From NCBI GenBank assembly GCA_964653435.1, contig CAZZFA010000008.1, forward strand, positions 15,253 to 79,252: DNA of 64,000 nucleotides, in the 5' to 3' direction. This document shows, piece after piece, positions 1 to 64,000 of the stretch; position 1 is the stretch's first letter; every line of letters begins with the position of its first letter. This DNA comes from an uncultured Planctomycetales bacterium. GTDB lineage: Bacteria; Planctomycetota; Phycisphaerae; UBA1845; PWPN01. Both the position numbers and the translations under genes were made by a program. The notes beneath the pieces were generated by a model that was not told where the DNA came from, did not search any database, and saw nothing but the letters and a program-made list of their open reading frames with translations.

Positions 1-747
1 CGCCGTCCAGTCGGCTACAGAGGATGACAGCTCAAGCGAACACCGAGCGGTAGGAGACCATTTCGCGCATCCGCCCATCGACTGCCCGCTGCGCAAGCAG
101 GGCATCGACGATGGGCCGGCCACCCATGGTGCCCTTATTGCCGATAACCAGGGGGGGGAAACACCCGAAAGGAGCCCGCTTGCATGGTTTGGCCCGGTTT
201 GACACGAACTCGAACCCCATCTACAATCCCACCGTATGAAGAGGATGATGGCCATCCTTCTGACTTCTTGGTCCCTGCTCATAGGGCCGTCTCTTTGCAC
301 GGGCAAGATCCTCGCGCACCCGTGCGAGTGTGGCACCACCTGCCAGGAATGTCCGCCCGAGCCCGATACCGATCAGGGTCCGTGTCACGGCGATCCCTGC
401 CGGACAGCGGTTGCGGACAAGCCGTCCGCCAGCCGGGGCGGAAATCCGTCTTCGGTAATACCCCTGTCTCCGACCACACCCGATCTCGCGATCATCCCGA
501 GCGCCTTGACGGCGATGCCCGCAAACGACGCGACCGACTGCTTGCCCGACAGGGCTCAGCGTTGTCGGGATCCTCTGCCTACCGGTCGTGTTCTGCCCCT
601 TTTGATCTGATCCATCCGTCCAATCTGGCCTTACCGGCGTCGGCGTTCTCCTGCGCGCTCGCTCCCCGCCGTGTCTCGGCAAGGAACGATGCGGGCAGGA
701 ACGCGTGGCCTTCGTTGTTGAGTCTACATTCATCGAGACTTGGTCCC

Positions 748-2286
748 ATGAAGACAACCAATCACCTAACGCGCGGTCTTGTGACTGGATTGACATGCAT
801 CTTGCTCGTCGGATGCGCCACCGTGGATCCCAAGCGGGACTACGGTGCAGTGACACAACACGTCGCCGAGGCAACCGGCCAAGACAGCGTGTATCGGCCC
901 GACCAAGAGGACGCTGTTGAGTCCCGTGTCGAGGCCCTGCTTGCTGGCGGCCTGGCCGCCGACGAGGCCGTCCAGGTGTGCCTGTTGAACAACCCCGGCT
1001 TCCAGGCCGCGTGGATGGATGTGGGCATGGCCAAGGCGGACCTTGTGCAGTCAGGTCTGCTGTCCAATCCCTCGCTCGGGGGTTCGTTGCGACTGCCGGC
1101 GGGCGGCGGGCTGGCGAATCTGGAAGTCACCATAGCGCAGAATATCGCCGACCTGTGGCAGATTCCGGTGCGGCAACGTGTGGCCCAGGCGGCTCTGGAT
1201 CAGGCGATCCTGCGGCTTGCCCGCCAGGCGGCGGAATTGGCTGCCGACGCCCGGGCGGCGTACGTGCGCGCGACGGGTACGCAGGAGCTCCACAAGGTGG
1301 CCCTGGATAACCTGGCGATCGCGCGCCAACTGCTGGACCTGGCTATCGGCCGCCAACAGGCCGGAGCGGGCAGCGAACTCGATGTGAACCTGTCACGCAG
1401 CGCCGTGTTGGAGGCGGAACTGTCGGTCGAGTCCGCGAGGCTGGCGGCGTCCGAGGCCAGACGATCGCTCGCCCGGCTACTGGGATTGAGCATTGATGCG
1501 GAGAAGATCGGGCTGTCAGACCCGTTCCCGTCATCGTCGCCGGGTCTTCCCTCGGCAGAGGACCTGATCGCCATTGCTCGGGAGAAGCGACTGGATATCC
1601 GGGCGGCTTCACAGGCTGTTGCCCAAACCGACGCTCGCGTGCGGGAGGAGTACCTCAAGATATTCCCGACGTTGGAGCTCGGTCTGGCGATGGAACGGGC
1701 CCAGCGCCAGGCCCAGCCGGGCCGCAACATCCTCGCGGACACGGCGCGTGCCTCCATCGCCAACGGTGGGTTGACTGCGCCGGAGATCCAGCCTCGTTCC
1801 GAGCGCCGGCAGAACACTGACTTCATCATCGGGCCGAGTTGGGGGCTGGAGTTGCCCATCTTCAACCAGAACCAGGCCCAGATTGCCAAAGCCCAGTATG
1901 CCCGGCAGCAGGCCGAAAAGGCACTTGCGTCGGCCAATCAGAGGATGACACAGGAGGTGCGCAGCGCCAGCGACCAGATGGGGACGGCGTGGCGCATCGT
2001 CAACGCGTACCGAGACCAGTTCGTACCGCTCGCACAGAGCAACCTCGACCTCTCACGGGAGTCATACAAGGCGGGCCGTGCATCGTTTCTGTCCGTTCTT
2101 GAGTCGCAGCGGTTCTTCCTTGACACGCGGCGACGCTCAATCGAGGCGTTGCAGACGGCGGCGGCAGCGGTCCCGGAGTTGGAACGCGCGGTCGGCATCC
2201 CCATGAGGGATCTGCGTAACCTGAACAGCGATCTTCCATCAACACGACCGGCCGCCAGCAAGCCGGCAGGAGGAAACGAACCATGA
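748..2286 (+). CDS. czcC: RND outer-membrane factor (TolC/CzcC family lipoprotein)
   Basis: In frame with track ORF 184..2286. Start moved to ATG 748, which gives the lipoprotein signal MKTTNHLTRGLVTGLTCILLVGC. Long helical OEP-type repeats. First gene of an RND operon. Confidence 0.85.
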   Translation: MKTTNHLTRGLVTGLTCILLVGCATVDPKRDYGAVTQHVAEATGQDSVYRPDQEDAVESRVEALLAGGLAADEAVQVCLLNNPGFQAAWMDVGMAKADLVQSGLLSNPSLGGSLRLPAGGGLANLEVTIAQNIADLWQIPVRQRVAQAALDQAILRLARQAAELAADARAAYVRATGTQELHKVALDNLAIARQLLDLAIGRQQAGAGSELDVNLSRSAVLEAELSVESARLAASEARRSLARLLGLSIDAEKIGLSDPFPSSSPGLPSAEDLIAIAREKRLDIRAASQAVAQTDARVREEYLKIFPTLELGLAMERAQRQAQPGRNILADTARASIANGGLTAPEIQPRSERRQNTDFIIGPSWGLELPIFNQNQAQIAKAQYARQQAEKALASANQRMTQEVRSASDQMGTAWRIVNAYRDQFVPLAQSNLDLSRESYKAGRASFLSVLESQRFFLDTRRRSIEALQTAAAAVPELERAVGIPMRDLRNLNSDLPSTRPAASKPAGGNEP

Positions 2287-2423
2287 ATAGGTGGACCCGA
2301 TTCAATCTGCTCACGGGCACGCTGTTGGCAACGGCCGGCGGGTGCGAGACGAGCCTCCAGCAGCAGTTGGCGGCGTTCCCGAGGGACTTCTTTCTCCAGG
2401 CGCTCGCGGCGTACCTGCTGTAA
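2283..2423 (+). CDS. 46-aa lipoprotein-like small ORF, below the track cut-off
   Basis: The ATG overlaps the czcC stop (ATGA). Product is MNRWTRFNLLTGTLLATAGGCETSLQQQLAAFPRDFFLQALAAYLL, with a signal-like N-terminus ending in Cys. Stop at 2421-2423 lies 15 nt before the czcB ATG and its GGAGG. Confidence 0.35.
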   Translation: MNRWTRFNLLTGTLLATAGGCETSLQQQLAAFPRDFFLQALAAYLL

Positions 2424-2438
2424 ACGGAGGAACCAACC

Positions 2439-3701
2439 ATGCGGAAAGCCATCTTGATCACCATGCTCGTTGTTCTCCCGCTGGGCCTGCTCGGTGGAGC
2501 CGGCGCCATGTACGCCTGGCTGTCGAAAGGAAACACGGAGCCGCACGCGGATGTCCACGCCGGTGAGAAGGACGAGGGTGGGCACGATCACGCCGAAGCG
2601 GGTCATGAGGGCGAAGAAGGGCACGAGGAGCACGGTGAGGGCCGGGTGAAACTCTCCGAGGAGGCTATCCGGCAGTTTGGCGTCCAGGTAGTCGAAGCGA
2701 CCGGCGGCAAGCTGGAGCAGACGCTCAAGCTGCCTGCGGAGATCGTGCTCAACGCTGATCGCGTGGCCCATATTGTGCCGCGGGTGACCGGCATGATCCG
2801 CGAGGTCCGCAAGAACGTCGGTGACAAGGTGGACGCCGGCGAACTCATGGCCGTCATGGAGAGTCGAGAGCTGGCGGAGGCCAAGGCCGCCGACCTGGCC
2901 GCCGAGGCCCGGCTGAAGCTGGCCGAGACCAACTTTAAGCGGATAGAAGGACTGCTCGCGAAGAAGATTTCGCCCGAGCAGGAGTTCTACGAAGCCCGCC
3001 AGAAGCTGGAAGAGTCCCAGATCGCCCATCGCGAGACGATCGCCAAGCTGCACGCGCTGGGCCTTGACCACGACGAGGTCAATGCCGTGGGAAAGCAAGC
3101 CGACGCGGCGTTCTCCCGATACGAAATCCGTGCGCCGTTTGCCGGACACGTCGTGGAAAAACACGTGGCTCTTGGCGAATTGCACGACAGCGGCAGCGAC
3201 GTCTTCGTGGTGGCCGATCTGTCCAACGTTTGGGTGGACATCACCACCTATCCGCACGACGCTGCCCAGGTACAGGTGGGCGCCAAGGTTCGGGTAACCG
3301 CGCCGGGGCCGGGTGGTCAGCCGATCACCGCCGAAGGAACCATCAGCTACGCCAGCCCCATCATCCGTGAATCAACTCGGACGGGGCTGGCCCGTGCGGT
3401 GATCTCCAACGACAAACTCGCCTGGAAGCCGGGCCTCTTCGTGACGGCCGAGATCCTGGTCGGCTCCGAGGAAGTCCCCATCCTCGTGCCGAATGAAGCC
3501 ATTCAGACGATCGAGAACCAGACGGTGGTTTTCGTCGCCGAGGACGGCGAGTTCGAAAAGCGTCCCGTCGTCGTCGGCAAAGTCAATGAGACCCATGCGG
3601 CACTTGTATCCGGCATCAAGCCGGGCGAGCGCTACGTGGCCAAGGGGGCGTTCATTTTGAAAGCGGAACTGAGCAAGGGTACAGGTGAGCACGAACACTG
3701 A
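2439..3701 (+). CDS. czcB: RND periplasmic adaptor (MFP, CzcB-like) with His/Glu-rich N-terminal segment
   Basis: 420 aa with a GGAGG RBS. Signal/TM N-terminus, then HADVHAGEKDEGGHDHAEAGHEGEEGHEEHGEG. Coiled-coil hairpin and beta-barrel MFP layout. Confidence 0.9.
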   Translation: MRKAILITMLVVLPLGLLGGAGAMYAWLSKGNTEPHADVHAGEKDEGGHDHAEAGHEGEEGHEEHGEGRVKLSEEAIRQFGVQVVEATGGKLEQTLKLPAEIVLNADRVAHIVPRVTGMIREVRKNVGDKVDAGELMAVMESRELAEAKAADLAAEARLKLAETNFKRIEGLLAKKISPEQEFYEARQKLEESQIAHRETIAKLHALGLDHDEVNAVGKQADAAFSRYEIRAPFAGHVVEKHVALGELHDSGSDVFVVADLSNVWVDITTYPHDAAQVQVGAKVRVTAPGPGGQPITAEGTISYASPIIRESTRTGLARAVISNDKLAWKPGLFVTAEILVGSEEVPILVPNEAIQTIENQTVVFVAEDGEFEKRPVVVGKVNETHAALVSGIKPGERYVAKGAFILKAELSKGTGEHEH

Positions 3702-3735
3702 TCCCAATGCGACCTTAATCCTGAGGTGCCTATTC

Positions 3736-4197
3736 ATGAGACAACCACATCTATACAGGGCATGCAAGGCGATTGCTGTTGTCGTTGCGACAATACCGGC
3801 ATGGGGTTGTGCTTCCAACCGAATCAACCTTGCACGAGAAGGTATCGTGACGTTCACGGTTGCCGATTGCCACCCCGTAATCATCTCGGCCGTGGCGGAG
3901 CAGGACGGTGATGAAACGATTATCTCGGGCACAATCAGGCGCAGCCCTCCCCTGAGCCCGGGCAATCTGCACATGGATGTGACAATCACGACCCCAGGTG
4001 GCGAGGTCATCGCCGCGGGGACCGCCTTGGCGTATCCGCGGTCCATTACTTATCGCGGAAATCGTGAGCGCCGTTTCGCCATCTGGTTTCCTTTTGTTCC
4101 ACCTCGCGGATCGGTGGTTCATCTTGTATGTGACGCCGAGGTGCATCCGCCCGGAAAGGTTCCCTTGCCGACAGGTGGCAGGACGGATCCTGACTGA
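3736..4197 (+). CDS. Hypothetical secreted/lipoprotein, family A copy 1
   Basis: ATG 3736 is preceded by TGAGGTGCCT. N-terminus ...AVVVATIPAWGC. C-terminal ~75 aa aligns with the 9976..10455 product (G-x-[IL]...P-x-G...F...PP-x-GSV...D). Confidence 0.6.
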   Translation: MRQPHLYRACKAIAVVVATIPAWGCASNRINLAREGIVTFTVADCHPVIISAVAEQDGDETIISGTIRRSPPLSPGNLHMDVTITTPGGEVIAAGTALAYPRSITYRGNRERRFAIWFPFVPPRGSVVHLVCDAEVHPPGKVPLPTGGRTDPD

Positions 4198-4247
4198 CTC
4201 GTCGTTGGCTCAGGAGAGACTGTAGCTTCGCCATAGGAGTGCAGGCG

Positions 4248-4589
4248 ATGAAAGAGATCAAAGCGATCATTCAACCGCACATGTTGGGCAAGGTCATGGA
4301 AGCGCTGCACGCACTGACGCACTTCCCCGGCGTCACCGTAAGCGACTGCCAGGGGCAGGGACGCGGGCGTGGTACCGGCGGCGGCTTCGTGCCGACCGAG
4401 GACAGCATCTTCCTGGCCAAGATGATCAAGCTAGAGATGTTCTGTTCCGACGCGCTCTGCGATCAACTCGTGGCCGCCTTGCAGCAGGCCTCGCACACCG
4501 GCAACCCTGGCGACGGGGTGATCATGGTGGCTGACCTTTCTCGCGTGGTCCGCATTCGCAGCGGTCAGGAGCAGAACGAGGCAGTGTGA
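4248..4589 (+). CDS. P-II (GlnB-like) family signal-transduction protein
   Basis: MKEIKAIIQPHMLGKVMEAL... is a typical P-II N-terminus. ~113 aa with an AGGAG RBS. Its stop overlaps the start of the ATPase gene. Confidence 0.8.
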   Translation: MKEIKAIIQPHMLGKVMEALHALTHFPGVTVSDCQGQGRGRGTGGGFVPTEDSIFLAKMIKLEMFCSDALCDQLVAALQQASHTGNPGDGVIMVADLSRVVRIRSGQEQNEAV

Positions 4590-6766
4590 TGGTTCGGACG
4601 GCGTTTACAGTTCGCGGTATGGATTGTGCGGAAGAGGTGAACACCCTCCGCAGCGAGCTCATGCGCCTCCCGGGCGTCAAGGAATTGGATTTCAACCTCC
4701 TGCAAGGAAGGATGACCGTCACCCACGCCGACGGCGTGGTTGAGCTCCAGGAATTGATCGATGCCGTCGCGCGGACGGGGATGCAGGCCGAGCCGTGGCG
4801 TGGCGGTCGACCGGCGCGGACCGAGGGCGGATCTGTCCTGGCTCGCTGGGGCAAGCTCGTCATGACATGTGCCAGCGGCCTGCTGGTCCTTTCCGGGTTC
4901 CTTGTCCACGGGAGCATGGAGGGATGGCTGACGGCAATGGGCGGGCACGACGTGCTGCCACCGGTGGCCGCGCGCGTCCTCTATCTGATGGCCGCAGCCA
5001 CAGGGGCTTGGTACGTCGTACCGAAGGCCATCCTGGCACTCCGGCGATTGCGCCCCGACATGAATCTGCTGATGATGGTTGCGATCGTCGGGGCCATCGG
5101 CATTGGAGAGTACTTTGAGGCCGCGACGGTCGCCTTTCTGTTTGCGCTGTCGCTCCTCCTGGAATCCTGGAGCGTTGCGCGGGTGCGACGGGCGGTTGAA
5201 TCTTTGCTGGCCCTGACGCCGCCCCAGGCCCAAATCCTCGGCCCCGATGGTCGGGAAGAAACGAAAGACGTCGCCGACGTTCCGGTTGGCAGCCGAATCC
5301 TCGTTCGTCCGGGTGATCGCCTTCCGCTCGATGGCAAGGTGGTACGGGGCAAAACGACCGTCAATCAAGCTCCGATTACCGGCGAAGCGGCACCGGTGTC
5401 CAAGACGGTTGACGATGACGTCTTCGCGGGAACCATCAATGGGGACGGGGCCATCGAAGTGCGGGTCACTAGGCCCGTATCAGACACCACTCTGGCCCGC
5501 ATCATCCGCATGGTCTCCGAGGCCCAGGGCCGCCGCGCTGCGAGCGAACAGTGGGTGGACCGGTTCGCCCGGGTGTACACGCCGGCGGTCATGTCCTTGG
5601 CTGTGGTGGTTGCCATCATTCCGCCGCTGGTTTTCAGCGGGGCTTGGTCGAAGTGGTTCTACGAGGCCCTGGTGCTACTGGTGATCGCCTGCCCATGTGC
5701 ATTGGTCATTTCGACCCCGGTCAGCATCGTGGCCGCGTTGACCGCGGCCGCCAGAAACGGTGTCCTCATTAAGGGGGGCGCCTACGTCGAACTCCCGGCC
5801 AAACTCACCGCGATTGCCCTCGACAAAACCGGCACGCTGACCGAGGGCCGGCCGGCTGTGTGCCAGATTGTGGCCCTGGCCGGTCACACGGAACAGGAAG
5901 TATTGGCGATCGCGGCTGCGATCGAAGCTCACTCCGAACACCCATTGGGACGGGCAATTGTGAGTCACGCACGCTCGATGAGCATTCACGTCCCGCCGGC
6001 GGAGAGTTTCCTTGCCGTGAAGGGCAAAGGCGCGACGGCGGTGCTCGATGGGCGTCCGGTATGGGCGGGCTCGCACAGGTTCATGGAAGAACGGGACCAG
6101 GAGCCGCCGGGCGTCCATGAACAATTGGAGACACTGGCCGCCGCCGGCGCAAGCATCATCGTCATCGGCAACGACGAGCATGTCTGCGGCCTGATCGCGA
6201 TGGGTGATCGCGTTCGCCCTGATGCCCGCGAGGTCGTCGCCGACCTCCACCAGGCTGGAGTTCAGCGAGTAGTCATGCTCACGGGTGACAACGCCGAAAC
6301 GGCCGCCGCCGTGGCCATGGCCACCGGGGTGGACGACGTTCGCGCCGAGCTGCTGCCGGAGGACAAAGTGGCAGCGATTGAGGAACTCGTTGAGCGGTAC
6401 GGGAAGGTCGGTATGGTGGGCGACGGTGTGAACGACGCGCCGGCGATGGCGCGAGCCAGCCTCGGCATCGCGATGGGAGCAATGGGCACGGATGTAGCCA
6501 TCGAGACAGCGGACATCGCTCTGATGACTGATGACCTTTCGCGACTGCCCTGGCTGATTGGCCATTCCCGCCGGACGCTGGCCACCATCCGCCAGAACAT
6601 CGCGGCCTCTCTAAGCGTCAAGGCTGTATTTGTCGGACTCACCTTCCTCGGACATGCCTCCTTGTGGGCGGCGATCACCGCCGACATGGGGGTGTCGTTG
6701 GTCGTGGTATTTAACGCGCTTCGCCTGGTACGTGGGCGAGGCGACCTCAGGAGAAAAAGCACATGA
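4586..6766 (+). CDS. Heavy-metal P1B-type ATPase (Zn/Cd/Pb-type signature)
   Basis: N-terminal HMA-like GMDCAEEV, TM CPC motif (IACPCALVISTP), DKTGTLT, SEHPLG, TGDN, GDGVNDAPA, and TM8 ADMG (equivalent to the ZntA Asp). Confidence 0.92.
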   Translation: MMVRTAFTVRGMDCAEEVNTLRSELMRLPGVKELDFNLLQGRMTVTHADGVVELQELIDAVARTGMQAEPWRGGRPARTEGGSVLARWGKLVMTCASGLLVLSGFLVHGSMEGWLTAMGGHDVLPPVAARVLYLMAAATGAWYVVPKAILALRRLRPDMNLLMMVAIVGAIGIGEYFEAATVAFLFALSLLLESWSVARVRRAVESLLALTPPQAQILGPDGREETKDVADVPVGSRILVRPGDRLPLDGKVVRGKTTVNQAPITGEAAPVSKTVDDDVFAGTINGDGAIEVRVTRPVSDTTLARIIRMVSEAQGRRAASEQWVDRFARVYTPAVMSLAVVVAIIPPLVFSGAWSKWFYEALVLLVIACPCALVISTPVSIVAALTAAARNGVLIKGGAYVELPAKLTAIALDKTGTLTEGRPAVCQIVALAGHTEQEVLAIAAAIEAHSEHPLGRAIVSHARSMSIHVPPAESFLAVKGKGATAVLDGRPVWAGSHRFMEERDQEPPGVHEQLETLAAAGASIIVIGNDEHVCGLIAMGDRVRPDAREVVADLHQAGVQRVVMLTGDNAETAAAVAMATGVDDVRAELLPEDKVAAIEELVERYGKVGMVGDGVNDAPAMARASLGIAMGAMGTDVAIETADIALMTDDLSRLPWLIGHSRRTLATIRQNIAASLSVKAVFVGLTFLGHASLWAAITADMGVSLVVVFNALRLVRGRGDLRRKST

Positions 6767-9700
6767 TCTCCCGACTCTTGGAATTCGCGATTCATCAGCG
6801 ATGGCTTATTGTCCTCGTGACACTCGGAGCTGTGGCGCTGGGCATGTACGACTTCACGCGCCTTCCGATTGACGCCGTGCCGGATATCACCAACAAGCAG
6901 GTACAGATCAACACGGCCGTCACTGGCCTGTCGCCTATCGAGATCGAAAAGCAGATTACCTTCCCGATCGAATGGGCCATGCAGGGCATCCCGGGCGTCG
7001 AGCAGATCCGCTCAATGTCGTTCTACGGCGTCTCGCAGGTGACCGTCATCTTCGACGACGACGTTGACCTCTATCGTGGGCGACAGCTCGTGGCCGAGCG
7101 ACTGGCCGAAGCCAAGGAGGGGCTGCCGGCTGGCGTGGGGACGCCGTTCATGGGGCCAATCTGGACCGGCCTGGGAGAGATTTACTTCTGGAGCGTGGAC
7201 GCGGTTGGCCCCAAGCCCGACGGAACGCCCTACACCCCGATGGACCTCAAGACGATCCAGGAATGGGTCGTCAAGCCGCAGTTGCGGTCGATCCCCGGTG
7301 TAACCGAGGTGAATACCATCGGCGGCTTTGAGAAACAGTACCACGTGCGGCCCGACCCCATGAAGCTGATCTCCTACGGCATCAGCTTCCGCGACGTAAT
7401 GGAGGCCCTGGCAACGAACAACATGAACGTCGGTGGCGGCTACATTGAACACGCCGGCGAACAGTACACCATTCGCTCCACCGGCCAGATCGCCGATATC
7501 GACGACATCCGCAACATCAAACTCGGCACACACGACGGGGTCGCCTACTACATCAAGGATGTTGCGGAGGTCGGGCTGGGCAGCGAGCTTCGCACCGGCG
7601 CGGGAACCGCCAACGGCCAGGAAGCTGTCGTCGGCACCGCCATTCTGCTCTACGGCGAAAACAGCCGAACGGTCGCCCGCCGCGTGGATGACAAGATCAA
7701 GCAAGTCGGCAAGCTGCTTCCCGAAAACGTCAAGGTGACCACGCTATACGACCGTACCTACCTCGTGGACGCCACGCTGCATACGGTGAGCAAGAACCTG
7801 GCCGAAGGCGCGCTGTTGGTGATCGTGATCCTGTTCCTGATGTTGGGCAACATTCGGGCAGCCGTCATCTGTGCGATGGCCATTCCGTTGGTGATGTTGA
7901 TGACCATTACGGGCATGGTTCACGGCAAGATCAGCGCGAATCTGATGAGCCTGGGGGCGATCGACTTCGGGCTCATCGTGGATGGAGCGGTGATCATCGT
8001 GGAGAACTGCCTCCGACATCTGGCGACTCGTCAGCATCAGCTTGGGCGCAAACTGACCTTGGCCGAACGCCTCGAAACGGTCTTCGCCGCCAGCAAGGAG
8101 GTACGTACGGCCACGATGTTCGGCGAGGCGATCATCATCACCGTGTACATTCCCATCCTGGCGCTGACCGGCGTGGAAGGCAAGATGTTTAGGCCGATGG
8201 CCGCAACGGTCATACTCGCCTTGGCAGCGGCATTCGTCCTGTCGCTGACCTTCATACCCGCGATGGTGGCTCTGCTCATTCGCGGCAAGGTCAAGGAGAA
8301 AGAAAACTGGATCGTACGGGCCGCCAAGGTGATCTACGCCCCCGTGCTGCGCGCAGCCGTTCGGTTCCGCTGGGCCGTCGTCATCGGTGCGGTGGCCATC
8401 CTGGTTACGACGGGCTTGATTGCCACGCGGCTCGGCAGCGAGTTCGTGCCGAAGCTCACCGAAGGAGCAATTGCGCTGCAGCCGACCCGCATGCCGAGCA
8501 TTGCCTTGAGCACCAGCGCCCAGATGCAAACCTTGGTCGAGCAGGCTCTCTTGAAAGCCTTTCCGGATGAAATCGAGTCACTCTTCGCCCGCACCGGCAC
8601 GTCCGAGGTCGTCACGGACGTCTGCGGGCCGGAGGTTTCCGACACATACATCATGCTCAAGCCACGGGAGCAGTGGAAGAAGGCCAAGACCCAGCTTGAA
8701 TTGACCGAGGCGATGGAAGAGGTCGTGCGCAAGATCCCCGGCCAGAACTACGAGTTTAGTCAGCCCGTCGAGCTTCGCATGAACGAACTCGTGTCCGGCG
8801 TCCGAAGCGACCTGGCGGTCAAGGTCTACGGGGACGAGATGGAGGTCATGCAGAAGTATGCCGCCATCGTCGCGGAAGAACTCAAGAAGGTCCCCGGTGC
8901 GGAGGACATCAAGGTTGAACAAGTAGCCGGAATGCCGATGGTCACCATCGAGATCAACCGCCAGGCGGTTGCCCGGTATGGGCTGAACGTCAAGGACGTG
9001 CAGGAGGTCATCGAGATCGCCCTTGGCGGCGCCACCGCGGGGCAGGTGATCCAGGGAGACCGGCGGTTTGACCTGGTCGTTCGCTTGCCGGAGAACCTGC
9101 GCGGGAATCTGCAGGCGTTGGGTTCACTGCCGATTCCGCTGCCGAAGGCGGAAGAAGCCCCGGCTCGCATGACACGTGTTGCATACACGGAGAAGCCACA
9201 GGCCGGCTACATCCCGCTCTCGAATATCGCCAAGATCAGCATCGCCGAAGGCGCCCGGCAAATCCGCCGCGAAGACGGCAAGCGCCGCATCGTCGTGCAG
9301 TCCAACGTTCGCGGGCGCGACTTGGGCGGTTTTGTCGCCGAGGCGCAGGCCCGGATCGAGAAGAAGCTTGGCCAACTTCCCGAGGGTTACTGGCTCGGTT
9401 GGGGGGGGCAGTTCGAGCACCTGATCGCTGCCAAGCAACGGCTGGCGGTTGTGGTTCCGCTGGCCCTGGGGCTGATCGCCATTCTGCTGTTCGCCACCTT
9501 CGGCTCGATCCGCCAGGCCTTGCTTGTGTTCACCGGCGTACCCTTGGCGTTGACCGGCGGCGTGGTCGCGTTATGGCTGCGCGACATGCCTCTGTCCATC
9601 TCCGCGGGCATCGGCTTCATTGCCCTCTCCGGTGTCGCGGTGCTGAATGGCTTGGTCATGGTGACCTTCATCAACCAGCTTCGTAAGGAGGGCACCGCCC

Positions 9701-9939
9701 GTGATGAGGCAATCGTGACTGGTGCCATGACCCGACTTCGGCCGGTGTTGATGACCGCCTCGGTTGCCGCTCTTGGCTTCGTGCCGATGGCCCTGGCCAC
9801 CGGCATGGGCGCGGAAGTGCAAAAGCCGCTGGCCACCGTCGTCATCGGTGGCATCATCAGCAGCACGCTGCTGACGCTTGTCGTGTTGCCCGCCTTGTAC
9901 GGCTGGTTCGAGCCGCAAGCAAATGAAGACGGCCAGTAG
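6763..9939 (+). CDS. czcA: HME-RND inner-membrane pump (CzcA-like, divalent-cation type)
   Basis: 1058 aa with 12-TM RND architecture. AIDFGLIVDGAVIIVEN matches the DFG-DGA-VEN signature of divalent HME-RND pumps. ATGA overlap with the ATPase gene. Confidence 0.93.
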   Translation: MISRLLEFAIHQRWLIVLVTLGAVALGMYDFTRLPIDAVPDITNKQVQINTAVTGLSPIEIEKQITFPIEWAMQGIPGVEQIRSMSFYGVSQVTVIFDDDVDLYRGRQLVAERLAEAKEGLPAGVGTPFMGPIWTGLGEIYFWSVDAVGPKPDGTPYTPMDLKTIQEWVVKPQLRSIPGVTEVNTIGGFEKQYHVRPDPMKLISYGISFRDVMEALATNNMNVGGGYIEHAGEQYTIRSTGQIADIDDIRNIKLGTHDGVAYYIKDVAEVGLGSELRTGAGTANGQEAVVGTAILLYGENSRTVARRVDDKIKQVGKLLPENVKVTTLYDRTYLVDATLHTVSKNLAEGALLVIVILFLMLGNIRAAVICAMAIPLVMLMTITGMVHGKISANLMSLGAIDFGLIVDGAVIIVENCLRHLATRQHQLGRKLTLAERLETVFAASKEVRTATMFGEAIIITVYIPILALTGVEGKMFRPMAATVILALAAAFVLSLTFIPAMVALLIRGKVKEKENWIVRAAKVIYAPVLRAAVRFRWAVVIGAVAILVTTGLIATRLGSEFVPKLTEGAIALQPTRMPSIALSTSAQMQTLVEQALLKAFPDEIESLFARTGTSEVVTDVCGPEVSDTYIMLKPREQWKKAKTQLELTEAMEEVVRKIPGQNYEFSQPVELRMNELVSGVRSDLAVKVYGDEMEVMQKYAAIVAEELKKVPGAEDIKVEQVAGMPMVTIEINRQAVARYGLNVKDVQEVIEIALGGATAGQVIQGDRRFDLVVRLPENLRGNLQALGSLPIPLPKAEEAPARMTRVAYTEKPQAGYIPLSNIAKISIAEGARQIRREDGKRRIVVQSNVRGRDLGGFVAEAQARIEKKLGQLPEGYWLGWGGQFEHLIAAKQRLAVVVPLALGLIAILLFATFGSIRQALLVFTGVPLALTGGVVALWLRDMPLSISAGIGFIALSGVAVLNGLVMVTFINQLRKEGTARDEAIVTGAMTRLRPVLMTASVAALGFVPMALATGMGAEVQKPLATVVIGGIISSTLLTLVVLPALYGWFEPQANEDGQ

Positions 9940-9975
9940 ACCTGGTGGCAGGTCACGGGATTGAGGTGCCTGCCG

Positions 9976-10455
9976 ATGAGGAAATCGACCGAGCGCAAGA
10001 TGAATCTCATCGTGCTGGCCATCCTCGCTGTCAATGTGGTGGGTGGCATAGGTGTGGTCGTGCGCCGCTTCACGAGTCACCAGGACCTATTGCTGAAAGG
10101 ACGAGTGACCCTCCAGACATCACCGGCCCCAGGAGTCATTCTGTGCAATGTGCGGACGTGTGCACATCCGCATGAGTTTGTGGTGACGGGCCATCTGGAA
10201 AGTACCGATGAGCACAACACCGGCTGGCAGGGGTCAATCACAGTGGCCATCTTGTCGCCGCAGGGTGCGATGCTCGACCGTAGAAGTGATCGGTATGTTC
10301 TTTCCCCCTCATACAAGCCTGCGGGGATGCATTTTGCCGAACGCTTCCGGACGATCCCGCCGACGGGAAGCGTGTTGCGGATTGAATGGGACCGCCCGGA
10401 ACAGCCCTCAACGCAGCCAACAGCACATGGTACGGTGACCCGCCCTGGGCCATAA
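9976..10455 (+). CDS. Hypothetical membrane-anchored/secreted protein, family A copy 2
   Basis: ATG 9976 is preceded by the same TGAGGTGCCT as copy 1. Hydrophobic N-terminus LIVLAILAVNVVGGIGVVV. C-terminal domain is paralogous to 3736..4197. Confidence 0.55.
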   Translation: MRKSTERKMNLIVLAILAVNVVGGIGVVVRRFTSHQDLLLKGRVTLQTSPAPGVILCNVRTCAHPHEFVVTGHLESTDEHNTGWQGSITVAILSPQGAMLDRRSDRYVLSPSYKPAGMHFAERFRTIPPTGSVLRIEWDRPEQPSTQPTAHGTVTRPGP

Positions 10456-10523
10456 TGCCGGCGGCTTGGGGCGGATCCACTTGGGCGTAGTTCTTGCTTA
10501 CCACCGGCGAGCAACGCGCCGCG

Positions 10524-10718
10524 ATGACCGACGAGAACCAGAAGGCGCGGCTGGCGGATTCTACGAAGACCGTCAAGGGCTGCCCGCCCTGTGCCACATA
10601 CGTTCCCGTCGCCGGCTTTCGCCCACAGTTCTTCAGTCAGAACGAGGGTAGCGACAGAATCCCTGCCGGGTTGGGCTTCACGTGGAGCAACGGGGTCAAG
10701 CTCGGCAAGAACGAATGA
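10524..10718 (+). CDS. Possible small ORF with CPPC motif
   Basis: MTDENQKARLADSTKTVKGCPPCATYVP... By eye, third-codon positions are much more G/C-rich than in the overlapping minus-strand ORF. I see no RBS and recognise no family. Confidence 0.25.
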   Translation: MTDENQKARLADSTKTVKGCPPCATYVPVAGFRPQFFSQNEGSDRIPAGLGFTWSNGVKLGKNE

Positions 10719-11021
10719 AAGCGACTCTCGATACGCCAACATGAACTCGGACGCGTACTCGCTGAGGGCGCACGTTCCCAGGCCGTGGAAGAGGCGGCCG
10801 TCGAGGTGGGAAGGCCGCCCATCTTGTCGAAAGGACTCTTGACCGTGGAGATGACAGCGGCTCGTGTGTGTCTCGTCGCTGGAGGACCACTACAATACCG
10901 TCAGAGGCCCAGACAAGCTGATGCGGTCTGACGGCCGGAAGCACGCCCAGGCGGCATTCCGTTGCCGTCCCGCCGACAAGTGACTTACACCGAGTTGCCT
11001 GCACCTCTTCGGGAGGCTGCC

Positions 11022-11612
11022 ATGAAACTCCGAGAAAGCGGGATGCCCGAAGAGAGCTACTGGGAATCGCTCTTCGATGTGACCTTGATCCTTGAACGCC
11101 TCGATATCGACGACAGGCTGAGCGATGTCATCGAACTGGGTTGTGGATACGGGACATTCACGCTCCCGGTGGCACAACGGATATCCGGTGTCCTCGACGC
11201 GTTTGACATCGATCCGGGAATGATTGAGCGCACTCGGCAGCGCGCTGCTGGGCAGAGGGTACGCAACGTGCGTTATCACGAGCGAGATGTCTTTGCCAAA
11301 GGGTTTGGCATACCGAACGAATCACGCGATGCCTGTCTACTCTTCAACATCCTGCATTGCGAAGAACCCCGGTGGGTCCTGAGCGAGGCAGCCAGGGTGA
11401 CGAGCCCCGGCGGGGTCGTGTACGTCATTCATTGGCGTCGTGATCCGCACACCCCGCGGGGTCCCAGCATGGACATTCGGCCCAGTCCGGAGCAGATTGC
11501 CCTTTGGGCTAAGGAAACCGGCCTCGTGAGTCGAGAGGACGGCGTCATCGACTTGCCGCCATGGCATTACGGTCTGACGTTGACGACGCCACGGCGGAGC
11601 ACCGACCGGTAA
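11022..11612 (+). CDS. Class I SAM-dependent methyltransferase
   Basis: Motif I VIELGCGYGTFT. GGGAGG RBS before ATG 11022. ~196 aa. Confidence 0.7.
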   Translation: MKLRESGMPEESYWESLFDVTLILERLDIDDRLSDVIELGCGYGTFTLPVAQRISGVLDAFDIDPGMIERTRQRAAGQRVRNVRYHERDVFAKGFGIPNESRDACLLFNILHCEEPRWVLSEAARVTSPGGVVYVIHWRRDPHTPRGPSMDIRPSPEQIALWAKETGLVSREDGVIDLPPWHYGLTLTTPRRSTDR

Positions 11613-13232
11613 CTACGCCTGCACCAGATAGTTCCGCATCATGCCCTGGTCCTCGTGTTCGAGGTTGTGGCAGTGGTAGAGATACAAGCCCGCATAGTCG
11701 GAGAAACGCAACATGAGCCTGACTCGCTCGCCTGGCATCAACAGCACAGTGTCCTTCCACCCCTCATCCACATAACCATGCCGAACCGTCTCCCAGCCCG
11801 CTGCGCGGGAAGGCAGAACAGTGCGCTCCACGATCTGAAACTGGACGCCGTGGATGTGAATCGGGTGCATCATTTCCAGCATTCCGATCGTATTGACGAG
11901 TTCCCACGTTTCCAGCGTATCGAGGTGCACAACCTCGTTGGGTGCCACCTGCTCCATCTCGAACGTCCGGCCATTAAGCAGCCACCGCATCATTCCGCCC
12001 GACGACGCGGCAAACGTCCGAGGTGATGCAGCATTCTCGGCGTCCTCTGCGCGGTAGCGGTCGATCGTCGAGAGACGCTCCGGCAGCGTGAGCGGTTCCT
12101 GTTCCTGCCGCTCGATGCGGACTCGCATGACCTCGAACGCCGCTCCGTTGGGCAGCGAGCCGCTACTCATCCCGCCCATGCCGAGGTCGCCGCCCGAGAA
12201 AGGCAAGCTTTGCAGGCTCATCTCCGAGCCTATCTGTCGTTGCGAGAAGTCCGCCCACAGTTCGATCCGCTCCCCTGGCGCGAGCATGACGTAATCGCGC
12301 TGCACGGGAGCTTCCAGCAGGCCGCCATCTGTTGCGATCACCCACAGCGGCGTGCCGTCGCCCCAGGCGAGTTTGTAAACACGCGAGTTGGACCCGTTGA
12401 GCAGCCGCAGTCGGTAGGCACGTGTGGCGACGGACAACGTAAAGGAAGGATGCCCGTTGACGAGAATCTGGTTGCCCAAGACTCCGTCCGAGCCCATCAT
12501 GCCCATCATCATGCCGCCGGCGGCATACACGAACTGATTGTCAGCACTGAATACCCGGTCTTGCAGCACGAGCGATATGTCATGGTCGCCCGAAGGCAGC
12601 GTGACGCCGTCCTCTTCGTCATCCGAGACGAGCAACAGCCCCGCAAGCCCCTGGTACACTTGTCGGCCGGTGCGTCCGTGCGGATGCGGGTGAAACCAGT
12701 ACGTCCCAGCACGGTCGGTCACATCAAACTCATAGATGTACTCTTGTTCAGGGCCGATCGCATACCGAGGATGCCCATCCATGTCGGCAGGAACATGCAG
12801 CCCATGCCAGTGAATGATCGTCGGCTCCGTTAGGCTGTTCGCAAGGCGTAGGCGGAGCCGCTGGCCTTTTCTGGCGCGAATAATCGGTCCGAGATAGGAG
12901 CCTGGCAGCGCTGTCACGCTGGCCGAGTCGCCCGCCAGGACCGATGCCTGGTAGGTGGCGGCACGCGTGGATCCGCCGGGCAGGATAGGAACCTCGATCT
13001 GCACCGCCTGGAGCGTCACATCCAACGCGACGCCGCCTGATCCTGGCTCCGGCCGTGCGGCTTCGTCGCTCAACGGCGGAGACACGGCGGTCCCGCAGCC
13101 GGCCGGACTGAGTGCGGTGCCACCGAGAAGCACCGCAGCGGCGCCTGCCGCCGAGGCGCGTAGAAACTCACGTCGCTGCATGCCGGGACCGGATGATGCC
13201 GTACAGGAACTGGGGACATGATCAGTGTTCAT
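11613..13232 (-). CDS. Multicopper oxidase (CueO/CopA-like), Tat-exported
   Basis: Twin-arginine signal MQRREFLRASAAGAAAV. Copper ligand motifs HWHGLHVP, HPHPHG, HPIHIHG, HCHNLEHEDQGMM. Met-rich inserts GGMMMGMMGSDG and GMGGMSSGS. Start is either 13232 or 13181. Confidence 0.9.
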   Translation of the reverse strand: MNTDHVPSSCTASSGPGMQRREFLRASAAGAAAVLLGGTALSPAGCGTAVSPPLSDEAARPEPGSGGVALDVTLQAVQIEVPILPGGSTRAATYQASVLAGDSASVTALPGSYLGPIIRARKGQRLRLRLANSLTEPTIIHWHGLHVPADMDGHPRYAIGPEQEYIYEFDVTDRAGTYWFHPHPHGRTGRQVYQGLAGLLLVSDDEEDGVTLPSGDHDISLVLQDRVFSADNQFVYAAGGMMMGMMGSDGVLGNQILVNGHPSFTLSVATRAYRLRLLNGSNSRVYKLAWGDGTPLWVIATDGGLLEAPVQRDYVMLAPGERIELWADFSQRQIGSEMSLQSLPFSGGDLGMGGMSSGSLPNGAAFEVMRVRIERQEQEPLTLPERLSTIDRYRAEDAENAASPRTFAASSGGMMRWLLNGRTFEMEQVAPNEVVHLDTLETWELVNTIGMLEMMHPIHIHGVQFQIVERTVLPSRAAGWETVRHGYVDEGWKDTVLLMPGERVRLMLRFSDYAGLYLYHCHNLEHEDQGMMRNYLVQA

Positions 13233-13378
13233 CACACCGTGCCTTCTGTTATCAACAACTGAAGAAGTAATGATTGCATCCAGCGACCTTGTCGTATCCT
13301 GCAACCTCAGGGGATTGACAGACGGCATCGGCGATAGTGTGACACCGTTGTCGTTATCCGCGTGCTTCGCATTGTGTG

Positions 13379-14059
13379 CTACGGCATCATGTTCCCGCCG
13401 CCGGTGTTCCCCATCATGCCGCCGGATTGCATATGAGTTTGCATCGCCTCGCTCATGAGGATCAGTTCATTCGTATTCCCGTTGCCGTTCAGATCGTCCG
13501 TGTCGGGTGTCAGGTACATGTGGTAGGTCGCTCCACACGCATAATCCATGCCCATGAACCCCGGAACCGTCATCATATTGCTGACCTGCTGCCCATCGGC
13601 CAGAACGCAGCCCACGCCGCCGGGTGTATCGAGTGGACCGGCACCGACAATTTCCGCGCACGGGATCTGCACTTCCGTCTCGCCGCCGGCCGGGACATTC
13701 ACGTCCTGAGTCTTCTCGGTCGAGCCATCGAGGCTTGAGAAGTGCGTTACGTGAAAGGTACAGTTCTGAAGAGCCTGATTGTGGAGCATGACCGTCATCA
13801 TGCTGCCCGGGCTGGCCAGATTCGTCTGTGAGTTGAATCCCATGTGTGGCATGCCGTTTTGCAGATAGCCCGACATCTGCATGCCGCCAAAGCCACTCGC
13901 CCCGCCGATTCGGGAAGCCACCTCCGTAGCCTTAGCGGCTACCGTTGCCGCCGAGTCCGAACCATCGCCGGCAGGCAATACCGAACCGGGCGTACATCCC
14001 TGGGCTGCGAGTGACACGACAATAGATCCGACCACGACGAACGATGTCCAGAATTTCAT
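13379..14059 (-). CDS. Met-rich secreted lipoprotein (putative periplasmic Cu/Ag-binding)
   Basis: Lipoprotein signal MKFWTSFVVVGSIVVSLAAQGC and a GGAGAG RBS. Met clusters GGMQMSGYLQNGMPHMG, MMTVM, FMGMDY, MQTHMQSGGMMGNTGGGNMMP. Lies upstream of the MCO on the same strand. Confidence 0.6.
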   Translation of the reverse strand: MKFWTSFVVVGSIVVSLAAQGCTPGSVLPAGDGSDSAATVAAKATEVASRIGGASGFGGMQMSGYLQNGMPHMGFNSQTNLASPGSMMTVMLHNQALQNCTFHVTHFSSLDGSTEKTQDVNVPAGGETEVQIPCAEIVGAGPLDTPGGVGCVLADGQQVSNMMTVPGFMGMDYACGATYHMYLTPDTDDLNGNGNTNELILMSEAMQTHMQSGGMMGNTGGGNMMP

Positions 14060-14601
14060 TTGTTCTCTCCGTGCATACTGAGTGAGTGGCGGCAACGGCC
14101 ACGCCGATGCTCGCATCTCGAAAGTTGGATGCCGGACAGGCAGTGCTTCTTCCCTGAAGTTGCGAAAACCATGCGCGCCATAGCCCTCAATTATAGCGCG
14201 CGGTCCTCAATCCTCAGCCGCAGGCCATGCAGGCCGATGTTCATTTGGAGCCCCACGCGCTAGCCAGCACGGCTGACTTCCGCGATGAAATGTCTCAATT
14301 GCGAGCGCTGTCCCGTCCGTCATCTTCGTGGATGGCTGCGCCCGGGGCCGCCCGAGTAATCCGATATGCCGAAACGAGAACCGCACCGGCGGGTGTCGGC
14401 GTCCCCTGCGCAGAGGCGCAAACACAAACGAGTAGCCGCGCTGACGAACACTCAGCAACGACAACTCGTTCACTTCAAACTGGGCGGCGCTCCGGCGACA
14501 GCATACGCCATATCTGCCCCAACCCGCTCACCGGCCTGAAAGGCGTTTTAGTCGCTGTCTGGCGGGCGGAGGGCGGGCCGTCAACGACGGCATCTGTGAA
14601 C

Positions 14602-14946
14602 TCAGGACTTCGTCTTCGGCGGCAGGCACTTGTCGCACTCGACGCCTTCCGGTGCACACTTAGAGCATTTGAACATCGGCTTGCCATGCTGCGCGTAGAT
14701 CGTCGCCTCGGTATCGCAGTCCGGGCACATGTGCTTCTTGACGATGTGGCTTTGGGACCATTGGGCACCTTTGCCATACTGTTGGCGCACGGTCTTGACC
14801 TGGTCATAGCACTTCTGGCATGCCATCACATGGCCGTCCTGTTGTTTAGCCATCCGGTGGGCACCGGTACTCTCGCATCCGGCAAGCAGGAGGACAGCGC
14901 TACCGGTGAGAGCTGCTACTAACGCGAAGCAGATAGATCGTTTCAT
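14602..14946 (-). CDS. Cys-rich lipoprotein with four CxxC pairs, family B copy 1
   Basis: GGAAGGAG RBS. Signal MKRSICFALVAALTGSAVLLLAGC. Then CQKC...CPDC...CSKC...CDKC. Paralogous to 20403..20780. Confidence 0.7.
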   Translation of the reverse strand: MKRSICFALVAALTGSAVLLLAGCESTGAHRMAKQQDGHVMACQKCYDQVKTVRQQYGKGAQWSQSHIVKKHMCPDCDTEATIYAQHGKPMFKCSKCAPEGVECDKCLPPKTKS

Positions 14947-15012
14947 GAGGAACTCCTTCCGTAAAGGCGAAAGCAGGTAGACCAACACTGTGCTGGCCCA
15001 CCCCTCTTCATA

Positions 15013-15891
15013 TCAGGGATGATGGTCGTGCCCATCGCGTGTGCCGGTGAACTGAGGGGCGACTGCGGCAAACACCGCGGGCAACTCCGATTCGACATTG
15101 AGGGTGCTCAGGATGCAGTGACACGTGGTCGGATCGGTGAAGTGAACGAGCTTCCAGGATCCTATATCGATCCTGTGGCCATAATGGTTTCCAACAAGGC
15201 ACGGCATCTCCTTATGCACCCCCACGTTCTCTCTGTTCACCGGCGTGTGAAAGAAAACAATCAACGGTCCGTTCTCGCCTTGATACCAGGCGGCAACCCC
15301 TGGCGAGACGCCGAACTGAAGCTGGTACACCTTGTCGAGCCGGTATCTCCCGGGTAGCTCGGCGGGGAGCGCGAAGCTCAGACCGGGTGCAACACGGGTG
15401 GCCGCCTTGGGATCGATCTGCTGACCACCGTAGTAGCTGAGGAATCGTTGGAACGACGCCGCAACGTCATTGGTCACTCCATCGAGCAACACGGAATAGT
15501 CGATGGTCGCGGCGCTGGCTGTAGGAGTCTCGGAGGTGAGCCATATGCCTGCAAGAAGTCCACCTCCGATCAGGATTGCTACGCTGGCGGCGGCTGTCAG
15601 GGGCCTGCGAAAGAACTGGAAAACACGGCGACGATGAGGTGTCTGCGGAGCTGGCGCGGACAATCCCTGTTCGATCGCCGACCACAAGGGCGGCGAGGAG
15701 GCGGCCTCGAAGTCCCCGCCGAACGCACGAAGGCGGTCCGCCAGTACCTGCAGCCGCTCCAACTCGGCTGTACAGGAACTACAAGCCCGAAGGTGTTCCT
15801 CCAGCGATGTGCGTTCGTGGACGGACAGTTCGCCATCCAGCAGAGCGCCGATCTTGTCTTGAATTGCCTTGCAGTCCATGGTCGTAGTCAC
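15013..15891 (-). CDS. Anti-sigma factor (zf-HC2 type), single TM, periplasmic C-terminal domain
   Basis: N-terminal H-x3-C-x2-C motif (EEHLRACSSCTAEL). TM segment LTAAASVAILIGGGLLAGIWL. Immediately downstream of the ECF sigma gene. C-terminus ends GTRDGHDHHP. Confidence 0.8.
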   Translation of the reverse strand: MTTTMDCKAIQDKIGALLDGELSVHERTSLEEHLRACSSCTAELERLQVLADRLRAFGGDFEAASSPPLWSAIEQGLSAPAPQTPHRRRVFQFFRRPLTAAASVAILIGGGLLAGIWLTSETPTASAATIDYSVLLDGVTNDVAASFQRFLSYYGGQQIDPKAATRVAPGLSFALPAELPGRYRLDKVYQLQFGVSPGVAAWYQGENGPLIVFFHTPVNRENVGVHKEMPCLVGNHYGHRIDIGSWKLVHFTDPTTCHCILSTLNVESELPAVFAAVAPQFTGTRDGHDHHP

Positions 15892-15948
15892 TTCGACCGC
15901 ATGGGTCGTTAGCGAATGCCTACCGCCTCGTCGTTCGTTTCTGACGCC

Positions 15949-16527
15949 TCAACCACCTTCCTCAGTATTGGATGCCGGCGACCCGTCGTCTCTTCCGGTG
16001 GTTATCGGTGCTTCCGGAGCCAGGATATCGCGCAGCTTCCGCCGCGTACGGTTCAATTCGGAGCCAATGGTCCCGGATGGCTTGCCAAGAACATCGGCCA
16101 TCTCCGCATAGCTCAGTCCCTCGAAATAACGCAGTACAATCAGGGCTCGCTCGTCGCCGGACAATCGCGCCAAGGCATCCGCAACGTCCAGCTTGGCGTT
16201 GGAAATCGCCGTCGCGGAGTTCACGACGATGTCTTGCCTTGCCTCCATCTCTCGTCTGCCGCGCCTCTTCTCCTGGCGAAGGAACTGCAACGCCTCGTTG
16301 ACCGCAACTCGGTAAACCCATGTTGCCACGCGAGATGCGCCGTCAAACTGATCGATGTTCTGAAAGACCCGGATATAGGTCCCCTGCGTCAGGTCCGAAG
16401 CGTCTTCCTGGTTGTGGGTCATCTTCAGGAGAAGGCGATAGATACGATCGCACGTTTGCGCATACAGCTCGCGCTGGGCGTCCCGATCGCCTTGACGACA
16501 GCGTTCGACGAGCTGGCTCTCGGTCAT
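15949..16527 (-). CDS. ECF-type RNA polymerase sigma-70 family factor
   Basis: Start moved to MTESQLVERCRQGD. Region 2 (DLTQGTYIRVF..., WVYRVAVNEAL) and region 4 HTH (LSYAEMADVLGKPSGTIGSELNRTRRKL). Confidence 0.88.
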   Translation of the reverse strand: MTESQLVERCRQGDRDAQRELYAQTCDRIYRLLLKMTHNQEDASDLTQGTYIRVFQNIDQFDGASRVATWVYRVAVNEALQFLRQEKRRGRREMEARQDIVVNSATAISNAKLDVADALARLSGDERALIVLRYFEGLSYAEMADVLGKPSGTIGSELNRTRRKLRDILAPEAPITTGRDDGSPASNTEEGG

Positions 16528-16577
16528 AAGACCTCGGCGAAGTTGGCAGGCCTGCGTCCTGCCGACGGTGAACCCGC

Positions 16578-18071
16578 TCAGGGTTCTCGCCGAAAGATTA
16601 CCAGCGTTACGTCGTCTGGGGAAGCGGGGCATCCCCGGAAGGCATCGATCTGGCCGAGCACCGTCTCGATCTGGACGGAGGGGCATTCACCGGCCGTTGC
16701 CCGAATCGATTCTGCAAGGCGGTCTCGACCGAAGAGGACGCCATCGGACGCCGGGGTCTCGGCCAGCCCGTCGGTGAACAGATAGAGGCGGTCTCCGGGG
16801 GCGAGTCGGACCCTTCCAGTCTCCCAACTCGAGTCGGCGGAAACACCCAGCGGGAGGCCCGAACTTTCCAGCTTGTCTTTAAGGCTGCCGTGAGTATCCA
16901 AGATCAGGCCCGGTTCATGGCCGCAGTTCACGTACTCGAAGGACGAGGCCGTGGGATCATAAAGGCCCAGCAGGCCTGTCACGAAATGCTCTGCTCCCAG
17001 CAATGATTCCAAGTCGCTGTTGATCACCTGGGCAATCGCTTCGGGGCATTGCAGACCTTGGCGCACCTGCTGGCGGACTTCCGCCTTCAGTATTGCCGTC
17101 ACGAGGGCGGCGGAGAGGCCATGCCCGGAGGCGTCCGCAATTATCAGAAGCCACCGCCCATCAGCGAACTGGACAGCGTCATGGTAGTCGCCGCCCACGC
17201 TGTCGGCAGATACGTATTTTGCGTCCATACTCAGGCGGGGTATCTCGATATCTGGTGGCGGCAGCAAGTCGCGATGGATCTTTCTGGCCTTCGCCATTTC
17301 GAACTGCCGGACACGCTCGGTGTGCCCCAGGGATTCAGCCATCCGGTTAATCCCCTCGGCGAGGCGCGCCATCTCGGTGGTATGAAAGGGCTCGATGCGA
17401 ACGCCAAACCGTCCTTGTCCGATTGCCCCTACACCCGCGACAAGTCTGCCGATCGGACGACGAACCCACCGCACCAGGAGGACGTTCATAGCAGCCAGAA
17501 TCAGGGCAACCAGCACGGTCATGCCGGCGGCGCGGCTGAGGAATTGCCCGCGGATCAAACGTTGTACGGAGGCCAGAGATTGGGCGACCACGATCATTCC
17601 TCCCCCCGAGCGCGGCTCGCCTGCCATCATGAATTCCTGACCGTCATGACTGAAAAGCCTGGTTTGGCCTGGTTTGAGCGTAACCAACACTTGGTCCAGC
17701 TCATCTTCCTTGCCGGCCATCATGCTCTCGATGATCCGTCCGTTCAGATCTGTCACAACGATATGATGAGCTGGGGAGACGCTCGGCAGCATCTGTCGGC
17801 AGTAGTTTTCAATGAAGCGGTGAAAAGCCGCCGGTTCTGCGAACACCTGTTCGGCCAGGCGTACCACCTTTGCCTCCTCCTGCAGTCGCTCTGTTTGGGC
17901 CTTGAGGTGAAAGCCACGTTCGCGCCGGTAATCGACCGCCCCGAAGACTATAAGGACCAGGATCGCGATGAGATTGATCGCCAGAGCAAGGCGCAGCGAC
18001 ATGGACCCGCGCCAGGGGATGGAGACAGGGGCAGCGACGACCGGTATCGAGGCAGGCTTTGTCTTGTTCAA
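16578..18071 (-). CDS. Membrane HAMP-domain PP2C/SpoIIE-family serine phosphatase
   Basis: Two TM segments flank a periplasmic region. HAMP-like linker (RRPIGRLVAGVGAIGQGRF). C-terminal SpoIIE/PP2C block (GGDYHD..., IADASGHG..., LYLFTDGL). Confidence 0.8.
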   Translation of the reverse strand: MNKTKPASIPVVAAPVSIPWRGSMSLRLALAINLIAILVLIVFGAVDYRRERGFHLKAQTERLQEEAKVVRLAEQVFAEPAAFHRFIENYCRQMLPSVSPAHHIVVTDLNGRIIESMMAGKEDELDQVLVTLKPGQTRLFSHDGQEFMMAGEPRSGGGMIVVAQSLASVQRLIRGQFLSRAAGMTVLVALILAAMNVLLVRWVRRPIGRLVAGVGAIGQGRFGVRIEPFHTTEMARLAEGINRMAESLGHTERVRQFEMAKARKIHRDLLPPPDIEIPRLSMDAKYVSADSVGGDYHDAVQFADGRWLLIIADASGHGLSAALVTAILKAEVRQQVRQGLQCPEAIAQVINSDLESLLGAEHFVTGLLGLYDPTASSFEYVNCGHEPGLILDTHGSLKDKLESSGLPLGVSADSSWETGRVRLAPGDRLYLFTDGLAETPASDGVLFGRDRLAESIRATAGECPSVQIETVLGQIDAFRGCPASPDDVTLVIFRREP

Positions 18072-18316
18072 CGTCCGTAGACCTCGCGATAGCCATCTGG
18101 TCCTCCTCAGAGGACTTGCTCATTTGTATTGGATGACGCCGGTATGCAGCTTCTTCATCCATCCTCCGGACCCTGTGAACGCGGTTGCTGTTTCTCGGTC
18201 AACACTCGGAAGAAGGAGACGGATCGCGGCATCCAACCAAGAAGGACAACCGCACAGATGTCATGCGCACGGGCGGGGCAAGAAGGCGCAGTGCCGTGCA
18301 GTAGCAGGAGGTAACC

Positions 18317-19291
18317 GTGAGCCGGTTATATGACGACATCACGAAAACAATCGGGAATACCCCGCTTGTGCGAATCAATCGCATCATCCCAACCGCGGCA
18401 ATCGTCTACGCGAAGCTGGAGTTCTTCAATCCGCTTTCCAGCGTCAAGGATCGAATCGGCGTCTCGATGATCGCGGCCGCGGAGTCCGCCGGCAGGATTA
18501 CCAAGGATACGGTTCTGATCGAACCGACGTCTGGCAATACGGGGATCGCCTTGGCCTTCGTGTGCGCGGCCAGAGGTTATCGGCTTGTCTTGACCATGCC
18601 GGAGAGCATGTCAGTCGAGAGAAGGGCTCTATTGAAAGCCCTTGGCGCCGAGCTCGTCCTCACGCCGGCATCCGAAGGCATGAAAGGTGCACTGATCCGG
18701 GCTGAGCGTCTTGCCCAGGAGATTCCCAATGCCCTCGTTCTTCAACAGTTCGAAAACCCCGCCAACCCAGACATCCATCGCAGAACCACCGCGGAGGAGA
18801 TTTGGGGAGACACCGATGGCAAGGTGGACATTCTGGTCAGCGGAGTCGGAACCGGCGGGACGATCACCGGCGTGAGCGAGGTCATCCGAAAACGCAAGCC
18901 TTCTTTTCAGGCGATTGCGGTTGAGCCGAGCGATTCACCGATAATCACGCAAAGACGAGCGGGACGGGAACCCAGGCCCGGTCCGCATCGGATTCAGGGC
19001 ATCGGTGCCGGCTTCGTGCCTCCGGTGCTGAACCTCGACAGCATCGAGGATGTTGTGCAGGTCACAAACGACGACGCCTTCGCCTGGGCCCGCCGCGCGG
19101 CGAAGGAGGAAGGCATTCTATGCGGGATCTCTTCCGGTGCGGCGCTTTGCGCATCCAGTATCATTGCTCAGCGGCCCGGGAACACGGGCAAGTTGATTGT
19201 CGTGATCCTGCCGGACTCCGGGGAACGGTATCTCTCCACCCCGCTGTTCTCGCCGGAAGGCGATATCGTTCCGGAGACCTACTTCGGATGA
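18317..19291 (+). CDS. cysK: Cysteine synthase A (O-acetylserine sulfhydrylase)
   Basis: GTG start after [21 protein letters not shown]-lysine motif [23 protein letters not shown]. Confidence 0.92.
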
Positions 19292-19316
19292 GGTCGGCGG
19301 ACAACGGAGCAGCAGA

Positions 19317-20291
19317 ATGACGCGCGTACGCCTTGCCATCCTGGCCTCATCCATCCTCTTGTTGACCGCCGTGCACTTCACGGTGGGCACCTACAGCCAC
19401 CCGCTTCACGTCATCCACGTGGTCTTCGGCGGCTTGTATCTTGTGCCCATCATCGCCGCTGCAATCTGGTTCGGTCTCAGGGGCGGCATCGCGACGTCAA
19501 TAATCGTCGCGGTCGTCTACTTTTTGCACATGCGTGTGTCCTGGCCAAACCGACCGATGGAGAACATCAACCAGTTGGTAATGATAGGCGTCTACTTGCT
19601 CGTTGGGAGCGTTTCCGGCGCGTTGGTCAATCTTCAGAATCTCGAAAGACGCCGCCGCGTGGAGAGCGAGCAGCGTGGCCAACGCGAAATCATTATCCAG
19701 GGGTTCTCAGGGCTGTGCAACGCGCTGGAGTTCCGAGATGAGTACACCCGTCAGCATAGTGAGCAGGTGTCACGGCTTGCCGTGGGAATAGGTACCCGGC
19801 AGGGGTTACCCGCGGACAGGCTGGATCTGCTTCGCCTGGCAGCTATCGTTCACGACATCGGAAAGATCGGCATTCGCGACGATATCCTGTACAAGCCAGA
19901 TCAACTCACCCCCGAGGAGCGAAATCGCATGGAACAGCACTCGGTGATTGCGGCTGCCATTCTGCGTCCGATCCAAGGTGCCGAGGAGATTGCGGACATC
20001 GTCTCAGCCCATCACGAATGCCCGGACGGTTCCGGCTACCCCAGGGGTCTTACTGCCGAACAGATCCCACCGGAGGCCCTCATCCTCAGCGTCGCGGATG
20101 TGTACTCGGCGCTGACGGAGCACCGCCCATACAAGCCTGCGATGGCAGGAGGAAGGGCACTGGAAATCATCAAAACGATGGCGGGCACGAAGCTTGATAG
20201 AACGGCTGTGTATACGTTATCGCAATGGCTCGCGGAAGGTTGCGACGAAGAAGGCCATACACAGCCGACTTGCGTGGGAATCCGTGCATGA
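19317..20291 (+). CDS. Membrane-anchored HD-GYP domain protein (c-di-GMP phosphodiesterase family)
   Basis: Four hydrophobic N-terminal segments, then HDIGKIGI and HHECPDGSGYPRGL. Confidence 0.85.
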   Translation: MTRVRLAILASSILLLTAVHFTVGTYSHPLHVIHVVFGGLYLVPIIAAAIWFGLRGGIATSIIVAVVYFLHMRVSWPNRPMENINQLVMIGVYLLVGSVSGALVNLQNLERRRRVESEQRGQREIIIQGFSGLCNALEFRDEYTRQHSEQVSRLAVGIGTRQGLPADRLDLLRLAAIVHDIGKIGIRDDILYKPDQLTPEERNRMEQHSVIAAAILRPIQGAEEIADIVSAHHECPDGSGYPRGLTAEQIPPEALILSVADVYSALTEHRPYKPAMAGGRALEIIKTMAGTKLDRTAVYTLSQWLAEGCDEEGHTQPTCVGIRA

Positions 20292-20402
20292 CGCCGAGAC
20301 CCAGCCACCGGAGCGACGCAGGCGACTATGCCAGTCGGCGGCAGGGGTTGACGCGCCTCCCTGCAAGGCGGACAATTGCGGTCGAGTGATCAGGAGCAAG
20401 CG

Positions 20403-20780
20403 ATGAGACATCCTGCTGCAACAACCATCTTCTACGCGGTAACGTGCGTGTGGGCCGCTGGTTGCACCACCTCTCACACGATGGGAACTCATCAACGCGT
20501 GGATCAGCCGGCCGGTCATGTGCTGCAGTGCCGGAAATGTTATGACCAGGTCGTCGAGACAGTAAGGAAGGTTCACCGATTCAAGGGGCGAACGCGAGCC
20601 GTCGTTAAGAAGCACATGTGTCCAGACTGCAACACCGAGGCCGTGATCTACGGGGAAAACGATACACTGATGTTCCAGTGTGCTCGGTGCGTGCCTGAGG
20701 GCGTGCCGTGCGACCTGTGCCGACCGCCCGCAACGACGTCACAACCTGGCGTATCGTCCCCACGCCCACAGTCGAAGTAA
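20403..20780 (+). CDS. Cys-rich lipoprotein with four CxxC pairs, family B copy 2
   Basis: AGGAG RBS. Signal ...AVTCVWAAGC. Then CRKCYDQV...VKKHMCPDCNTEAVIY...MFQCARCVPEGVPCDLCRPP, colinear with 14602..14946. Confidence 0.7.
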   Translation: MRHPAATTIFYAVTCVWAAGCTTSHTMGTHQRVDQPAGHVLQCRKCYDQVVETVRKVHRFKGRTRAVVKKHMCPDCNTEAVIYGENDTLMFQCARCVPEGVPCDLCRPPATTSQPGVSSPRPQSK

Positions 20781-21007
20781 GCACTCGGACTGCTCGCAAT
20801 CCTCTCCTTCTCGTAACCGCGCCTCCGGGTGGAACCTCTTCGGCATCCGGGCTTGCCTCATGATTCGGCTCTGGCCAGGCCACGCCCTGGCTCAGGAACC
20901 TCCGCTTGTTTTCGGACGTCGGTCGATCACGCCGCGCGTTTTGAGGGAATACTCTGCCGCCGACGGGCATCGAATAAGAAGGAAGACGCTATTGAAGAGG
21001 TGTTCTT

Positions 21008-21799
21008 ATGATGATGCCGCTCATCCTGATGCTGACCACCACGATTCCTAACGCCGCCCCTCCCGCCTCCGCTCCGGCAATCAACGAATGGTGTCCCGTT
21101 CTGACAGGCGAGAAAGCGGATCCCCAAATCACAACGACGTATCGTGGCCGGACGGTCGCGTTCTGCTGCGATCGATGCCTCGCGAAGTTCAAGGCCAGCC
21201 CTGAGGAATATCTGCACAGGCTGCCCCAGTTCTCAGCCGGCGCAGCGACCACCCAGCCGGGGGTGGTGTCATCCCATGATCATGCCGCAGCCGCAAACGT
21301 CTCGCCCGTATCGGCAACCGAGGAGCACCATGGCGGTGCTTCCCATCAGCACGGCGCGGGCGAAGAACGGAAGCCTTTCTTGGGCAGGCTTCATCCGGCC
21401 ATCGTGCATTTCCCCATCGCGGGAATCATTCTGGCTTTCCTCAGCTTTGCGGTGTGGATCGTGACGGGACGGGACGCTTTCGCCCGAGCAGACGCGGTGC
21501 CGCTACTGGTCGGCACGCTGGCGGCCGTGGCGGCGGTGATTACTGGCAACATCGCTCACAATTCGATGCGATTCAGCACATCCCTGCACGCGATCCTGGA
21601 ACGCCACCAGACGGCTGGGACCGCGGTCATGATTCTCGCCTTGTGCCTGTCCGGCCTGCGGATATGGCGATGGAACCATATGATCGGGCCATGGCGTTGG
21701 CTTTATGGGGTCGGCCTGTTTGCGGCCGTCATTCTTGTAGGCGTAACGGGCTTCCTTGGCGGCAGCGTGGTGTTCGGGCCGGACCACCTCAAGTGGTGA
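21008..21799 (+). CDS. TRASH/YHS-type metal-binding domain fused to DUF2231-like membrane domain
   Basis: CPVLTGEKADPQITTTYRGRTVAFCCDRCLAKFKASPEEYL fits C-x~20-CC-x2-C. His-rich linker HHGGASHQHG. Then HPAIVHFPIAG and four TM segments. Confidence 0.75.
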   Translation: MMMPLILMLTTTIPNAAPPASAPAINEWCPVLTGEKADPQITTTYRGRTVAFCCDRCLAKFKASPEEYLHRLPQFSAGAATTQPGVVSSHDHAAAANVSPVSATEEHHGGASHQHGAGEERKPFLGRLHPAIVHFPIAGIILAFLSFAVWIVTGRDAFARADAVPLLVGTLAAVAAVITGNIAHNSMRFSTSLHAILERHQTAGTAVMILALCLSGLRIWRWNHMIGPWRWLYGVGLFAAVILVGVTGFLGGSVVFGPDHLKW

Positions 21800-21946
21800 C
21801 TCCCCTGGCCAGGACACTACCGGCAACGGCTTTCCCCGCTTGACTTCCCGACATGGGAAGAATCGTCCGACTCACGGCATCAAACAGGTATTAGACATCC
21901 GGACGTATCCGGTGTCGTGGTATCGCTTAAGCGAAAGGATGTTGCC

Positions 21947-22894
21947 ATGAGGAATCTCTGGTTTGCGATGGCGTCTGTGTTGATCGGGGCTGCTCTGTCG
22001 TTTGCGGCCGAACACGATCAGCACGATCACTCGGCGGTGAGCGGAGCACCCAAAGCGGCGGTTGCCCCCGCGCTCGCCCCAAGAACCTGTCCGGTTACAG
22101 GCGAGCCGATCCAACAGGATGTGTATACAGATTACGACGGATCACGAGTCTACTTCTGCTGCTCAGCGTGTATCGCGAAGTTCAAGGCAAGCCCTATGAA
22201 GTACCTGCCAGCTGTCTACCAGCAGGCGTATCCGCAGACAGTCCAGGTTACGTGCCCAGTGATGGGCGATTCCGTTGATGGCAAGACGTTCGTTGATTTC
22301 AAAGGGCAACGCGTTGGGTTCTGCTGCAACGATTGCCCGAACAAGTTCAACGCCGACCCGACCAAGTACATGGAGAAACTGAAGAAGGCTTCGACCGACC
22401 AGGTGCACGACCCGGTTACGGGTAAGGGCATCGACCTGAGGTTCAACGTCGAGCACGAAGGCAAGATCGTCTTCTTTAGCAGTGAGGATGCCCTTGCCAA
22501 GTTCAAGGCCGATCCTGGCACGTACACCGCTGCGCTGCGGACCGAAGCGGGGGTAGTAGCCCGTGGACCAACCGCGAACGACGATCTGTTCCTAGCCCTC
22601 TCTCCCGCGGGGGAAGCGAGCGTATACAAGCGCAAGGACTTGAAAGCGGTAGCTTACGAAGGCAAGACCTTCCTCCTGCGCGGTGACGACGGCGTGAAGA
22701 GCTTCCAGGCAAATCCAGCCAAGTACGCCAAGGCTCTTGACGCGGAGATGCAGAAACGCGCGAAATCACAAAGCGGCCCCATGCCTGGAATGGGCGACGA
22801 TACCATGCATGGCGGCAACATGAATCATGCGGGGATGAACCACGGCGGCATGAAACATGGATCGCAGAATGACGGTCATGCCGGCCACCACTGA
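21947..22894 (+). CDS. Secreted protein with four tandem TRASH/YHS-like modules and a Met/His-rich tail
   Basis: Signal MRNLWFAMASVLIGAALSFAAEHDQHDH. Modules 1-2 keep CPV...FCCxxC. Modules 3-4 keep the KF-x-A-[DN]P-x-Y scaffold but have lost the Cys residues. Tail is MPGMGDDTMHGGNMNHAGMNHGGMKHGSQNDGHAGHH. Confidence 0.75.
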   Translation: MRNLWFAMASVLIGAALSFAAEHDQHDHSAVSGAPKAAVAPALAPRTCPVTGEPIQQDVYTDYDGSRVYFCCSACIAKFKASPMKYLPAVYQQAYPQTVQVTCPVMGDSVDGKTFVDFKGQRVGFCCNDCPNKFNADPTKYMEKLKKASTDQVHDPVTGKGIDLRFNVEHEGKIVFFSSEDALAKFKADPGTYTAALRTEAGVVARGPTANDDLFLALSPAGEASVYKRKDLKAVAYEGKTFLLRGDDGVKSFQANPAKYAKALDAEMQKRAKSQSGPMPGMGDDTMHGGNMNHAGMNHGGMKHGSQNDGHAGHH

Positions 22895-23252
22895 TGCTGC
22901 TCCCCATTTGTGGACAGATGACGCGATTTCGCCTCCGGGATGCTGGCCGCGATCGAGGTGAGCGAAACGGTGTCGGGCAGCGGTCGTACGGAACAAGTCG
23001 CCTGATGATGATGGATAGGACTACGGGACGACGGGCGGCCAGGGTTACCGCTGCCATTGACGCGAGAGGACAGTTTGCCGGCAACGCCAACCCCGGGGCG
23101 AATCCCCCGAGCGTCTGCAACTCCTTTTATTGCAGATGGTTATTGGCATTGCCGATAATCATTGTGAGGTCAGACGCCCCGTCCTTACATGCTTTCTCCC
23201 TGGCGCGGCAATCCCGGCTGTCCTTAGGCCAGCCGACGAGGAGACACTTCTG

Positions 23253-24938
23253 ATGAGTGGAAGACTCTTGTTTGTGGCGAGCTTGGTGATTGTCATGACG
23301 ACCAGTTGTGCAAGCCTTAAACCGGACGCCAAAGTGAACGAAGCCATCGACCTCGTGGAGAAGCACACAGGTCAGCGACCGGAGTGGATAACACCGTGGG
23401 ATGAGCAACCACCGCTGTGGAATGGCAAAGCCGTCCTGACCCTTGAGCAAGCCTTGGGACTTGCTTTGCGCAATAATCGCGAGCTTCGGGCCGACGTCGA
23501 GATGATCGGCCAAGCCAACGCCGACCTCGTCCAGGCCGGGCTCCTGCAAAACCCGACGTTCGACTTCATGCTCATGTTTCCCAGCGGCGGCGGCAGGACC
23601 ATGCTTCGGAGCAACGCGCTACCCATGATGCCCTTGCAGGACTTGTGGTTGATTCCGGCCCGACAGGAGGTGGCCCGCGCCCAGTTGCAGCAGGCTGTCC
23701 TGCGGGTTGCTGATCGAGCGATCGAGACTGCGGAAGCCGTGAAGAAGGTTTACGCCCGCCTGCAGTACACACAACGTGCCATCGATCTGATCAAGGACAA
23801 CATGCAAGTCGTGAACCAGTCCACCCAGATCATCAAGGTTCGGCAGGCGTCCGGCAAGGCTACGCAGGTGGAGGTCAACCTGTCGCAGATTCGCTACCTC
23901 AAGCTCCGGTCGGAAATCGTTGCGATGGAGGCCGAGCATCGCGGTGCCCAGCGCGAGATGTTGATGCTGATGGGGGTGGCGGGCGCGACGGACGAATGGA
24001 GCGTCCACCCGGTCCACGAAGTCAAGGAGCCGTTGACCGCTCCGGCTGACGAAACAGCGATGCTTGCGGTGGCGTCCGAACGGCGGCTGGATCTGAAGGC
24101 CGCGGAATGGAATGCGACAGCGGCCGAACGACGGATCACCTTGATGGCCAGGGAGGGGTGGCCGGATCTGGCGATGGGATTGACATTCGAGCGCTCGCCG
24201 GCCCCGCCGTCGCAGAACCAGCGTTTTGCCGGAAAAGTTGGCAATGCCGCGGCCCAGGGTGTCGTGGATGGAATCACGGGGATGTCGTCACCGGGGCCGA
24301 TGGTTGCACCATTCAGCCCCAAGATGCGCGAGGTCAAATACACCCTCGGGCCGATGATCCAGATGGAGATCCCTATCTTCGACTACAACCAGGCCCAGGT
24401 CGCCAAGGCGTTGCACGAGCATCGTCAACGCATCGCGGAATACGAAGCCCGTCTCCAGGAAATCACTCGCATGGTGCGCGAAACACGGGTGATGCTCCAA
24501 CAAACGTACGACCAGGTCACGTTCTACCGCCGGGAAATCCTCCCCGCAGTCGAACGCAACCTGACCGTCGCCCGACAGGCATACGTGGCCGGGCAGGAGG
24601 ACCTGACCGTCTACCTGCAGGTCCAGGAGGATGTCCTGATGACGAAGCTGAAAACGCTGGAGTACTACCGCGATTGGCTGGTGCGGAGGGCTGAGCTTGA
24701 AAGACAGGTTGGAGGACGGCTTGAGGTTGCGGCCCCAGACACTCAGCCGGCGGCGTCCGAGCTGCGGCCCGACGGACCGGCCGCGAAGCAGCCGGCCCAT
24801 GCATACTACGTCTGCCCGATGCATCCGGACGTACGACAGGACGCTCCGGGGAAATGTCCGAAGTGTGGCATGAATCTCGTCCTGGAGAAACCGACCGAGC
24901 CGTCGTCAACACAGCCGGCGGCATCGAAGACATCCTGA
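23253..24938 (+). CDS. cusC: RND outer-membrane factor (CusC-like lipoprotein) with C-terminal heavy-metal-binding domain
   Basis: Start at ATG 23253 gives MSGRLLFVASLVIVMTTSC. TolC/OEP body. The last ~60 aa contain YYVCPMHPDVRQDAPGKCPKCGMNLV (HMBD-type CPMH...CPxCGM motif). Confidence 0.85.
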   Translation: MSGRLLFVASLVIVMTTSCASLKPDAKVNEAIDLVEKHTGQRPEWITPWDEQPPLWNGKAVLTLEQALGLALRNNRELRADVEMIGQANADLVQAGLLQNPTFDFMLMFPSGGGRTMLRSNALPMMPLQDLWLIPARQEVARAQLQQAVLRVADRAIETAEAVKKVYARLQYTQRAIDLIKDNMQVVNQSTQIIKVRQASGKATQVEVNLSQIRYLKLRSEIVAMEAEHRGAQREMLMLMGVAGATDEWSVHPVHEVKEPLTAPADETAMLAVASERRLDLKAAEWNATAAERRITLMAREGWPDLAMGLTFERSPAPPSQNQRFAGKVGNAAAQGVVDGITGMSSPGPMVAPFSPKMREVKYTLGPMIQMEIPIFDYNQAQVAKALHEHRQRIAEYEARLQEITRMVRETRVMLQQTYDQVTFYRREILPAVERNLTVARQAYVAGQEDLTVYLQVQEDVLMTKLKTLEYYRDWLVRRAELERQVGGRLEVAAPDTQPAASELRPDGPAAKQPAHAYYVCPMHPDVRQDAPGKCPKCGMNLVLEKPTEPSSTQPAASKTS

Positions 24939-24968
24939 GCTCGTTGCGAACGATGACGGAGGTTTATC

Positions 24969-26978
24969 ATGGCTGATCAATCGGAACACATCCAAACTGG
25001 CCCCCCACATTCCACAGGCAGAAGAATCTGGACGTTTGTGCGGATCATGAATGTCCGGTTGCGATTCATCTTCCTGATGGTGCTTGTGGGCCTGATCGTG
25101 GGCTATTGGGAAAACATCAGCAACTACTATGACCGCTGGACGCGCCCAGCGCAGGCCTCGGAGATGGTGCAATCCCAGGAGACGGAATACTACTGTGCGA
25201 TGCACCCGAACATCGTGCGCGCCGAGCCCGGCAAGTGCCCCATCTGCGGTATGCCGCTGGTCAAGCGGGCGAAAACGGCCCGGCAGGCCTTGCCCGAGGG
25301 GGTGCTTTCCCAAGTCCAGATGACGCCGATGAAACTGCATATGGGGCGCATCGCGACGACGCCCGTAGCGTATCAGTTGCTGAGCCAGGAAGTCCGCACC
25401 GTGGGCATCGTAGACTACGACGAGACCCGCCGTGCATTTATCGCGGCTCGCATCAAAGGTCGCATTGACAAGCTCTTCGTCAACTACACAGGCGAGATGG
25501 TGAAGAAGGGCGACCCGTTGGTCTCGATCTACAGTCCGGACCTCCTGGTGGCGCAGGAGGAACTCCTGACGTCCGTGCGCAGCCTGAAGGAGCAGAAGGA
25601 TGTCGGCGAAGCCGCGCGGGATGCGGCCCAAACGCTCGTCGCCGCCTCCCGCAAGAAACTCCTTCTGTGGGGCCTGACTGAGGAGCAGGTAAATCAGATC
25701 GTGGAACGCGGCCAGCCCGAGACCCATGTCACCGTCTTCTCGCCGATGGCCGGAATCGTCACAGAGAAGAAGGTGCTGGCGGGACACTATGTCGATGAAG
25801 GCGCCGACCTCTATACCGTTGCGGACCTGAGCCGGGTGTGGATGCAGGTCAAGGTCTTTGAGGATCAGATCGAGGGGGTGAAAATCGGCACGGCGGTAGA
25901 GGTGACGAGCACGGCCTATTCCAGGGACGTATTCGCCGGCAAGATCACGTTTATCGCCTACACCGTAGACTCGGCAACGAGAACCGTGTCGGCTCGCATC
26001 GAGATCGACAACCCTGATCTCAAACTGAAGCCCGGCATGTACGCGCGGGCCGTGATACGCACCCCGGTCGGGACGGTGATCGAAGTCGCGGCTACTCAAT
26101 CCATGCCGGTGGAACATGCCGAACACGCTGGGCATACGACCGCCTCCGCTCCCGGCAAGCATGCGGCTGCCGATACCGCTGGTGTCGCCCGGTCCTACCT
26201 CGCCTTGGTGACGGCGTATGCGCAAGACAAGACCGACGATACGGCCGCCAGCGACCTCGAAAAGGGTGCAAGAATGCTGGCTGAACACAGCGATGAGCCC
26301 CTCCGCGCTACGGCCATCGGCCTGGCGGAGCAGGCGGCCCAGCTCAAGGGCAAGGATCTTAAGGGTCAGCGCGGAGTCCTCAAGACGCTGAGCGCACGGG
26401 TCATCGAGTTGATGCGGGCAAGTCCCCCTGCGGAACAGTCGCTGTTCGTCGCGCACTGCCCCATGGCCAAGGCGGACTGGCTCCAGACCTCGAAGACAAT
26501 CAACAACCCCTACTACGGGCAGGACATGCTCGGTTGCGGGGAGATTACTGGGACACTCGCCGCAGGCGCCGCGGCGGCGGATGAGCGGTTCGCGACTGGG
26601 TACTACTGCCCCGTCTATCCTGATCGCCTTTATGAGAAGGCGGAGATGTGCCCGCTGGAGAAATTCCCGATGAAGTACGCGAAGGTCGAGAAGATTCTGG
26701 CTGTCCCGGCCTCCGCCGTGGTGGACACCGGAACGCGAAAGGTCGTGTACCGGGAGAGTGCGCCAGGAACCTTCGACATGATCGAGGTCCAACTGGGGGC
26801 CAAGGCGGGAGAATACTTCCCCGTCTTGTCTGGCGTGAAGAGTGGCGATCAGGTTGCGACCGCGGGGGCGTTTCTTGTGGATGCTGAGAACCGTCTGAAC
26901 CCGGCCGCGGGTGCCCAGTTCTTCGGGGCGAGCGGCGGTCCCCAGGGAGGCAAGCCAGCGGGCGGGCACCAGCATTGA
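24969..26978 (+). CDS. cusB: RND periplasmic adaptor (CusB-like) with N-terminal HMBD and internal DUF3347-like insert
   Basis: GGAGG RBS. YYCAMHPNIVRAEPGKCPICGMPLV. MFP hairpin/lipoyl/beta-barrel segments. Insert with HCPMAKADWLQTSKTINNPYYGQDMLGCG (DUF3347-like). 669 aa against ~400 for plain CusB. Confidence 0.88.
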   Translation: MADQSEHIQTGPPHSTGRRIWTFVRIMNVRLRFIFLMVLVGLIVGYWENISNYYDRWTRPAQASEMVQSQETEYYCAMHPNIVRAEPGKCPICGMPLVKRAKTARQALPEGVLSQVQMTPMKLHMGRIATTPVAYQLLSQEVRTVGIVDYDETRRAFIAARIKGRIDKLFVNYTGEMVKKGDPLVSIYSPDLLVAQEELLTSVRSLKEQKDVGEAARDAAQTLVAASRKKLLLWGLTEEQVNQIVERGQPETHVTVFSPMAGIVTEKKVLAGHYVDEGADLYTVADLSRVWMQVKVFEDQIEGVKIGTAVEVTSTAYSRDVFAGKITFIAYTVDSATRTVSARIEIDNPDLKLKPGMYARAVIRTPVGTVIEVAATQSMPVEHAEHAGHTTASAPGKHAAADTAGVARSYLALVTAYAQDKTDDTAASDLEKGARMLAEHSDEPLRATAIGLAEQAAQLKGKDLKGQRGVLKTLSARVIELMRASPPAEQSLFVAHCPMAKADWLQTSKTINNPYYGQDMLGCGEITGTLAAGAAAADERFATGYYCPVYPDRLYEKAEMCPLEKFPMKYAKVEKILAVPASAVVDTGTRKVVYRESAPGTFDMIEVQLGAKAGEYFPVLSGVKSGDQVATAGAFLVDAENRLNPAAGAQFFGASGGPQGGKPAGGHQH

Positions 26979-27048
26979 GGGCGAAACGCATGCATACAGC
27001 GAACACCTGGCTGCAACGAGTCCCGTGTTCCACGAGTGAGATCATTCC

Positions 27049-30000
27049 ATGATTCCACACTTGATCGAGTTCTGCGTCCGTAACCGGTACATCGTGCTTC
27101 TGTTGACCGCGGTGGTGGCCGTGTGGGGCGTCTACTGTGTCCTCAAGACGCCGATCGACGCCATCCCCGACCTTTCCGAGAACCAGGTCATCGTGTTTAC
27201 GGACTGGATGGGTCGGTCTCCCAAGGAGATCGACGATCAGATCACCTATCCGTTGTCGGTCAATCTCCAGGGGCTGGCGGGCATCAAGGCCATTCGGTCA
27301 TCGAGCGAGTTCAACTTCTCGATGATCAACATCATTTTCGATGAGAAGGCCGACTTCTACTTCGCGCGTACGCGGGTGCTGGAGCGATTGAACATCGCCA
27401 GCACGTTTCTACCGCCAAGCGTCGTGCCCTATCTTGCCCCCGACGCCACCGCCCTTGGCCAGATCTTCTGGTACACCGTCGAAGGGGAAGGCCACAGCCT
27501 GGATGAACTGAGGGCTATTCAGGACTGGTACGTTCGCTATCAGCTCTACGTGCCGGGCGTGGCCGAGGTAGCCAGCGCCGGCGGATTCGTGCGCGAATAC
27601 CAGATCGACGCGGATCCCGAGAAGCTGCGGGCATACGACATTCCACTCGGACAGGTGTTCAATGCCGTCGCTCGGAGCAACATTGCGGTCGGCGGCAAGG
27701 TATTCTTCGAGAACAAGGCGGAGTATCTCATCCGGGGCGTGGGCTGGCTACGCGGGGTCGGCGATCTTGAGAACGTGGTAGTCGCCGAGCGCAACGGCGT
27801 GCCGATCTATGTCCGCAACCTCGCCACCGTCCAACTGGGGCCCGAGTACCGACGCAGCATGCTGGAGAAGAACAATCGCGAAGCCGTCGGCGGCGTCGTC
27901 ATGATGCGGTACGGCGAGAATCCCTTGACGGTCACGAGAGCCATCAAAGACCGCATCGAACAGCTTCAAGCCGGGTTGCCACAGGGGGTACGCATCGTCC
28001 CGTTCTATGATCGGACACGCCTCATCGAGGGTGCCATTCACACGCTGACGGGAACACTCAAGGAAGAGCTGATCGTTGCCAGCATCGCGATCCTGCTGAT
28101 CCTTACCCACATTCGCAGCGCGATCGTGGTCTGCAGCACGCTTCCGTTGGCCGTCCTCGTCGCATTCATTCTCATGTACTACCTTGGTATCCCCAGCAAC
28201 ATCATGTCGCTCTCTGGGATAGCTATTTCCATCGGCATCCTGGTCGATGCCGCGGTGGTCATGGTCGAAAACGCCACGCATGAACTCACCCGGCATTTCG
28301 GTCACGAGAAGGTCCGCGGCGATACCACGGAGATCGTGGTCCAGGCATGCCGCCTCGTGGGTAAGCCGATCTTCTTCGCCGTGGTGATCATGCTGATCTC
28401 GTTCCTGCCCGTCTTCGCCCTCGGCGGCCAGGAAGGCAAGATGTTTCACCCGTTGGCGTTCACCAAGAGCTTCGCCATGATCGGCGTGGCCCTGCTGGCG
28501 GTGACCTTTGTGCCGGCCATTATCCCGATTCTCATCAAAGGGCGTCTGAAGCACGAAGAGGACAATTGGATCGTCCGAAGCTTCATCAATATCTACAAGC
28601 CGGTGCTGACCTGGCTGATGAACGTACCCGCAGCCGGCCTGTGGTTCATGGGTCTCCTGTTTATCATCGGAGCGGGGTTTGTGGGCAGTCGCACCCTCTT
28701 TGTTGGAGTCCTGGCCATCGCCCTGTTCTTCGGATCCGTGTTCTTTTCCCGGCTATGGAGCAAGGGACTCGCGTTCATGCTTCTGCTGGCAATGGCCTTG
28801 TGGGCCGATCGCTTCCCCAAGCTGGGGCGCGAGTTCATGCCTCCGCTCGATGAAGGCAGCATCCTGGACATGCCGGTGACCGTGCCTCGCGTGTCGATTG
28901 CCGAAGCGAGTGACGACATCCGTGTTCGCGACGAAGTCATGGCCCACTTCCCGGAGGTGGACCAGGTCGTCGGCAAGGTCGGACGCGCAGATACACCGAC
29001 CGATCCCTCCGGAATCGATATGGTTGAGACGATCGTCACCTTGCGCCCCAAAGAATGGTGGCCCAAGCGCAAAGTGCGCTTTGAGGATGCAATGGTCGAA
29101 GCGGGCGAGTTGATACGTCTCCTTCAGGATCGCGGGTATTTGAAGAAGGACATGAAGCCTGACGTGGTGGAGTCCCTGGCCAATAATGCGGCCATGGAAG
29201 CCAGCGTACAATTCGACCGCTCTATGCGCGATTTGGCCTTTCGGCGCCAGGTAGAGTACGAGCCGGTTATCGCCAAGACTCTACTGGCAGCGACGATAAC
29301 CGATCTGCTCGATGTGTTCCGAGACAAGGGTGCTATCAAGAATCAACCGACAGCTACGCAGATCGACCGAATCGCGGACGATCTCGTCAAGTCTCATGGC
29401 TTGTTGCTGGTCGAGGTCCCTCGGCGGGAGGAGTTGGTTGCCCTGGTATCTGCGGTCGCGGATCGCTTGGCAGAACTTGGCGACGTGGTCAAAACGCCAG
29501 ATCTCCTTGTGCTACCCGAGTCGTGGTGGCTTGACGTTAAGGACGCCGTCACGACTGCCGTCGGCGGCGAGAAGACGACACTTGCGAGCCTGCTCTTTGA
29601 CCGGTTCGAGCAGCGACTTCATGACGAGTGGGTCAAACGTGTCAGGATGCTGAACTGGGAACTTGAAGACCACGCCGGCAACGCAATGGTGTGGTCACTG
29701 CTGGACGCTCTGCGGAGCAACGCCGATGCTACAGGTATTCTGCAGAAGAAACCCACCGACGAAGAGCTCCAAGCCGTGCGGGACGAGCGAGGGAAAGCGT
29801 TTACCAAGAGGTTCTTCTTATGGCATAAGCTCAAGCCGGACATCGTCAAGGAGATGGACAGCGAGCTGCAGATGCCGGGTTGGGGCAACATCTGGACGCA
29901 GCCAATCATTAACCGCGTTGACATGCTGGCCACGGGTGTACGGACGATGATCGGCGTGAAGGTCTTTGGCCCGCGGCTTGAGGATCTGACCGAAGAGCGA

Positions 30001-31224
30001 GTCGAAAACGGGGTCAAACAGACCGTGGTCAAAGAGCGCGGCATCCAGAGCGTTTCCAACGAGGTCGCGGGAGTGCTCCGGGGCATCCGTGGCGCCGTGG
30101 ACGTGTTTCCAGATCAGGTTGTGGGCCGCAGCTACCTTCAGATAGACATCGATCGCGAGAAGGCGGCGCGATATGGCGTCAACGTCGCGGACATTCAGGA
30201 GGCGATTGAGGTGGCCATGGGCGGCAAGACGATTACGACCACGGTCGAGGGTCGCCGCCGGTTCCCTGTGCGCGTCCGCTACGCACGCGACTTCTGGCAG
30301 ACGCAGGAGTCGCTGAAACGCATCCTTGTGACCGGCCGCCGTGGCGGTGGTGCCGCACAGGCTGAGACTGTCGGAGCGATGGGCGCTGCGGCCGCAGGTA
30401 TGTCCACAGACTCCGGCGGCGAGGCGATGCCTGGCGGTGAGTCATTCCAGATCCCCATCACCGAAGTGGCGGACATCAAGGTCGTCGAGGGGCCGAGCGT
30501 GATCAAGAGCGAGAACGGCATGCTGCGTTCCTATGTGCAGCTCAATGTCCGCGACCGCGACATCGTCGGGTTTGTCGAGGAGGCGCAGCAGGCGGTGGCC
30601 GAGAAGGTCAAGCTGCCAGCGGGCTTCTACATCGAATGGAGCGGGCAGTTTGAACATCAGGTCAGGGCAAAGAAGACGCTTCAGATTATCTTCCCCATGG
30701 TGATCCTGCTGATCTTCGTCATCCTCTACATGACCTTCAACGATGTCCGCGATGCCATTCTCATCATCCTGGCGGTCCCGGGCGCCCTCATCGGAGGCGT
30801 CATCTTCCAGAGCCTGTTCGGGTTTAACTTCAGCGTCGCCGTATGGGTCGGCTATATTGCCTGCTTCGGCATGGCAACCCAGACGGGCATCGTCATGCTG
30901 GTCTATCTCCATGACGCGATCAACGCCCGCGGTGGGCTCGCCAAGATCAGCTCCCTCAAAGAGCTTACCGACGCGATCATCACAGGAGCCGTGCATCGGT
31001 TGCGTCCCAAGCTTATGACCGAAGGTGTGGCCATCATCGGCTTGATGCCGATGTTGTGGGCCAGCGGTGTAGGCGCCGAGGTCATGAAGCCCATGGCCGC
31101 CCCAGTCCTGGGCGGCTTGCTGGTCGCCGATGAGGTCATCGATCTGCTTCTACCGGTCATCTTCAACTGGTATCAGTCGCGTCGGTGGCGTAGGCTGCAC
31201 GCAACGTCGGCAGCATCGGCTTGA
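27049..31224 (+). CDS. cusA: HME-RND pump (CusA-like, Cu/Ag type), 1391 aa with large insertions
   Basis: GIAISIGILVDAAVVMVENA is CusA-type rather than DFG-DGA. The CusA Met-triad contexts are conserved (LDMPVT, IDMVET, RVDMLATG). ~260-aa helical insert at about residues 676-935 (nt ~29074-29853), plus extra hydrophobic segments near residues 525-585. Confidence 0.9.
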   Translation: MIPHLIEFCVRNRYIVLLLTAVVAVWGVYCVLKTPIDAIPDLSENQVIVFTDWMGRSPKEIDDQITYPLSVNLQGLAGIKAIRSSSEFNFSMINIIFDEKADFYFARTRVLERLNIASTFLPPSVVPYLAPDATALGQIFWYTVEGEGHSLDELRAIQDWYVRYQLYVPGVAEVASAGGFVREYQIDADPEKLRAYDIPLGQVFNAVARSNIAVGGKVFFENKAEYLIRGVGWLRGVGDLENVVVAERNGVPIYVRNLATVQLGPEYRRSMLEKNNREAVGGVVMMRYGENPLTVTRAIKDRIEQLQAGLPQGVRIVPFYDRTRLIEGAIHTLTGTLKEELIVASIAILLILTHIRSAIVVCSTLPLAVLVAFILMYYLGIPSNIMSLSGIAISIGILVDAAVVMVENATHELTRHFGHEKVRGDTTEIVVQACRLVGKPIFFAVVIMLISFLPVFALGGQEGKMFHPLAFTKSFAMIGVALLAVTFVPAIIPILIKGRLKHEEDNWIVRSFINIYKPVLTWLMNVPAAGLWFMGLLFIIGAGFVGSRTLFVGVLAIALFFGSVFFSRLWSKGLAFMLLLAMALWADRFPKLGREFMPPLDEGSILDMPVTVPRVSIAEASDDIRVRDEVMAHFPEVDQVVGKVGRADTPTDPSGIDMVETIVTLRPKEWWPKRKVRFEDAMVEAGELIRLLQDRGYLKKDMKPDVVESLANNAAMEASVQFDRSMRDLAFRRQVEYEPVIAKTLLAATITDLLDVFRDKGAIKNQPTATQIDRIADDLVKSHGLLLVEVPRREELVALVSAVADRLAELGDVVKTPDLLVLPESWWLDVKDAVTTAVGGEKTTLASLLFDRFEQRLHDEWVKRVRMLNWELEDHAGNAMVWSLLDALRSNADATGILQKKPTDEELQAVRDERGKAFTKRFFLWHKLKPDIVKEMDSELQMPGWGNIWTQPIINRVDMLATGVRTMIGVKVFGPRLEDLTEERVENGVKQTVVKERGIQSVSNEVAGVLRGIRGAVDVFPDQVVGRSYLQIDIDREKAARYGVNVADIQEAIEVAMGGKTITTTVEGRRRFPVRVRYARDFWQTQESLKRILVTGRRGGGAAQAETVGAMGAAAAGMSTDSGGEAMPGGESFQIPITEVADIKVVEGPSVIKSENGMLRSYVQLNVRDRDIVGFVEEAQQAVAEKVKLPAGFYIEWSGQFEHQVRAKKTLQIIFPMVILLIFVILYMTFNDVRDAILIILAVPGALIGGVIFQSLFGFNFSVAVWVGYIACFGMATQTGIVMLVYLHDAINARGGLAKISSLKELTDAIITGAVHRLRPKLMTEGVAIIGLMPMLWASGVGAEVMKPMAAPVLGGLLVADEVIDLLLPVIFNWYQSRRWRRLHATSAASA

Positions 31225-31616
31225 GGTCTGACCTCGTGCAATGCCGCCGTCCATCAAATCCGGAGCGTCATGCCGGATGGTGCTGCTACCGGGAGACGAC
31301 GTCCAGCCTGGTAAGCTGAGCGTTGGGACCCCGGAACGTCAGTGTTTCCGATGTATCAGCGGCACCATGGTCACACCCGCCAAGCCTAGTGCTCGCCTTC
31401 GTAAGTGGCGTGTCCACAAGGTCCTGTCACGGTCTGGCAACGTGATGACCCGCCGCTGGCAACATGCGCCCGCCGCCCCAGCCGGCGGCCCTTGCCGAGA
31501 GGCATCCGGACCAGCCGGTTACCTGCCGCGAAACCCGCCTCGTCAGGCGGCCCACACCGCCTCGTTGGCGTGATTCTCGACCAACCAAGAGGTGACCAAC
31601 CTCGATGGTGCCGGAG

Positions 31617-31697
31617 GGCGCGCGCCTCGCGCAAGCGAAACCCTGCCAGGAGCCTGCGCTGCGTTGCGCCGAGATGGCGTCGTTGATTGGTCCAGCC
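31617..31697 (+). repeat. 81-bp dispersed repeat, copy 1
   Basis: ggcgcgcgcctcgcgcaagcgaaaccctgccaggagcctgcgctgcgttgcgccgagatggcgtcgttgattggtccagcc. Matches copy 2 at 73/81 positions in direct orientation. Confidence 0.8.
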
Positions 31698-31835
31698 GGG
31701 CTGAAATGGGACTCCCGATCCGACCGCATAATAGGTAAGCGAGAATTGTGCCATGCTGCGGTCTCGATCTCGGGATCGCATAGGAGACCATGCAAAAGGC
31801 GTGAGACATGTATCGATCGAAAGGAGCGATGAGAC

Positions 31836-32051
31836 ATGGCTGATTTCTTTGGAACTGACAAGAACGAAATCACGCTGGAGGCATACCAGCTGCGTCAGGA
31901 GATGCTTGAGCAGGCTCGCAAGGCGGAGGAGGCCATGTGGAATTGGGGTTTTGATGACAGCCAAGCCGGTCGCATGCCCCGGTTCACATCAGGTAGCTAC
32001 AAGAAGGGGTATGATACGGCTGGCCGTTTCAGACTCGACAACAGCATCTGA
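31836..32051 (+). CDS. Hypothetical small protein (71 aa)
   Basis: AGGAG lies 9 nt upstream of the ATG. Product MADFFGTDKNEITLEAYQLRQEMLEQARKAEEAMWNWGFDD... No recognised family. Confidence 0.4.
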   Translation: MADFFGTDKNEITLEAYQLRQEMLEQARKAEEAMWNWGFDDSQAGRMPRFTSGSYKKGYDTAGRFRLDNSI

Positions 32052-32331
32052 CAGCCGGTAGTGTCGGTCGTCAACGCGATAAAGCGTTAATGGTGGTGTC
32101 ACGAGAACGAGGATGCGCAATCGGCTGGCACTGATTTTCGAATCAGATGATGCTGGCGTGGTGTGGCAAGCGGTCGCTCTCGATCGTCGCATTGTCTCAG
32201 CGAGTGGAGCATGTCAGCAATGCGCCGATCTCGGGTGAGTATGAACCTAAGCTCAGACATCGTCCGCCATCAGATCTCATCCTTGAAATGGATAGCCTGA
32301 TGGAAAGTCGTGCTACCCGGGGGAAGGAGCG

Positions 32332-32958
32332 ATGATTATGGCTCATCATTTCAGCGGACGAAGGGTATTGCTCGTGGGCAGATGCTCGAGGTCGGAAGAA
32401 GCACATTTCATGATGGCCCGGAGGAGCACGCTTCTCATCAAGAATCAAGCCGAGGGGCGAGCACGCTGGCCTGATTGGTTTGTCCGCACCATCTGCGAGT
32501 GGATCTACCAGCAGACTGGTCTCGAGCATGGCGGTCCTCGCGCGCTTATCCTTCGTCCGGCCGATCCCGAACGACCGGATTATCTGGGAGGCGTGAGCGA
32601 TCCGCTGCACGGGCGGATCGAGATCATCCTGCACCGACGCGTCTCAGATTTCAAACCAAAGAAATCCCACCGCCATTGGGCCAGGATCCTCGATATTCGC
32701 TGTCGAGTGGAGTTCTTCGTTTTTCTGATTGCCCACGAAATGAGGCACTGGATGCCGGAAAACACCGGGCAATTCCCGGGTCGAGCGCACAAAGACCGAT
32801 GGCACCGAGTGCGTGCCGAGTTCGATGCGGACCAGTATGCTCAATGCATAGTCGACAAGTTCCGTCGCGAGTGGCCCATGATACGGGCCAGCGCCATACG
32901 GACGCTCCGCGAGGGACGCCTGCAAGAGCAACGCTTGCGGGAGAGGCCGATCCGGTAG
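32332..32958 (+). CDS. Hypothetical protein with HExxH motif (putative zinc metallopeptidase-like)
   Basis: FLIAHEMRHWMPEN. GGAAGGAG lies upstream, so the start is 32332 or 32338. No recognised family. Confidence 0.5.
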   Translation: MIMAHHFSGRRVLLVGRCSRSEEAHFMMARRSTLLIKNQAEGRARWPDWFVRTICEWIYQQTGLEHGGPRALILRPADPERPDYLGGVSDPLHGRIEIILHRRVSDFKPKKSHRHWARILDIRCRVEFFVFLIAHEMRHWMPENTGQFPGRAHKDRWHRVRAEFDADQYAQCIVDKFRREWPMIRASAIRTLREGRLQEQRLRERPIR

Positions 32959-32979
32959 TCCTGAGAGCGGAGGGCTCGC

Positions 32980-33930
32980 ATGACAACCTACGAGACCAGA
33001 CTGACGGCCGGCATCACTCGTACGAAGGAGTTTGAGCGCAAGCGGCTGGCGCGTTTCGCGGTCAACATCGGAACCAAATGTGGACACGGATGTGCTTACT
33101 GCAGCACGGGGGCACTGTTGCGGATGCACCGGTCGTTTGTGCAGGCCGGTCGCAGCTCCTTTGAACAGGGCTTCTCGATCGTGGATCCTAACACGCCGGA
33201 GCGCGTGGCACGCGATGCTCGCCGCATTCGTCGACGGGGCATGGTACAGCTCTGTACCACTGTAGATGCATGGTCGCCCGAGGCCCAGAAACACAATCTG
33301 GGCCGACGGTGCCTGGAGGCCATCCTCTCCGAGCCCGGATGGACCGTCCGCATCCTCACAAAGAACGCCGCGGTCGCTCGCGATTTCGACCTGGTGAGTG
33401 AGCACAGGGACCGTGTTCTGGTCGGGCTCAGCATGACTGCCCCGGCAAAAAGGGCGGCCGTTATGTCGGCAATTGAGCCCAACGCCTCGCCGCTGGAGGA
33501 CCGCGTGGCGGCTTGGCGGGAGGCACATGCACGTGGCCTGCGTACGTATGCGATGTTCTGCCCCTTGCTGCCTGGCATCGCTGATGCTCCAGAAGATGTC
33601 GACCAGTTGGTGAGGCTCGCGGTGAAACATGGGGCGGAGGAGCTTTTCACAGAGCCGGTGAATGCACGCGGCCCCGGGCTTCGATTGACGCAGGAGGCGT
33701 TGCAGGAACACGGGTTTGAAGCTGAAGCCCGCGTGGTAGGACAGATCCGTCACGCTGAGGCTTGGTCTGAGTACGTCGCGCGTCTCATTGCCAACGTGCA
33801 ACGCGGCATGCGGGCGCACTGGGACATCGATAAGCTCCGCATCCTGCTGTATCCATCGCGCGTCCGAGAAGCACACCGGGAACAAATACGCCGAGATGAT
33901 GCTGGCGTAGTGTGGCTGGGCAAGGACTGA
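32980..33930 (+). CDS. Radical SAM protein (SPL/DNA-repair-photolyase-like family)
   Basis: CxxxCxxC cluster motif NIGTKCGHGCAYCSTG near the N-terminus. ~316 aa TIM-barrel-sized protein. Its layout resembles the SplB/COG1533-type family. Confidence 0.7.
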   Translation: MTTYETRLTAGITRTKEFERKRLARFAVNIGTKCGHGCAYCSTGALLRMHRSFVQAGRSSFEQGFSIVDPNTPERVARDARRIRRRGMVQLCTTVDAWSPEAQKHNLGRRCLEAILSEPGWTVRILTKNAAVARDFDLVSEHRDRVLVGLSMTAPAKRAAVMSAIEPNASPLEDRVAAWREAHARGLRTYAMFCPLLPGIADAPEDVDQLVRLAVKHGAEELFTEPVNARGPGLRLTQEALQEHGFEAEARVVGQIRHAEAWSEYVARLIANVQRGMRAHWDIDKLRILLYPSRVREAHREQIRRDDAGVVWLGKD

Positions 33931-34048
33931 CGACATATCAGGCTACTCTGCCCGGCCAGCTTTCGCCGCCGTGACAGTTCGCTTCGGACGAGCAGGGTCG
34001 TCACCGGACGCGACTGACCAAGGCGTGAGCAACTCCAACTTAACCCAA

Positions 34049-34129
34049 GGCGCGCGTCTCGCGCAAGCGACACCCTGCCAGGAGCCTGCCCCGCGTTGCG
34101 CCGAGCCGGCGTCGTCGATCGGTCCAGCC
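34049..34129 (+). repeat. 81-bp dispersed repeat, copy 2
   Basis: ggcgcgcgtctcgcgcaagcgacaccctgccaggagcctgccccgcgttgcgccgagccggcgtcgtcgatcggtccagcc. Same orientation as copy 1, 2432 bp downstream. Confidence 0.8.
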
Positions 34130-34416
34130 TGGCCAACCGGACATCGTGTTTGACGTCACAGCGATGCTCCCTCGCCCGGATCAAATCTGACTGACCGGCT
34201 TTAACCGGTTCATGGATGAGCCGCACTCGCGCTGCCTGGCGGATATCTACCTGCGCCATGTTCAAGACGTGGCCGACCGGTTGGACAAGGCGTTTCCCGA
34301 TTAGTACAAGGATGCCGTCAAGACGATGCGAGACAACATCACGGTCGTGATAGAGTCCTAAACGACCAGGTATCGCTGACGAGGCGTACGGGTCGGTTTG
34401 GTACGGTGTAACCAGC

Positions 34417-35694
34417 ATGAAACATCTTGTACCGAATGTCGGCGCGGCAGGCATCCTGCTGGCAGTTCTCCCGGTGTGCGGCACCGTGGCGGCATCTTCG
34501 GAACCCGCCGCTTCGTCACGCCCTCAGGTGATGGTGGTTGAAGGCGGCGAGTCAAAGGCGCGGCCCGAAGATTGTCGGGCGATCCTCGTCGGCCCCCAAA
34601 TCAATCAACCCGACCCATTCCCCGGCTACGGCGGCTTCGTGGGCTGGGAATCCCCGGTGAGTCTCAAGAGCGGTGATTGGCTCGTGGGATTCAACGCGGG
34701 ATACTGGCATGCCTCGGCGCCCACGCCGCTGCGTTATCCGGCCAAGATGCTCGACGAATACCGCAAGCTGGGGCTGCCGGCCGGGATTGTCGCGCCAACC
34801 GGTGGCCGGGCGATGATCATGCGATCGAAGGACCAGGGCAAGACCTGGAGTAAGCCCGTGACGCTGATCGACACGCCGGCCGATGACCGACACCCGGCTT
34901 TCGTGGAACTGAGTGACGGGACGTTGCTCTGCTCTTTCTTCTCGTACATGGGCGAACCGGAGGGCGGTGAATGGAAGGATCCGACGCTGGCCGTGCGCGT
35001 TCACTTCATCCGTTCCTTCGACGGCGGCCGCACCTGGGAGAAGAAACCCATTCTGCTGCGCACCCCTTTCTCGTATGACGAGACCGACGGCCCGCTGGTC
35101 AGGTTGAAGGATGGCTCGGTACTCGTCGCGATCAATGGCCGGCCCGCCAGCGGACCGCCGGACCAGGCGGCCGTGCTCCGTTCCGCCGACCGTGGCCAGA
35201 CGTGGACAATGCTCGGGACGGTTCGAGCCTCGCATGCTCTGCAGGAGGTGACCGTGGCGGAACTGCCCGGCGGCGAATGGGTGATGATGGCACGGCCTGA
35301 AGGTGATATCAGTTGGTCGCGCGACCGGGGCCGAACGTGGACCACGCCGGTCACCTTCGGGATGAGAATGTTCGCTCCGAGTCTTTATGTGCTGCGGGAC
35401 AGGACCCTTCTTTGCCTGCACGGTTCCTACGGGCGTGGAGGGCTGCGTGTGATCTTCAGCCGGGATGGCGGCCACACTTGGATCGCGCCGGGAAAGGATT
35501 ACGGCTTCCTGGTGGACCAATCCTATGGCTATGGCAAGGCGATGGAACTGCCCGACGGCTCGATGTTCGTGACGTACCTGGCCACCGGAGGTCACCAGAC
35601 CTCGGACGCACAAGGAAACGCCATCCGCTGCATCCGGTTCCGGGTGCGCCCCGATTACTCGGGCATTGATCTGCTCCCCGCACCGAACCGATGA
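34417..35694 (+). CDS. Secreted BNR-repeat (sialidase/exo-alpha-sialidase-like) beta-propeller protein
   Basis: Signal peptide. Five SxDxGxTW repeats (SKDQGKTWS, SFDGGRTWE, SADRGQTWT, SRDRGRTWT, SRDGGHTWI). Confidence 0.8.
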   Translation: MKHLVPNVGAAGILLAVLPVCGTVAASSEPAASSRPQVMVVEGGESKARPEDCRAILVGPQINQPDPFPGYGGFVGWESPVSLKSGDWLVGFNAGYWHASAPTPLRYPAKMLDEYRKLGLPAGIVAPTGGRAMIMRSKDQGKTWSKPVTLIDTPADDRHPAFVELSDGTLLCSFFSYMGEPEGGEWKDPTLAVRVHFIRSFDGGRTWEKKPILLRTPFSYDETDGPLVRLKDGSVLVAINGRPASGPPDQAAVLRSADRGQTWTMLGTVRASHALQEVTVAELPGGEWVMMARPEGDISWSRDRGRTWTTPVTFGMRMFAPSLYVLRDRTLLCLHGSYGRGGLRVIFSRDGGHTWIAPGKDYGFLVDQSYGYGKAMELPDGSMFVTYLATGGHQTSDAQGNAIRCIRFRVRPDYSGIDLLPAPNR

Positions 35695-35700
35695 CCTTGG

Positions 35701-38463
35701 ATGACGCGTTTTCAGAGGCGCTCAATGAACAGGCGAATCACGCAGATGAAAGTGGCGGCCGGGTTGGCCATGGTGGGTGTCGGTGTTGCGCTCGCGACGG
35801 AATCGCTGGGTTCCCCGCCGACGATGACGGAGGCTGCCGAGTTGGACAAACTGGCGGGCCAACCGCTGGATATCGCCCCCTGGGCCTATGAGTGGCGGGC
35901 CGACGTGGCTGTCCAGAAGCAGCCGGAAGCCTACTTCATCCCGCGGCGCCTCGACAGGATGGACAAGGTCTACCGAACTGCCTGCCGCGAGCTTCCGCGG
36001 GATCAACTGAAGAGTATCTTCTACGACTCAACTGATTTGATGAATCCTCTTCTCCCGAAGCCTAAAGGCGAGTTGATCGCCGGACTGCTTTGGACGGGAA
36101 GACTAACGGACTACAAGGTAGAGCTGCGCTGGCCCAAGGGCGTCCCGATTCCCTCGCCCGAATCGGTGGAGGTGAGGGATTACCCGACACCGTTCGGCTG
36201 GTTCGGATGGACCGTGGATAGAATCCTCGCCAATCCTGAGATCGCGGAGGATGGCAGGAAGTGGACCTACAAGAGCGCCCCGGGCGGCCGGATGAACAGC
36301 GCCTACAACGTGCGCGTCCCTGCGGCGACGGAGATGGTCGCCGTCTTTTGCACAGAGAAGCCTGGCGGCAAGCCAGCCGTGCCGGCCATCGGCGTGACCA
36401 GCCCGGAGGTTGGGTCCTGGAGCCGGATGAGGCTGGAGATCGAGTGGGGCTTTCAGTCCAGAAAGTCGCTGCAGCCATTTGACGGCAGGATCGAGCCTTC
36501 ATTTGCGATGGTCGGCGAGGTTGCTCCACTTCCCGGAGACAAGGGGACCACCATAACCCGCAGCGGATGGCGTTCGCAGGCTGGGGACGGCGCAAGGAGA
36601 GGCGTGACCGTGGAGGTGCTCTACGCGCCTCAGGCCAAGCTCGCGCTCGATAGCCGCATCACGATATGGACCAAGTCCACCGGCTTCACCTTCCGCATCA
36701 CCGATCTCGAGAAGGGCCCGATCTACATCCCTTGCCACGACGTCCTCATCGTGAAGGCCGGCAGCGGGATCATCGCGAAGCAGTTCGTCAAGGACCTTGC
36801 CGCAAAGAACCTGAAGAGCGTTCGGCAGATGACTCGCGAGCATCCCGAAGCGGCGTCCTGGGATCAGTTGATGCAGGAGGTCCGGTTCTGGACCTGCCCG
36901 GAGAAGCCGGAAGTCGCGCCTTTCCCGCACGTTCAGGATCCGGTCATGCGAGTGCAGGTTCCGGATCAGAAATGGACAGACGCCTGGCGAGCAAACTCAG
37001 CCCAGTTGCAGGGGCCGCATCTTTGGGGAACGCTCGCCTTCGAGGTCGGCCGTGTCGCTCGTGACATGGAGCTGATAGGCCTGCATCCGGAGGCCGATCG
37101 CGTATACGAGTTGTTTCTCGGCAATCCCGGCACCAGGTCCGATGGTGATTTCGTGGATGGCGATGGTGCACTTGAGGTCGCGAGGGGCATGCGGCATGAC
37201 ATGGGCTACAGTCACGAAGGCACCCATGCCTCCACCGGGCGGCTTCTGCTGGCCATGTCCGAGCGCTATTTCCTGACGGGTGACAAGGAGTGGTTTCTGA
37301 AGAACCGGGCACGGCTCCAGGCTGCCGCGGATTGGATCATCCGCCAGCGCACGCAGTACCTGAAGGAGATCCCGAATCGCAATGATCTCCTGGTTGCGGG
37401 CCTGATGCCCCCTCAGATGCTCGGGGACTACTTCCTCCCAGCCTGTGACTGGCGTTGGTACTACGCCGCAAACGCCCTGGATCTGCAGGGGCTCCAGCGG
37501 TTTGCGGATGTCTTGATGGAACTCGACCCGGAGACCGGACGGAAGTACCAGGCGGAGGCCGAGGCATTCCGAAAAGACATAAGACGGGTGGTTGAGAGGG
37601 ACGTGACGCTCTCGCCCGTTCGTCTCGGGCGCGACGGAGCGTACCATAGCTTCATACCGAGAATGCCGTACGCACGGGGGCTGACCGGGCCCGAGCTCGA
37701 AGCGCCGGAATTTCCTGACACAGACCTCTTCTGCATTCAAAACGTACTGGCTGAGCCCTTTGCGGCCTACGACCCGAACGACGTTCGCATCGCCGACACC
37801 GCTGATATGCTCGATGAGCTCGGGACCTATGCCAAGGCAGCGCAGGAGAAGATGGAACAGCGTAAAACGAAGGGGCTGCCGACAGACGATGCCTGGTTCT
37901 GGACTCCCTTCCTGATCCTTCCCAAGGCCTCGCTCAACGCCAACACCTACCTGTTGCAGGACGACGTTCCGAACTTCCTCCGGTTCTTCGGCAACCACTA
38001 CGCAACGGTAACCGGCTCAGATGGCAGGTTGTGGGAGCATTCTCACCTCGGTCAGTTCACCAAGTGCGAGACCCCGGACAACGGAACGGCCGGTTGGTTT
38101 GTTGAGAACTTTCGCAACATGCTGGTCACGGAGGAGGGGCAGTCCCTCTGGATAGCGCGGGGGACCCCCAGGGCGTGGCTGGGGCAAGGCAAGAGGATTG
38201 CGGTCGGGAACGCGCCGACTTACTTCGGGGCTGTGGCGTACGAAATCGTGTCAGACGCGGACAACGGCAGGATCGCCGCCACCGTCGAGATTCCGAGCCG
38301 GCGGCCGCCCGCGCGCGTTCTCGTTCGCTTCCGTCATCCCAGGGCGGCGCCGATCAAGAGCGTGATGGTCAACGGCCAGTTGTGGACCCGATTCAACAGG
38401 GACAAAGAGGTCATCGAGTTGATGGGGTTGACGGGCAAGGTGTCTGTTGCTGCCAGTTATTGA
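35701..38463 (+). CDS. Large secreted hypothetical protein, possibly a glycoside-hydrolase-like (alpha/alpha) toroid protein
   Basis: 920-aa ORF with a signal-like N-terminus (MKVAAGLAMVGVGVALA, possible start at 35746). Sits between two glycan-active genes. No diagnostic motif recognised. Confidence 0.55.
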   Translation: MTRFQRRSMNRRITQMKVAAGLAMVGVGVALATESLGSPPTMTEAAELDKLAGQPLDIAPWAYEWRADVAVQKQPEAYFIPRRLDRMDKVYRTACRELPRDQLKSIFYDSTDLMNPLLPKPKGELIAGLLWTGRLTDYKVELRWPKGVPIPSPESVEVRDYPTPFGWFGWTVDRILANPEIAEDGRKWTYKSAPGGRMNSAYNVRVPAATEMVAVFCTEKPGGKPAVPAIGVTSPEVGSWSRMRLEIEWGFQSRKSLQPFDGRIEPSFAMVGEVAPLPGDKGTTITRSGWRSQAGDGARRGVTVEVLYAPQAKLALDSRITIWTKSTGFTFRITDLEKGPIYIPCHDVLIVKAGSGIIAKQFVKDLAAKNLKSVRQMTREHPEAASWDQLMQEVRFWTCPEKPEVAPFPHVQDPVMRVQVPDQKWTDAWRANSAQLQGPHLWGTLAFEVGRVARDMELIGLHPEADRVYELFLGNPGTRSDGDFVDGDGALEVARGMRHDMGYSHEGTHASTGRLLLAMSERYFLTGDKEWFLKNRARLQAAADWIIRQRTQYLKEIPNRNDLLVAGLMPPQMLGDYFLPACDWRWYYAANALDLQGLQRFADVLMELDPETGRKYQAEAEAFRKDIRRVVERDVTLSPVRLGRDGAYHSFIPRMPYARGLTGPELEAPEFPDTDLFCIQNVLAEPFAAYDPNDVRIADTADMLDELGTYAKAAQEKMEQRKTKGLPTDDAWFWTPFLILPKASLNANTYLLQDDVPNFLRFFGNHYATVTGSDGRLWEHSHLGQFTKCETPDNGTAGWFVENFRNMLVTEEGQSLWIARGTPRAWLGQGKRIAVGNAPTYFGAVAYEIVSDADNGRIAATVEIPSRRPPARVLVRFRHPRAAPIKSVMVNGQLWTRFNRDKEVIELMGLTGKVSVAASY

Positions 38464-38681
38464 CCCGGGATTCGAGGAGCGATGGACCGCGCCGGAAGAG
38501 GGTTCCGTCGAGTTCGCGGCCGTGTTCACTAACACTGGTGGCGACGCGACGACGGACGTTCACGTGTACGGCGCTTCCTCGTGATACTTCGATGCGGTGT
38601 CATTCTGATTCCTGCTCAGGCTTCGACAGAGACCGCTGAGAGATTGGTGCCGAACCCAATGCAGTGCTAAAATCGGCTCGC

Positions 38682-41420
38682 ATGAAGCGCAGTTACAGGG
38701 TGTTCCTCGGCGTGGTCTTGGGCGGTGTTGCCCTGGCATTCGTTCAGGTTGCCCAGGGCGGCGAAGCCGGAACCAACGGGTCGGTCAACTATGCGCGGCC
38801 CTTCGAGCCGCCGGCCCATCCGGCGTTCCTCCCGCTGCCTCCCGGCGCGGTGGAACCCGCCGGTTGGCTGCGTGACTGGTGCCTGGCTGCGCGCGACGGT
38901 TACACCGGCCACATGGACGAGTACGACGATGAGTTCAAGCGGGCCTGGGCGCCCGATCACAAGATGACCGGCGAAGGACTCCTTTGGTACAAAGGCGCCT
39001 GGCCCTACGAAGGAGGCGGATACTGGTTTGACGGCCTATCCCGTCTGGGCTTCGCCCTGCACGATGAGGCGCTGATCCAGCAGGCGAAGAGGCGCCTCTA
39101 CGCGGTGGCCGACCACATGAATACCAACGGCCTGCTCTTCCTCTGGTGGCTCGACAGGAACAATCCCGGCGACCGGAAAGCGGTCACCGCCGCTTTGGAG
39201 GGCTGGCCGCTCTGGGCCTGCGGCCTGCTGGGGCGTGCCATGACCGGCTTCTACGCGGGGTCCGGCGACAAGCACATTCTGGAGGCGATGGAGAAGGCGT
39301 ACGGCTCCGACCCCGACTGTCTCCGGTGGATCACCGGCAGCATGTCGAACGAATGGCCGGCCTACGATGCCTACAGATGGAGCGGCAACAAGGGCATCGC
39401 CGACGCTCTGGACGCCATGTTCAAGAAGGAAGGGACATCGCTGGTGCCGACCCTTATCCGCTACCGAAAAGCGCCGGATCTGAAGCCGGGCACAATGGTG
39501 GACAACGAACACGTGGTCGGATTCATCGAGTGCACCACGCCCTGGGCGGTCGGCTATCTGTGGACGGGCGACGCGAGCTACCTGCAGGCGGCCGTCGGCT
39601 GGCACGACTTGCTCGAACGCATCGCCATGCAACCCCACGGCGTCCCTGTCTCCGACGAGTGGTATGGGCCCACGGGCGCGTTCCGGGGCAGCGAGACCTG
39701 CGACGTGGCGGGCTACGTGTGGAGTCAGGTCTGCCTGCTTTCCGTGACCGGCGAAGGCCGGATGGCGGATCGGCTCGAGCGGGCGTTCTTCAACGCGGGG
39801 CCGGCCACCGTGTCGCGCGATTTCAAGACCCACGTCTATTTCCAGAGTCCCAACCGGTTCGCCAACCTGTCGCCGGACTTTCCGCACGGCCCCAGGGCCG
39901 GAGGCGGCGCCTATCAGCGGAAACACTCACCGCTCTGTTGCACCGCCGCGCTCAACCGCATCGTGCCGTGGTATGTCACGCACATGTGGATGGCCACCTG
40001 GGACAACGGCCTGGCGGCAACCTGCTACGGCCCCTGCAAGGTGTCCGCGCTGGTGGCCGACCGCGTGCCGGTGGTGATCGCCTGCAAGACCGACTACCCC
40101 TTCAACGAAACGATCGAGATGTCCGTGCAACCCGCGCGCGAGGCGGTCTTCCCGCTCGACTTCCACGTTCCCGGCTGGTGCACCGTTCCCTCCCTGAGCG
40201 TCAACGGCTCACCCGTAACCGTCGAGCGCAACGCCAGGGGATTCGCGCGCATCAGCCGAAGCTGGAAGCCGGGCGACACCGTCCGGCTGCACCTTCCGAT
40301 GACCGCAAGTCTCAGGACTGGACGCGACGCCGCATCGGGCCCGCCTTATGACGGCGCCCACAGGGCCACACCGGTGACGATACCGGAGGAAAACAGCATT
40401 CGGGGCGTGCCTTACGCCTCCGTTTCGTATGGCCCGCTGCTCTTCGCACTGCCCATCGCGGACACGACCGACGCCAACACGCCCGATCCGTCCGCCCGGT
40501 GGCAATTCGCGCTGGACGTGCAGGCCCCCGGCTTGACCGTGGAGCGCACGGCGATGCCCGACAGATGGGATTGGCCGCTGGCAGCGCCCCTGAAGCTGCG
40601 GGCCAACGCGGTCGAAGTCGCCTGGAACCCCGACTCGAAAGCCCCCCGGCTGCCGCTGCTGCCGACTCCAAAATCGAAACCGGTCGAACCAGTCACGCTC
40701 GTTCCATATGGCTGCACCAAGTTCCGGATCTCGATGTTCCCTGTCACCGCCGAGCCGGAGGTCAGGCCGTCGGCCATCCGCCGGATTCTGTTTCTGGGTA
40801 ACAGCATTACCTTTCACGCGCCCAAAGAGGAGATCGGCTGGACCGGGAACTGGGGCATGGCAGCCAGTTCCGAGGACAAGGATTACGTCCACCTTGTCAC
40901 CCGCGCCATCGCTCACCATACCGGTTCGACGCCCCAGATCAGGGTTAGGAACATCGCGGATTTTGAGCGCAACTACGCGACCTACGACGTGGCCGGACAA
41001 TTGAAGGACCTCTTCGCGTTCGACCCTGACCTGGTGGTCCTAGCCATCGGCGAGAATGTACCGGCGTTGGGTTCCGAGGACATCAAGGCGCAATTCAAGG
41101 CTGGAGTGATGAAGATCCTGGGATGCGCCCTGGCGAAGCGCCATCCGCTCGTCGTTGTGCGCGGTTGTTTCTGGGCCGATGCCGCCAAGGACCAGGTGCT
41201 CAGCCAGGCCTGCCGGGAAGCGGGCGGCATTTTCGTCGACGCCGGCCCGCTCGGCCGCGATGCCGCCAACGCCGCGCGTGCGGAACGAACCTTTGCGCAC
41301 GACGGAGTGGCCGGGCACCCTGGCGACCGGGGGATGCAAGCCCTCGCTGACGCGATCACTCAGGCCGTCCTCCGGCGCGCCGTAGGTGAAGGCACGCAGC
41401 CGGCAGCAGCGACACGATGA
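38682..41420 (+). CDS. GH127-like (beta-L-arabinofuranosidase family, DUF1680) fused to C-terminal SGNH/GDSL hydrolase domain
   Basis: Signal peptide. GSETCDVAG and HSPLCCTAALNR match the Glu/Cys and Cys-Cys zinc/nucleophile motifs of GH127. C-terminal ILFLGNSITFHAP is SGNH block I. Confidence 0.8.
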   Translation: MKRSYRVFLGVVLGGVALAFVQVAQGGEAGTNGSVNYARPFEPPAHPAFLPLPPGAVEPAGWLRDWCLAARDGYTGHMDEYDDEFKRAWAPDHKMTGEGLLWYKGAWPYEGGGYWFDGLSRLGFALHDEALIQQAKRRLYAVADHMNTNGLLFLWWLDRNNPGDRKAVTAALEGWPLWACGLLGRAMTGFYAGSGDKHILEAMEKAYGSDPDCLRWITGSMSNEWPAYDAYRWSGNKGIADALDAMFKKEGTSLVPTLIRYRKAPDLKPGTMVDNEHVVGFIECTTPWAVGYLWTGDASYLQAAVGWHDLLERIAMQPHGVPVSDEWYGPTGAFRGSETCDVAGYVWSQVCLLSVTGEGRMADRLERAFFNAGPATVSRDFKTHVYFQSPNRFANLSPDFPHGPRAGGGAYQRKHSPLCCTAALNRIVPWYVTHMWMATWDNGLAATCYGPCKVSALVADRVPVVIACKTDYPFNETIEMSVQPAREAVFPLDFHVPGWCTVPSLSVNGSPVTVERNARGFARISRSWKPGDTVRLHLPMTASLRTGRDAASGPPYDGAHRATPVTIPEENSIRGVPYASVSYGPLLFALPIADTTDANTPDPSARWQFALDVQAPGLTVERTAMPDRWDWPLAAPLKLRANAVEVAWNPDSKAPRLPLLPTPKSKPVEPVTLVPYGCTKFRISMFPVTAEPEVRPSAIRRILFLGNSITFHAPKEEIGWTGNWGMAASSEDKDYVHLVTRAIAHHTGSTPQIRVRNIADFERNYATYDVAGQLKDLFAFDPDLVVLAIGENVPALGSEDIKAQFKAGVMKILGCALAKRHPLVVVRGCFWADAAKDQVLSQACREAGGIFVDAGPLGRDAANAARAERTFAHDGVAGHPGDRGMQALADAITQAVLRRAVGEGTQPAAATR

Positions 41421-41442
41421 CGGAGGAAAGGATAAGCGAGGT

Positions 41443-41464
41443 GGCGTTGTTGATCGGTCAAGCC
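41443..41464 (+). repeat. Partial third copy (3-prime 22 nt) of the 81-bp repeat
   Basis: ggcgttgttgatcggtcaagcc matches ggcgtcgttgattggtccagcc at 19/22 positions. Lies 23 nt after the GH127 stop. Confidence 0.5.
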
Positions 41465-42015
41465 TGATCGACGGGCATTCGCTCACCCCCACCAGGAATC
41501 CCAGCTCGTCATACCGGATGTCGGGCGGGTTACGCCGGCACACTCCGAACGGATCAAACGACGGCCAGCCTGACCGGCTGGCAGTCGTCCATCCCCATCG
41601 CGACTCACGGCTCGTCAGGCTGGGCGTCGCGATCGTTCAGCGTCCGGTTGATGGGCGCTGCGTTACGGCAGCGGCGATGTTGGATCGGCAAACGCGACTG
41701 CCATAAGCCTGTGCCGAAAACGCGGACGACCGACAGAGGAGCAGTGGTATTTCGGCACCGCTCGGTGTTCAGTAACTCGTTATCTGAAAAGGTGTTAGCT
41801 CCTATGCCGTAAATCGACTATATAGACAATTGTGATCAGTGACCAAGTGGTCGTCCTTGATGGGCAAGGCGGTTCGTGGCTGGCGTAAGTACCGACGTAA
41901 ACGGACGGCGAGGAGCGAAGCCGCCCCGGTGGTGACGTAGGTAATTTGATCTTCCCAGGATTCCCCGGGGGATCGGGGCATTGGATGGTCGCATTCACTT
42001 GAGGAGGTTACGCCT

Positions 42016-42045
42016 GACGGCTCGTTGACGAGGGAACGAGCCGTC
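42016..42045 (+). promoter_or_regulatory. Perfect 11-bp-stem hairpin upstream of the first island ORF
   Basis: gacggctcgtt-gacgaggg-aacgagccgtc, 31 nt before the ATG at 42077. Confidence 0.4.
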
Positions 42046-42076
42046 ACGCGAACGGTGGTCGTTCGGAGGTATCACC

Positions 42077-42298
42077 ATGAATCCATACAAGCTCAGAGCC
42101 ATCGTCGAGCTGGTCCGGCGCCAAGGCAAACTGCCGACGGATCGTTGGGGGTGTGTATTGAGCCCTGATGATCTGCTCGTCTGGTTCGGGTTGAACAGCG
42201 ATCTGAGCCCGGAGGAGCAACGTGAGGTGAAGCGGGAGTTGGCCGCGCTGGCTGATGCAGAAGCCCTCGTGGATCGTCTGCGATCGGTACGGCCGTGA
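42077..42298 (+). CDS. Hypothetical protein (73 aa)
   Basis: GGAGG RBS. No recognised family. Confidence 0.5.
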   Translation: MNPYKLRAIVELVRRQGKLPTDRWGCVLSPDDLLVWFGLNSDLSPEEQREVKRELAALADAEALVDRLRSVRP

Positions 42299-42379
42299 AC
42301 GATTTCATCGATCATGTGGATTGTTCGGGATAGCGCCGGCAGCCAGCGGTTTGCGGGGGGCGGAGGTCGTCAGACTTCG

Positions 42380-42425
42380 TAAATGTTTTCCCCGCCGGGG
42401 ACCGGTCTCACGCCCTAAACATTTA
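42380..42425 (+). promoter_or_regulatory. Inverted repeat TAAATGTTT / AAACATTTA flanking a GC-rich near-palindrome
   Basis: 9-bp arms at 42380-42388 and 42417-42425. The spacer contains ccccgccgggg. Lies in the 230-bp gap before the 42529 ORF. Confidence 0.4.
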
Positions 42426-42528
42426 GCGATTCTGCCGACCGGCGGCCCCCCGCTGACCATTCGCTCTCTGACGGTTCGCAGACAAGCGTGCGAACCGCCG
42501 ATGAGCGGCGTCGCCGGAGGTAGTCGAA

Positions 42529-43122
42529 ATGGAAATACGAGAAGCGAGTGTACAGGAAATGGTGTGTGCGGCCAGCGAGGGGCGAGGCATCAGCGACGGA
42601 GTTGAGATTGCCGAGTCTTCTCTGCTACGGGTGGAGCGCGACAGGGGCTACGGCAGCGTGCCCGGCCTGGACGATGATGAGCTGGCGGACTCCGCGGAGC
42701 TTGAGCAACAGGTCTTCCTGGCAGACTGGGGTCCGATCCTTGCGTTGCCTTGCAGGGGCTTCGACGGCGGGATTCGGCCTGTCATCGACGAGTTTGGGAA
42801 ACTCGACTGGGGCGCCTTCGGTACCTGGGATTACGAGCGCCTCAAGGGGCCATTCGACAAGGCGAGATACAAAGCCGACAAGCTCCAGGAGCAGCTCCAG
42901 TGGGCGCTCATCATGTTCAGCATGGTGCAGGAACGGTTGTCGGTGCAGGCCAGGGTGGATGTGGCGGTCCGCATCCGTGGCGGCGTGGATCTTGACGACT
43001 TCGAGGACATGAACGAACACGCATACGCCCGCTGGTATCTTCGATCGCGACGCCTTCGCAACGAGATTCGGAGGCTCCGGGCGGCGAGCTGGCGCCGGCG
43101 GTACGGGAAGCACGATGCCTGA
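42529..43122 (+). CDS. Hypothetical protein (197 aa)
   Basis: GGAGG RBS. Acidic N-terminal half and basic C-terminus (RRLRNEIRRLRAASWRRRYGK). No recognised family. Confidence 0.55.
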   Translation: MEIREASVQEMVCAASEGRGISDGVEIAESSLLRVERDRGYGSVPGLDDDELADSAELEQQVFLADWGPILALPCRGFDGGIRPVIDEFGKLDWGAFGTWDYERLKGPFDKARYKADKLQEQLQWALIMFSMVQERLSVQARVDVAVRIRGGVDLDDFEDMNEHAYARWYLRSRRLRNEIRRLRAASWRRRYGKHDA

Positions 43123-43203
43123 GGGCATCGGCTTGGCTGCCTCGGGTCGGGTCGCTCAGACGCGGGCGACCCAACCCAAAGCGGTCGCACCGGAGGTACG
43201 AAA

Positions 43204-43461
43204 ATGAAGACAACAGATAAACGGTTCTTGGTCTATAACCTGACCGATGCGGTACTGGCTTGCCCGGAACTGCTGACCTTGGCTGAGGCGCGGAGCTTCA
43301 TCAGGAGCTTCCCGGAGAGGTTCGCTCAGCAGGGATACTACCTGACAGCAACCGGCGAGAGGATCAGGCCGGAGCTCGTCGAGTTCGACATGGTGGACGT
43401 GGGGGCAGACCCACCCCTCGGCCTCAGATCGATGGCCCAAGCAACTCATTGGGGGTGGTGA
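43204..43461 (+). CDS. Hypothetical protein (85 aa)
   Basis: GGAGG RBS. Overlaps the next gene start. No recognised family. Confidence 0.5.
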   Translation: MKTTDKRFLVYNLTDAVLACPELLTLAEARSFIRSFPERFAQQGYYLTATGERIRPELVEFDMVDVGADPPLGLRSMAQATHWGW

Positions 43462-44303
43462 AGACGAATGGCTCCCAAACACGGCAAATCATCCGGCAGG
43501 CTCTCGATGACCTGGCGGCCGCCTTGGAGGCGGGCGAGAGCGATCGCCTGCGGATTTACCTGGCCAGCATGGCCAGGTTCCATCGGTACAGCCTCGGCAA
43601 CATCTTCCTGATTCACATGCAGTGCCCGCGGGCCTCGCGAATTGCGGGTTACGGGACCTGGCAAAGACTCGGTCGGCACGTGCGGCGAGGCGAAAAGGCG
43701 ATTCGCATCCTGGCGCCTGTCGTCTGGAAGGACCCCGACGACAAGGACGACAAGGCCCACCTTGTGGCGTTCAAGACGACCTGCGTGTTCGACATCTGTC
43801 AGACGGAGGGCAAACCGCTCCCCGCCTTCGCCACCGTCGCCGGCAACCCGGGTGGCCATCTGGCGCGCCTGAAAGACTTCGTTCGGGAAAGCCGCATCTC
43901 GCTGGAATACTCAGATCGGACCGGCGCCGCCGAGGGGATGTCCCTCGGCGGCAGGATCGTGATGAAGTCCGGCCTGAAGCCGGCGGAGGAGTTCGCCGTG
44001 CTCGCGCACGAAGCCGCTCATGAACTCCTGCACGCAAAGGCGGAGTCTCGACCGGAAGAGAAAGCCGTTCGCGAGACCGAGGCAGAGGCGGTAGCCTTCG
44101 TGGTCTGCCAGGCAGTCGGGCTGGACACCAATACGGCCGCCTCCGATTACATTCAGCTTTACCAGGGAGACAAGGACACGCTGTTGGCGTCGCTGGAACG
44201 GATCCAGCGAACCGCCGCCACGATCATTCACGGCGTTTTGGACGCTGATCGGCGCGCTGATGATGAGGCGACCGACGCGATCGTGCCTCTTCCCGGGGTG
44301 TGA
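43449..44303 (+). CDS. ardC: ArdC-like antirestriction protein (ssDNA-binding N-domain plus HExxH metalloprotease domain)
   Basis: YSLGNIFLIHMQCPRASRIAGYGTWQRLGRHVRRGEKAIRILAP is the ArdC-N/DUF1738 type. C-terminal LAHEAAHELLH. Confidence 0.8.
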   Translation: MGVVKTNGSQTRQIIRQALDDLAAALEAGESDRLRIYLASMARFHRYSLGNIFLIHMQCPRASRIAGYGTWQRLGRHVRRGEKAIRILAPVVWKDPDDKDDKAHLVAFKTTCVFDICQTEGKPLPAFATVAGNPGGHLARLKDFVRESRISLEYSDRTGAAEGMSLGGRIVMKSGLKPAEEFAVLAHEAAHELLHAKAESRPEEKAVRETEAEAVAFVVCQAVGLDTNTAASDYIQLYQGDKDTLLASLERIQRTAATIIHGVLDADRRADDEATDAIVPLPGV

Positions 44304-44335
44304 AGAGGCTCGCCGCGTAAGACGGCGGGCCCAAG

Positions 44336-44626
44336 GTGAAAAACATGCAAACACAAAAACCAGTTGCAAGATTCCGCGCAGGTCAGGTGAGCTGCGCGTT
44401 GTGGGAGAACGAGATCACCGTCGGCGGCAAGCGCCAGGTGGTGCTCAGGGCCACAGTCGACCGACGCTACAAGGATCGGGAAGGCGTCTGGAAGACCTCG
44501 CAGAGCTTCTCGCGGAACGAGATCCCGTTCGCGATCTACGTTCTGCAGAAGGCGTTTGAGTCAATGGTGAGCAAGCCGGATGAACAGGATGCGCCAGAGG
44601 TTGTCGAGGAGGAGCGGGTGATATGA
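44336..44626 (+). CDS. Hypothetical small protein (96 aa), possibly nucleic-acid binding
   Basis: ARFRAGQVSCALWENEITVGGKRQVVLRATVDRRYKDREGVWKTSQSF... with an acidic tail. Any resemblance to PC4/YdbC-like ssDNA binders is weak and unverified. Confidence 0.45.
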   Translation: MKNMQTQKPVARFRAGQVSCALWENEITVGGKRQVVLRATVDRRYKDREGVWKTSQSFSRNEIPFAIYVLQKAFESMVSKPDEQDAPEVVEEERVI

Positions 44627-44679
44627 GCGCGCCCGAGTCGCCGGCGGAAGCGCCGGGGATGCCATCCCCGGCAACCCCT

Positions 44680-45927
44680 CTATCCGCGAATCTCGAAGTT
44701 CATCCGGACGGCCTGGTAGATCTTCTCGACCAATTCCTCGGAGAGGTCGAGGGTGATCTCCCGGGTCCGGCCGTAGCGGCCGTGGGAGACGACCCGCGTG
44801 CGGGCCAACCCGTACATGTCCAACTCGTCGAGGAGATCCCCGAAGGCACGGCCGGTCATCGTGCGCATGCCGGTCCGGTCGCAGAAAGACTTGTAGGCAT
44901 CATAAGCATCGCCGGTGCCGACGGGCGCGCCCTTGGCTCGGCTCGTCGCCTCGATGACGGCAGCCATGGCGGCCTGCAACTGCACCGGGGCCGAACGAAG
45001 CAATGTGAGGTAGCGGTCCCGGTCGAGTTCCAGGGCGGCATCATCCACGAGGGCCAGGGTGAGCTTGCTTCCGGCCTTCTCGGCCAGGTACGCGCTCTTG
45101 CCCAGCAGGGCGACCGCCTGGCGGGCATCGCCGTGGTCCTGGCTGGCCATGGCCGCGATCTTCTCGACGACGCCGGGGTCCACGCTGCCGGGAGTCAGCG
45201 CCTTCTCTACGCGGATGCGGAGGATGTGCTGGAGGTCCATGGCATCGTAGGGCTTGAAGATCAGTTCGTTGAGCTTGAGGAAGGACTTTGCCCGCGGGTC
45301 CATGTGATCGGGCCAGTTCAGCTTGTTCGAGACGAAAACAAGGATCAGTTTGACCTGGATGCGCTGAGGGAGCCGACGCACGAGGAAGGTCAGGAATGCG
45401 TCGCGGTCGCGCCGGACGTTGTCCACTTCATCGACGAACAGAATCAGATAGCCTCGGTACTCGCCCAAGGCGGCCTCGATTCGGAGCATGAGCTCCTCGA
45501 GCGAGATGCCCTTCTTGTAGCGCTTGCTTGCGTTGAAAAGACACGCCAGGTCGTTGAGAGCCCGGAAGCACGGCCGCGGCGTGGACAGGTCCAAGTGCTC
45601 ATGCCGCACAGGCACGTTCTTGGCGCGGGCCATCTCCGCGAGCAGGTTCAGGAAGAAACTCAGCGTGAGTGTCTTGCCGGTTCCGGTCTTGCCCCAGATC
45701 GCCAGATGGCATGGGTGATCACCGCGCAGCACGCCGGCAAAATGGCTGCTGAGCTCCTGAATTTCGGCATCGCGGACATTTGCATTGAAGATCTCTTCCA
45801 GGACCGCCAGCTGCTCCGACCGGATGAGTTGCTCGTCATCCAGGAAGCGCCGGTCCTTGATGATTGCGTTGCCGACCATGTGCTGGATGCGGCTGGCGAT
45901 CTTGGATCGCACGGTTGTTGGTTCCAT
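44680..45927 (-). CDS. Orc1/Cdc6-type AAA+ initiator-like ATPase with C-terminal winged helix
   Basis: GGAGGTG RBS before ATG 45927. Walker A LAIWGKTGTGKT, Walker B LILFVDEVDNV, PRAKS, KPYDAMDLQHIL, HGDARQAVALL. WH domain GDLLDELDMYGLARTRVVSHGRYGRTREITL. Confidence 0.88.
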   Translation of the reverse strand: MEPTTVRSKIASRIQHMVGNAIIKDRRFLDDEQLIRSEQLAVLEEIFNANVRDAEIQELSSHFAGVLRGDHPCHLAIWGKTGTGKTLTLSFFLNLLAEMARAKNVPVRHEHLDLSTPRPCFRALNDLACLFNASKRYKKGISLEELMLRIEAALGEYRGYLILFVDEVDNVRRDRDAFLTFLVRRLPQRIQVKLILVFVSNKLNWPDHMDPRAKSFLKLNELIFKPYDAMDLQHILRIRVEKALTPGSVDPGVVEKIAAMASQDHGDARQAVALLGKSAYLAEKAGSKLTLALVDDAALELDRDRYLTLLRSAPVQLQAAMAAVIEATSRAKGAPVGTGDAYDAYKSFCDRTGMRTMTGRAFGDLLDELDMYGLARTRVVSHGRYGRTREITLDLSEELVEKIYQAVRMNFEIRG

Positions 45928-46113
45928 TGGAAAACCACCTCCAGATGTGTCCAGTGGAAGCACATGTATAAAAAGCTTTCGGCCGCCAGACGGAGTGACG
46001 TTCGAGTGGAACATCGCCGCAGGCCGCGGATGCGTCCCTTTGTTTCTGGTGTTTTTCCAGAAGGTGCCGGGGCCTGCGAGGCCCGGGGTAAGGTTTATAA
46101 ACGTCGTACCTGT

Positions 46114-46168
46114 GTAGTAGTAGTTAGTAGTAGAAAAAGAGAAGAGAAAGAGAAGAGAAAGAGAAGAG
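46114..46168 (+). repeat. (GTA)n-like tract followed by three perfect tandem 11-mers AAAGAGAAGAG on a 37-nt all-purine run
   Basis: gtagtagtagttagtagtag at 46114-46133. 11-mers at 46136-46146, 46147-46157 and 46158-46168. Lies in the intergenic region upstream of the Orc1/Cdc6 gene. Confidence 0.9.
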
Positions 46169-46289
46169 GCGCTGCAGTGGAAAACTACTCACACTGACAG
46201 CACGGGATCGATTCCCGTGATCGGTCCAGGCGGCGGTTCACCGGACAGCGAGCGAACCGCCGCAAGCGCGGTTGGCTGGAGGAAACACA

Positions 46290-46556
46290 ATGTGCAGAAA
46301 CAAAGATGCCGCGACGGTGATACGAGCCCTCGACACGGCCCTTCTGGAACAGGCCAGACGGTGGCAAGCCTTCATTTCGAGATGCGGCGCTGCGAGTGAT
46401 ACCCCTGGGGGGGATTGGGCGGAGGAGTTTTGCCTGGTCGTCCACAACCGGCTGGCCAAGCTACGGACACAGCAGACGCCGGCACAGGTGTGCCGGGCGA
46501 GCCCTGGAAGGCGCCAAGAGGAGAAGGCGCCTGACGGCGAAACGGAGGATTCGTGA
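46290..46556 (+). CDS. Hypothetical protein (88 aa)
   Basis: GGAGGAAACACAATG start context. No recognised family. Confidence 0.5.
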   Translation: MCRNKDAATVIRALDTALLEQARRWQAFISRCGAASDTPGGDWAEEFCLVVHNRLAKLRTQQTPAQVCRASPGRRQEEKAPDGETEDS

Positions 46557-46707
46557 ATCCCGCAAAACTGGAAGCTCCTGAAACTCTGAGCCCCTTTCAC
46601 CCGCATACAGTAATGAGAGACATGAAAGGCGCCCGTACTCAACTCACCGGCGGATCGCTCACCAGCGGGCGACCCGCCGGGAGGGCGGTGGCCTGGAGGC
46701 AAAACAA

Positions 46708-47046
46708 ATGGAACACACACCCAATATCGACGCAGCGGCGATGGAGAAGCTGATGGCCGACAGAAGGCAGATGGCCGATGTGGTATTCGACCGGCTTCTG
46801 CTGTCGCGATATCACCGCAGCTTGGCTGACTTGGAGCTCCTTCCGGACCCGGAGGGGAGGCAGGAAGCGGATCATGTGGCCGAGTTCTGCTATGAAATCG
46901 AGGACCATCTGCGGGCTCTGCTACGCGAGCATCGCGGGGAAAGCCCGGAACAACTCCAGCGAAGGAAAGCGGCAATGGAAACGGGGGATGACGGAGTCTC
47001 ATTAGATCCAGCATCTGACCCGGCGCAAGAGCCGGGCCAACCGTAA
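46708..47046 (+). CDS. Hypothetical acidic protein (112 aa)
   Basis: GGAGG lies 8 nt before the ATG. No recognised family. Confidence 0.55.
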   Translation: MEHTPNIDAAAMEKLMADRRQMADVVFDRLLLSRYHRSLADLELLPDPEGRQEADHVAEFCYEIEDHLRALLREHRGESPEQLQRRKAAMETGDDGVSLDPASDPAQEPGQP

Positions 47047-47078
47047 ACTATTTATAGAGGGGCCGCCATTAAGGCCCC

Positions 47079-48167
47079 ATGCCCTTCGCAGATCCACTTT
47101 CGCTCTTTCCAATCGGCCAGTTCTTCGAGTCCCTGCTACCAGACTTCATTCTGGCCTTCACGTTCTTCACCGCGTTAGTCTACGCGGTGCTGGGGAGACG
47201 CTTTGATCACCAGCGCTCGGCCGTGGCCATGGCCGCGGCCGTCGGCCTGGCCCTCAGCCTGGGCCTCGTCTGGTGGGAAGCGCAAACCGGCCTGTCTGTC
47301 AGAAACCTCGGCCCGCTGGCAATCGGCTTTGCCGTCATTCTCCTGGGCATGATCATGTTTCAGGGGATCCGTCAGACCGGCGGGTCCTGGGCAGGCGCCG
47401 GCATCGCCATGGGCGCCAGCATCCTCATCGCCTGGATCCTCGGCGTGGACTGGCCTGTTGCACCGGCGGTCGTCCAGTCGCTCGCGATCGTGGGCCTGCT
47501 CGCCGGCATCATCGCGTTCTTTCTGCATCGGCATGTACCCTCGTCGGGCTATCACTGGGCCCCGGCCAACGTTCAGCCTGAACTGGCGGGCGTTCGACAC
47601 GACATGAGCGATCTTTACGAGGATCGCCGGATGGACCAGCGGATCGGGGGCGCCCTCGCACACCTCCGGGCCCGGACTGATTCGCTGTCCGTCCATCGTG
47701 AGGAGGCCCCGGACTTCATGGCTCAGCTCCGGCGGATCCTGCCGGCAGAGGGTTGGCTGACGGAACGGCTCGCCGCCCTGCGGGCGCGGGCCCACGTGAC
47801 CCGCAAGGCACACCTGGATCGGATCGATGAACTGCGCCACGTAATGGGCAAGCTTCCGCGGGACGTCCGAAAGAAAGCCGAGGACGAGCTGGCCGCCCGT
47901 TACGAAGAACTGAACATGGACAAACGGCTGGAGCGGCTGGACGCCGCCGTGGCCGAGAACGAGCGCCGCATCCGGGACCTGATACGGGAAGCCGAGGCCG
48001 CGGTCGTCCACAACGATTACCGAAAGCTTGCGGACCTGCTCGACGCCGCCCGCAAGCTGCAGGCGCACAACGGCAAGTTGTTCACGCTGATCGAGCGGGG
48101 GGAACACAGGTTGATCGAGGCGGCACAACGAGTCGCCAAGGATGTATCCGCGGTGAACGATGCGTGA
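47079..48167 (+). CDS. Hypothetical membrane protein with C-terminal coiled-coil region
   Basis: ~5 hydrophobic segments in residues 1-160, then a charged helical region (RKKAEDELAARYEELNMDKRLERLDAAVAENERRIRDLIREAEAA). Confidence 0.65.
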   Translation: MPFADPLSLFPIGQFFESLLPDFILAFTFFTALVYAVLGRRFDHQRSAVAMAAAVGLALSLGLVWWEAQTGLSVRNLGPLAIGFAVILLGMIMFQGIRQTGGSWAGAGIAMGASILIAWILGVDWPVAPAVVQSLAIVGLLAGIIAFFLHRHVPSSGYHWAPANVQPELAGVRHDMSDLYEDRRMDQRIGGALAHLRARTDSLSVHREEAPDFMAQLRRILPAEGWLTERLAALRARAHVTRKAHLDRIDELRHVMGKLPRDVRKKAEDELAARYEELNMDKRLERLDAAVAENERRIRDLIREAEAAVVHNDYRKLADLLDAARKLQAHNGKLFTLIERGEHRLIEAAQRVAKDVSAVNDA

Positions 48168-48619
48168 AGGTGGGCGCATCGCGGCTCGAAGACCGCCTGG
48201 CACCCTGGGAACCCCCGTACAAGTCCCGCGGGGAAGCGCAAGTAGGCCGGCTCCTTGACCGGTACGGGATACCCTTCTTCTACGAGAGCCCGTGGACCGT
48301 TCAAGACCAGGGGCGGCAGCGCACGTGGCATCCCGATTTCGCCTTGTTCTCCTATCGTGGGCTTGTGCTCGAGTACGCCGGCATGCCGGATCGTCCCGAT
48401 TACATGGAGGGCATTCGTAAGAAAGAGCGTGTGTACGCGCAAAACAGAATCCCGGCCGTGTTCGTGTATCCGCAGGACCTCCGCGGGCCGTGCTGGCCCG
48501 CACAGGTAATCGAGCGGATACGGGACACGTATCACGCAAGTTTCGGCCGGAAGAGTTACGGGGGTGCGGGGCACAGGTGGTACGCGTGCGGCGCACCGGC
48601 ACGCGCGAGGTACCGCTGA
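48164..48619 (+). CDS. Hypothetical protein, possible restriction-endonuclease-fold (PD-(D/E)xK-like) domain
   Basis: 4-nt overlap with the previous gene. The pattern E..VGRLLDRYGIPFFYE...HPDFALF...LVLEYAG resembles Vsr/DUF559-type cores. Unverified. Confidence 0.4.
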   Translation: MKVGASRLEDRLAPWEPPYKSRGEAQVGRLLDRYGIPFFYESPWTVQDQGRQRTWHPDFALFSYRGLVLEYAGMPDRPDYMEGIRKKERVYAQNRIPAVFVYPQDLRGPCWPAQVIERIRDTYHASFGRKSYGGAGHRWYACGAPARARYR

Positions 48620-48636
48620 TCTGATGACCGGCGGAC

Positions 48637-50763
48637 TCACGCCCTGAGGTCGAGCCAGGTCAGTAGCTCGACGGGCGTGCGTGCGCTCGATCCCGCGGCC
48701 GCTATGGCCTTCTGGCAGGCGCCGACGGCCTCGGGACAGGTCGCCAGGAGGATGATCCTGTCGAAACCGGCGTTCTTGAGCTTCGTGATGTTTTCTTTGA
48801 TGTCAGATTTGCCGGTCTCGATTTCGAGGGCGACTCGCGCTCCCGGCCGCTCGGCCAGGAGATCAACAATGCCGTCGCCGGGTACGGGGTACTCGTGGGT
48901 GACCTCGTAGCCTTCGGACTCCAGATACTCGGCTGCCCGCTGAGCCCAGAACTGGTGCTGCAGGCTGGCGCGGGGGACAGTGCCGGGGTCAATGCCCATC
49001 TCGTCACACAGGGACCGGCCGTACTCCGTCAACTGGTAGAGCACGACCTGGCCGGAGCGCGTGGCGATGGTGGTGGCCTCGATGAAGCCGCCGGCGGCGA
49101 GCTGCTGCCGGACGGCGTTGCCTTTTCGTCGCGACAGATTCAGCCGCTGATATCGTGAGACGGTGGTGGACAGCGGCCTGGCCGCCACGTCGGCCAGGAA
49201 CCGGATCTCTTCCCGAGACATCTCGGGAAGAGTCTTGGGCGGTTGGCTATTTGGATCATCAGATGAATCATCTACTGGATATGGTCCGGATGAAGTCATC
49301 TGTGATTCAATGGGGGATGGTGGGTGGGGATTATTCTCTTGATATTCATCCGGGGCCGGAACGGGAGTGATCGGTGCCCATAAGGCCAGCGCGGGGCTAT
49401 TCGGTCCGGAATCACCGGAACAGGTCCCCATCCGGTCCCGAACCTGGTCATCCGAGACCGAGCCCTCTTGGATCGGAAACAACGGGACTCGGACCAGGAA
49501 GGGTTCGGGGTGTTCGTCCGCCAGGCGCACGATCGCGGTACCGATGGGCAACGTGCTGAGGGCCTCTTTCTGTTCCTCAGTCAGGTTCATGGCCCCGGCA
49601 ATGGTCTGGATGTCGCCGCGCAGCTTCTGGCTCAAGGCCAGGGTGGCATACGAGTTGGCAAAGGCGACCTTGCTCAAGAGGGATGCGGACTGATCGACAA
49701 AGACGTAACCCATGCCGTACTGGCGGATCATTCGGATTGAATTCTCCAGCACGGATTCCTTGGCTTCGGCGGCCTTCTGCAGCAGAAGGTTGTGCGCCTC
49801 CTCCAGAACGATCAGGTTGGTCAGTTTGGTTTGGGGCCCCTGGGCCAGGCGATAGCGGTACAGGTATAGCGTGAGGGCCTCCGAGAACATGGTTCGGTCG
49901 GAGTTGCTGGACAGGCCGTCCATCTCCAGGACCACGTTGTGGTTCAGCAGATCGCGGACGTGGCTGTTGTTCTGCGTGTTGACCACGGAACCGAACTCGC
50001 CATAGGTCATGGCAAGCAGGATCCTCTCGGCCGAAGCCTGCCACATGGCGGCTCGGCCTCGAAGCTTGTTGGATTGGAGCCAGATCAGAAGATCATGAAC
50101 TGTGGGCCATCGGGTCGGGTGTCCATCGAAGACGCCGGCGTCGCGGAACAGCTTGTCCAGCCCGGCGACCAGAAGGCTGATGACGCCCTCGCCGCCGAGG
50201 TAAGCGGCGGCGATGACGTCAACGATCAGCTTGATCCAGACGTTCGGCTCGCAGCCTGGCGGCGGGATCAGGGGGTTGAATCGGAAGGGAGAAACGTCCC
50301 GCCCGATGGTGTACACGTGAAGATCGGATTGGACGGCCATGAGGTCGCGGTACCCTCGCTTCCAGTCGAGGGCCAGCACGTTGATGCCGCGGGCCATGAT
50401 CCCCTTCATAAGAACGAAGGTCAGGTTGGTCTTCCCGGAGCCGCTTCGGCCGGCCACGAGGATGTGTTCTTTCAGCCTGGCGCTTTTGAGGAAGAAGGGG
50501 TAGAGCTCACGCTGGCCGTAAGAGACGTTGCCGACCTGAATGTCGCCGGCCAAGGCAAAGGTTCGCTCTGGCGGCGGGAACGGCGATCGGTCGGGCATGT
50601 AGTTCTGACCGAGATGGCGTGCGGCCAGCAGCTCGAGCATCTGCTCGATGTCGGCCTTGCCAGCTGGATCCGACTCGGACAGGTACACCGCCCAGAGTCG
50701 ATCGACTTTGGGGCCCAGGACAGGTTTGAGCTTACGACATAGTTCCTGAACACGAAGCATCAT
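48637..50763 (-). CDS. HerA/FtsK-superfamily (DUF87-like) ATPase fused to wHTH and C-terminal PD-(D/E)xK nuclease-like domain
   Basis: Walker A ILVAGRSGSGKTN and Walker B NLIVLEEAHNLL. Pro/Ser-rich linker. wHTH-like RRKGNAVRQQLAAGGFIEA...VVLYQLTEYG. Terminal GYEVTHEYPVPGDGIVDLLAERPGARVALEIETGKSD. Confidence 0.75.
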   Translation of the reverse strand: MMLRVQELCRKLKPVLGPKVDRLWAVYLSESDPAGKADIEQMLELLAARHLGQNYMPDRSPFPPPERTFALAGDIQVGNVSYGQRELYPFFLKSARLKEHILVAGRSGSGKTNLTFVLMKGIMARGINVLALDWKRGYRDLMAVQSDLHVYTIGRDVSPFRFNPLIPPPGCEPNVWIKLIVDVIAAAYLGGEGVISLLVAGLDKLFRDAGVFDGHPTRWPTVHDLLIWLQSNKLRGRAAMWQASAERILLAMTYGEFGSVVNTQNNSHVRDLLNHNVVLEMDGLSSNSDRTMFSEALTLYLYRYRLAQGPQTKLTNLIVLEEAHNLLLQKAAEAKESVLENSIRMIRQYGMGYVFVDQSASLLSKVAFANSYATLALSQKLRGDIQTIAGAMNLTEEQKEALSTLPIGTAIVRLADEHPEPFLVRVPLFPIQEGSVSDDQVRDRMGTCSGDSGPNSPALALWAPITPVPAPDEYQENNPHPPSPIESQMTSSGPYPVDDSSDDPNSQPPKTLPEMSREEIRFLADVAARPLSTTVSRYQRLNLSRRKGNAVRQQLAAGGFIEATTIATRSGQVVLYQLTEYGRSLCDEMGIDPGTVPRASLQHQFWAQRAAEYLESEGYEVTHEYPVPGDGIVDLLAERPGARVALEIETGKSDIKENITKLKNAGFDRIILLATCPEAVGACQKAIAAAGSSARTPVELLTWLDLRA

Positions 50764-51359
50764 GGTTGGTCACCTCCTTCATCCCCGAGGATCTGCAGCT
50801 TTCGAAAAGCAGACAGATACTGCTGAGCGGATTCAGGCAGGCGTTCACGGATTCGGGACACGTCGCGCCAGAAGGTCACTCGCTCCGCGCGCTGTTCGGC
50901 GCGCAGGTCGTGCATGCGTTTTTCGTAGACGGCATAGGCTTCCTCTGTCGCGGGGTTAGCGTTTCGGGCGAGTTCGTTGAAGGCGTAGCACTGGGACCAC
51001 TGGATATCGAGCATGTTCTTCTTGTAGATCTCCTCTCGCTGTTTGATCTGGCCAAGGACATCGTCAAGGGCCATCCAACTGGTGTGCTTGCGATCGAACA
51101 AAACCGCGGTCTCCGGCTCATGGTCCGGGACCGCGAAGTAGCCCTCTTGAACGAGATCTTCGACGGTCTGCGGACCGTCATCGATTCCAGCGACGTCTTC
51201 GTCGGCAGGAGAAGCGGGCTTGGCGGTCCAATAGGGTCGGACACCGTACCGCGGCAACGACGGCGTACGGCCATACTGATGATGCCTGCCGTACAGGTAC
51301 TGGTAGGCAATGGAGCCGTACGGAGTACCTGCGGCGGGACTTGTTGTTGATGGATTCAT
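50760..51359 (-). CDS. Hypothetical protein (199 aa), translationally coupled to the HerA-like gene
   Basis: GAGGTG RBS before ATG 51359. ATGA overlap with the downstream ATPase start. No recognised family. Confidence 0.6.
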   Translation of the reverse strand: MNPSTTSPAAGTPYGSIAYQYLYGRHHQYGRTPSLPRYGVRPYWTAKPASPADEDVAGIDDGPQTVEDLVQEGYFAVPDHEPETAVLFDRKHTSWMALDDVLGQIKQREEIYKKNMLDIQWSQCYAFNELARNANPATEEAYAVYEKRMHDLRAEQRAERVTFWRDVSRIRERLPESAQQYLSAFRKLQILGDEGGDQP

Positions 51360-51404
51360 GGGATCACCTCGGATGTGACTATTGCGCAGTGGTAATACGT
51401 TCGA

Positions 51405-51507
51405 GTTTATATGTGTTTCGGTCTGGCCGATGCGGCCGGGCGGCCTGCCGCCGGTTGGGTAGGCCGCCGCGGGGGTGTCACGAGGCCGTGGTGGCAAAGG
51501 TTTATAT
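51405..51507. promoter_or_regulatory. Divergent control region: two GTTTATAT boxes flanking an 8-bp-stem inverted repeat
   Basis: GTTTATAT at 51405-51412 and 51500-51507. ggcggcct (51439-51446) pairs with aggccgcc (51461-51468). Lies between the divergent starts at 51359 (-) and 51545 (+). Confidence 0.45.
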
Positions 51508-51544
51508 TCTCAGGCCTCTTCCGGGTACCGCGAGGTGATCATCC

Positions 51545-51712
51545 ATGGGAAGACCATTCAAGTGCCCGTACTGCGGATCCAACGAGACCGTCAGCAAGGG
51601 CGTGCGCCGCAACAAGACCGTCGGCGATCGCAAGGTGCGTCGGTGCAAGAAATGCCATCGCAAGTTCACGCCAAAGAACCAGCTATCGGTGAAGGCGGAG
51701 GACGAGGATTAG
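51545..51712 (+). CDS. 55-aa zinc-ribbon protein, below the track cut-off
   Basis: GAGGTG RBS. Product MGRPFKCPYCGSNETVSKGVRRNKTVGDRKVRRCKKCHRKFTPKNQLSVKAEDED, i.e. CxxC...CxxC with a basic loop. Confidence 0.6.
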   Translation: MGRPFKCPYCGSNETVSKGVRRNKTVGDRKVRRCKKCHRKFTPKNQLSVKAEDED

Positions 51713-51824
51713 CGGAGACCCCACGCAATGGACTCGCGACCGCGAGATCATTCGTCTGGCGTTCGAGCTGGCCCGCGCCGTCGATGCCCTGGTCGAGCAT
51801 ACGAGGGCATTCTGCTACGAGGTC

Positions 51825-52478
51825 ATGCTCTCGGCCCACGGCTGCCCAAAGTGCGGCGGCTCGCTGAAGATGATCGGCGAGAGCAGGTGTGCTTGCCGCG
51901 AGTGTTTGTACGAGTTCGACCCGACCGTCCACTTTCAGCGGTGTCCGGCCTGCGAAGGCCGGCTGCGGCTGCGGATCTGCCGGTACGTCTGCCAGAAGTG
52001 CGGGGCAGACGTACCGTCCCGCTTCGTGTTCGACGGGGTCGTCTTCGATCACGAGTACTTCCGCCGGAAGATGGCGGAGTCGCGTGAGCGGCAGCGGGAA
52101 CAGCGTGCCGAGCGCCAACAGCAGGTGGCGGAGAACCGGTCAGCGTCGGCGGAACCTCCGCCGGTGGACCTGGCTTCCGTGCCCGGTCTGCTGCAGGCGT
52201 TGAACGGCCTGACCGCGATTCCCGATCTGGCGGCTTGGGCGCCCCTGATCCAGGGTTTCGACTTGCAGCGCTACGAGGCGCATTTGCAGGCCCATATCGG
52301 GGCGACCGAACGCCGGTTCGATGATCTGCCAGCCCTGGACGAAAACCCTCGCCTGGACCGCATCTGGCGGTTCATCGCGATCATCTTCATGGCCCATGCC
52401 GGCCGTATCCGGGTCCGGCAACAGGGGCCGACCATTCTGGTGGCGAAAGTACATGAGACTGACACAGAAGGACCGTGA
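51825..52478 (+). CDS. Multi-zinc-ribbon protein (217 aa)
   Basis: CPKCGG, CACREC, CPACEG and CQKCG pairs in the first 70 aa. The frame is open from 51693 with no canonical start before 51825, so the true start is uncertain. Confidence 0.6.
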   Translation: MLSAHGCPKCGGSLKMIGESRCACRECLYEFDPTVHFQRCPACEGRLRLRICRYVCQKCGADVPSRFVFDGVVFDHEYFRRKMAESRERQREQRAERQQQVAENRSASAEPPPVDLASVPGLLQALNGLTAIPDLAAWAPLIQGFDLQRYEAHLQAHIGATERRFDDLPALDENPRLDRIWRFIAIIFMAHAGRIRVRQQGPTILVAKVHETDTEGP

Positions 52479-52809
52479 GTTCCTGGAAACACTCAAACGG
52501 CTCATGGAGTCGAAGGACCTGTGGGTGGACTTCGCGTCGGGCCACCCAGGTTACATGGTCCTGCGGGGTACTTACGGCGACAAAGTCCATCAGGCCTTCC
52601 GCATGAGCCGTCAGGGCGTCCGCTGGCGTTTTCAACGTCTGTTCAACGAGGTGTACGTCAATGCGTTCGAGACCATCCTGTTCATCGAGAAGATCTTCGG
52701 TCCGCAGCTCCGCGAGCACGCCGTACGAATCAGCCAGGAGCGGTACACGAACCGCCAGCAGCATCGACAAGCCGGGTTCCGATCGGCCAGCGAGGTGAAC
52801 CGCGAGTGA
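52453..52809 (+). CDS. Hypothetical protein (118 aa)
   Basis: MRLTQKDREFLETLKRLMESKDLW... Overlaps both neighbours. No recognised family. Confidence 0.5.
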   Translation: MRLTQKDREFLETLKRLMESKDLWVDFASGHPGYMVLRGTYGDKVHQAFRMSRQGVRWRFQRLFNEVYVNAFETILFIEKIFGPQLREHAVRISQERYTNRQQHRQAGFRSASEVNRE

Positions 52810-53297
52810 CCGATTCAACCAAGATCGACTACCGGTACCGTCGTATCAGCCAGATCGGGGATGTAACCGACCTGGTCACCATGCTGTTTCCGGGAAACCG
52901 AAACCAGCAGCACGCGGCGGCGCGGATTCTTCTCGTGTTGCGCGATGCCGAGGATCTGCGGGACAAGCTCAACGACCTGCAGCGGCGTTATGGTATCTCA
53001 CGGAGGACGCTGGAACGGACTCGGGCCAAGCTTGTCCGCCTGGGCCTCATCGAGCGCATCAGTTGGATGAACACCCGCTACGGTGGCCGGGAGGGTTGGA
53101 AGCTGTCTAGCCGGATGAGTTCATCGTTGCGCCAGCTGGCGGATCGGATTGATACTTGGCGAGCAGACCAGCGGCCGGAGGGTGCTCGGAAAGAGCAGGC
53201 GCTGATCGAGCTGTTGCGGCCTGCTGCGGCGGCGAGAAAGGAATTGCCTGAAGTGCGACGACCTGATGAGCGAATCGAAAGCCGGTCGTCTTCATGA
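52806..53297 (+). CDS. Putative winged-helix DNA-binding protein (163 aa)
   Basis: GTG start in a GTGA overlap. YGISRRTLERTRAKLVRLGLIERI is HTH-like. Confidence 0.5.
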   Translation: MTDSTKIDYRYRRISQIGDVTDLVTMLFPGNRNQQHAAARILLVLRDAEDLRDKLNDLQRRYGISRRTLERTRAKLVRLGLIERISWMNTRYGGREGWKLSSRMSSSLRQLADRIDTWRADQRPEGARKEQALIELLRPAAAARKELPEVRRPDERIESRSSS

Positions 53298-53401
53298 TCC
53301 ACAATCATCAGTAAACCTTATGACAAGATGTGTCCGGTCGGTGATGGCACGTTCAGCGTTGTGGAACGTGCCATCACAGGCACGGACCGGAGGAAAAGAA
53401 C

Positions 53402-53806
53402 ATGACATGGAGACCCAATGCATATCTATTGGAAGGCCAACTCGATAACACGCAGCCCGGCAGGATTACCGGCTGGATGCGGTTTGCGGGCCTTCCGCAG
53501 AAGGTAACCCTTGAACTGGAGGGGGATTTCGACCCGGATATCCGCGGACGGAGAATCGCTTTTCGGAATGCCTACTCCGGCAGATCTGCCGACGCCGAAG
53601 AGTACATGGACGGCTTCCAGCCGCGACAAGTCGGCAAGGTCGGCCACATCACGCTGGGCGGACCACCGCAATCCTGGACCGATTTCCCGTACATCGAGTG
53701 GATTTCGACCGAGAATGACCGTGTGGTCATGTACCTGGAGCCACACCAAGTGGCCGTGATTGATGAGTCGATCGAGGTTGTAGCCGCGGAACCTGGGCTT
53801 GGGTAG
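53402..53806 (+). CDS. Hypothetical protein, family C copy 1 (single domain)
   Basis: MTWRPNAYLLEGQLDNTQPGRITGWMRFAGLPQKV... aligns with the N-terminal ~125 aa of the 56982..57653 product, roughly half identical by eye. Confidence 0.65.
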   Translation: MTWRPNAYLLEGQLDNTQPGRITGWMRFAGLPQKVTLELEGDFDPDIRGRRIAFRNAYSGRSADAEEYMDGFQPRQVGKVGHITLGGPPQSWTDFPYIEWISTENDRVVMYLEPHQVAVIDESIEVVAAEPGLG

Positions 53807-53821
53807 CCCGGGGCCTAGCTT

Positions 53822-53852
53822 GGCCGGGACCCAAAGCCTTATAAACCCGGCC
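53822..53852 (+). terminator. Hairpin after family C copy 1 (7-bp GC stem, 17-nt loop containing TTATAAA)
   Basis: ggccggg...cccggcc, 16 nt after the stop. There is no U-tract, so its function is uncertain. Confidence 0.3.
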
Positions 53853-54169
53853 GTATTACCACTGGCCAATCCTCACAATGAGTGCACGTAATGTGCCCAC
53901 TGGCGAGCCGTATCGGCTCTGCCTGAGGACTCCTGAGCACGTGACAGCACGGACGCACCGCGTTCAGTCATCACGAAGCCGGTCCTCGACGAGAAACCGG
54001 GATTGGCCGAGAGCCAGCCCATGTTTGACGTAGTCTTCCCGCTCTTCTCGACAGACCGCCGTTTTGGGGCGGTTTGATGATCGTGTTCTGAAATCCGTAG
54101 ACCCCGAGCCCCGCTATTGGAGTGAGGCCCGGGGTCGTTGTGTCTCTGGATCGAAAGGAGGTTCTGCAT

Positions 54170-54424
54170 ATGTCCTACCGCAAAGGCCGCGTGACCGCGG
54201 TCCACCACCACAGTGGATGCTGGGAAGTAGTTGTTGAAGGTGAACGCCCCGGGTCCTTCCACATCGACAACATCTTCATTTGGTCGATGGTAGACGCCTA
54301 CGGCGCCGACTGGATCGGCCGCGAGGTGGAGTACAAAGATGGCTGGATGCAATTCCTGGACGCCGTCTCTGATGGTCCCACCTTGCATCCCGCCCCGATA
54401 TCCCGCCCGTTCCCCCTCTCGTAA
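54170..54424 (+). CDS. Hypothetical small protein (84 aa)
   Basis: AAAGGAGG RBS before ATG 54170. No recognised family. Confidence 0.55.
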   Translation: MSYRKGRVTAVHHHSGCWEVVVEGERPGSFHIDNIFIWSMVDAYGADWIGREVEYKDGWMQFLDAVSDGPTLHPAPISRPFPLS

Positions 54425-54563
54425 CGGTCGCTCCCGAAGCTTCTTCGCGTGAGAACATCGCCCAGGCGACGAACCCGCGCGCGTGCGCGGGCGCCCGTGT
54501 TTATCAAGTATCCGCGGTCTCACGCCGGCGATGGCATGAGACCCACCTTGCAAGGAGAAGGTT

Positions 54564-55052
54564 ATGTCTGAACGATATGCCGCAAGCATCACGATCGGCG
54601 GCCAGATCAAGCAGAGCGATCTGGCTGCGTTGCTGGAGGCCATCACACAAGCGTCGGCCTGTCACGACTGGGGCGAACCGCCGTTCGAGCCGAAGTCGGC
54701 TCAGGATCTGGCGGCAGCAACCCGTGACGGCCATCTCTTTCTGTGCGACGACCAGACCCGGTACGGCGAATTCCCAGAGCTGGAGACGGCCTGCCGCGAG
54801 CTGGGCCTGTCGTACACCCGCTGGTGCGAGGGTTACTGCGAGTATGACGCCGAGGTCGTCGACTGGCGACCGGGCATGAACGAGCCCCTCTGCCGCGCTG
54901 GCAGCAACTCGGGCGATGCCACCTTCGTGCCGGCAGATGAGGTCCGCAAGGCCCTCAAGCACCTCGAATCCAACCACATCGGCAGAGCGAGAGAACTCGT
55001 GCGAAAGCTCTGCCCCGACATCCCCGATCTCCCGCCGTTTACGATCGTCTGA
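54564..55052 (+). CDS. Hypothetical protein (162 aa)
   Basis: AAGGAG RBS. No recognised family. Confidence 0.55.
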   Translation: MSERYAASITIGGQIKQSDLAALLEAITQASACHDWGEPPFEPKSAQDLAAATRDGHLFLCDDQTRYGEFPELETACRELGLSYTRWCEGYCEYDAEVVDWRPGMNEPLCRAGSNSGDATFVPADEVRKALKHLESNHIGRARELVRKLCPDIPDLPPFTIV

Positions 55053-55209
55053 TCCCCTCAGCTCACTCACAGGTGTCTTGAGTCAGGCCCGCTGTCCGGA
55101 TTCACGGTGGTTCCGCGCGCTCGCGTGGGCCGTGGCGCCGGCATCTGAAGAGCGACCCCATGACCCGTGTGGCATGGTGTCGCACGCATCAACCATGTTG
55201 GAGGAAACC

Positions 55210-56829
55210 ATGAGAACGATTCAAGCAACGGTCAACCCCCGGCTTCTGACCAAAGCCAATCGCCTGTTTACCGGCACGCTGCAGGGCCGGATCATCGAGA
55301 TCCTGCAGAATGCCCGCCGGGCAGGCGCTACAAGAGTCGAGATCACGAACAGCAACGGCTGGATCACTGTCCGTGATAACGGCGAAGGTATCGACGACTT
55401 CCAGCGGCTGCTCGATCTGGGCGGTTCCGGCTGGGACGATTCCCTGGAGGCAAGCGAGGATCCCGCGGGTGTGGGCCTGTTCTGCCTGGCGCCGCGCGAG
55501 GTCACCATCCGGAGCCGCGGACAGATCGCGGTGATTCATAAGGACGGCTGGACCGGCGAAGCCGTCAGGATCATCACTGATCCTGAACCATGCGAGGGAA
55601 CGGTTCTGGCGTTCCAGGATGAGCCTTGGACATCGTCCGAGGTCGATCGGAACGCCGTCTTCACCGGCATGGACGTTACCGTGGACGGCACCGCCTGTCC
55701 TCGCGAGCCATTCGCTTCGGATCAGGCCACGGCGTACCCCGATCTGGGCTGCCGCATCGAAGTCCGCGAGTACACGGACCTGCATCCCTGGCACCGTTCC
55801 TGCCACCGTGGGCACTACGGCGACAACGTCCTGGTCAACTTCCACGGCCAGGTTGTACCGTTCCACCATTGTCCGTTGAGCGAGCACCACCTGCACTTCC
55901 TGATCGACATGACCGGCGAGCCTACGGGCATCCGGCTCATGCTGCCGGCACGAACGTGCCTGGTTCAGAATGAGTCGTACCAGGCGCTGCTGGTGGCCAT
56001 GGAACTGGAAGCGTTCCGCTACCTCCAGCACCGCGGTCACCATCGACTGGCCTACAAGGAATACCTTCGGGCCCGGCAACTGGGCATCATGCTGCCGGAG
56101 GCAACACCGACGTTCCGCGTCGGGCTCCTCAGCGGCGATACGCCCGAGCCGATCGAAGTGACCAAGCCCGACAACGTGCCGTTGTCCAGCTGTTATCGCA
56201 TGAACCTGGATCCTGCCCTTGGCGATGAGACCGACGAGGCCAACGTGCACCTGCTGGCGGCATTGGGCAAGTTTGCAGAGCCCTTTGTGCCCGTGGATGT
56301 CCGCAGTGAGTACGACGGCTATTCCTGGGCCAAGCTGCCAACGGTCGACAAGGTCGAGTTTGAGGCCGGTAAGGTTATGCGGGAGTCATGGCTCTGGTCG
56401 GGGAAGATCGTGTGCGTCAAGCGGCTTCAGATCACTGCGCACACCAGCGATGGTCGAGTCTTCAGTTCGCCGGTCTGCATGGGTATCCCGCCGGTGGGCA
56501 AGTCCGAGGAGAACCGGTACCGCGAGGATACCGTTTACGTAACGCCGGAAGCCCAGGAGAGCCTGGCGCCGGCGCACATCTGGTTCCATCTGGGTGGCTG
56601 GAGCGACGACGGGGATACCTACGACACCCAGGAACATGAGTTTACCGAGAACCTCGATCGCTTCTGGGCGCTCCTGGTCGGCCCCGACGAGCAGCTTCGG
56701 CGTGATCTCATGGCGGCCGCCGATGGCATCAAACCGAGGTGGAAGGCTGTAACACTGTCCGCGAACGGCACCGTTCGGATCCGGTTCAGGAGGGGCAAGG
56801 CCAAGGTCGTTCGACCGCCTGTCTGCTGA
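55210..56829 (+). CDS. GHKL-superfamily (HATPase_c-like) ATPase with large unknown C-terminal region
   Basis: GGAGG RBS before ATG 55210. N-box IIEILQNARRAGATRVEI, G1 VRDNGEGI, G2-like DPAGVGLF. ~400 aa of unrecognised sequence follow. Confidence 0.7.
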   Translation: MRTIQATVNPRLLTKANRLFTGTLQGRIIEILQNARRAGATRVEITNSNGWITVRDNGEGIDDFQRLLDLGGSGWDDSLEASEDPAGVGLFCLAPREVTIRSRGQIAVIHKDGWTGEAVRIITDPEPCEGTVLAFQDEPWTSSEVDRNAVFTGMDVTVDGTACPREPFASDQATAYPDLGCRIEVREYTDLHPWHRSCHRGHYGDNVLVNFHGQVVPFHHCPLSEHHLHFLIDMTGEPTGIRLMLPARTCLVQNESYQALLVAMELEAFRYLQHRGHHRLAYKEYLRARQLGIMLPEATPTFRVGLLSGDTPEPIEVTKPDNVPLSSCYRMNLDPALGDETDEANVHLLAALGKFAEPFVPVDVRSEYDGYSWAKLPTVDKVEFEAGKVMRESWLWSGKIVCVKRLQITAHTSDGRVFSSPVCMGIPPVGKSEENRYREDTVYVTPEAQESLAPAHIWFHLGGWSDDGDTYDTQEHEFTENLDRFWALLVGPDEQLRRDLMAAADGIKPRWKAVTLSANGTVRIRFRRGKAKVVRPPVC

Positions 56830-56981
56830 GTATTCCCATTTACCCAGTTCATGAGATTCACCGGCGTTCCAGTGGAGATTCTGCGCGTGTGCGCGGAGCT
56901 GGAGGCCGGAGTCAGTGGCCCACGGGCACGCCCTGGGCTTGAGGCGTGCCCGCAGAGGCACCTAATCGGAGGTATCGAACC

Positions 56982-57653
56982 ATGGCATGGAGACCAACAG
57001 AGCATCTGATCGAAGGCGAACTGGACAACACCAACCCCGGCAAGGTCACGGGCTGGATGCGGTTCGCCGGCATGACCGAGAAGGTCATCTTCGACCTTCA
57101 GGGCAACTTTCACCGCGACATCCGCGGCGCCAAGATCCACCTGACCGGCGAAGGTCAGGCGGACGACCCGGAAGCGGGCTCATACATGGCCAGCTTCTCA
57201 CCCCGGCAGACCGGCGAGGTCGGCGACATCACCGCTGGATTGCCGCCTGCTGACTATGTGGCCGGCTACTGCTATGTCGAGTGGTTCTCGGAGGAGAATG
57301 GCCGCGTCGTGATTGAACTCTCACAGGACCAGGTGAAGGTCATCGGCCGGCCGATCCCGGCGTGCGAGTCCGATCCGATCTCGCGCGAGGACCAAGCGCG
57401 GAAGATGGCCGGCTTCTTGGCGGGATTAAGCCAGGCCGCCGGCGTGGTTGCGATTGCACCGGCCCAGCGGCTGGTCTCCGATCCGGCGTTCAGCCACTGG
57501 GTTGTCGTGGACGGCAAGATCGCCGGCGAAGCCCATTCGGTCGAACCCGGCGGGAACGGTCAGAGCTTCGCGTTTGTCCGGCTGTTCAACATGCCGGAAG
57601 GCGCGGAGTACGGTTGCATCGAGACGGCGTACCTTCGCTGGAAGGGCGCCTGA
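56982..57653 (+). CDS. Hypothetical protein, family C copy 2 (family C domain plus ~100-aa extension)
   Basis: GGAGG RBS. MAWRPTEHLIEGELDNTNPGKVTGWMRFAGMTEKV... is paralogous to 53402..53806. Confidence 0.65.
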   Translation: MAWRPTEHLIEGELDNTNPGKVTGWMRFAGMTEKVIFDLQGNFHRDIRGAKIHLTGEGQADDPEAGSYMASFSPRQTGEVGDITAGLPPADYVAGYCYVEWFSEENGRVVIELSQDQVKVIGRPIPACESDPISREDQARKMAGFLAGLSQAAGVVAIAPAQRLVSDPAFSHWVVVDGKIAGEAHSVEPGGNGQSFAFVRLFNMPEGAEYGCIETAYLRWKGA

Positions 57654-57787
57654 CACGTCTTAAGCACGGTCCGAAAGCAGCCTCGCTCGGCGAGGCGCGC
57701 TCCCGGGCATTCGTGCGAATACCCGTGTTTCATGAAACCAGTGCGCGGCCTTGAGTGGTCAAGCTGCGCCGAAGGAGGTGTTATCAC

Positions 57788-58006
57788 ATGTTCGAGTCAT
57801 TGAACAAGGTCGATTGGGACCTGTTGCATGCGCAGAAGCTCACGTTGCTGGTGATACGAAGTCGGCAGCGCGATGGCTCACGCGAATTCGAGGCCCTGTC
57901 GGGGATCATCCATCTGCTGGATGCCCTGCAGGATGATGCCGTCGCCGACGGCCGTTGGAGGTTTCCGAATGAGAACGACGAGGAGGTGCACGATGTCAAA
58001 GCATAG
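57788..58006 (+). CDS. Hypothetical small protein (72 aa)
   Basis: GAAGGAGG RBS before ATG 57788. No recognised family. Confidence 0.5.
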   Translation: MFESLNKVDWDLLHAQKLTLLVIRSRQRDGSREFEALSGIIHLLDALQDDAVADGRWRFPNENDEEVHDVKA

Positions 58007-58568
58007 CGAATGGTCTGAAGTAGCCCCCCACATCATCTACGAGGCCTATCCGGATCACGACCTGCTGCCGATCGAACCCCCGCACGCCGGCGAGACCATC
58101 GGCGAGTTCTCGGCCAGGGCCGAGAATGCCGCGGACACGTTGTTCTTGTTTCTCTGCCGCGAGGCGGATGATGAGATCGATGTCCTTGAGTACTGGGCGC
58201 GACTGGATCGGGCGACTGGTGATATACAGAGCATACGGGATGCGCTCCGGGAGATCCCGTCCCCTCGATCGTCTGATCCCGGAACCGACAAGCGGGATGT
58301 GACCATCCGGCTCTCGCTTGATGCGGACTGGATCGAGCTGCTGCTGACGTACGCGGATGCGCGGGGCCGCCGATCTGGGAGCGTCGCGTCCACGCTGCAC
58401 ACATCCGAAGAGGACGCAGAAGAGTTCAACGCGGCGATGGATGCAGTTGAGTCCATGGTCCTCGGACACGCCTGCGCTGGGATCGACGTGACCGATCCCC
58501 GGTACGTCGAGGGCCTGCGCACGTGCATCGACGCGTGCGCGAACAACCTGCCGGGAGGTGATGCATGA
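57993..58568 (+). CDS. Hypothetical acidic protein (191 aa)
   Basis: GAGGAGG RBS. Overlaps both neighbours. No recognised family. Confidence 0.55.
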   Translation: MSKHSEWSEVAPHIIYEAYPDHDLLPIEPPHAGETIGEFSARAENAADTLFLFLCREADDEIDVLEYWARLDRATGDIQSIRDALREIPSPRSSDPGTDKRDVTIRLSLDADWIELLLTYADARGRRSGSVASTLHTSEEDAEEFNAAMDAVESMVLGHACAGIDVTDPRYVEGLRTCIDACANNLPGGDA

Positions 58569-58936
58569 TGATGCCCGAATACGAGTGTGACTGCTGCGGA
58601 GCCTGTTGTCGGGGTACGTTGATCGTCGAGGCGTACTACCTTGACGTGGTTCGCGAGCCCAGGCTCCTGGAGGCGGATGTGTGCGGTCGGCGTCCCACGA
58701 TGGCCGAGTTGTCTGATGACGACGGCCGGTGCATCGTGCTGGCCGCGAACCGGCCTTGCCGGTTTCTCTCCCCTGACGGTCGATGCACGATCTACCCCAC
58801 CCGCCCCAACAACTGCGTCGGCATGGAGGCGGGCGACGAGCAGTGCCAGGAGGCTAGAAGCCAACTGGACCTGCTGCCCCTCCAACCATCTCAACCCTCC
58901 CAATCGCCCGCACAGAACCCGCCACGCGTGTCCTGA
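58565..58936 (+). CDS. YkgJ-family Cys-cluster protein (CxxCxxCC, putative Zn/Fe-chelating)
   Basis: ECDCCGACCRG near the N-terminus, and PCRFLSPDGRCTIYPTRPNNC later. This is the UPF0153/YkgJ pattern. Confidence 0.7.
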   Translation: MMMPEYECDCCGACCRGTLIVEAYYLDVVREPRLLEADVCGRRPTMAELSDDDGRCIVLAANRPCRFLSPDGRCTIYPTRPNNCVGMEAGDEQCQEARSQLDLLPLQPSQPSQSPAQNPPRVS

Positions 58937-58962
58937 AGGGCCCGGTATGGGCCTTCTGTCTA

Positions 58963-58968
58963 TATAAT
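58963..58968 (+). promoter_or_regulatory. Consensus TATAAT hexamer, possible internal promoter
   Basis: tctaTATAATccc lies 28 nt upstream of the ATG at 58996 and upstream of the GAGGAG RBS. No clear -35 element. Confidence 0.3.
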
Positions 58969-58995
58969 CCCAACAGCAAAGAGGAGATTCAAGAG

Positions 58996-60084
58996 ATGTC
59001 AGACCAACTGACGTGCCCACTCTGCGCGCACAGCGCGCCGTTTACGTTGATTCCCCACCTGCGCACGGAGCACAAGATCGAACCCGAGGTGTTTCGCGTG
59101 CGCTTCCCCGAACAGCCCTTGTCCACGCCCACGTTCGGCGAGTTCCTGCGAGACCACCAGGTCCGTCGCATGAACGACATCCTGCATTACCAGCTGGATG
59201 TGGCCGGAACGCGGATGACCGCCCGGCATGGTGTGGACCACCCCCTGATCCCCGAGCCCGATCCGACGTTTGTCTGGACCGAACCCGCCCGGGATGTGGC
59301 GGAGGCGATCGAGCATAACGAGCGGGTCTTCCTCTACGGTCCGAGCGGCACGGGTAAGAGTTCGCTTGTCCGCCAGATCGCAGCGACGGTCAAACGGCCT
59401 GTCCGCCGCGTCTCGCTCAACGGCGAGACCAGCGTCGCCGACTTCATCGGCCATTGGACCGTCAACCAGAGCAAGGAGACGGTCTTCGTCAAGGGCATTC
59501 TGCCCCAAGCCATGCTGGAGGGCTACATCCTCCAGATGGATGAGGTGGATGCCATGCAACCGGAGGTCGGGTTCATCCTTCAGCAGATCCTCGAGCCGCA
59601 TGGCCATCTGCTGCTGACCGACACCGGTGACGATATCACGCCGCACGCCGACTTTCGGCTGGTGGCCACGGCCAACACGCTGGGATTCGGCTCAGACTCC
59701 GGGCTGTACGCCAGCGGCACTCACGTCCTGAACTTCTCCTGGCTGGACCGGTGGGACATTGTCGTCCACATCGACTACCTGCCCGGCGAAGATGAAGTAC
59801 GGTTGCTGCACAGCCGATTTCCGGCCGTCAAGAAGGACCTGCTCAAGTGCATGGTCAAAGCGGCCGGTGATCTGCGGCGGGCCCACGCCAACGAGGAGCT
59901 GACGACGGTCCTCACGACCCGCCGCCTCCTGGCCTTGTGCGCTCGGCTGGAACGCGGCAACGAGTTCCCACGGGCGTTGCAGGTCTGTGTGTTGAACAAG
60001 GTTCCGTCCGAGGACGTCCGCGTCATCCGCGAGACGTTCGAGCACCACGTGGGCCCCTTGGCGCAGGCCAAGACCGGCCCCTGA
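58996..60084 (+). CDS. AAA+ ATPase of the MoxR/CobS (AAA_5) type with N-terminal C2H2-like zinc finger
   Basis: CPLCAHSAPFTLIPHLRTEH. Walker A VFLYGPSGTGKSS and Walker B ILQMDEVDAM. LVATANT. Confidence 0.8.
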   Translation: MSDQLTCPLCAHSAPFTLIPHLRTEHKIEPEVFRVRFPEQPLSTPTFGEFLRDHQVRRMNDILHYQLDVAGTRMTARHGVDHPLIPEPDPTFVWTEPARDVAEAIEHNERVFLYGPSGTGKSSLVRQIAATVKRPVRRVSLNGETSVADFIGHWTVNQSKETVFVKGILPQAMLEGYILQMDEVDAMQPEVGFILQQILEPHGHLLLTDTGDDITPHADFRLVATANTLGFGSDSGLYASGTHVLNFSWLDRWDIVVHIDYLPGEDEVRLLHSRFPAVKKDLLKCMVKAAGDLRRAHANEELTTVLTTRRLLALCARLERGNEFPRALQVCVLNKVPSEDVRVIRETFEHHVGPLAQAKTGP

Positions 60085-60175
60085 ATTCGTTCTTCGTCGC
60101 AGGACAGGTCACGCTCGTCACAGCGATGCGGCGGGCGTGGCCTTTTTCTTTGCGCATCGCGGAAAGGATACGCAT

Positions 60176-62077
60176 ATGCGTGCAAACCCATTTGAAGGCC
60201 AGTTGGAACGGCTGGCCCGAACACTCACCGAGCAATTCGGCGTGAAGGTCATCTGCCAGGGTGACAACGCCTGGACCGACGGGCGGCAGATCGTCCTGCC
60301 GTCCTTGCCTGAGCCCATCAACGAGAATCTGGAGAAGATGATGGTGGGTTACTTGGATCATGAAATGGCGCATGTGGCGTTCTCGGATTTTAAGGTGGCC
60401 GAGGAGTTCGCTAAGAAGCATCCCGGCTTCGAGGGCATGCTGAATGTCGTGGAAGACGCCCTGATCGAGCAGCGGGCGATGCAACGATGGCCGGGTGTCC
60501 GCGCCAATCTGGATGCCATGTTCGCGCAGGTACGGGATCGGATCGTGCAGTTGATTGCTCAACGCGGGCCGTTCGACCGGCTTTGCACGGCGGTCTACCT
60601 GAAACTGGCCCACTACAACGATCTGATGGGGCTCGATCGTGAGCTGGCCGGATATGAGGATCTGCTGGATCGCTTCGCAGCGGTTCGGACGACCCATGAC
60701 GCCGGTGACCTGGCCGAGCAGCTTCTTGGCCGGTGGTTGAACCGCCATCCACCCAAGCCCCGGCCGTCCAGCCAAGGCCAGCGCTCAAACGGTAACCCTT
60801 CGAACACGAAAGGCGGCCCAAGCAACCCTGGCACCGATTCGGGCTTGGAACAGCAGTCCGGCGACACTGATTCAACGGAAAGCGACCCGCAAGACGGATC
60901 GGAGGCATCGGGTGACAACGCGCCGGCGGACACCCCGAATGCTCAGCAACCCGATACGGAGCCCGACCAACCAGACGCGGATGCGGCATCCGATGCCCGG
61001 CCGACCCGTGGGCCGCGGCGAACGCGCAAACGACGGCGGTGCGGTACCACAGCGCCCACCGATGATCAGGACAACCGCTCTGCCGGCGGGCAGGCCGTTG
61101 CGCCCAACGGCGGCACGCTCATCGGCGAGGCGCTGGCTGAGGCCATCGCCGAAGCGGTTGCCGGCTTGAACAACTCGGGCGAGTACCGGGCCTTTACGAA
61201 GCAGTACGATCGGATCGATGCGGTGGCCGCAGCCAACGAATCCGATGTGCAAGCCTTGTTGGCGACCGGTGTGGATGTGGTGCGCCGATTGCGGCGGGGC
61301 TTGGCCAATGCCCTGCGATCGGCCGAGAAACGCTGGTGGCGGGATGATCAGTTTCGGGGATCCTTGTCACCGCGGACCCTCTACCGATTATGCACGGACC
61401 GGCGCCTGCTGGACGTGTTCCGCATTCACTCGACGGTTCAGGGGCGATCCACTGCGGTATGTGTCGTGCTGGATGCCTCGGGCAGCATGACATCTCGCAA
61501 GATGGACGTGGCCCGTCAGGCCATGCGGGTATTGCTGGAATCGCTGGCGGACTTGAAGATCGCCACAGAGGCGTTCACATTCACGACCGGTGACCGGTTC
61601 AGCCTGGCCGAGGCCTGCAAGCTCACCGGCCATGAGCACACCCAGCTTCAGACCCGATTCAGCCGCTTCGGTAACCTGGAGATCGGGCTCATCAAGCGAT
61701 TTGAAGAGCCGGTCAAGCCTGCGCTGCGTCGCCTGCCCACCATTCGCGGAACTGGCCTCACGCCGCTGGGTGAGGCGATGCAGGTCGGCGCCTCGCGGCT
61801 CACCTCTCGGCCCGAGTCCCGCAAGATCATGCTCGTGCTCACGGACGGCCGTGCCGGTTGTGAATGTGGTGATACGGCGGCGGCGCTTCATGCCACGCAT
61901 GTTGCCGGGCTTTGTCGCAAGGCCGGCCTCGAATTGATCGGTGTCGGAATTCAAGATGACAGCCTGCGTGCGATCGTTGCGGATACGATCGTGATTCACG
62001 CACTGGCGGAACTTCCGGCTCAGCTCTGCAAGCTGCTGGGCCGCACATTGAAAAAGGGAGTATGCCGTGTTGGATAA
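60176..62077 (+). CDS. VWA-domain protein with N-terminal HExxH putative metallopeptidase domain and acidic disordered linker (CobT/DUF2201-like partner of the AAA+)
   Basis: AWTDGRQIVLPS...YLDHEMAHVAF. ~130-aa Asp/Ser/Pro/Gly-rich linker. MIDAS-type VVLDASGSM and LVLTDGRAG. Confidence 0.78.
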   Translation: MRANPFEGQLERLARTLTEQFGVKVICQGDNAWTDGRQIVLPSLPEPINENLEKMMVGYLDHEMAHVAFSDFKVAEEFAKKHPGFEGMLNVVEDALIEQRAMQRWPGVRANLDAMFAQVRDRIVQLIAQRGPFDRLCTAVYLKLAHYNDLMGLDRELAGYEDLLDRFAAVRTTHDAGDLAEQLLGRWLNRHPPKPRPSSQGQRSNGNPSNTKGGPSNPGTDSGLEQQSGDTDSTESDPQDGSEASGDNAPADTPNAQQPDTEPDQPDADAASDARPTRGPRRTRKRRRCGTTAPTDDQDNRSAGGQAVAPNGGTLIGEALAEAIAEAVAGLNNSGEYRAFTKQYDRIDAVAAANESDVQALLATGVDVVRRLRRGLANALRSAEKRWWRDDQFRGSLSPRTLYRLCTDRRLLDVFRIHSTVQGRSTAVCVVLDASGSMTSRKMDVARQAMRVLLESLADLKIATEAFTFTTGDRFSLAEACKLTGHEHTQLQTRFSRFGNLEIGLIKRFEEPVKPALRRLPTIRGTGLTPLGEAMQVGASRLTSRPESRKIMLVLTDGRAGCECGDTAAALHATHVAGLCRKAGLELIGVGIQDDSLRAIVADTIVIHALAELPAQLCKLLGRTLKKGVCRVG

Positions 62078-62669
62078 GAAGCTGAATCTGATGCTGGAGA
62101 CCGCGGCCGCACTGACCGCAGATGATCTCGATTGCCTTCGGGGCGTCGCGTTTGGCGCAGCGACGGAGTTGCCCGATGAGGAAAACGAGGTGGCAACGCC
62201 AACCTCCCCGGACGTCGCTGAAGAGTCCTCTTCAGACGACCACGCTGAGGCAGACGGAGCGCCACCGTCACGCCAAGCCCCGCGGAACGCTCAAGCCGTT
62301 AACCGCCGGCGTGCTGCTGCGCCCTCGTCAGGTGTGTCGGCAGGCGAGTACGAACGTCAGCGGACTCGCGAGTCGAAGGTTTCGACGGCCTGCATCGGTC
62401 ATGAACGCGAGAAGCATGACTGGTGGCCGATCGGCACGACGCTTGTCGGCCAGATCGGCTCCGAGACCTTTACCGCGACCGTGGTGGAGAACACAAGCGT
62501 CAAGAGCAACCGGAGCCTGCTGATCACATCAGGCGCCGCGAGCGGACGCGTCTGCATCACGCCCACGCGGGCGGCGATGGAAGCCACGGAAGCCTATCGT
62601 CAGGCCCACAACCTCGGTCGAGGGGGTGGTGTCACGAACGGATGGGAGTTTTGGAAAGCGCAAGCGTGA
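62067..62669 (+). CDS. Hypothetical protein (200 aa) with acidic disordered N-half
   Basis: GTG start after AAGGGAG. The C-terminal ...ITPTRAAMEATEAYRQAHNLGRGGGVTNGWEFWK loosely resembles the SPSxAA...NGWxxWK motif of DUF4357-type domains. Unverified. Confidence 0.5.
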   Translation: MLDKKLNLMLETAAALTADDLDCLRGVAFGAATELPDEENEVATPTSPDVAEESSSDDHAEADGAPPSRQAPRNAQAVNRRRAAAPSSGVSAGEYERQRTRESKVSTACIGHEREKHDWWPIGTTLVGQIGSETFTATVVENTSVKSNRSLLITSGAASGRVCITPTRAAMEATEAYRQAHNLGRGGGVTNGWEFWKAQA

Positions 62670-62925
62670 GCCTGCGTGTCCTTCCTCTCCTCTTCTCACA
62701 TCTTTCTCCTGCGCCCAAGCCTTGGGCGCATTTTTCCCCCTGAGCCAGCGACAGCTCCGTTCGACGCGGGTCCCGCGGGACATCATGACACAAACACATG
62801 AGCGTAAGTGTGCGCTGGCGCGCCACTTATGGGCTGTCGCAGAATTCCTGCGGGAAACCACTTGCGCCCTGCCCCGCTGTGCGCTATGTTGGATATGAAG
62901 TCTGTGACTCGAAAGGAGGTTTCGC

Positions 62926-63222
62926 ATGACTCTCGGAATTCGAAAACTGATCGTTCTGTCATTGGTTGCCAGCGTGTTCCTCCTCGGGAACCTGTGGTTG
63001 GTCGTGGGCTGGCTCCAGAATCACGGCGTCATCGACGGAGCCCGTTACGTGCGGGCGGAGTACCTGACCGGTACGGCCATCACGATTATCGTCGTGCTGC
63101 TGATTCTGCTGGCTCGTTCGAACGCAGAGCGGCCGGCATGGTTACGCCGGTGCTCTGTTTGCGATCACGTGCTGGTCACGCGAGGCCGGTACTGCGCCGA
63201 TTGCGGCAGCAAGGTAAGCTGA
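62926..63222 (+). CDS. Small membrane protein with C-terminal zinc ribbon
   Basis: AAAGGAGG RBS. Two TM segments, then CSVCDHVLVTRGRYCADCG. Confidence 0.6.
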   Translation: MTLGIRKLIVLSLVASVFLLGNLWLVVGWLQNHGVIDGARYVRAEYLTGTAITIIVVLLILLARSNAERPAWLRRCSVCDHVLVTRGRYCADCGSKVS

Positions 63223-63272
63223 AGGCCTGCGGTGAAGGCACAACTGGCGGTGAGTGAGTGCTCGTCGCAGAC

Positions 63273-63521
63273 CTAGCCGCGATGGTCTCGCATGAGCTTG
63301 TCGAACAGCTTTTGGCTCATCAGGCCATCCTCGTAACGAGGAAGCCGCGGCGGTTCGGGTCGAGGCTCATTGAATCGCGGCGCGATCGGCTGCGGTGTTG
63401 GGACCCAGGGCTGCTCCCAGTGGTACGGTGTGTAAGAGGATGCCGGCCCGGCCAGGCCCGGCTCGGTTCGGCGCACGAGATCATCGAGAGACGAAGGGCG
63501 AAGCGGATCGATCGGATTCAT
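63273..63521 (-). CDS. Hypothetical Pro-rich small protein (82 aa)
   Basis: GGAGG lies 6 nt before ATG 63521 (MNPIDPLRPSS...). No recognised family. Confidence 0.4.
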   Translation of the reverse strand: MNPIDPLRPSSLDDLVRRTEPGLAGPASSYTPYHWEQPWVPTPQPIAPRFNEPRPEPPRLPRYEDGLMSQKLFDKLMRDHRG

Positions 63522-64000
63522 GTCAACCTCCATGACCGTTCCTCGGGAAGATATCCCCAAGACGGTGAAGCCTCTGTTCGAGAGCAACGATTGCCCTCTC
63601 ACCCTTCATACGGGCCTTTTGGATTGCCGATTTCATCCTGACGATTCCCAGAGGCGTTCGCGGACCCTCGGCTAACGTCTCGTTGTTCCCAGTGCGAGAA
63701 ACATATGTGCAGGAGGGGGCACCGTCGACCAACGGGGCCCGATGGGCAGATCTGGCATGGGGGAACATTGACAAGGGAAACGCCCTCCGAAACGATTCCG
63801 TCGAAGCCACGCGGAACCTCCCATCCGGTAAGCCAGTTTTGCGTTGAATGGGATGTCCCGGATGCGTGCCGGCCGTGTTGGCCGTGTTTTTGGTGCGGGC
63901 GTATCCCGCCGTTCATCCGCGCGCCGAGTTTTAACACTCCAGTCGCGTCCATACCCCGCGTCGATGCCACTCTTCCATCCATCAGGAGCGGCCTCTCGCC

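Follow-up and report, generated by a model that had tools for sequence, protein, structure and literature searches.

Described systems closest to the locus

Both AAA+/VWA pairs and GHKL ATPases are found among the components of conflict systems. For one group, the MoxR-vWA-centred NTP-dependent conflict systems, the defining features were reportedly set out by Kaur, Iyer and Aravind in 2020; these combine an AAA+ ATPase of the MoxR/CobS assemblage with a vWA protein, encoded in neighbourhoods of conflict type. The GHL ATPases include Hsp90/TRAP1, MutL, GyrB/topoisomerase II and MORC, and CobS and CobT belong to the aerobic cobaltochelatase CobNST. Conjugative plasmids carry establishment and anti-restriction arrays of ArdC, ParB-nuclease, DUF2958, DUF736 and orphan methylase genes.

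On IncC plasmids, an AAA_5 gene and a VWA gene adjoin the hde locus. Deletion of vcrx089-090, which encode an ATPase with AAA_5 and CbbQ_C domains and its partner, leads to loss of evasion of type I restriction, and the two act in the recipient (PMC7498323); the deletion raises restriction by EcoKI and EcoBI 424- to 906-fold (PMC11602122). The IncC VWA gene lies outside the five genes flagged by TnSeq (PMC7498323). In a survey of jumbo phages, a MoxR-vWA chaperone/cochaperone pair with a metallopeptidase domain at the N terminus of the vWA protein was proposed to act in virion assembly (PMC7824862).

The mobile-element setting

The window, 64,000 nt from an uncultured planctomycete of the Phycisphaerae, contains a block of genes that a first-pass annotation had placed on a putative mobile element. 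This location is supported by a copper/silver-resistance cargo of about 32 kb (CusCBA, P-type ATPase, multicopper oxidase), by integrases or recombinases at the edges of related loci, and by three genes:

43449-44303, ArdC-like protein (ArdcN)
44680-46014, minus strand, Orc1/Cdc6 initiator (TIGR02928 239 bits, cut-off 181; Pfam Cdc6_C E 5e-21)
48637-50763, minus strand, HerA/FtsK-like ATPase (HerA domains)

Copies of the element are found in Mb-scale chromosomes, with several copies per MAG. We read the block as the accessory arm, co-directional and mosaic in structure, that belongs to an integrative mobile element of the Phycisphaerae/Planctomycetota and serves establishment or counter-defence, and hold this reading with about even confidence. 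The establishment arrays of conjugative plasmids are similarly long, co-directional and made up of small genes, share ArdC-like, DUF2958, DUF6573 and DUF3150 relatives with the element, and on Sphingomonas and Roseomonas plasmids house distant relatives of its GHKL ATPase. Relaxase, oriT and type IV secretion genes were not found in the window, so that there is no ground for saying that the arm enters a recipient early. The label "leading region" would apply to it by analogy only.

Organisation of the gene block

The block had been described as 16 same-strand ORFs forming a single operon. The same-strand run from 51545 to 62669 (about 11 kb) stands, with 15 ORFs:

51545-51712, plus strand, g01, 55-aa zinc-ribbon protein with two CxxC pairs (sub-threshold Zn_ribbon_Elf1/TFIIB matches)
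51825-52478, plus strand, g02, 217 aa, multiple N-terminal zinc ribbons (sub-threshold DZR/rubredoxin-like matches)
52453-52809, plus strand, g03, 118 aa, overlapping g02 by 26 nt, its stop overlapping the g04 start; no recognisable domain in Pfam
52806-53297, plus strand, g04, 163-aa putative winged-helix DNA-binding protein (MarR_2 E 0.004, under cut-off)
53402-53806, plus strand, g05, 134-aa short famC paralogue, N-domain only; no Pfam match
54122-54424, plus strand, g06, 100 aa; no Pfam or PADLOC match
54564-55052, plus strand, g07, 162 aa, frequent upstream neighbour of GHKL; no match in any family library searched
55210-56829, plus strand, g08, 539-aa GHL-type (Hsp90/MutL/GyrB-like) ATPase with a predicted transducer-like middle domain
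56982-57653, plus strand, g09, 223-aa long famC paralogue, most persistent downstream partner of GHKL
57755-58006, plus strand, g10, 83 aa
57993-58568, plus strand, g11, 191 aa, overlapping g10 and g12; no family match in the libraries searched, including Pfam, PADLOC and PHROG
58565-58936, plus strand, g12, YkgJ-type CxxCxxCC metal-binding protein (PF03692 E 6e-7, 30.4 bits, cut-off 23)
58996-60084, plus strand, g13, CobS-like AAA+ ATPase (AAA_5 E 2e-21, weak CbbQ_C match)
60176-62077, plus strand, g14, CobT-like protein with N-terminal HExxH domain, acidic low-complexity linker and C-terminal VWA domain with intact MIDAS
62067-62669, plus strand, g15, 200 aa, overlapping the g14 stop and completing the CobS/CobT cassette as its obligate third gene

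For all 15, tblastn finds homologues at the protein level in related loci; they are thus real genes rather than GC-rich ORF noise. The entire block is colinear in one related locus (L019) and nearly complete and colinear in three more (L027, L014, L022), as seen in synteny maps.

Five gene overlaps (g02/g03, g03/g04, g10/g11, g11/g12 and g14/g15) suggest translational coupling within sub-units. A single operon does not fit the nine intergenic gaps of 59-315 nt each, nor a conserved promoter-like element inside the block. The sites concerned are:

51374-51423, minus strand, promoter/operator-like element, copy A, found as inverted repeat I1
53828-53877, plus strand, promoter/operator-like element, copy B, facing rightward into g06-g07-GHKL
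62710-62730, plus strand, terminator-like hairpin followed by a T-run, directly after g15

Copy A precedes u2, a 245-aa ORF whose likely true ATG (51359) is 14 nt downstream of it; u2 and the HerA-like ATPase gene that comes next both run leftward, and copy A sits in a divergent control region common to the u2 side and g01. With an nhmmer profile, such elements were found upstream of u2 homologues in L065, L057, L027 and L086, and 450-1650 nt upstream of GHKL in L004-6/18, L011, L071, L035, L086 and L068. The promoter-like element of the GHKL cassette is a copy of the one preceding the HerA operon, and from its sequence and position copy B would give the block two or more separate transcription units. 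The hairpin at 62710-62730 is assigned by position only, the total count of terminator-like sites not exceeding that in shuffled sequence.

Mosaic structure

Across 160 related loci, synteny maps split the block into independently assorting cassettes: g01-g04; g06/g07 with the GHL-type ATPase and famC; g10-g12, including YkgJ; and the CobS-like and CobT-like genes with g15. Co-occurrence was counted in the 44 GHKL-anchored loci whose downstream sequence extends for 8 kb or more, a sampling that biases toward GHKL seeming a core gene. The AAA+/VWA pair is present in 10 of these and an unrelated E2-like/JAB/E1 (ThiF) triad in 24; none has both, and 10 have neither. The slot after GHKL-famC thus holds either the CobS/CobT triad or the E2-like/JAB/E1 triad, never both, and since sister elements place the latter there, the slot appears to be reserved for protein-modifying machines. 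Conversely, one HerA-anchored locus (L171) has the AAA+/VWA/g15 triad without GHKL, and in some HerA-anchored elements GHKL is absent within 10 kb.

The block is therefore several independently shuffled cassettes in a mobile-element backbone, not one system. The earlier proposal of a single co-functioning 16-gene NTP-dependent system fails the co-occurrence test for the block as a whole. Its companion claim, that the arrangement matches no described system, holds for the whole block but not for the AAA+/VWA part, which resembles the known IncC hde region and phage CobS/CobT pairs. The PADLOC run that had been recommended matched no defence model, apart from generic AAA+ similarity.

The small-gene cassettes

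Homologues of g01 and g02 occur in 27 loci each, of g03 in 26 (about 64% identity) and of g04 in 18, and the order g01-g02-g03 is invariably kept. The zinc-ribbon and winged-helix assignments remain weak, consisting of sub-threshold Pfam matches and visible CxxC pairs; g01-g04 are probably DNA-binding regulators of the accessory arm. Homologues of g10 lie downstream of GHKL/famC in 26 loci, and g11 has homologues in 18. The YkgJ assignment of g12 scores above the Pfam cut-off, and in other loci its homologues are found on either side of GHKL.

The GHKL-famC cassette

Homologues of g06 lie directly upstream of GHKL in 12 loci, and those of g07 at -440 to -815 nt from it in 15 loci. Pfam matches of g08 are weak (HATPase_c E 3e-4). 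Its AlphaFold model matches the ATPase-plus-transducer domains of Hsp90/TRAP1, MutL and GyrB (E 5e-10 to 1e-7), aligning over 300-460 columns with the TRAP1 N and middle domains, MutL LN40 and the GyrB 43-kDa fragment. The Bergerat ATP-binding motifs are invariant (E30, N34, D56, G58, G60, G87, G89) and, together with the predicted fold, bear out the initial GHKL call. Sequence likeness to the GHL ATPases is marginal (MutL E 0.3), the C-terminal 200 residues have no domain assignment, and g08 lacks a MutL endonuclease, Toprim or Hsp90 C-terminal dimerisation domain. A library clustered at 50% identity contains 401 representatives of the family (E<=1e-30).

Unlike the named GHL ATPases, g08 has a dedicated partner, famC. 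The two famC proteins were rightly taken to be paralogous (g05 and g09 are 47% identical, E 6e-43). Homologues of g09 number 2717, and none of the 120 listed has a Pfam domain; its AF2 model (pLDDT 77) matched nothing in PDB or BFVD. In distant loci the famC N-domain is fused to DUF2958.

GHKL relatives keep company with establishment-type genes across phyla. A Sphingomonas plasmid array comprises ParB, a zincin (ArdC-like), thermonuclease, GHKL, DUF3768 and DUF736, and a Roseomonas plasmid array thermonuclease, GHKL, zincin, PAPS reductase and an N6-methylase; DUF6573, DUF3150 and famC-DUF2958 fusions are present in related loci.

Some other settings were also seen. One distant cyanobacterial relative lies among NACHT/NB-ARC/ABC-3C genes, a host-defence-like setting, and predicted viral contigs carry no more than a few remote relatives. 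In 6 loci a DNA polymerase III beta-clamp gene adjoins or lies near GHKL/famC; with the apparent HerA co-regulation, a role in DNA replication or processing would fit this equally well.

The CobS/CobT/g15 cassette

Among the 14-16 homologues compared, the CxxC...HxxxxH finger at the N terminus of g13 is invariant, as are the HExxH and MIDAS (DASGS) motifs of g14, which combines a CobT N-terminal domain with VWA. Both original descriptions, an AAA+ protein with a finger and a VWA protein with an N-terminal HExxH domain, were accurate. By contrast, the "DUF4357-like tail" reported for g15 was not recovered: g15 has no Pfam match, nor does any of the 120 homologues listed (of 363) have a Pfam domain. 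Twelve loci contain g13 together with g14; g15 accompanies them in 9, the other 3 loci being cut short or disrupted, and in some loci insertions of 1-5 kb separate the g13 and g14 homologues.

Similarity to the IncC genes extends to both proteins. The IncC AAA ATPase next to bet-exo (locus L099), equated with Vcrx089 by plasmid type and position, is 30% identical to g13 (E 4e-33), and the VWA protein of the same plasmid is colinear with g14 over the full length, including HExxH (E 4e-35). In each case the genes belong to a mobile element and form part of an extended run of accessory genes read in one direction, and DUF3150, seen in the IncC hde region, recurs in sister loci of the planctomycete element. 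However, the AAA+ and VWA genes are adjacent here and have a dedicated g15, whereas four genes lie between them in IncC; g13 has an extra N-terminal zinc finger; and an Orc1/Cdc6-HerA element of a planctomycete differs from an MPF_F conjugative plasmid. Homologues of Vcrx090, ssb, bet and exo were not found in the window. As g13 is at least as close to genuine CobS (PDB 9ujv, E 3e-41) as to the IncC ATPase, its relationship to Vcrx089 is one of sequence likeness, short of established orthology.

Phage CobS/CobT-like pairs have the same domain architecture in both proteins (g13 to phrog_249, E 5e-55; g14 to phrog_1576, E 4e-59), but the element is not a phage and its g15 is specific to planctomycete elements. 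CobT-like matches occur in 1839 plasmids (IncC, SSU5-like) and 34 phages. Apart from midasin, no PDB sequence matches better than the solved CobS and CobT structures (CobT, 9uka, E 9e-11), yet scores fall well under the NCBIfam equivalog cut-offs (CobS 141 against 558 bits, CobT 62 against 759) and the setting is a mobile element, with no CobN-sized ORF in the window that matches CobN. Against the bpMoxR profile of the MoxR-vWA conflict systems g13 scores 20.6 bits (threshold 27), and no beta-propeller, VMAP or effector partner of those systems was detected here.

Alternative explanations

The element's own machinery for DNA replication, processing or segregation might instead include the GHKL cassette and possibly all of the arm, with a MutL- or topoisomerase-B-like DNA clamp acting alongside Orc1/Cdc6, the beta-clamp and the HerA-like translocase. 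We regard this as a possible but clearly less probable alternative. The fold of g08 matches the ATPase-transducer modules of MutL, GyrB and topoisomerase II, its 120 best-scoring homologues are at least 60% identical over the full length, the closest backbone genes encode Orc1/Cdc6 and HerA, and both the promoter-like element shared with the u2-HerA operon and the beta-clamp genes close to GHKL/famC point the same way. On the other hand, the block yielded no Toprim/5Y-CAP partner and no DNA-cleavage domain, whether MutL endonuclease or other, and the neighbours of the proteobacterial-plasmid relatives are ArdC, ParB-nuclease and methylase genes rather than rep/par modules. Many HerA/Cdc6 elements have no GHKL within 10 kb, so that the backbone can do without it.

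It is improbable that the whole block is one multi-component NTP-dependent defence system, guarding host or element against phages or plasmids, in which GHKL and the MoxR-type AAA+/VWA pair cooperate. Tight co-directional genes, colinear blocks in sister loci, the conflict systems known to use such ATPases, the NACHT/NB-ARC/ABC-3C neighbourhood of a distant GHKL relative, and two unrelated modules swapping in one slot, a typical trait of conflict loci, would all be expected of it. Yet each of GHKL and AAA+/VWA also occurs alone, sub-cassettes are seen to be lost independently in natural elements, copy B divides the block, and PADLOC found only generic AAA+ likeness. Effector-type domains (nuclease, TIR, pore-former, or protease besides HExxH) were not found in the block, and the nearest experimentally studied AAA+ relative is an anti-restriction, not a defence, factor.

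Least probable of all, and very unlikely, is that the CobS/CobT-like pair acts as a chaperone in assembling a particle or surface structure, the kind of role proposed for the jumbo-phage pair, or is a genuine cobalt-chelatase auxiliary metabolic module: despite the strong matches to phrog_249 ("porphyrin biosynthesis") and phrog_1576 and to the solved CobS/CobT structures, the equivalog scores are low, the four window ORFs of at least 900 aa (two AcrB-type, one GH127, one unmatched) include no CobN match, capsid, portal, terminase and tail genes were unseen in the window or the related loci examined, and viral relatives of GHKL are scarce.

A proposed role in establishment or counter-defence

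If the arm does serve establishment or counter-defence, the GHKL protein would dimerise as an ATP-driven clamp for which famC (and g07) serve as adaptors, and it would act either on the incoming DNA of the element or on a protein of the host. In the CobS/CobT cassette, a hexameric AAA+ motor would dock on the MIDAS face of the VWA protein and remodel a target protein, possibly for cleavage by the HExxH domain; the cassette would neutralise host restriction, on the model of Vcrx089, the related AAA_5 ATPase of IncC. The suspected link to conflict is upheld in its broad content, while its direction is more likely counter-defence or establishment by the element than host defence. We infer that the arm would most likely help the element to establish itself in a new host or to counter the defences met there.

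Genes of the accessory arm

The block of same-strand genes at 51545-62669 (plus strand) is the accessory arm of an integrative element with an Orc1/Cdc6 initiator and a HerA-like ATPase, and it is assembled from interchangeable cassettes. Listing of the ORFs between 49 and 64 kb gives 15 plausible genes in the block (g01 to g15), not sixteen as counted in the first-pass annotation. Long spurious ORFs are common at the G+C content of the window (~62%), and conservation was therefore taken as the test of whether a gene is real. By this test the co-directional run stands: each candidate had homologues when searched by tblastn in 86 related loci. The number of loci with a homologue is 27 for g01, 27 for g02, 26 for g03, 18 for g04, 38 for famC (the family of the short g05 and the long g09), 12 for g06, 15 for g07, 86 for the GHKL ATPase (g08, 55210-56829), 26 for g10, 18 for g11, 7 for the YkgJ protein (g12), 18 for the AAA+ protein (g13, 58996-60084), 14 for the VWA protein (g14, 60176-62077) and 9 for g15 (62067-62669). 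One locus (L019) carries the entire block in colinear order, and three (L027, L014, L022) carry nearly all of it.

The initial description of these genes was largely right. Sequence gives the GHKL call weak support (HATPase_c, E 3e-4) and structure gives it firm support, and the two proteins bracketing this ATPase, g05 and g09, are paralogues as proposed (47% identity, E 6e-43). YkgJ (PF03692) scores 30.4 bits against a Pfam gathering cut-off of 23, the AAA+ protein is AAA_5/CobS-like (AAA_5 E 2e-21, CbbQ_C E 0.003), and the VWA protein has CobT N-terminal and VWA domains with a conserved N-terminal HExxH. The zinc-ribbon calls for g01 and g02 and the wHTH call for g04 come down to sub-threshold Pfam matches. 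The DUF4357-like tail ascribed to g15 was not recovered, there being no Pfam match at E ≤ 0.1, PF14267 included; precomputed Pfam domains are likewise absent from all 120 listed g15 homologues (of 363 found).

No signature protein of a known anti-phage defence system was matched when the block was compared with PADLOC-DB v2.0.0. Thirteen of the 15 proteins are without any match in this database, g13 matches generic AAA+ families only (RtcR/IetA, E of at least 2e-6), and g04 has a marginal match to Csa3 (E 0.002).

Interchangeable cassettes

Synteny maps resolve the block into four cassettes: g01-g02-g03, with or without g04; GHKL-famC, with or without g06/g07 in front; g10-g11, with or without YkgJ; and AAA+-VWA-g15. 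The last is internally tight: g15 overlaps the stop codon of the VWA gene and is found in 9 of the 12 loci that hold both AAA+ and VWA genes, the remaining three being cut short or disrupted. Inserts of 1-5 kb between the CobS-like and CobT-like genes occur in L008 (14512-19597), L020 (9415-12624) and L015 (14161-15131).

The proposal that the block is one novel NTP-dependent system does not survive a test of co-occurrence. Among 44 informative GHKL loci, each with at least 8 kb of downstream sequence, the AAA+/VWA triad lies beside GHKL in only 10. The same slot is occupied in 24 by a different triad, consisting of a 357-aa protein (X357), a JAB protein and a ThiF/E1 protein; 10 loci have neither triad, and none has both. 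An independent second sample, anchored on the HerA-like ATPase, includes loci with no GHKL gene within 10 kb, among them L108, in which HerA is 70% identical. In this sample L171 has the AAA+/VWA/g15 triad and no GHKL, and several loci have the JAB/ThiF triad and no GHKL. Thus co-occurrence, by which the proposal was to be judged, fails for the block as a whole and not for the sub-cassettes.

The alternative triad is found, among others, at:
L040, 14473-17200: X357, JAB and ThiF/E1 genes
L072, 4860-7500: X357, JAB and ThiF/E1 genes
L029, 3809-6325: X357, JAB and ThiF/E1 genes

It is often trailed by a 219-aa protein. ThiF is matched at E 1e-20 (PF00899), the Prok-JAB/Cap3 matches are weak, and X357 has no match in Pfam, NCBIfam or PDB sequences. 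X357 has a Cys-rich tail and a THPHVS..LCEGDG motif picked out by eye, on which it might be E2-like. The strict alternation of CobS/CobT with this E2-like/JAB/E1 triad hints that the two cassettes both work on proteins, which can be put to the test.

The CobS/CobT cassette

Of the cassettes, that of CobS/CobT (hde-like) is of an already known kind, and GHKL-famC is an abundant pair without prior characterisation. The AAA+ protein g13 matches phage family phrog_249 (E 5e-55) and the VWA protein g14 matches phrog_1576 (E 4e-59); their neighbours among PDB sequences are solved CobS and CobT structures and midasin. Motifs that do not vary among 14-16 homologues are a CxxC...HxxxxH finger, Walker A and B, HExxH with NVVED (14 homologues) and DASGS, the MIDAS motif. 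By tblastn, relatives of g14 are present on 1839 plasmids (IncC, SSU5-like phage-plasmids and others) and in 34 phages. Together with the IncC alignments described below, these matches place the cassette in a known, widespread gene pair of mobile elements and phages.

On one IncC plasmid the gene order is AAA ATPase, hypothetical protein, bet, exo, DUF3150 and VWA. The bet-exo-adjacent ATPase, a putative Vcrx089 by plasmid type and position, is 30% identical to g13 (E 4e-33). Both AAA_5 and CbbQ_C are present in g13, as in the Vcrx089-like ATPase, a likeness that does not imply orthology to Vcrx089. The downstream VWA protein is colinear with g14 over its full length (BLASTP E 4e-35), HExxH included, and the alignment pairs GYLDHEMAHVAFSDF with GYLAHEAAHVRFTDF. 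In the IncC/SXT hde operon the ATPase gene is accompanied by Vcrx090 and by the recombination genes ssb, bet and exo. The window yielded no homologue of Vcrx090, bet or exo: in tblastn, neither bet, exo nor the hypothetical protein of IncC had a match better than E 0.08.

We know of no experimental phenotype for the CobS/CobT-like group of mobile elements and phages other than anti-restriction. On IncC plasmids, vcrx089 (AAA_5 and CbbQ_C) acts with vcrx090 in the recipient to evade type I restriction (PMC7498323), and deletion of both genes raises EcoKI/EcoBI restriction 424- to 906-fold (PMC11602122). The IncC VWA gene is not among the genes flagged by TnSeq (PMC7498323). A survey of jumbo phages regards the same pairing of AAA+ and vWA-metallopeptidase as a chaperone and its cochaperone (PMC7824862). 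The phage MoxR-vWA-metallopeptidase pair is resembled here in that g13 and g14 are adjacent, match phage families and have the zincin motif on the VWA protein.

Two other relationships fare less well. The MoxR-vWA ternary conflict systems combine a MoxR-clade ATPase with a third component that has a beta-propeller, VMAP or effector domain; no such domain is present in g15 or its neighbours, and the bpMoxR profile scores 20.6 bits on g13 against a cut-off of 27. As for an aerobic cobaltochelatase of the CobNST type, g13 scores 141 bits on TIGR01650 and g14 62 bits on TIGR01651, against NCBIfam equivalog cut-offs of 558.6 and 759; the window has four ORFs of 900 aa or more (two ACR_tran, one GH127/GDSL, one of no family), with no CobN among them.

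The GHKL-famC cassette

By profile comparison with PDB sequences the GHKL protein reaches MutL at E 0.3 only. Its AlphaFold model, with a pLDDT of only 74, matches by Foldseek the N and M domains of TRAP1/Hsp90, the LN40 fragment of MutL and the ATPase modules of GyrB/topoisomerase II (E 5e-10 to 1e-7 over 300-460 columns). The ATP-binding residues E30, N34, D56, G58, G60, G87 and G89 are invariant in 17 homologues. Bergerat motifs and a predicted transducer domain thus assign g08, on its modelled fold, to the GHKL/GHL superfamily. The modules or partners that mark MutL, type II topoisomerase B and Hsp90 proper (MutL endonuclease, Toprim/5Y-CAP subunit, Hsp90 C-terminal domain) were not recovered: sequence matches in Pfam and PDB are confined to residues 28-108, and the block yielded no protein resembling Toprim or topoisomerase A.

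At E ≤ 1e-30 the family counts 401 cluster representatives, and at E ≤ 1e-10 the number is 1624; most are 540-640 aa long and stand alone. Hundreds of full-length homologues have at least 58% identity, and the named ones are proteins of Phycisphaerae/Planctomycetes MAGs. For famC there are 2717 homologues, with no Pfam domain among the 120 listed, and a confident, beta-rich model without a structural match. Its N-terminal domain can stand by itself, as in g05, or be extended by a tail of 90 residues, as in g09; in distant loci it is fused to DUF2958. In other loci a free DUF2958 gene stands in for famC, right after GHKL:
L079, 9517-9876: DUF2958, free
L036, L046, L048, long famC ORFs: DUF2958 fused at the C-terminus of the famC N-terminal domain

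The DUF2958 link ties famC to a domain typical of the accessory regions of plasmids and ICEs. The C-terminal domain of g09 was ruled out as a degenerate DUF2958 (hhalign probability 0.5%).

Distant relatives of GHKL (27-33% identity, coverage up to 95%) are carried by 104 plasmids. A Sphingomonas plasmid has the gene within a long array of co-directional genes that also encodes ParB, a zincin-like metallopeptidase, thermonuclease, DUF3768 and DUF736. On a Roseomonas plasmid its companions are thermonuclease, a peptidase of zincin type, PAPS reductase and an N6-methylase of large size, and on a Leptolyngbya plasmid it sits amid NB-ARC, NACHT and ABC-3C genes. The gene following Sphingomonas GHKL was rejected as a famC homologue, and PLSDB holds no plasmid relative of famC. 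In planctomycetes the neighbours include ArdC, DUF6573 and DUF3150. These neighbouring genes favour a role for GHKL-famC in establishment or counter-defence. The pair may, alternatively, serve DNA replication or processing. Six loci have a homologue of the DNA polymerase III beta-clamp at or near GHKL/famC:
L089, 12652-13950: beta-clamp homologue
L035, +3251 from GHKL: beta-clamp homologue
L071, L026, L064, L056: beta-clamp homologue

GHKL itself would work as an ATP-driven dimerising clamp with adaptor proteins.

One GHKL homologue (L087, ENA, 285,752 bp; locus 1-21626) lies among more than 40 small genes that follow one another on the same strand and include two Mg_chelatase-like fragments, an AAA protein, DUF3150, DUF1257, DUF2997 and an HNH endonuclease. 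The setting differs from that of the window, being a very large element or phage-like.

Control elements and transcription units

A 50-nt imperfect inverted repeat in the window represents two copies of one conserved element of ~46 nt, of the form G[AT]AA.-N15-CGTATTACCACTG-NN-CAATCCTCA with CGTATTACCACTG as its core:
51374-51423, minus strand: element copy upstream of u2, 14 nt from its start codon, before the u2-HerA operon
53828-53877, plus strand: element copy in the 315-nt gap between g05 and g06, directed into the GHKL unit
50760-51359, minus strand: u2, a 245-aa ORF and upstream partner of HerA, with its conserved part from 51359
48637-50763, minus strand: HerA/FtsK-like ATPase, 708 aa
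L004, 8893-8938; L011, 8923-8968; L086, 8725-8770; L065, 3312-3357; and others: further element copies

With five copies as the basis of a profile, the element was recovered 450-1650 nt upstream of GHKL in nine or more further loci, and in front of u2 in four. Related loci keep its position, and it is a putative promoter or operator, with a spacing like that of ECF-type promoters. On this reading the block would be transcribed as two units or more, with the GHKL and HerA units co-regulated. Generic scans for sigma-70 promoters and terminators did not rise above shuffled expectation; a hairpin with a T-run directly follows g15.

The host element

Relatives of GHKL number 473 in GTDB species-representative genomes, often several per MAG and inside Mb-scale chromosomes, and tyrosine integrases or serine recombinases are found at the edges of related loci. 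The suspected location on a mobile element is therefore upheld, in the form of an integrative, multi-copy family and not a phage. A prophage was rejected, since no structural genes were seen and IMG/VR has only 6 distant GHKL matches. No near-identical DNA was found on known plasmids, and the window yielded neither Rfam RNAs nor integration sites at tRNA genes.

Upstream of the block the backbone contains:
43449-44303: ArdC-like gene
44680-46014, minus strand: Orc1/Cdc6 initiator
46090-46170: purine-rich, relatively AT-rich repeat tract, AGTAGTAG... followed by three 11-nt AGAAGAGAAAG units, directly upstream of the Orc1/Cdc6 start
47079-48167, plus strand: conserved 362-aa protein with no function assigned
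48164-48619, plus strand: conserved 151-aa protein whose motifs, by eye, follow a PD-(D/E)xK-like pattern

The initiator scores 239.3 bits on TIGR02928 (cut-off 181.3), matches Cdc6_C (E 5e-21), Cdc6_lid (E 2e-15) and AAA_22 (E 4e-10), and has homologues in 16 related loci. It is a bona fide member of the Orc1/Cdc6 family on a bacterial (Phycisphaerae) mobile element. The repeat tract, preceded by a TTTATAAAC motif that resembles that of the promoter element, is a candidate replication origin or iteron region. Two ORFs were discarded as antisense shadows, 44623-46197 (plus strand) of the Orc1/Cdc6 gene and 47175-48602 (minus strand) of 47079-48167.

The HerA-like ATPase, u2 and the 362-aa and 151-aa proteins make up one conserved unit of the backbone. 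To the eye, the C-terminal ~180 residues of the HerA-like ATPase have the look of a winged helix and a PD-(D/E)xK-type nuclease. Short GC-rich palindromes (CGG.TCGC...GCGA.CCG), REP-like or terminator-like, are intergenic in the backbone at 42472-42500, 43148-43172, 46234-46262 and 46651-46679.

Copper/silver-resistance cargo fills the first 32 kb of the window (1-32000), with two OEP/HlyD/AcrB (CusCBA-type RND) efflux systems, a P-type ATPase with an HMA domain, a TAT-exported multicopper oxidase, YHS/TRASH and HMBD-domain proteins, an HC2 anti-sigma factor and a SpoIIE phosphatase. The element also has a radical-SAM (spore-photoproduct-lyase-like) gene at 32980-33930 (plus strand). In L004-L006 a protein with a faint radical-SAM match lies between the g01-g04 and GHKL cassettes (L004, 6491-7624); tblastn found no relation between the two.

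Implications

A joint reading, which we consider rather unlikely, would make GHKL-famC (with g07) a new ATP-dependent device for counter-defence or DNA protection, with diverged forms in planctomycete integrative elements and alphaproteobacterial plasmids. The adjoining slot would be a bay dedicated to interchangeable protein-targeting machines, a CobS/CobT-zincin triad in some elements and a ubiquitin-like triad of E2-like, JAB and E1 proteins in others, with host immunity proteins as the targets to be disabled. Together they would form an unrecognised, promoter-coordinated establishment programme in bacterial elements replicating by Orc1/Cdc6.

Through the CobS/CobT cassette, planctomycete elements are linked with the anti-restriction locus of IncC/SXT, which is of clinical importance. 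Another version, phylogenetically remote and with a VWA-zincin partner next to it, could help to work out the mechanism of anti-restriction there. To our knowledge, mobile elements of Planctomycetota are almost unstudied. This family joins an archaeal-type Orc1/Cdc6, a HerA-like ATPase and metal-resistance cargo to an arm of almost entirely unnamed protein families. Most stands to be gained from the function of GHKL-famC, a pair that forms a large family, highly conserved and so far wholly uncharacterised, from the meaning of the alternation between CobS/CobT and E2-like/JAB/E1, and from the biology of these elements as a family.

Follow-up and report, generated by a model that had tools for sequence, protein, structure and literature searches.

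A three-gene unit on Phycisphaerae DNA

The window, that is, the whole 64-kb stretch of Phycisphaerae (Planctomycetota) DNA analyzed here, contains two successive open reading frames (ORFs), listed at 58996-60084 (362 aa) and 60137-62077 (646 aa); these and all features given below lie on the forward strand unless stated otherwise. A preliminary description had read them as an AAA+ ATPase and a downstream VWA protein resembling CobS/CobT or MoxR/VWA pairs, and the matches to Pfam, NCBIfam and the sequences of solved structures agree with this assignment, including those to the AAA_5, CbbQ_C and VWA profiles named there. The first gene (58996..60084, 362 aa) encodes a CobS-like (MoxR-type) AAA+ ATPase that matched Pfam AAA_5 (1.9e-21) and, weakly, CbbQ_C (aa 277-336), as well as the NCBIfam CobS model (TIGR01650; 3.9e-41), PHROG 249 (4.9e-55, 188 bits) and the solved CobS 9ujv_A (3.1e-41), with aa 74-350 aligned to CobS aa 29-312. 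NorQ and CbbQ are detectable relatives (7e-16 and 1e-10, respectively). Both expected motifs were located, namely, Walker A, GPSGTGKS (59338..59361, aa 115-122), and Walker B, MDEVD (59536..59550, aa 181-185). The protein starts with an extension of ~45 aa that CobS does not have and that holds the predicted C2H2-like zinc finger, CPLC-x10-H-x4-H (C-x2-C-x10-H-x4-H; 59014..59073, aa 7-26). All four ligands of this finger (C7, C10, H21, and H26) are preserved without exception across 23 Phycisphaerae loci; loci L002 and L016 lack the finger. Its matches to Pfam were below threshold (zf-Di19, 0.027; Zn_ribbon_Brz, 0.081), and its C-H spacing is 10, compared with about 12 in the C2H2-type pattern C-x2-4-C-x(about 12)-H-x3-5-H.

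The second gene encodes a CobT-like adaptor of 633 aa (60176..62077), composed of a zincin-like N-domain, a linker, a shaft, and a VWA domain. Database homologues use the ATG at 60176, 13 codons into the ORF, which is preceded by a Shine-Dalgarno-like sequence (GGAAAGGA); the GTG at 60137 is an alternative start. The adaptor matched Pfam CobT_C (1.8e-13), CobT (N-domain; 7.8e-10) and VWA (9.1e-10), the NCBIfam CobT model (TIGR01651; 2.9e-17), PHROG 1576 (4.7e-59, 202 bits), and the solved CobT 9uka_G (8.7e-11). Furthermore, the profile of its family detected NorD weakly (0.011-0.28). The linker (60746..61165, aa 191-330) is of low complexity, rich in A, P, G, D, S, and T, variable within the family and probably disordered, as is the equivalent ~90-aa linker of CobT (2026 preprint). 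It had been called acidic, but the excess of D+E (16%) over K+R (10%) is mild and there is also a basic patch (RPTRGPRRTRKRRR). The segment equivalent to the CobT shaft (61325..61450), which aligns with CobT residues around 373-414, contains the sequence RRLRRGL.NALRSAEKRWW, near-invariant across the adaptor family. It is followed by the VWA domain (61457..62074), matched by both the VWA and CobT_C profiles, which bears the anticipated MIDAS motif, DASGS (61472-61486, aa 433-437); the DxSxS pattern is present in all 86 diverse full-length representatives of 50%-identity clusters. An AAA_5 protein with Walker A and B motifs encoded beside a DxSxS VWA protein corresponds to the MoxR-type arrangement, to which the two genes belong on the basis of their sequences.

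A third gene (62067..62669, 200 aa) overlaps the stop of the VWA gene by 11 nt and completes a conserved three-gene unit, in that it was detected 3' of the VWA gene, with overlapping stop and start codons, in about 30 loci. None of the 363 homologues of its product has a Pfam domain, and they were seen solely alongside the Phycisphaerae clade. In this product, a variable linker connects short N-terminal helices to a small beta-barrel domain at the C terminus; this domain has a pLDDT above 90 in the AF2 model and weak SH3/KOW/Tudor-like fold matches. As judged by hhalign, this family is unrelated to Vcrx090, its Rhodanobacter counterpart and DUF3150 (probabilities of about 0.1%). A terminator-like hairpin with a T-run lies 41 nt 3' of the third gene (62710..62740); it recurs only in locus L018 and is missing from most related loci, which makes it weak evidence. 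Two further genes are found on the 5' side. A small CxxCxxCC (YkgJ-type) gene (58565..58936; PF03692, 6.4e-7) lies directly 5' of the ATPase gene; it was found in 6 loci and is a synteny neighbor only. A HATPase_c-like gene (55207..56829; weak match of 4.5e-4) is a frequent synteny neighbor, located upstream of the pair in 14 related loci, and at most a candidate member of the system.

The HExxH-bearing N-domain of the adaptor

The N-domain (60176..60745) is homologous to CobT_N and, in isolation, matched PF06213 at 5.4e-11. Its AF2 model (pLDDT of 81.6) predicts a helix, two strands, the helix bearing HExxH and a Glu-bearing helix, in this order, and resembles the N-domains of phage CobT/VWFA proteins (TMq of 0.6-0.77). 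A motif scan placed TDGRQIVLP at aa 34-42 of the 633-aa adaptor, and HEMAH, the HExxH motif, corresponds to aa 62-66 (60359..60373), within a predicted helix that spans aa 50-69. Residues H62, E63, and H66 are invariant among 20 members of the adaptor family, and HExxH is kept in 83 of the 86 cluster representatives mentioned above. The motif is present in five of five phage and plasmid relatives, including those from an IncC plasmid, a Rhodanobacter plasmid, phage CRP-810 and the phage-plasmid SSU5, whereas it was found in none of three genuine CobT proteins, which have D-S-M-A-L-R or a similar sequence at this position. A candidate third metal ligand is provided by VEDALIE (60449..60469), which contributes the conserved E93, D94, and E98 to the long helix that follows (aa 86-104). 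D94 is conserved in all 85 representatives, E93 in 83 and E98 in 80 of them; E93 and E98 are retained in genuine CobT as well. The domain thus has a zincin-type layout, with HExxH in a helix and conserved acidic residues in a downstream predicted helix.

The similarity to known peptidases is more distant. Foldseek comparisons with solved peptidases gave weak matches (E of 1 or more), the top ones being the gluzincins selecase, jannalysin, ERAP1, and M61, and the matches to minigluzincins were also weak; the peptidase fold anticipated for this region is therefore reflected in weak structural similarity only. At the profile level, the adaptor matched PHROG 459, annotated as "peptidase," at 5e-6, and the CobT N-domain (PF06213) has been likened to peptidase M48C (2026 preprint). 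The DUF2201_N profile, which had also been suggested, did not match the N-domain in the Pfam search. The preliminary description regarded the HExxH domain as an addition to a CobT-like protein. The motif is real and strongly constrained, but judged by its alignment to PF06213, the module is a homologue of the canonical CobT N-domain and not an extra domain. Since the adaptor retains a protease-like zinc site that is no longer present in true CobT, its probable activity is to remodel or cleave a target protein.

Mobile-element context

The block that contains the pair also encodes an ArdC-like protein and a CedD/TraC/VirB4/HerA-like ATPase, and related loci bear integrases, a serine recombinase, and ParB. 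Three metagenome-assembled genome (MAG) assemblies hold 2 to 4 copies of the pair each, and homologues were found on at least 1,839 plasmid records and 34 phage records. Both proteins matched phage family profiles significantly (PHROG 249 and PHROG 1576, respectively). The adaptor, which combines an HExxH-bearing CobT_N-like domain with a MIDAS VWA domain, and the AAA_5 ATPase encoded next to it have the composition of mobile-element CobS/CobT-like pairs. The surroundings of such pairs vary. On plasmids of proteobacteria, a single array comprises the AAA gene, a hypothetical gene, a DUF3150 gene, and the VWA gene; in SSU5, the pair is located between the genes for DNA ligase and DNA polymerase; two metagenomic phage-like loci contain DNA ligase, AAA, and CobT-like genes, one of them also DNA polymerase III alpha; and in IncC plasmids, the genes of the pair are interspersed with bet and exo. 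The placement of the pair among replication genes in SSU5 and in the two metagenomic loci would suit a part in DNA metabolism or in taking over the host no less than one in anti-defense.

The window itself contains a reverse-strand ORF (44680-46014) that, read by eye only, resembles an Orc1/Cdc6-type ATPase, and a copper/heavy-metal resistance block more than 27 kb from the pair, with ordinary-looking glycosidase and radical-SAM genes in between. AbiE was noted near one homologue. The preliminary description had overlooked the mobile-element setting, the conserved third gene, and the prior descriptions on phages and plasmids. On balance, we lean toward regarding the Phycisphaerae pair as the version of the CobS/CobT motor-adaptor pair that mobile elements carry, joined by a lineage-specific third protein and located on an integrative, probably conjugative, element.

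Proposed role, alternatives and known systems

The nearest homologue that has been studied is Vcrx089 of IncC (AAA_5 and CbbQ_C), which together with Vcrx090 exerts an anti-restriction function against type I restriction-modification (R-M) systems. This function acts in the recipient cell, and the phenotype is lost in an hsdR mutant recipient (PMC7498323); deletion of Vcrx089/Vcrx090 increased restriction by EcoKI and EcoBI 400- to 900-fold (PMC11602122). The anti-restriction data, published for IncC plasmids only, concern Vcrx089 and Vcrx090, and the IncC TnSeq screen did not flag the VWA gene (PMC7498323). The window pair most likely helps the element to become established in a new host, particularly through the evasion of host defense, such as anti-restriction. 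Our best reading, to which we give slightly more credence than doubt, is that of an ATP-driven motor-adaptor-protease that serves element establishment or host-defense evasion. The assembly geometry, proteolytic activity, client, and anti-defense role that we infer for the pair would be as follows. By analogy with the solved CobS-CobT-CobN complex, the AAA+ protein would form a hexameric ring, the N-domain of the adaptor would dock onto the small AAA+ subdomain, and the conserved shaft segment ahead of the VWA domain would enter the ring pore, as the CobT shaft does in the CobS ring (2026 preprint), while the VWA domain would grip the client protein through its MIDAS face. ATP hydrolysis may then be coupled to remodeling and cleavage, either of the client so captured or of the adaptor. 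The N-domain of genuine CobT is catalytically dead, and CobT holds CobN; ATP-coupled remodeling and cleavage are predicted here since the N-domain has an intact HExxH...ED...E zincin signature. More speculatively, and with rather less confidence than doubt, the CobS/CobT-like pairs of mobile elements (Planctomycete elements, IncC, and SSU5-type) might together make up a single, widespread class of zincin proteases, driven by ATP and targeted by MIDAS, that capture host defense proteins at cell entry, type I restriction complexes for example, and destroy or disassemble them. CobT would then be a relative of that protease machine with a catalytically dead peptidase domain, and the Phycisphaerae clade would have added to the machine a zinc finger for targeting and a beta-barrel partner of its own.

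The names of the best matches, the Pfam and NCBIfam models of CobS and CobT, the label "cobaltochelatase CobT" given to homologues in some sources, and an adaptor domain order equal to that of solved CobT would all suit a genuine aerobic cobaltochelatase whose CobN is encoded elsewhere in the genome. However, the ATPase scored 141.3 bits with TIGR01650 (CobS equivalog cut-off of 558.55) and the adaptor 62.6 bits with TIGR01651 (CobT equivalog cut-off of 759.05), that is, 4- to 12-fold under these cut-offs, and the closest profiles are phage families. The ATPase is 31-33% identical to three genuine CobS proteins, which share 67-76% among themselves, and the adaptor 18-19% identical to three genuine CobT proteins, which share 47-53%; when placed relative to these proteins, the pair forms a deep branch of its own, apart from the genuine chelatase subunits. 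In agreement with the claim that the genes lie outside any cobalamin context, no CobN or other cob gene was detected by Pfam searches among 30 ORFs of the window outside the pair's block, including all those of at least 900 aa. Considering also the HExxH motif that genuine CobT lacks, the multiple copies in some MAG assemblies, and the adjoining integrases, recombinases, and ArdC, a chelatase is close to refuted. Context, finger, HExxH constraint, and separate clustering make a remodeling or protease device the better reading, as the preliminary description had proposed, albeit partly from an HExxH module that is not an addition. A metal-insertion chaperone like NorQ/NorD or CbbQ/CbbO, in which HExxH would be a metal-handling site, is very improbable. 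Its appeal lies in the relatedness of NorQ and CbbQ to the ATPase, the weak detection of NorD, and the metal resistance block, but that block is distant, with unrelated-looking genes intervening, related loci conserve no candidate client enzyme beside the pair, and the phage/plasmid distribution fits poorly.

The remaining alternatives keep the pair on a mobile element and assign it another task. A role as a remodeler in the replication or DNA metabolism of the element, which might, for example, load, unload or degrade a replication or repair factor of either the host or the element, irrespective of defense, is unlikely. It could draw on the ligase and polymerase genes at the SSU5 and metagenomic loci, the interspersion with bet and exo in IncC, the Orc1/Cdc6-like ORF recognized by eye, and a finger that could bind nucleic acid; however, the phenotype published for Vcrx089 is seen only when the recipient restricts incoming DNA (PMC7498323). 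Rather unlikely is a defense or conflict cargo, in which the pair would be a MoxR-vWA sensor-effector as in ternary NTP-dependent conflict systems, with the zincin as effector. MoxR-vWA modules are known from conflict systems (PMC7159879), mobile elements often carry defense cargo, as with AbiE near one homologue, and the ATPase matched bpMoxR weakly (2.6e-4), but its 20.6 bits are below the cut-off of 27. Neither the VWA protein nor the third protein matched any PADLOC model, and the ATPase gave only weak generic AAA matches; moreover, the pair is fixed within the conserved synteny of the element backbone, not in variable cargo, and the IncC homologue counters host defense (PMC7498323, PMC11602122). 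For group 2.2 jumbo phages, which share the architecture, Iyer et al. proposed that MoxR-vWA folds and processes structural proteins (PMC7824862). The PHROGs are the best profiles and many phage proteins match the fold of the N-domain, yet a chaperone-protease for prophage virion or particle assembly seems quite improbable here: five neighboring genes gave one marginal PHROG match, to a family of unknown function, and none to structural proteins, the neighbors are ArdC-like and VirB4/HerA-like, members of the family are frequent on conjugative plasmids that form no virions, IncC among them, and the IncC data suggest a function in the recipient cell (PMC7498323).

Among known systems, the aerobic cobaltochelatase CobS-CobT (with CobN; 9ujv, 9uka, and others) agrees with the window pair in how the domains of both subunits are ordered. 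In the adaptor, the N-domain, shaft, VWA domain, and MIDAS are all homologous to those of CobT, and the motor-adaptor geometry is therefore probably shared. The window pair differs in the extra finger, the intact HExxH, the absence of CobN from the window, and the mobile-element context. NorQ/NorD, CbbQ/CbbO, and RavA/ViaA likewise combine an AAA_5 motor with an adjoining MIDAS VWA adaptor, but their similarity is far weaker (NorQ, 7e-16; NorD, 0.011-0.28), a CobT_N-like HExxH domain was not seen in their adaptors, and their clients are metabolic enzymes. In the IncC/SXT-R391 hde system, Vcrx089 is homologous to the window ATPase (tblastn, 3e-30; ~30% over 289 aa) and the VWA proteins are homologous, with HExxH and MIDAS in both. 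Both pairs are part of the backbone of an element, conjugative for IncC and probably so for the window, with other anti-restriction functions (ArdC in the window). The DUF3150 and VWA genes lie downstream of Vcrx089-Vcrx090, whereas the AAA and VWA genes of the window are adjacent, and homologues of Vcrx090, DUF3150, ssb, bet, and exo were not found in the window (tblastn, and hhalign for the third gene). The same layout, AAA_5 beside an HExxH CobT_N-linker-MIDAS VWA protein, characterizes PHROG 249 and 1576, SSU5 gp49/gp50, CRP-810 gp06/gp07, and the jumbo-phage pair of Iyer et al. 2021, a MoxR-vWA pair with vWA fused to an N-terminal metallopeptidase (PMC7824862); phage and plasmid pairs have been named "CobS/CobT-like" or "porphyrin biosynthesis protein." All reside on mobile elements and share the N-domain fold with the window pair, but are only 21-29% identical to it. 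The architecture is thus already on record for phages and plasmids, and the Phycisphaerae pair is a lineage-specific variant, set apart by its C2H2-like finger, a coupled third gene restricted to the clade, a Planctomycetota host, and an element that looks integrative/conjugative, not viral.

The ATPase, its adaptor, and genuine cobaltochelatases

The genes encoding the AAA+ ATPase (58996-60084, + strand, 362 aa) and its adaptor, a VWA-domain protein, are co-directional and lie where the preliminary description had placed them. The adaptor ORF was listed from a GTG at 60137; its database homologues all begin at the ATG at 60176, which follows a Shine-Dalgarno-like GGAAAGGA and gives a protein of 633 aa (60176-62077, + strand). 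The ATPase carries an N-terminal finger (CPLCAHSAPFTLIPHLRTEH, C-x2-C-x10-H-x4-H, aa 7-26), a Walker A motif (GPSGTGKS, aa 115-122), and a Walker B motif (MDEVD, aa 181-185), and the adaptor contains the segment TDGRQIVLP (aa 34-42), and an HExxH motif (HEMAH, aa 62-66), followed by ~140 aa of low-complexity linker and then by a VWA domain whose MIDAS motif is DASGS (aa 433-437). Profile searches returned AAA_5 (1.9e-21) for the ATPase and CobT_C (1.8e-13), the CobT N-domain (7.8e-10), and VWA (9.1e-10) for the adaptor. Among solved structures, the ATPase matched CobS (3.1e-41) and the adaptor matched CobT (8.7e-11, or 2.1e-20 with the family profile). These matches therefore confirm the earlier observation of a CobS/CobT-like AAA+ and VWA pair, and at the sequence level both proteins fall firmly in the CobS/CobT neighbourhood. 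The linker, previously described as acidic, is mildly so (D+E 16% versus K+R 10%) and also includes a basic patch.

The C2H2-like finger noticed at the start of the ATPase is conserved, its four putative ligands (C7, C10, H21, and H26) being invariant in 23 related loci; its Pfam match was sub-threshold (zf-Di19 at 0.027). The first 50 residues were absent in one genome only, which is represented twice (L002 and L016). Since aa 74-350 of the ATPase align to aa 29-312 of CobS, the ATPase is extended at its N-terminus by a genuine ~45 residues compared with CobS, and the finger is part of this extension. It may bind nucleic acid or protein. The ATPase of the SSU5 phage-plasmid (L044, 4785-6020) begins with CKWCGKSFHYLKSH, a CxxC...H...H motif ahead of the AAA+ core, for which BLASTP gave no alignment to the window finger. 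Zinc-knuckle N-terminal extensions may recur in mobile CobS-like ATPases.

The scores against the equivalog models were far below the cut-offs, with 141 bits for CobS (cut-off 558) and 63 bits for CobT (cut-off 759). The comparison set was three genuine cobS-cobT pairs, found on replicons of Rhizobium, Cereibacter, and Pandoraea; within it, identities were 67-76% for CobS and 47-53% for CobT. The window ATPase was 31-33% identical to genuine CobS and the adaptor 18-19% identical to genuine CobT, and together with other Phycisphaerae sequences they formed a separate deep branch. The top-scoring profiles were phage families (PHROG 249, 4.9e-55; PHROG 1576, 4.7e-59). In line with the initial remark on missing cob genes, a Pfam scan that covered 30 window ORFs beyond the block of the pair itself revealed no CobN-like or cob-related gene. 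Given the equivalog scores and the separate branch, the initial reading of a remodelling or protease device rather than a chelatase is reasonable, and we consider it highly probable that the pair is a CobST-like system of mobile elements and not a chelatase.

The HExxH-containing N-domain of the adaptor

The HExxH region had been described as a module added to the adaptor, a view that we could not uphold. The isolated N-domain (aa 1-195) matched the Pfam CobT family PF06213 (5.4e-11) and is therefore homologous to the canonical CobT N-domain; DUF2201_N and Peptidase_M48 gave no Pfam match to it, even at E values up to 10. Judged by its sequence, the supposed added domain would really be a CobT N-domain of ancestral type. 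In the canonical Brucella CobSTN complex, this domain binds the small subdomain of CobS, a CobT "shaft" N-terminal to the VWA domain enters the ring formed by CobS, and CobN is bound by the CobT side opposite the ring, with CobN domain VI very close to the CobT MIDAS (preprint, July 2026, 10.64898/2026.07.21.739949).

The alignment of N-domains showed a clean split between mobile and Phycisphaerae sequences, which have HExxH, and genuine CobT, which does not. At this position the Phycisphaerae family has DHE[MLS][AG]H, the IncC plasmid protein HEAAH, the Rhodanobacter plasmid protein HETGH, Roseobacter phage CRP-810 HEAGH, and the SSU5 phage-plasmid HEVAH, whereas the three genuine CobT sequences read DSMALR, DAFALR, and DAAALQ. 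Both glutamates of the following VEDxxxE helix were present in every aligned sequence, including genuine CobT. A HMMER scan with the N-domain profile retrieved 3149 clusters (50% identity) at an E value of 1e-3 or better, and motifs were counted in the 86 full-length proteins among the top 150 clusters. HExxH was found in 83 of these 86 proteins; of the other three, one reads HQxxH, one reads HEVAE, and one is truncated. D94 was present in 85 of 85, E93 in 83 of 85, and E98 in 80 of 85, and all 86 had the DxSxS MIDAS motif.

In the AF2 model of the N-domain (pLDDT 81.6), a helix and two strands come before helix 50-69, which contains HExxH, and helix 86-104 carries the conserved acidic residues; this order is a zincin-like layout. 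Support from fold searches was mixed. Foldseek against BFVD related the modelled domain to many phage CobT/VWFA N-domains (TMq 0.6-0.77, E values down to 4.5e-7). Against the PDB, it returned weak matches with E values of 1 or more, headed by the gluzincins selecase, jannalysin, ERAP1, and M61; neither solved CobT nor a significant peptidase match was among them. We conclude from the sequence comparison that strong purifying selection maintains the catalytic-type signature in the mobile-element branch and that the chelatase branch has lost it. From this signature we infer that the adaptor may act as a protease; our literature search retrieved no published test of its role or of its HExxH site.

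The third gene and the mobile-element setting

The third gene of the unit (62067-62669, + strand, 200 aa) shares 11 nt with the end of the adaptor gene, stop codon included, and has a Shine-Dalgarno-like site of its own. Its presence 3' of the adaptor was detected in 30 related loci. Its 363 homologues all lack a Pfam domain, and the handful with a named source belong to MAGs of Phycisphaerae or Sedimentisphaerales; the gene itself matched no Pfam, NCBIfam, or PHROG family. A short N-terminal helical segment of the protein is conserved and is joined by a variable linker to a C-domain of high conservation (aa 87-200, 68-77% identity). The model of this C-domain (pLDDT above 90) is a small beta-barrel accompanied by helices, with weak fold matches to SH3/KOW/Tudor-like barrels. 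The protein may resemble DUF2924/RAMA-type domains, a likeness supported by no tool. By hhalign it showed no relationship to Vcrx090 or DUF3150, the partners in proteobacterial arrays. A second copy of the C-terminal domain, 75% identical, is present in L008 (17169-17498), ~6 kb downstream of the first. The terminator-like hairpin 3' of the third gene was seen again in L018 only among the related loci checked, and terminator-like sites were not enriched across the region.

Because the adaptor (P0001) had no exact match on any recorded contig, the genomic context was drawn from homologue loci. A scan with one genome per species identified 34 loci, all but two short contigs being Planctomycetota MAGs, and three MAG assemblies hold 2 to 4 copies each. 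Named adaptor homologues were all from Phycisphaerae or Planctomycetota. Two short contigs, L029 and L034, carry close homologues whose best segments are 68% and 54% identical to the window adaptor; the contigs were binned as Pseudomonadota and Methylococcaceae MAGs, which reflects either binning error or transfer beyond Planctomycetota.

The window opens with a copper and heavy-metal resistance block (184-31224) that is large and contains a pair of efflux sets of OEP/HlyD/AcrB(CusA) type, of which the second has HMBD domains, together with a TAT-signal multicopper oxidase, YHS/TRASH-domain proteins, and a P-type ATPase that carries an HMA domain. At ~32-41 kb, genes of ordinary appearance (radical SAM, BNR, and GH127) separate it from the mobile-element block, which starts at ~42 kb and consists mostly of unannotated genes. 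This block includes an ArdC-like protein (43449-44303, + strand) that has ArdcN at its N-terminus (2.2e-10) and an HExxH motif (LAHEAAHELLH) at its C-terminus and is a putative second zincin; ArdC-like genes also lie 3' of the three-gene unit in L019, L024, and L031. A 708-aa ATPase (48637-50763, - strand) has DUF87/HerA_C domains and weakly matches CedD, TraC, and VirB4; kept near the pair in 7 loci, it is probably the DNA-translocation or transfer ATPase of the element. The 540-aa product of 55207-56829 (+ strand), which weakly matches HATPase_c (GHKL ATPase), is conserved just upstream of the pair in 14 related loci and may be functionally linked to it. By eye, 44680-46014 (- strand) resembles an Orc1/Cdc6-type AAA ATPase (GKTGTGKT, FVDEVD); the 524-aa ORF overlapping it (44623-46197, + strand) is probably spurious. 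The ORFs at 53402-53806 and 56946-57653 (+ strand), which have no assigned family, match identical targets in related loci and are thus paralogues within the element.

A tblastn comparison of window genes with related loci revealed a recurring order, namely, HATPase_c-like gene, small genes, CxxCxxCC gene, AAA+, adaptor, and third gene, ending with an ArdC-like gene or a homologue of 62926-63222. In other loci, the three genes are beside a tyrosine integrase, serine recombinase, and ParB, or a DUF87/TraG-like ATPase. In L019 (2927-10001), L008 (5312-8965), and L036 (3423-10001), cargo of 3.5-7 kb on the reverse strand lies between the AAA+ gene and the adaptor gene. It codes for proteins that are secreted or at the surface, namely, an amidase carrying Ig repeats, a C25 peptidase that has a beta-helix, or an RHS-repeat toxin. 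The intergenic site looks like an insertion hotspot, and L031 has a similar gap.

Proposed mechanism, role, and known relatives

Adaptor homologues were detected by tblastn on at least 1839 plasmid records, mostly of Klebsiella, Escherichia, Acinetobacter, and Salmonella, and on 34 phage records that include SSU5-like phage-plasmids, Rhizobium phages, and CRP-810. Gene arrangement differs among these relatives: IncC plasmids have the order AAA ATPase, hypothetical gene, bet, exo, DUF3150, and VWA, the Rhodanobacter plasmid the contiguous order AAA, hypothetical gene, DUF3150, and VWA, and in SSU5 the pair is flanked by the genes for DNA ligase and DNA polymerase. In two phage-like loci from metagenomes (L046 and L047), it follows DNA ligase and histone-deacetylase-like genes, with a DNA polymerase III alpha gene downstream in L046; a link to replication modules thus recurs in SSU5 and both these loci.

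Vcrx089, the IncC homologue of the window ATPase (AAA_5 and CbbQ_C), relieves type I restriction together with Vcrx090, acting in the recipient cell by a mechanism that the authors called novel and under characterisation (Roy et al. 2020, PMC7498323). Deletion of both genes made EcoKI/EcoBI restriction 400- to 900-fold stronger (2024 study, PMC11602122). Iyer et al. (2021, PMC7824862) described a jumbo-phage pair of MoxR and a metallopeptidase-vWA protein and proposed a role in virion assembly and processing. The architecture has thus already been recognised, and one relative has an anti-defence phenotype. Literature searches on DUF3150 and on CobS/CobT together with ArdC yielded nothing useful.

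By homology with CobSTN, the AAA+ protein would form a hexamer, with the adaptor N-domain docked on the small AAA+ subdomain. Adaptor residues 384-425, which align to CobT ~373-414 and are nearly invariant in the family, would be the shaft equivalent that enters the ring pore, and the MIDAS face would hold a client. Because the zincin signature is intact, the client, or else the adaptor or third protein, is predicted to be cleaved as well as remodelled. With moderate confidence, we consider element establishment or evasion of host defence the most likely biological role, because of the ArdC neighbour, the position in the mobile-element backbone, and the Vcrx089 precedent. Less likely rivals are a chaperone-protease for virion assembly, as proposed for the jumbo-phage pair, a remodeller linked to replication, and a cargo defence system; PADLOC gave no match to the adaptor or third gene. 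A chaperone for metal insertion is unlikely, and a genuine chelatase, from which the low equivalog scores set the pair apart, is very unlikely.

Phage and plasmid genes labelled "cobS/cobT" or "porphyrin biosynthesis" are routinely tallied as vitamin B12 auxiliary metabolic genes. The locus and its relatives speak against this reading, since a protease-type metal site lost from real CobT is retained in the mobile versions and since the closest homologue studied so far acts in anti-restriction. Should the adaptor prove to be an active protease under the direction of the AAA+ motor, this would provide a mechanism for an anti-defence function on at least 1839 plasmid records, which include IncC multidrug-resistance plasmids, and the adaptors of chelatases and mobile elements would have diverged from a common peptidase-bearing form. 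The gain from the window itself is modest, as it represents a Planctomycete clade of a family with known architecture. Taken together, the system belongs to a large mobile-element family that has already been described; new are the Planctomycete clade with its conserved ATPase finger and lineage-specific coupled third gene, and the explicit contrast between an HExxH motif that is intact here and lost in genuine CobT.
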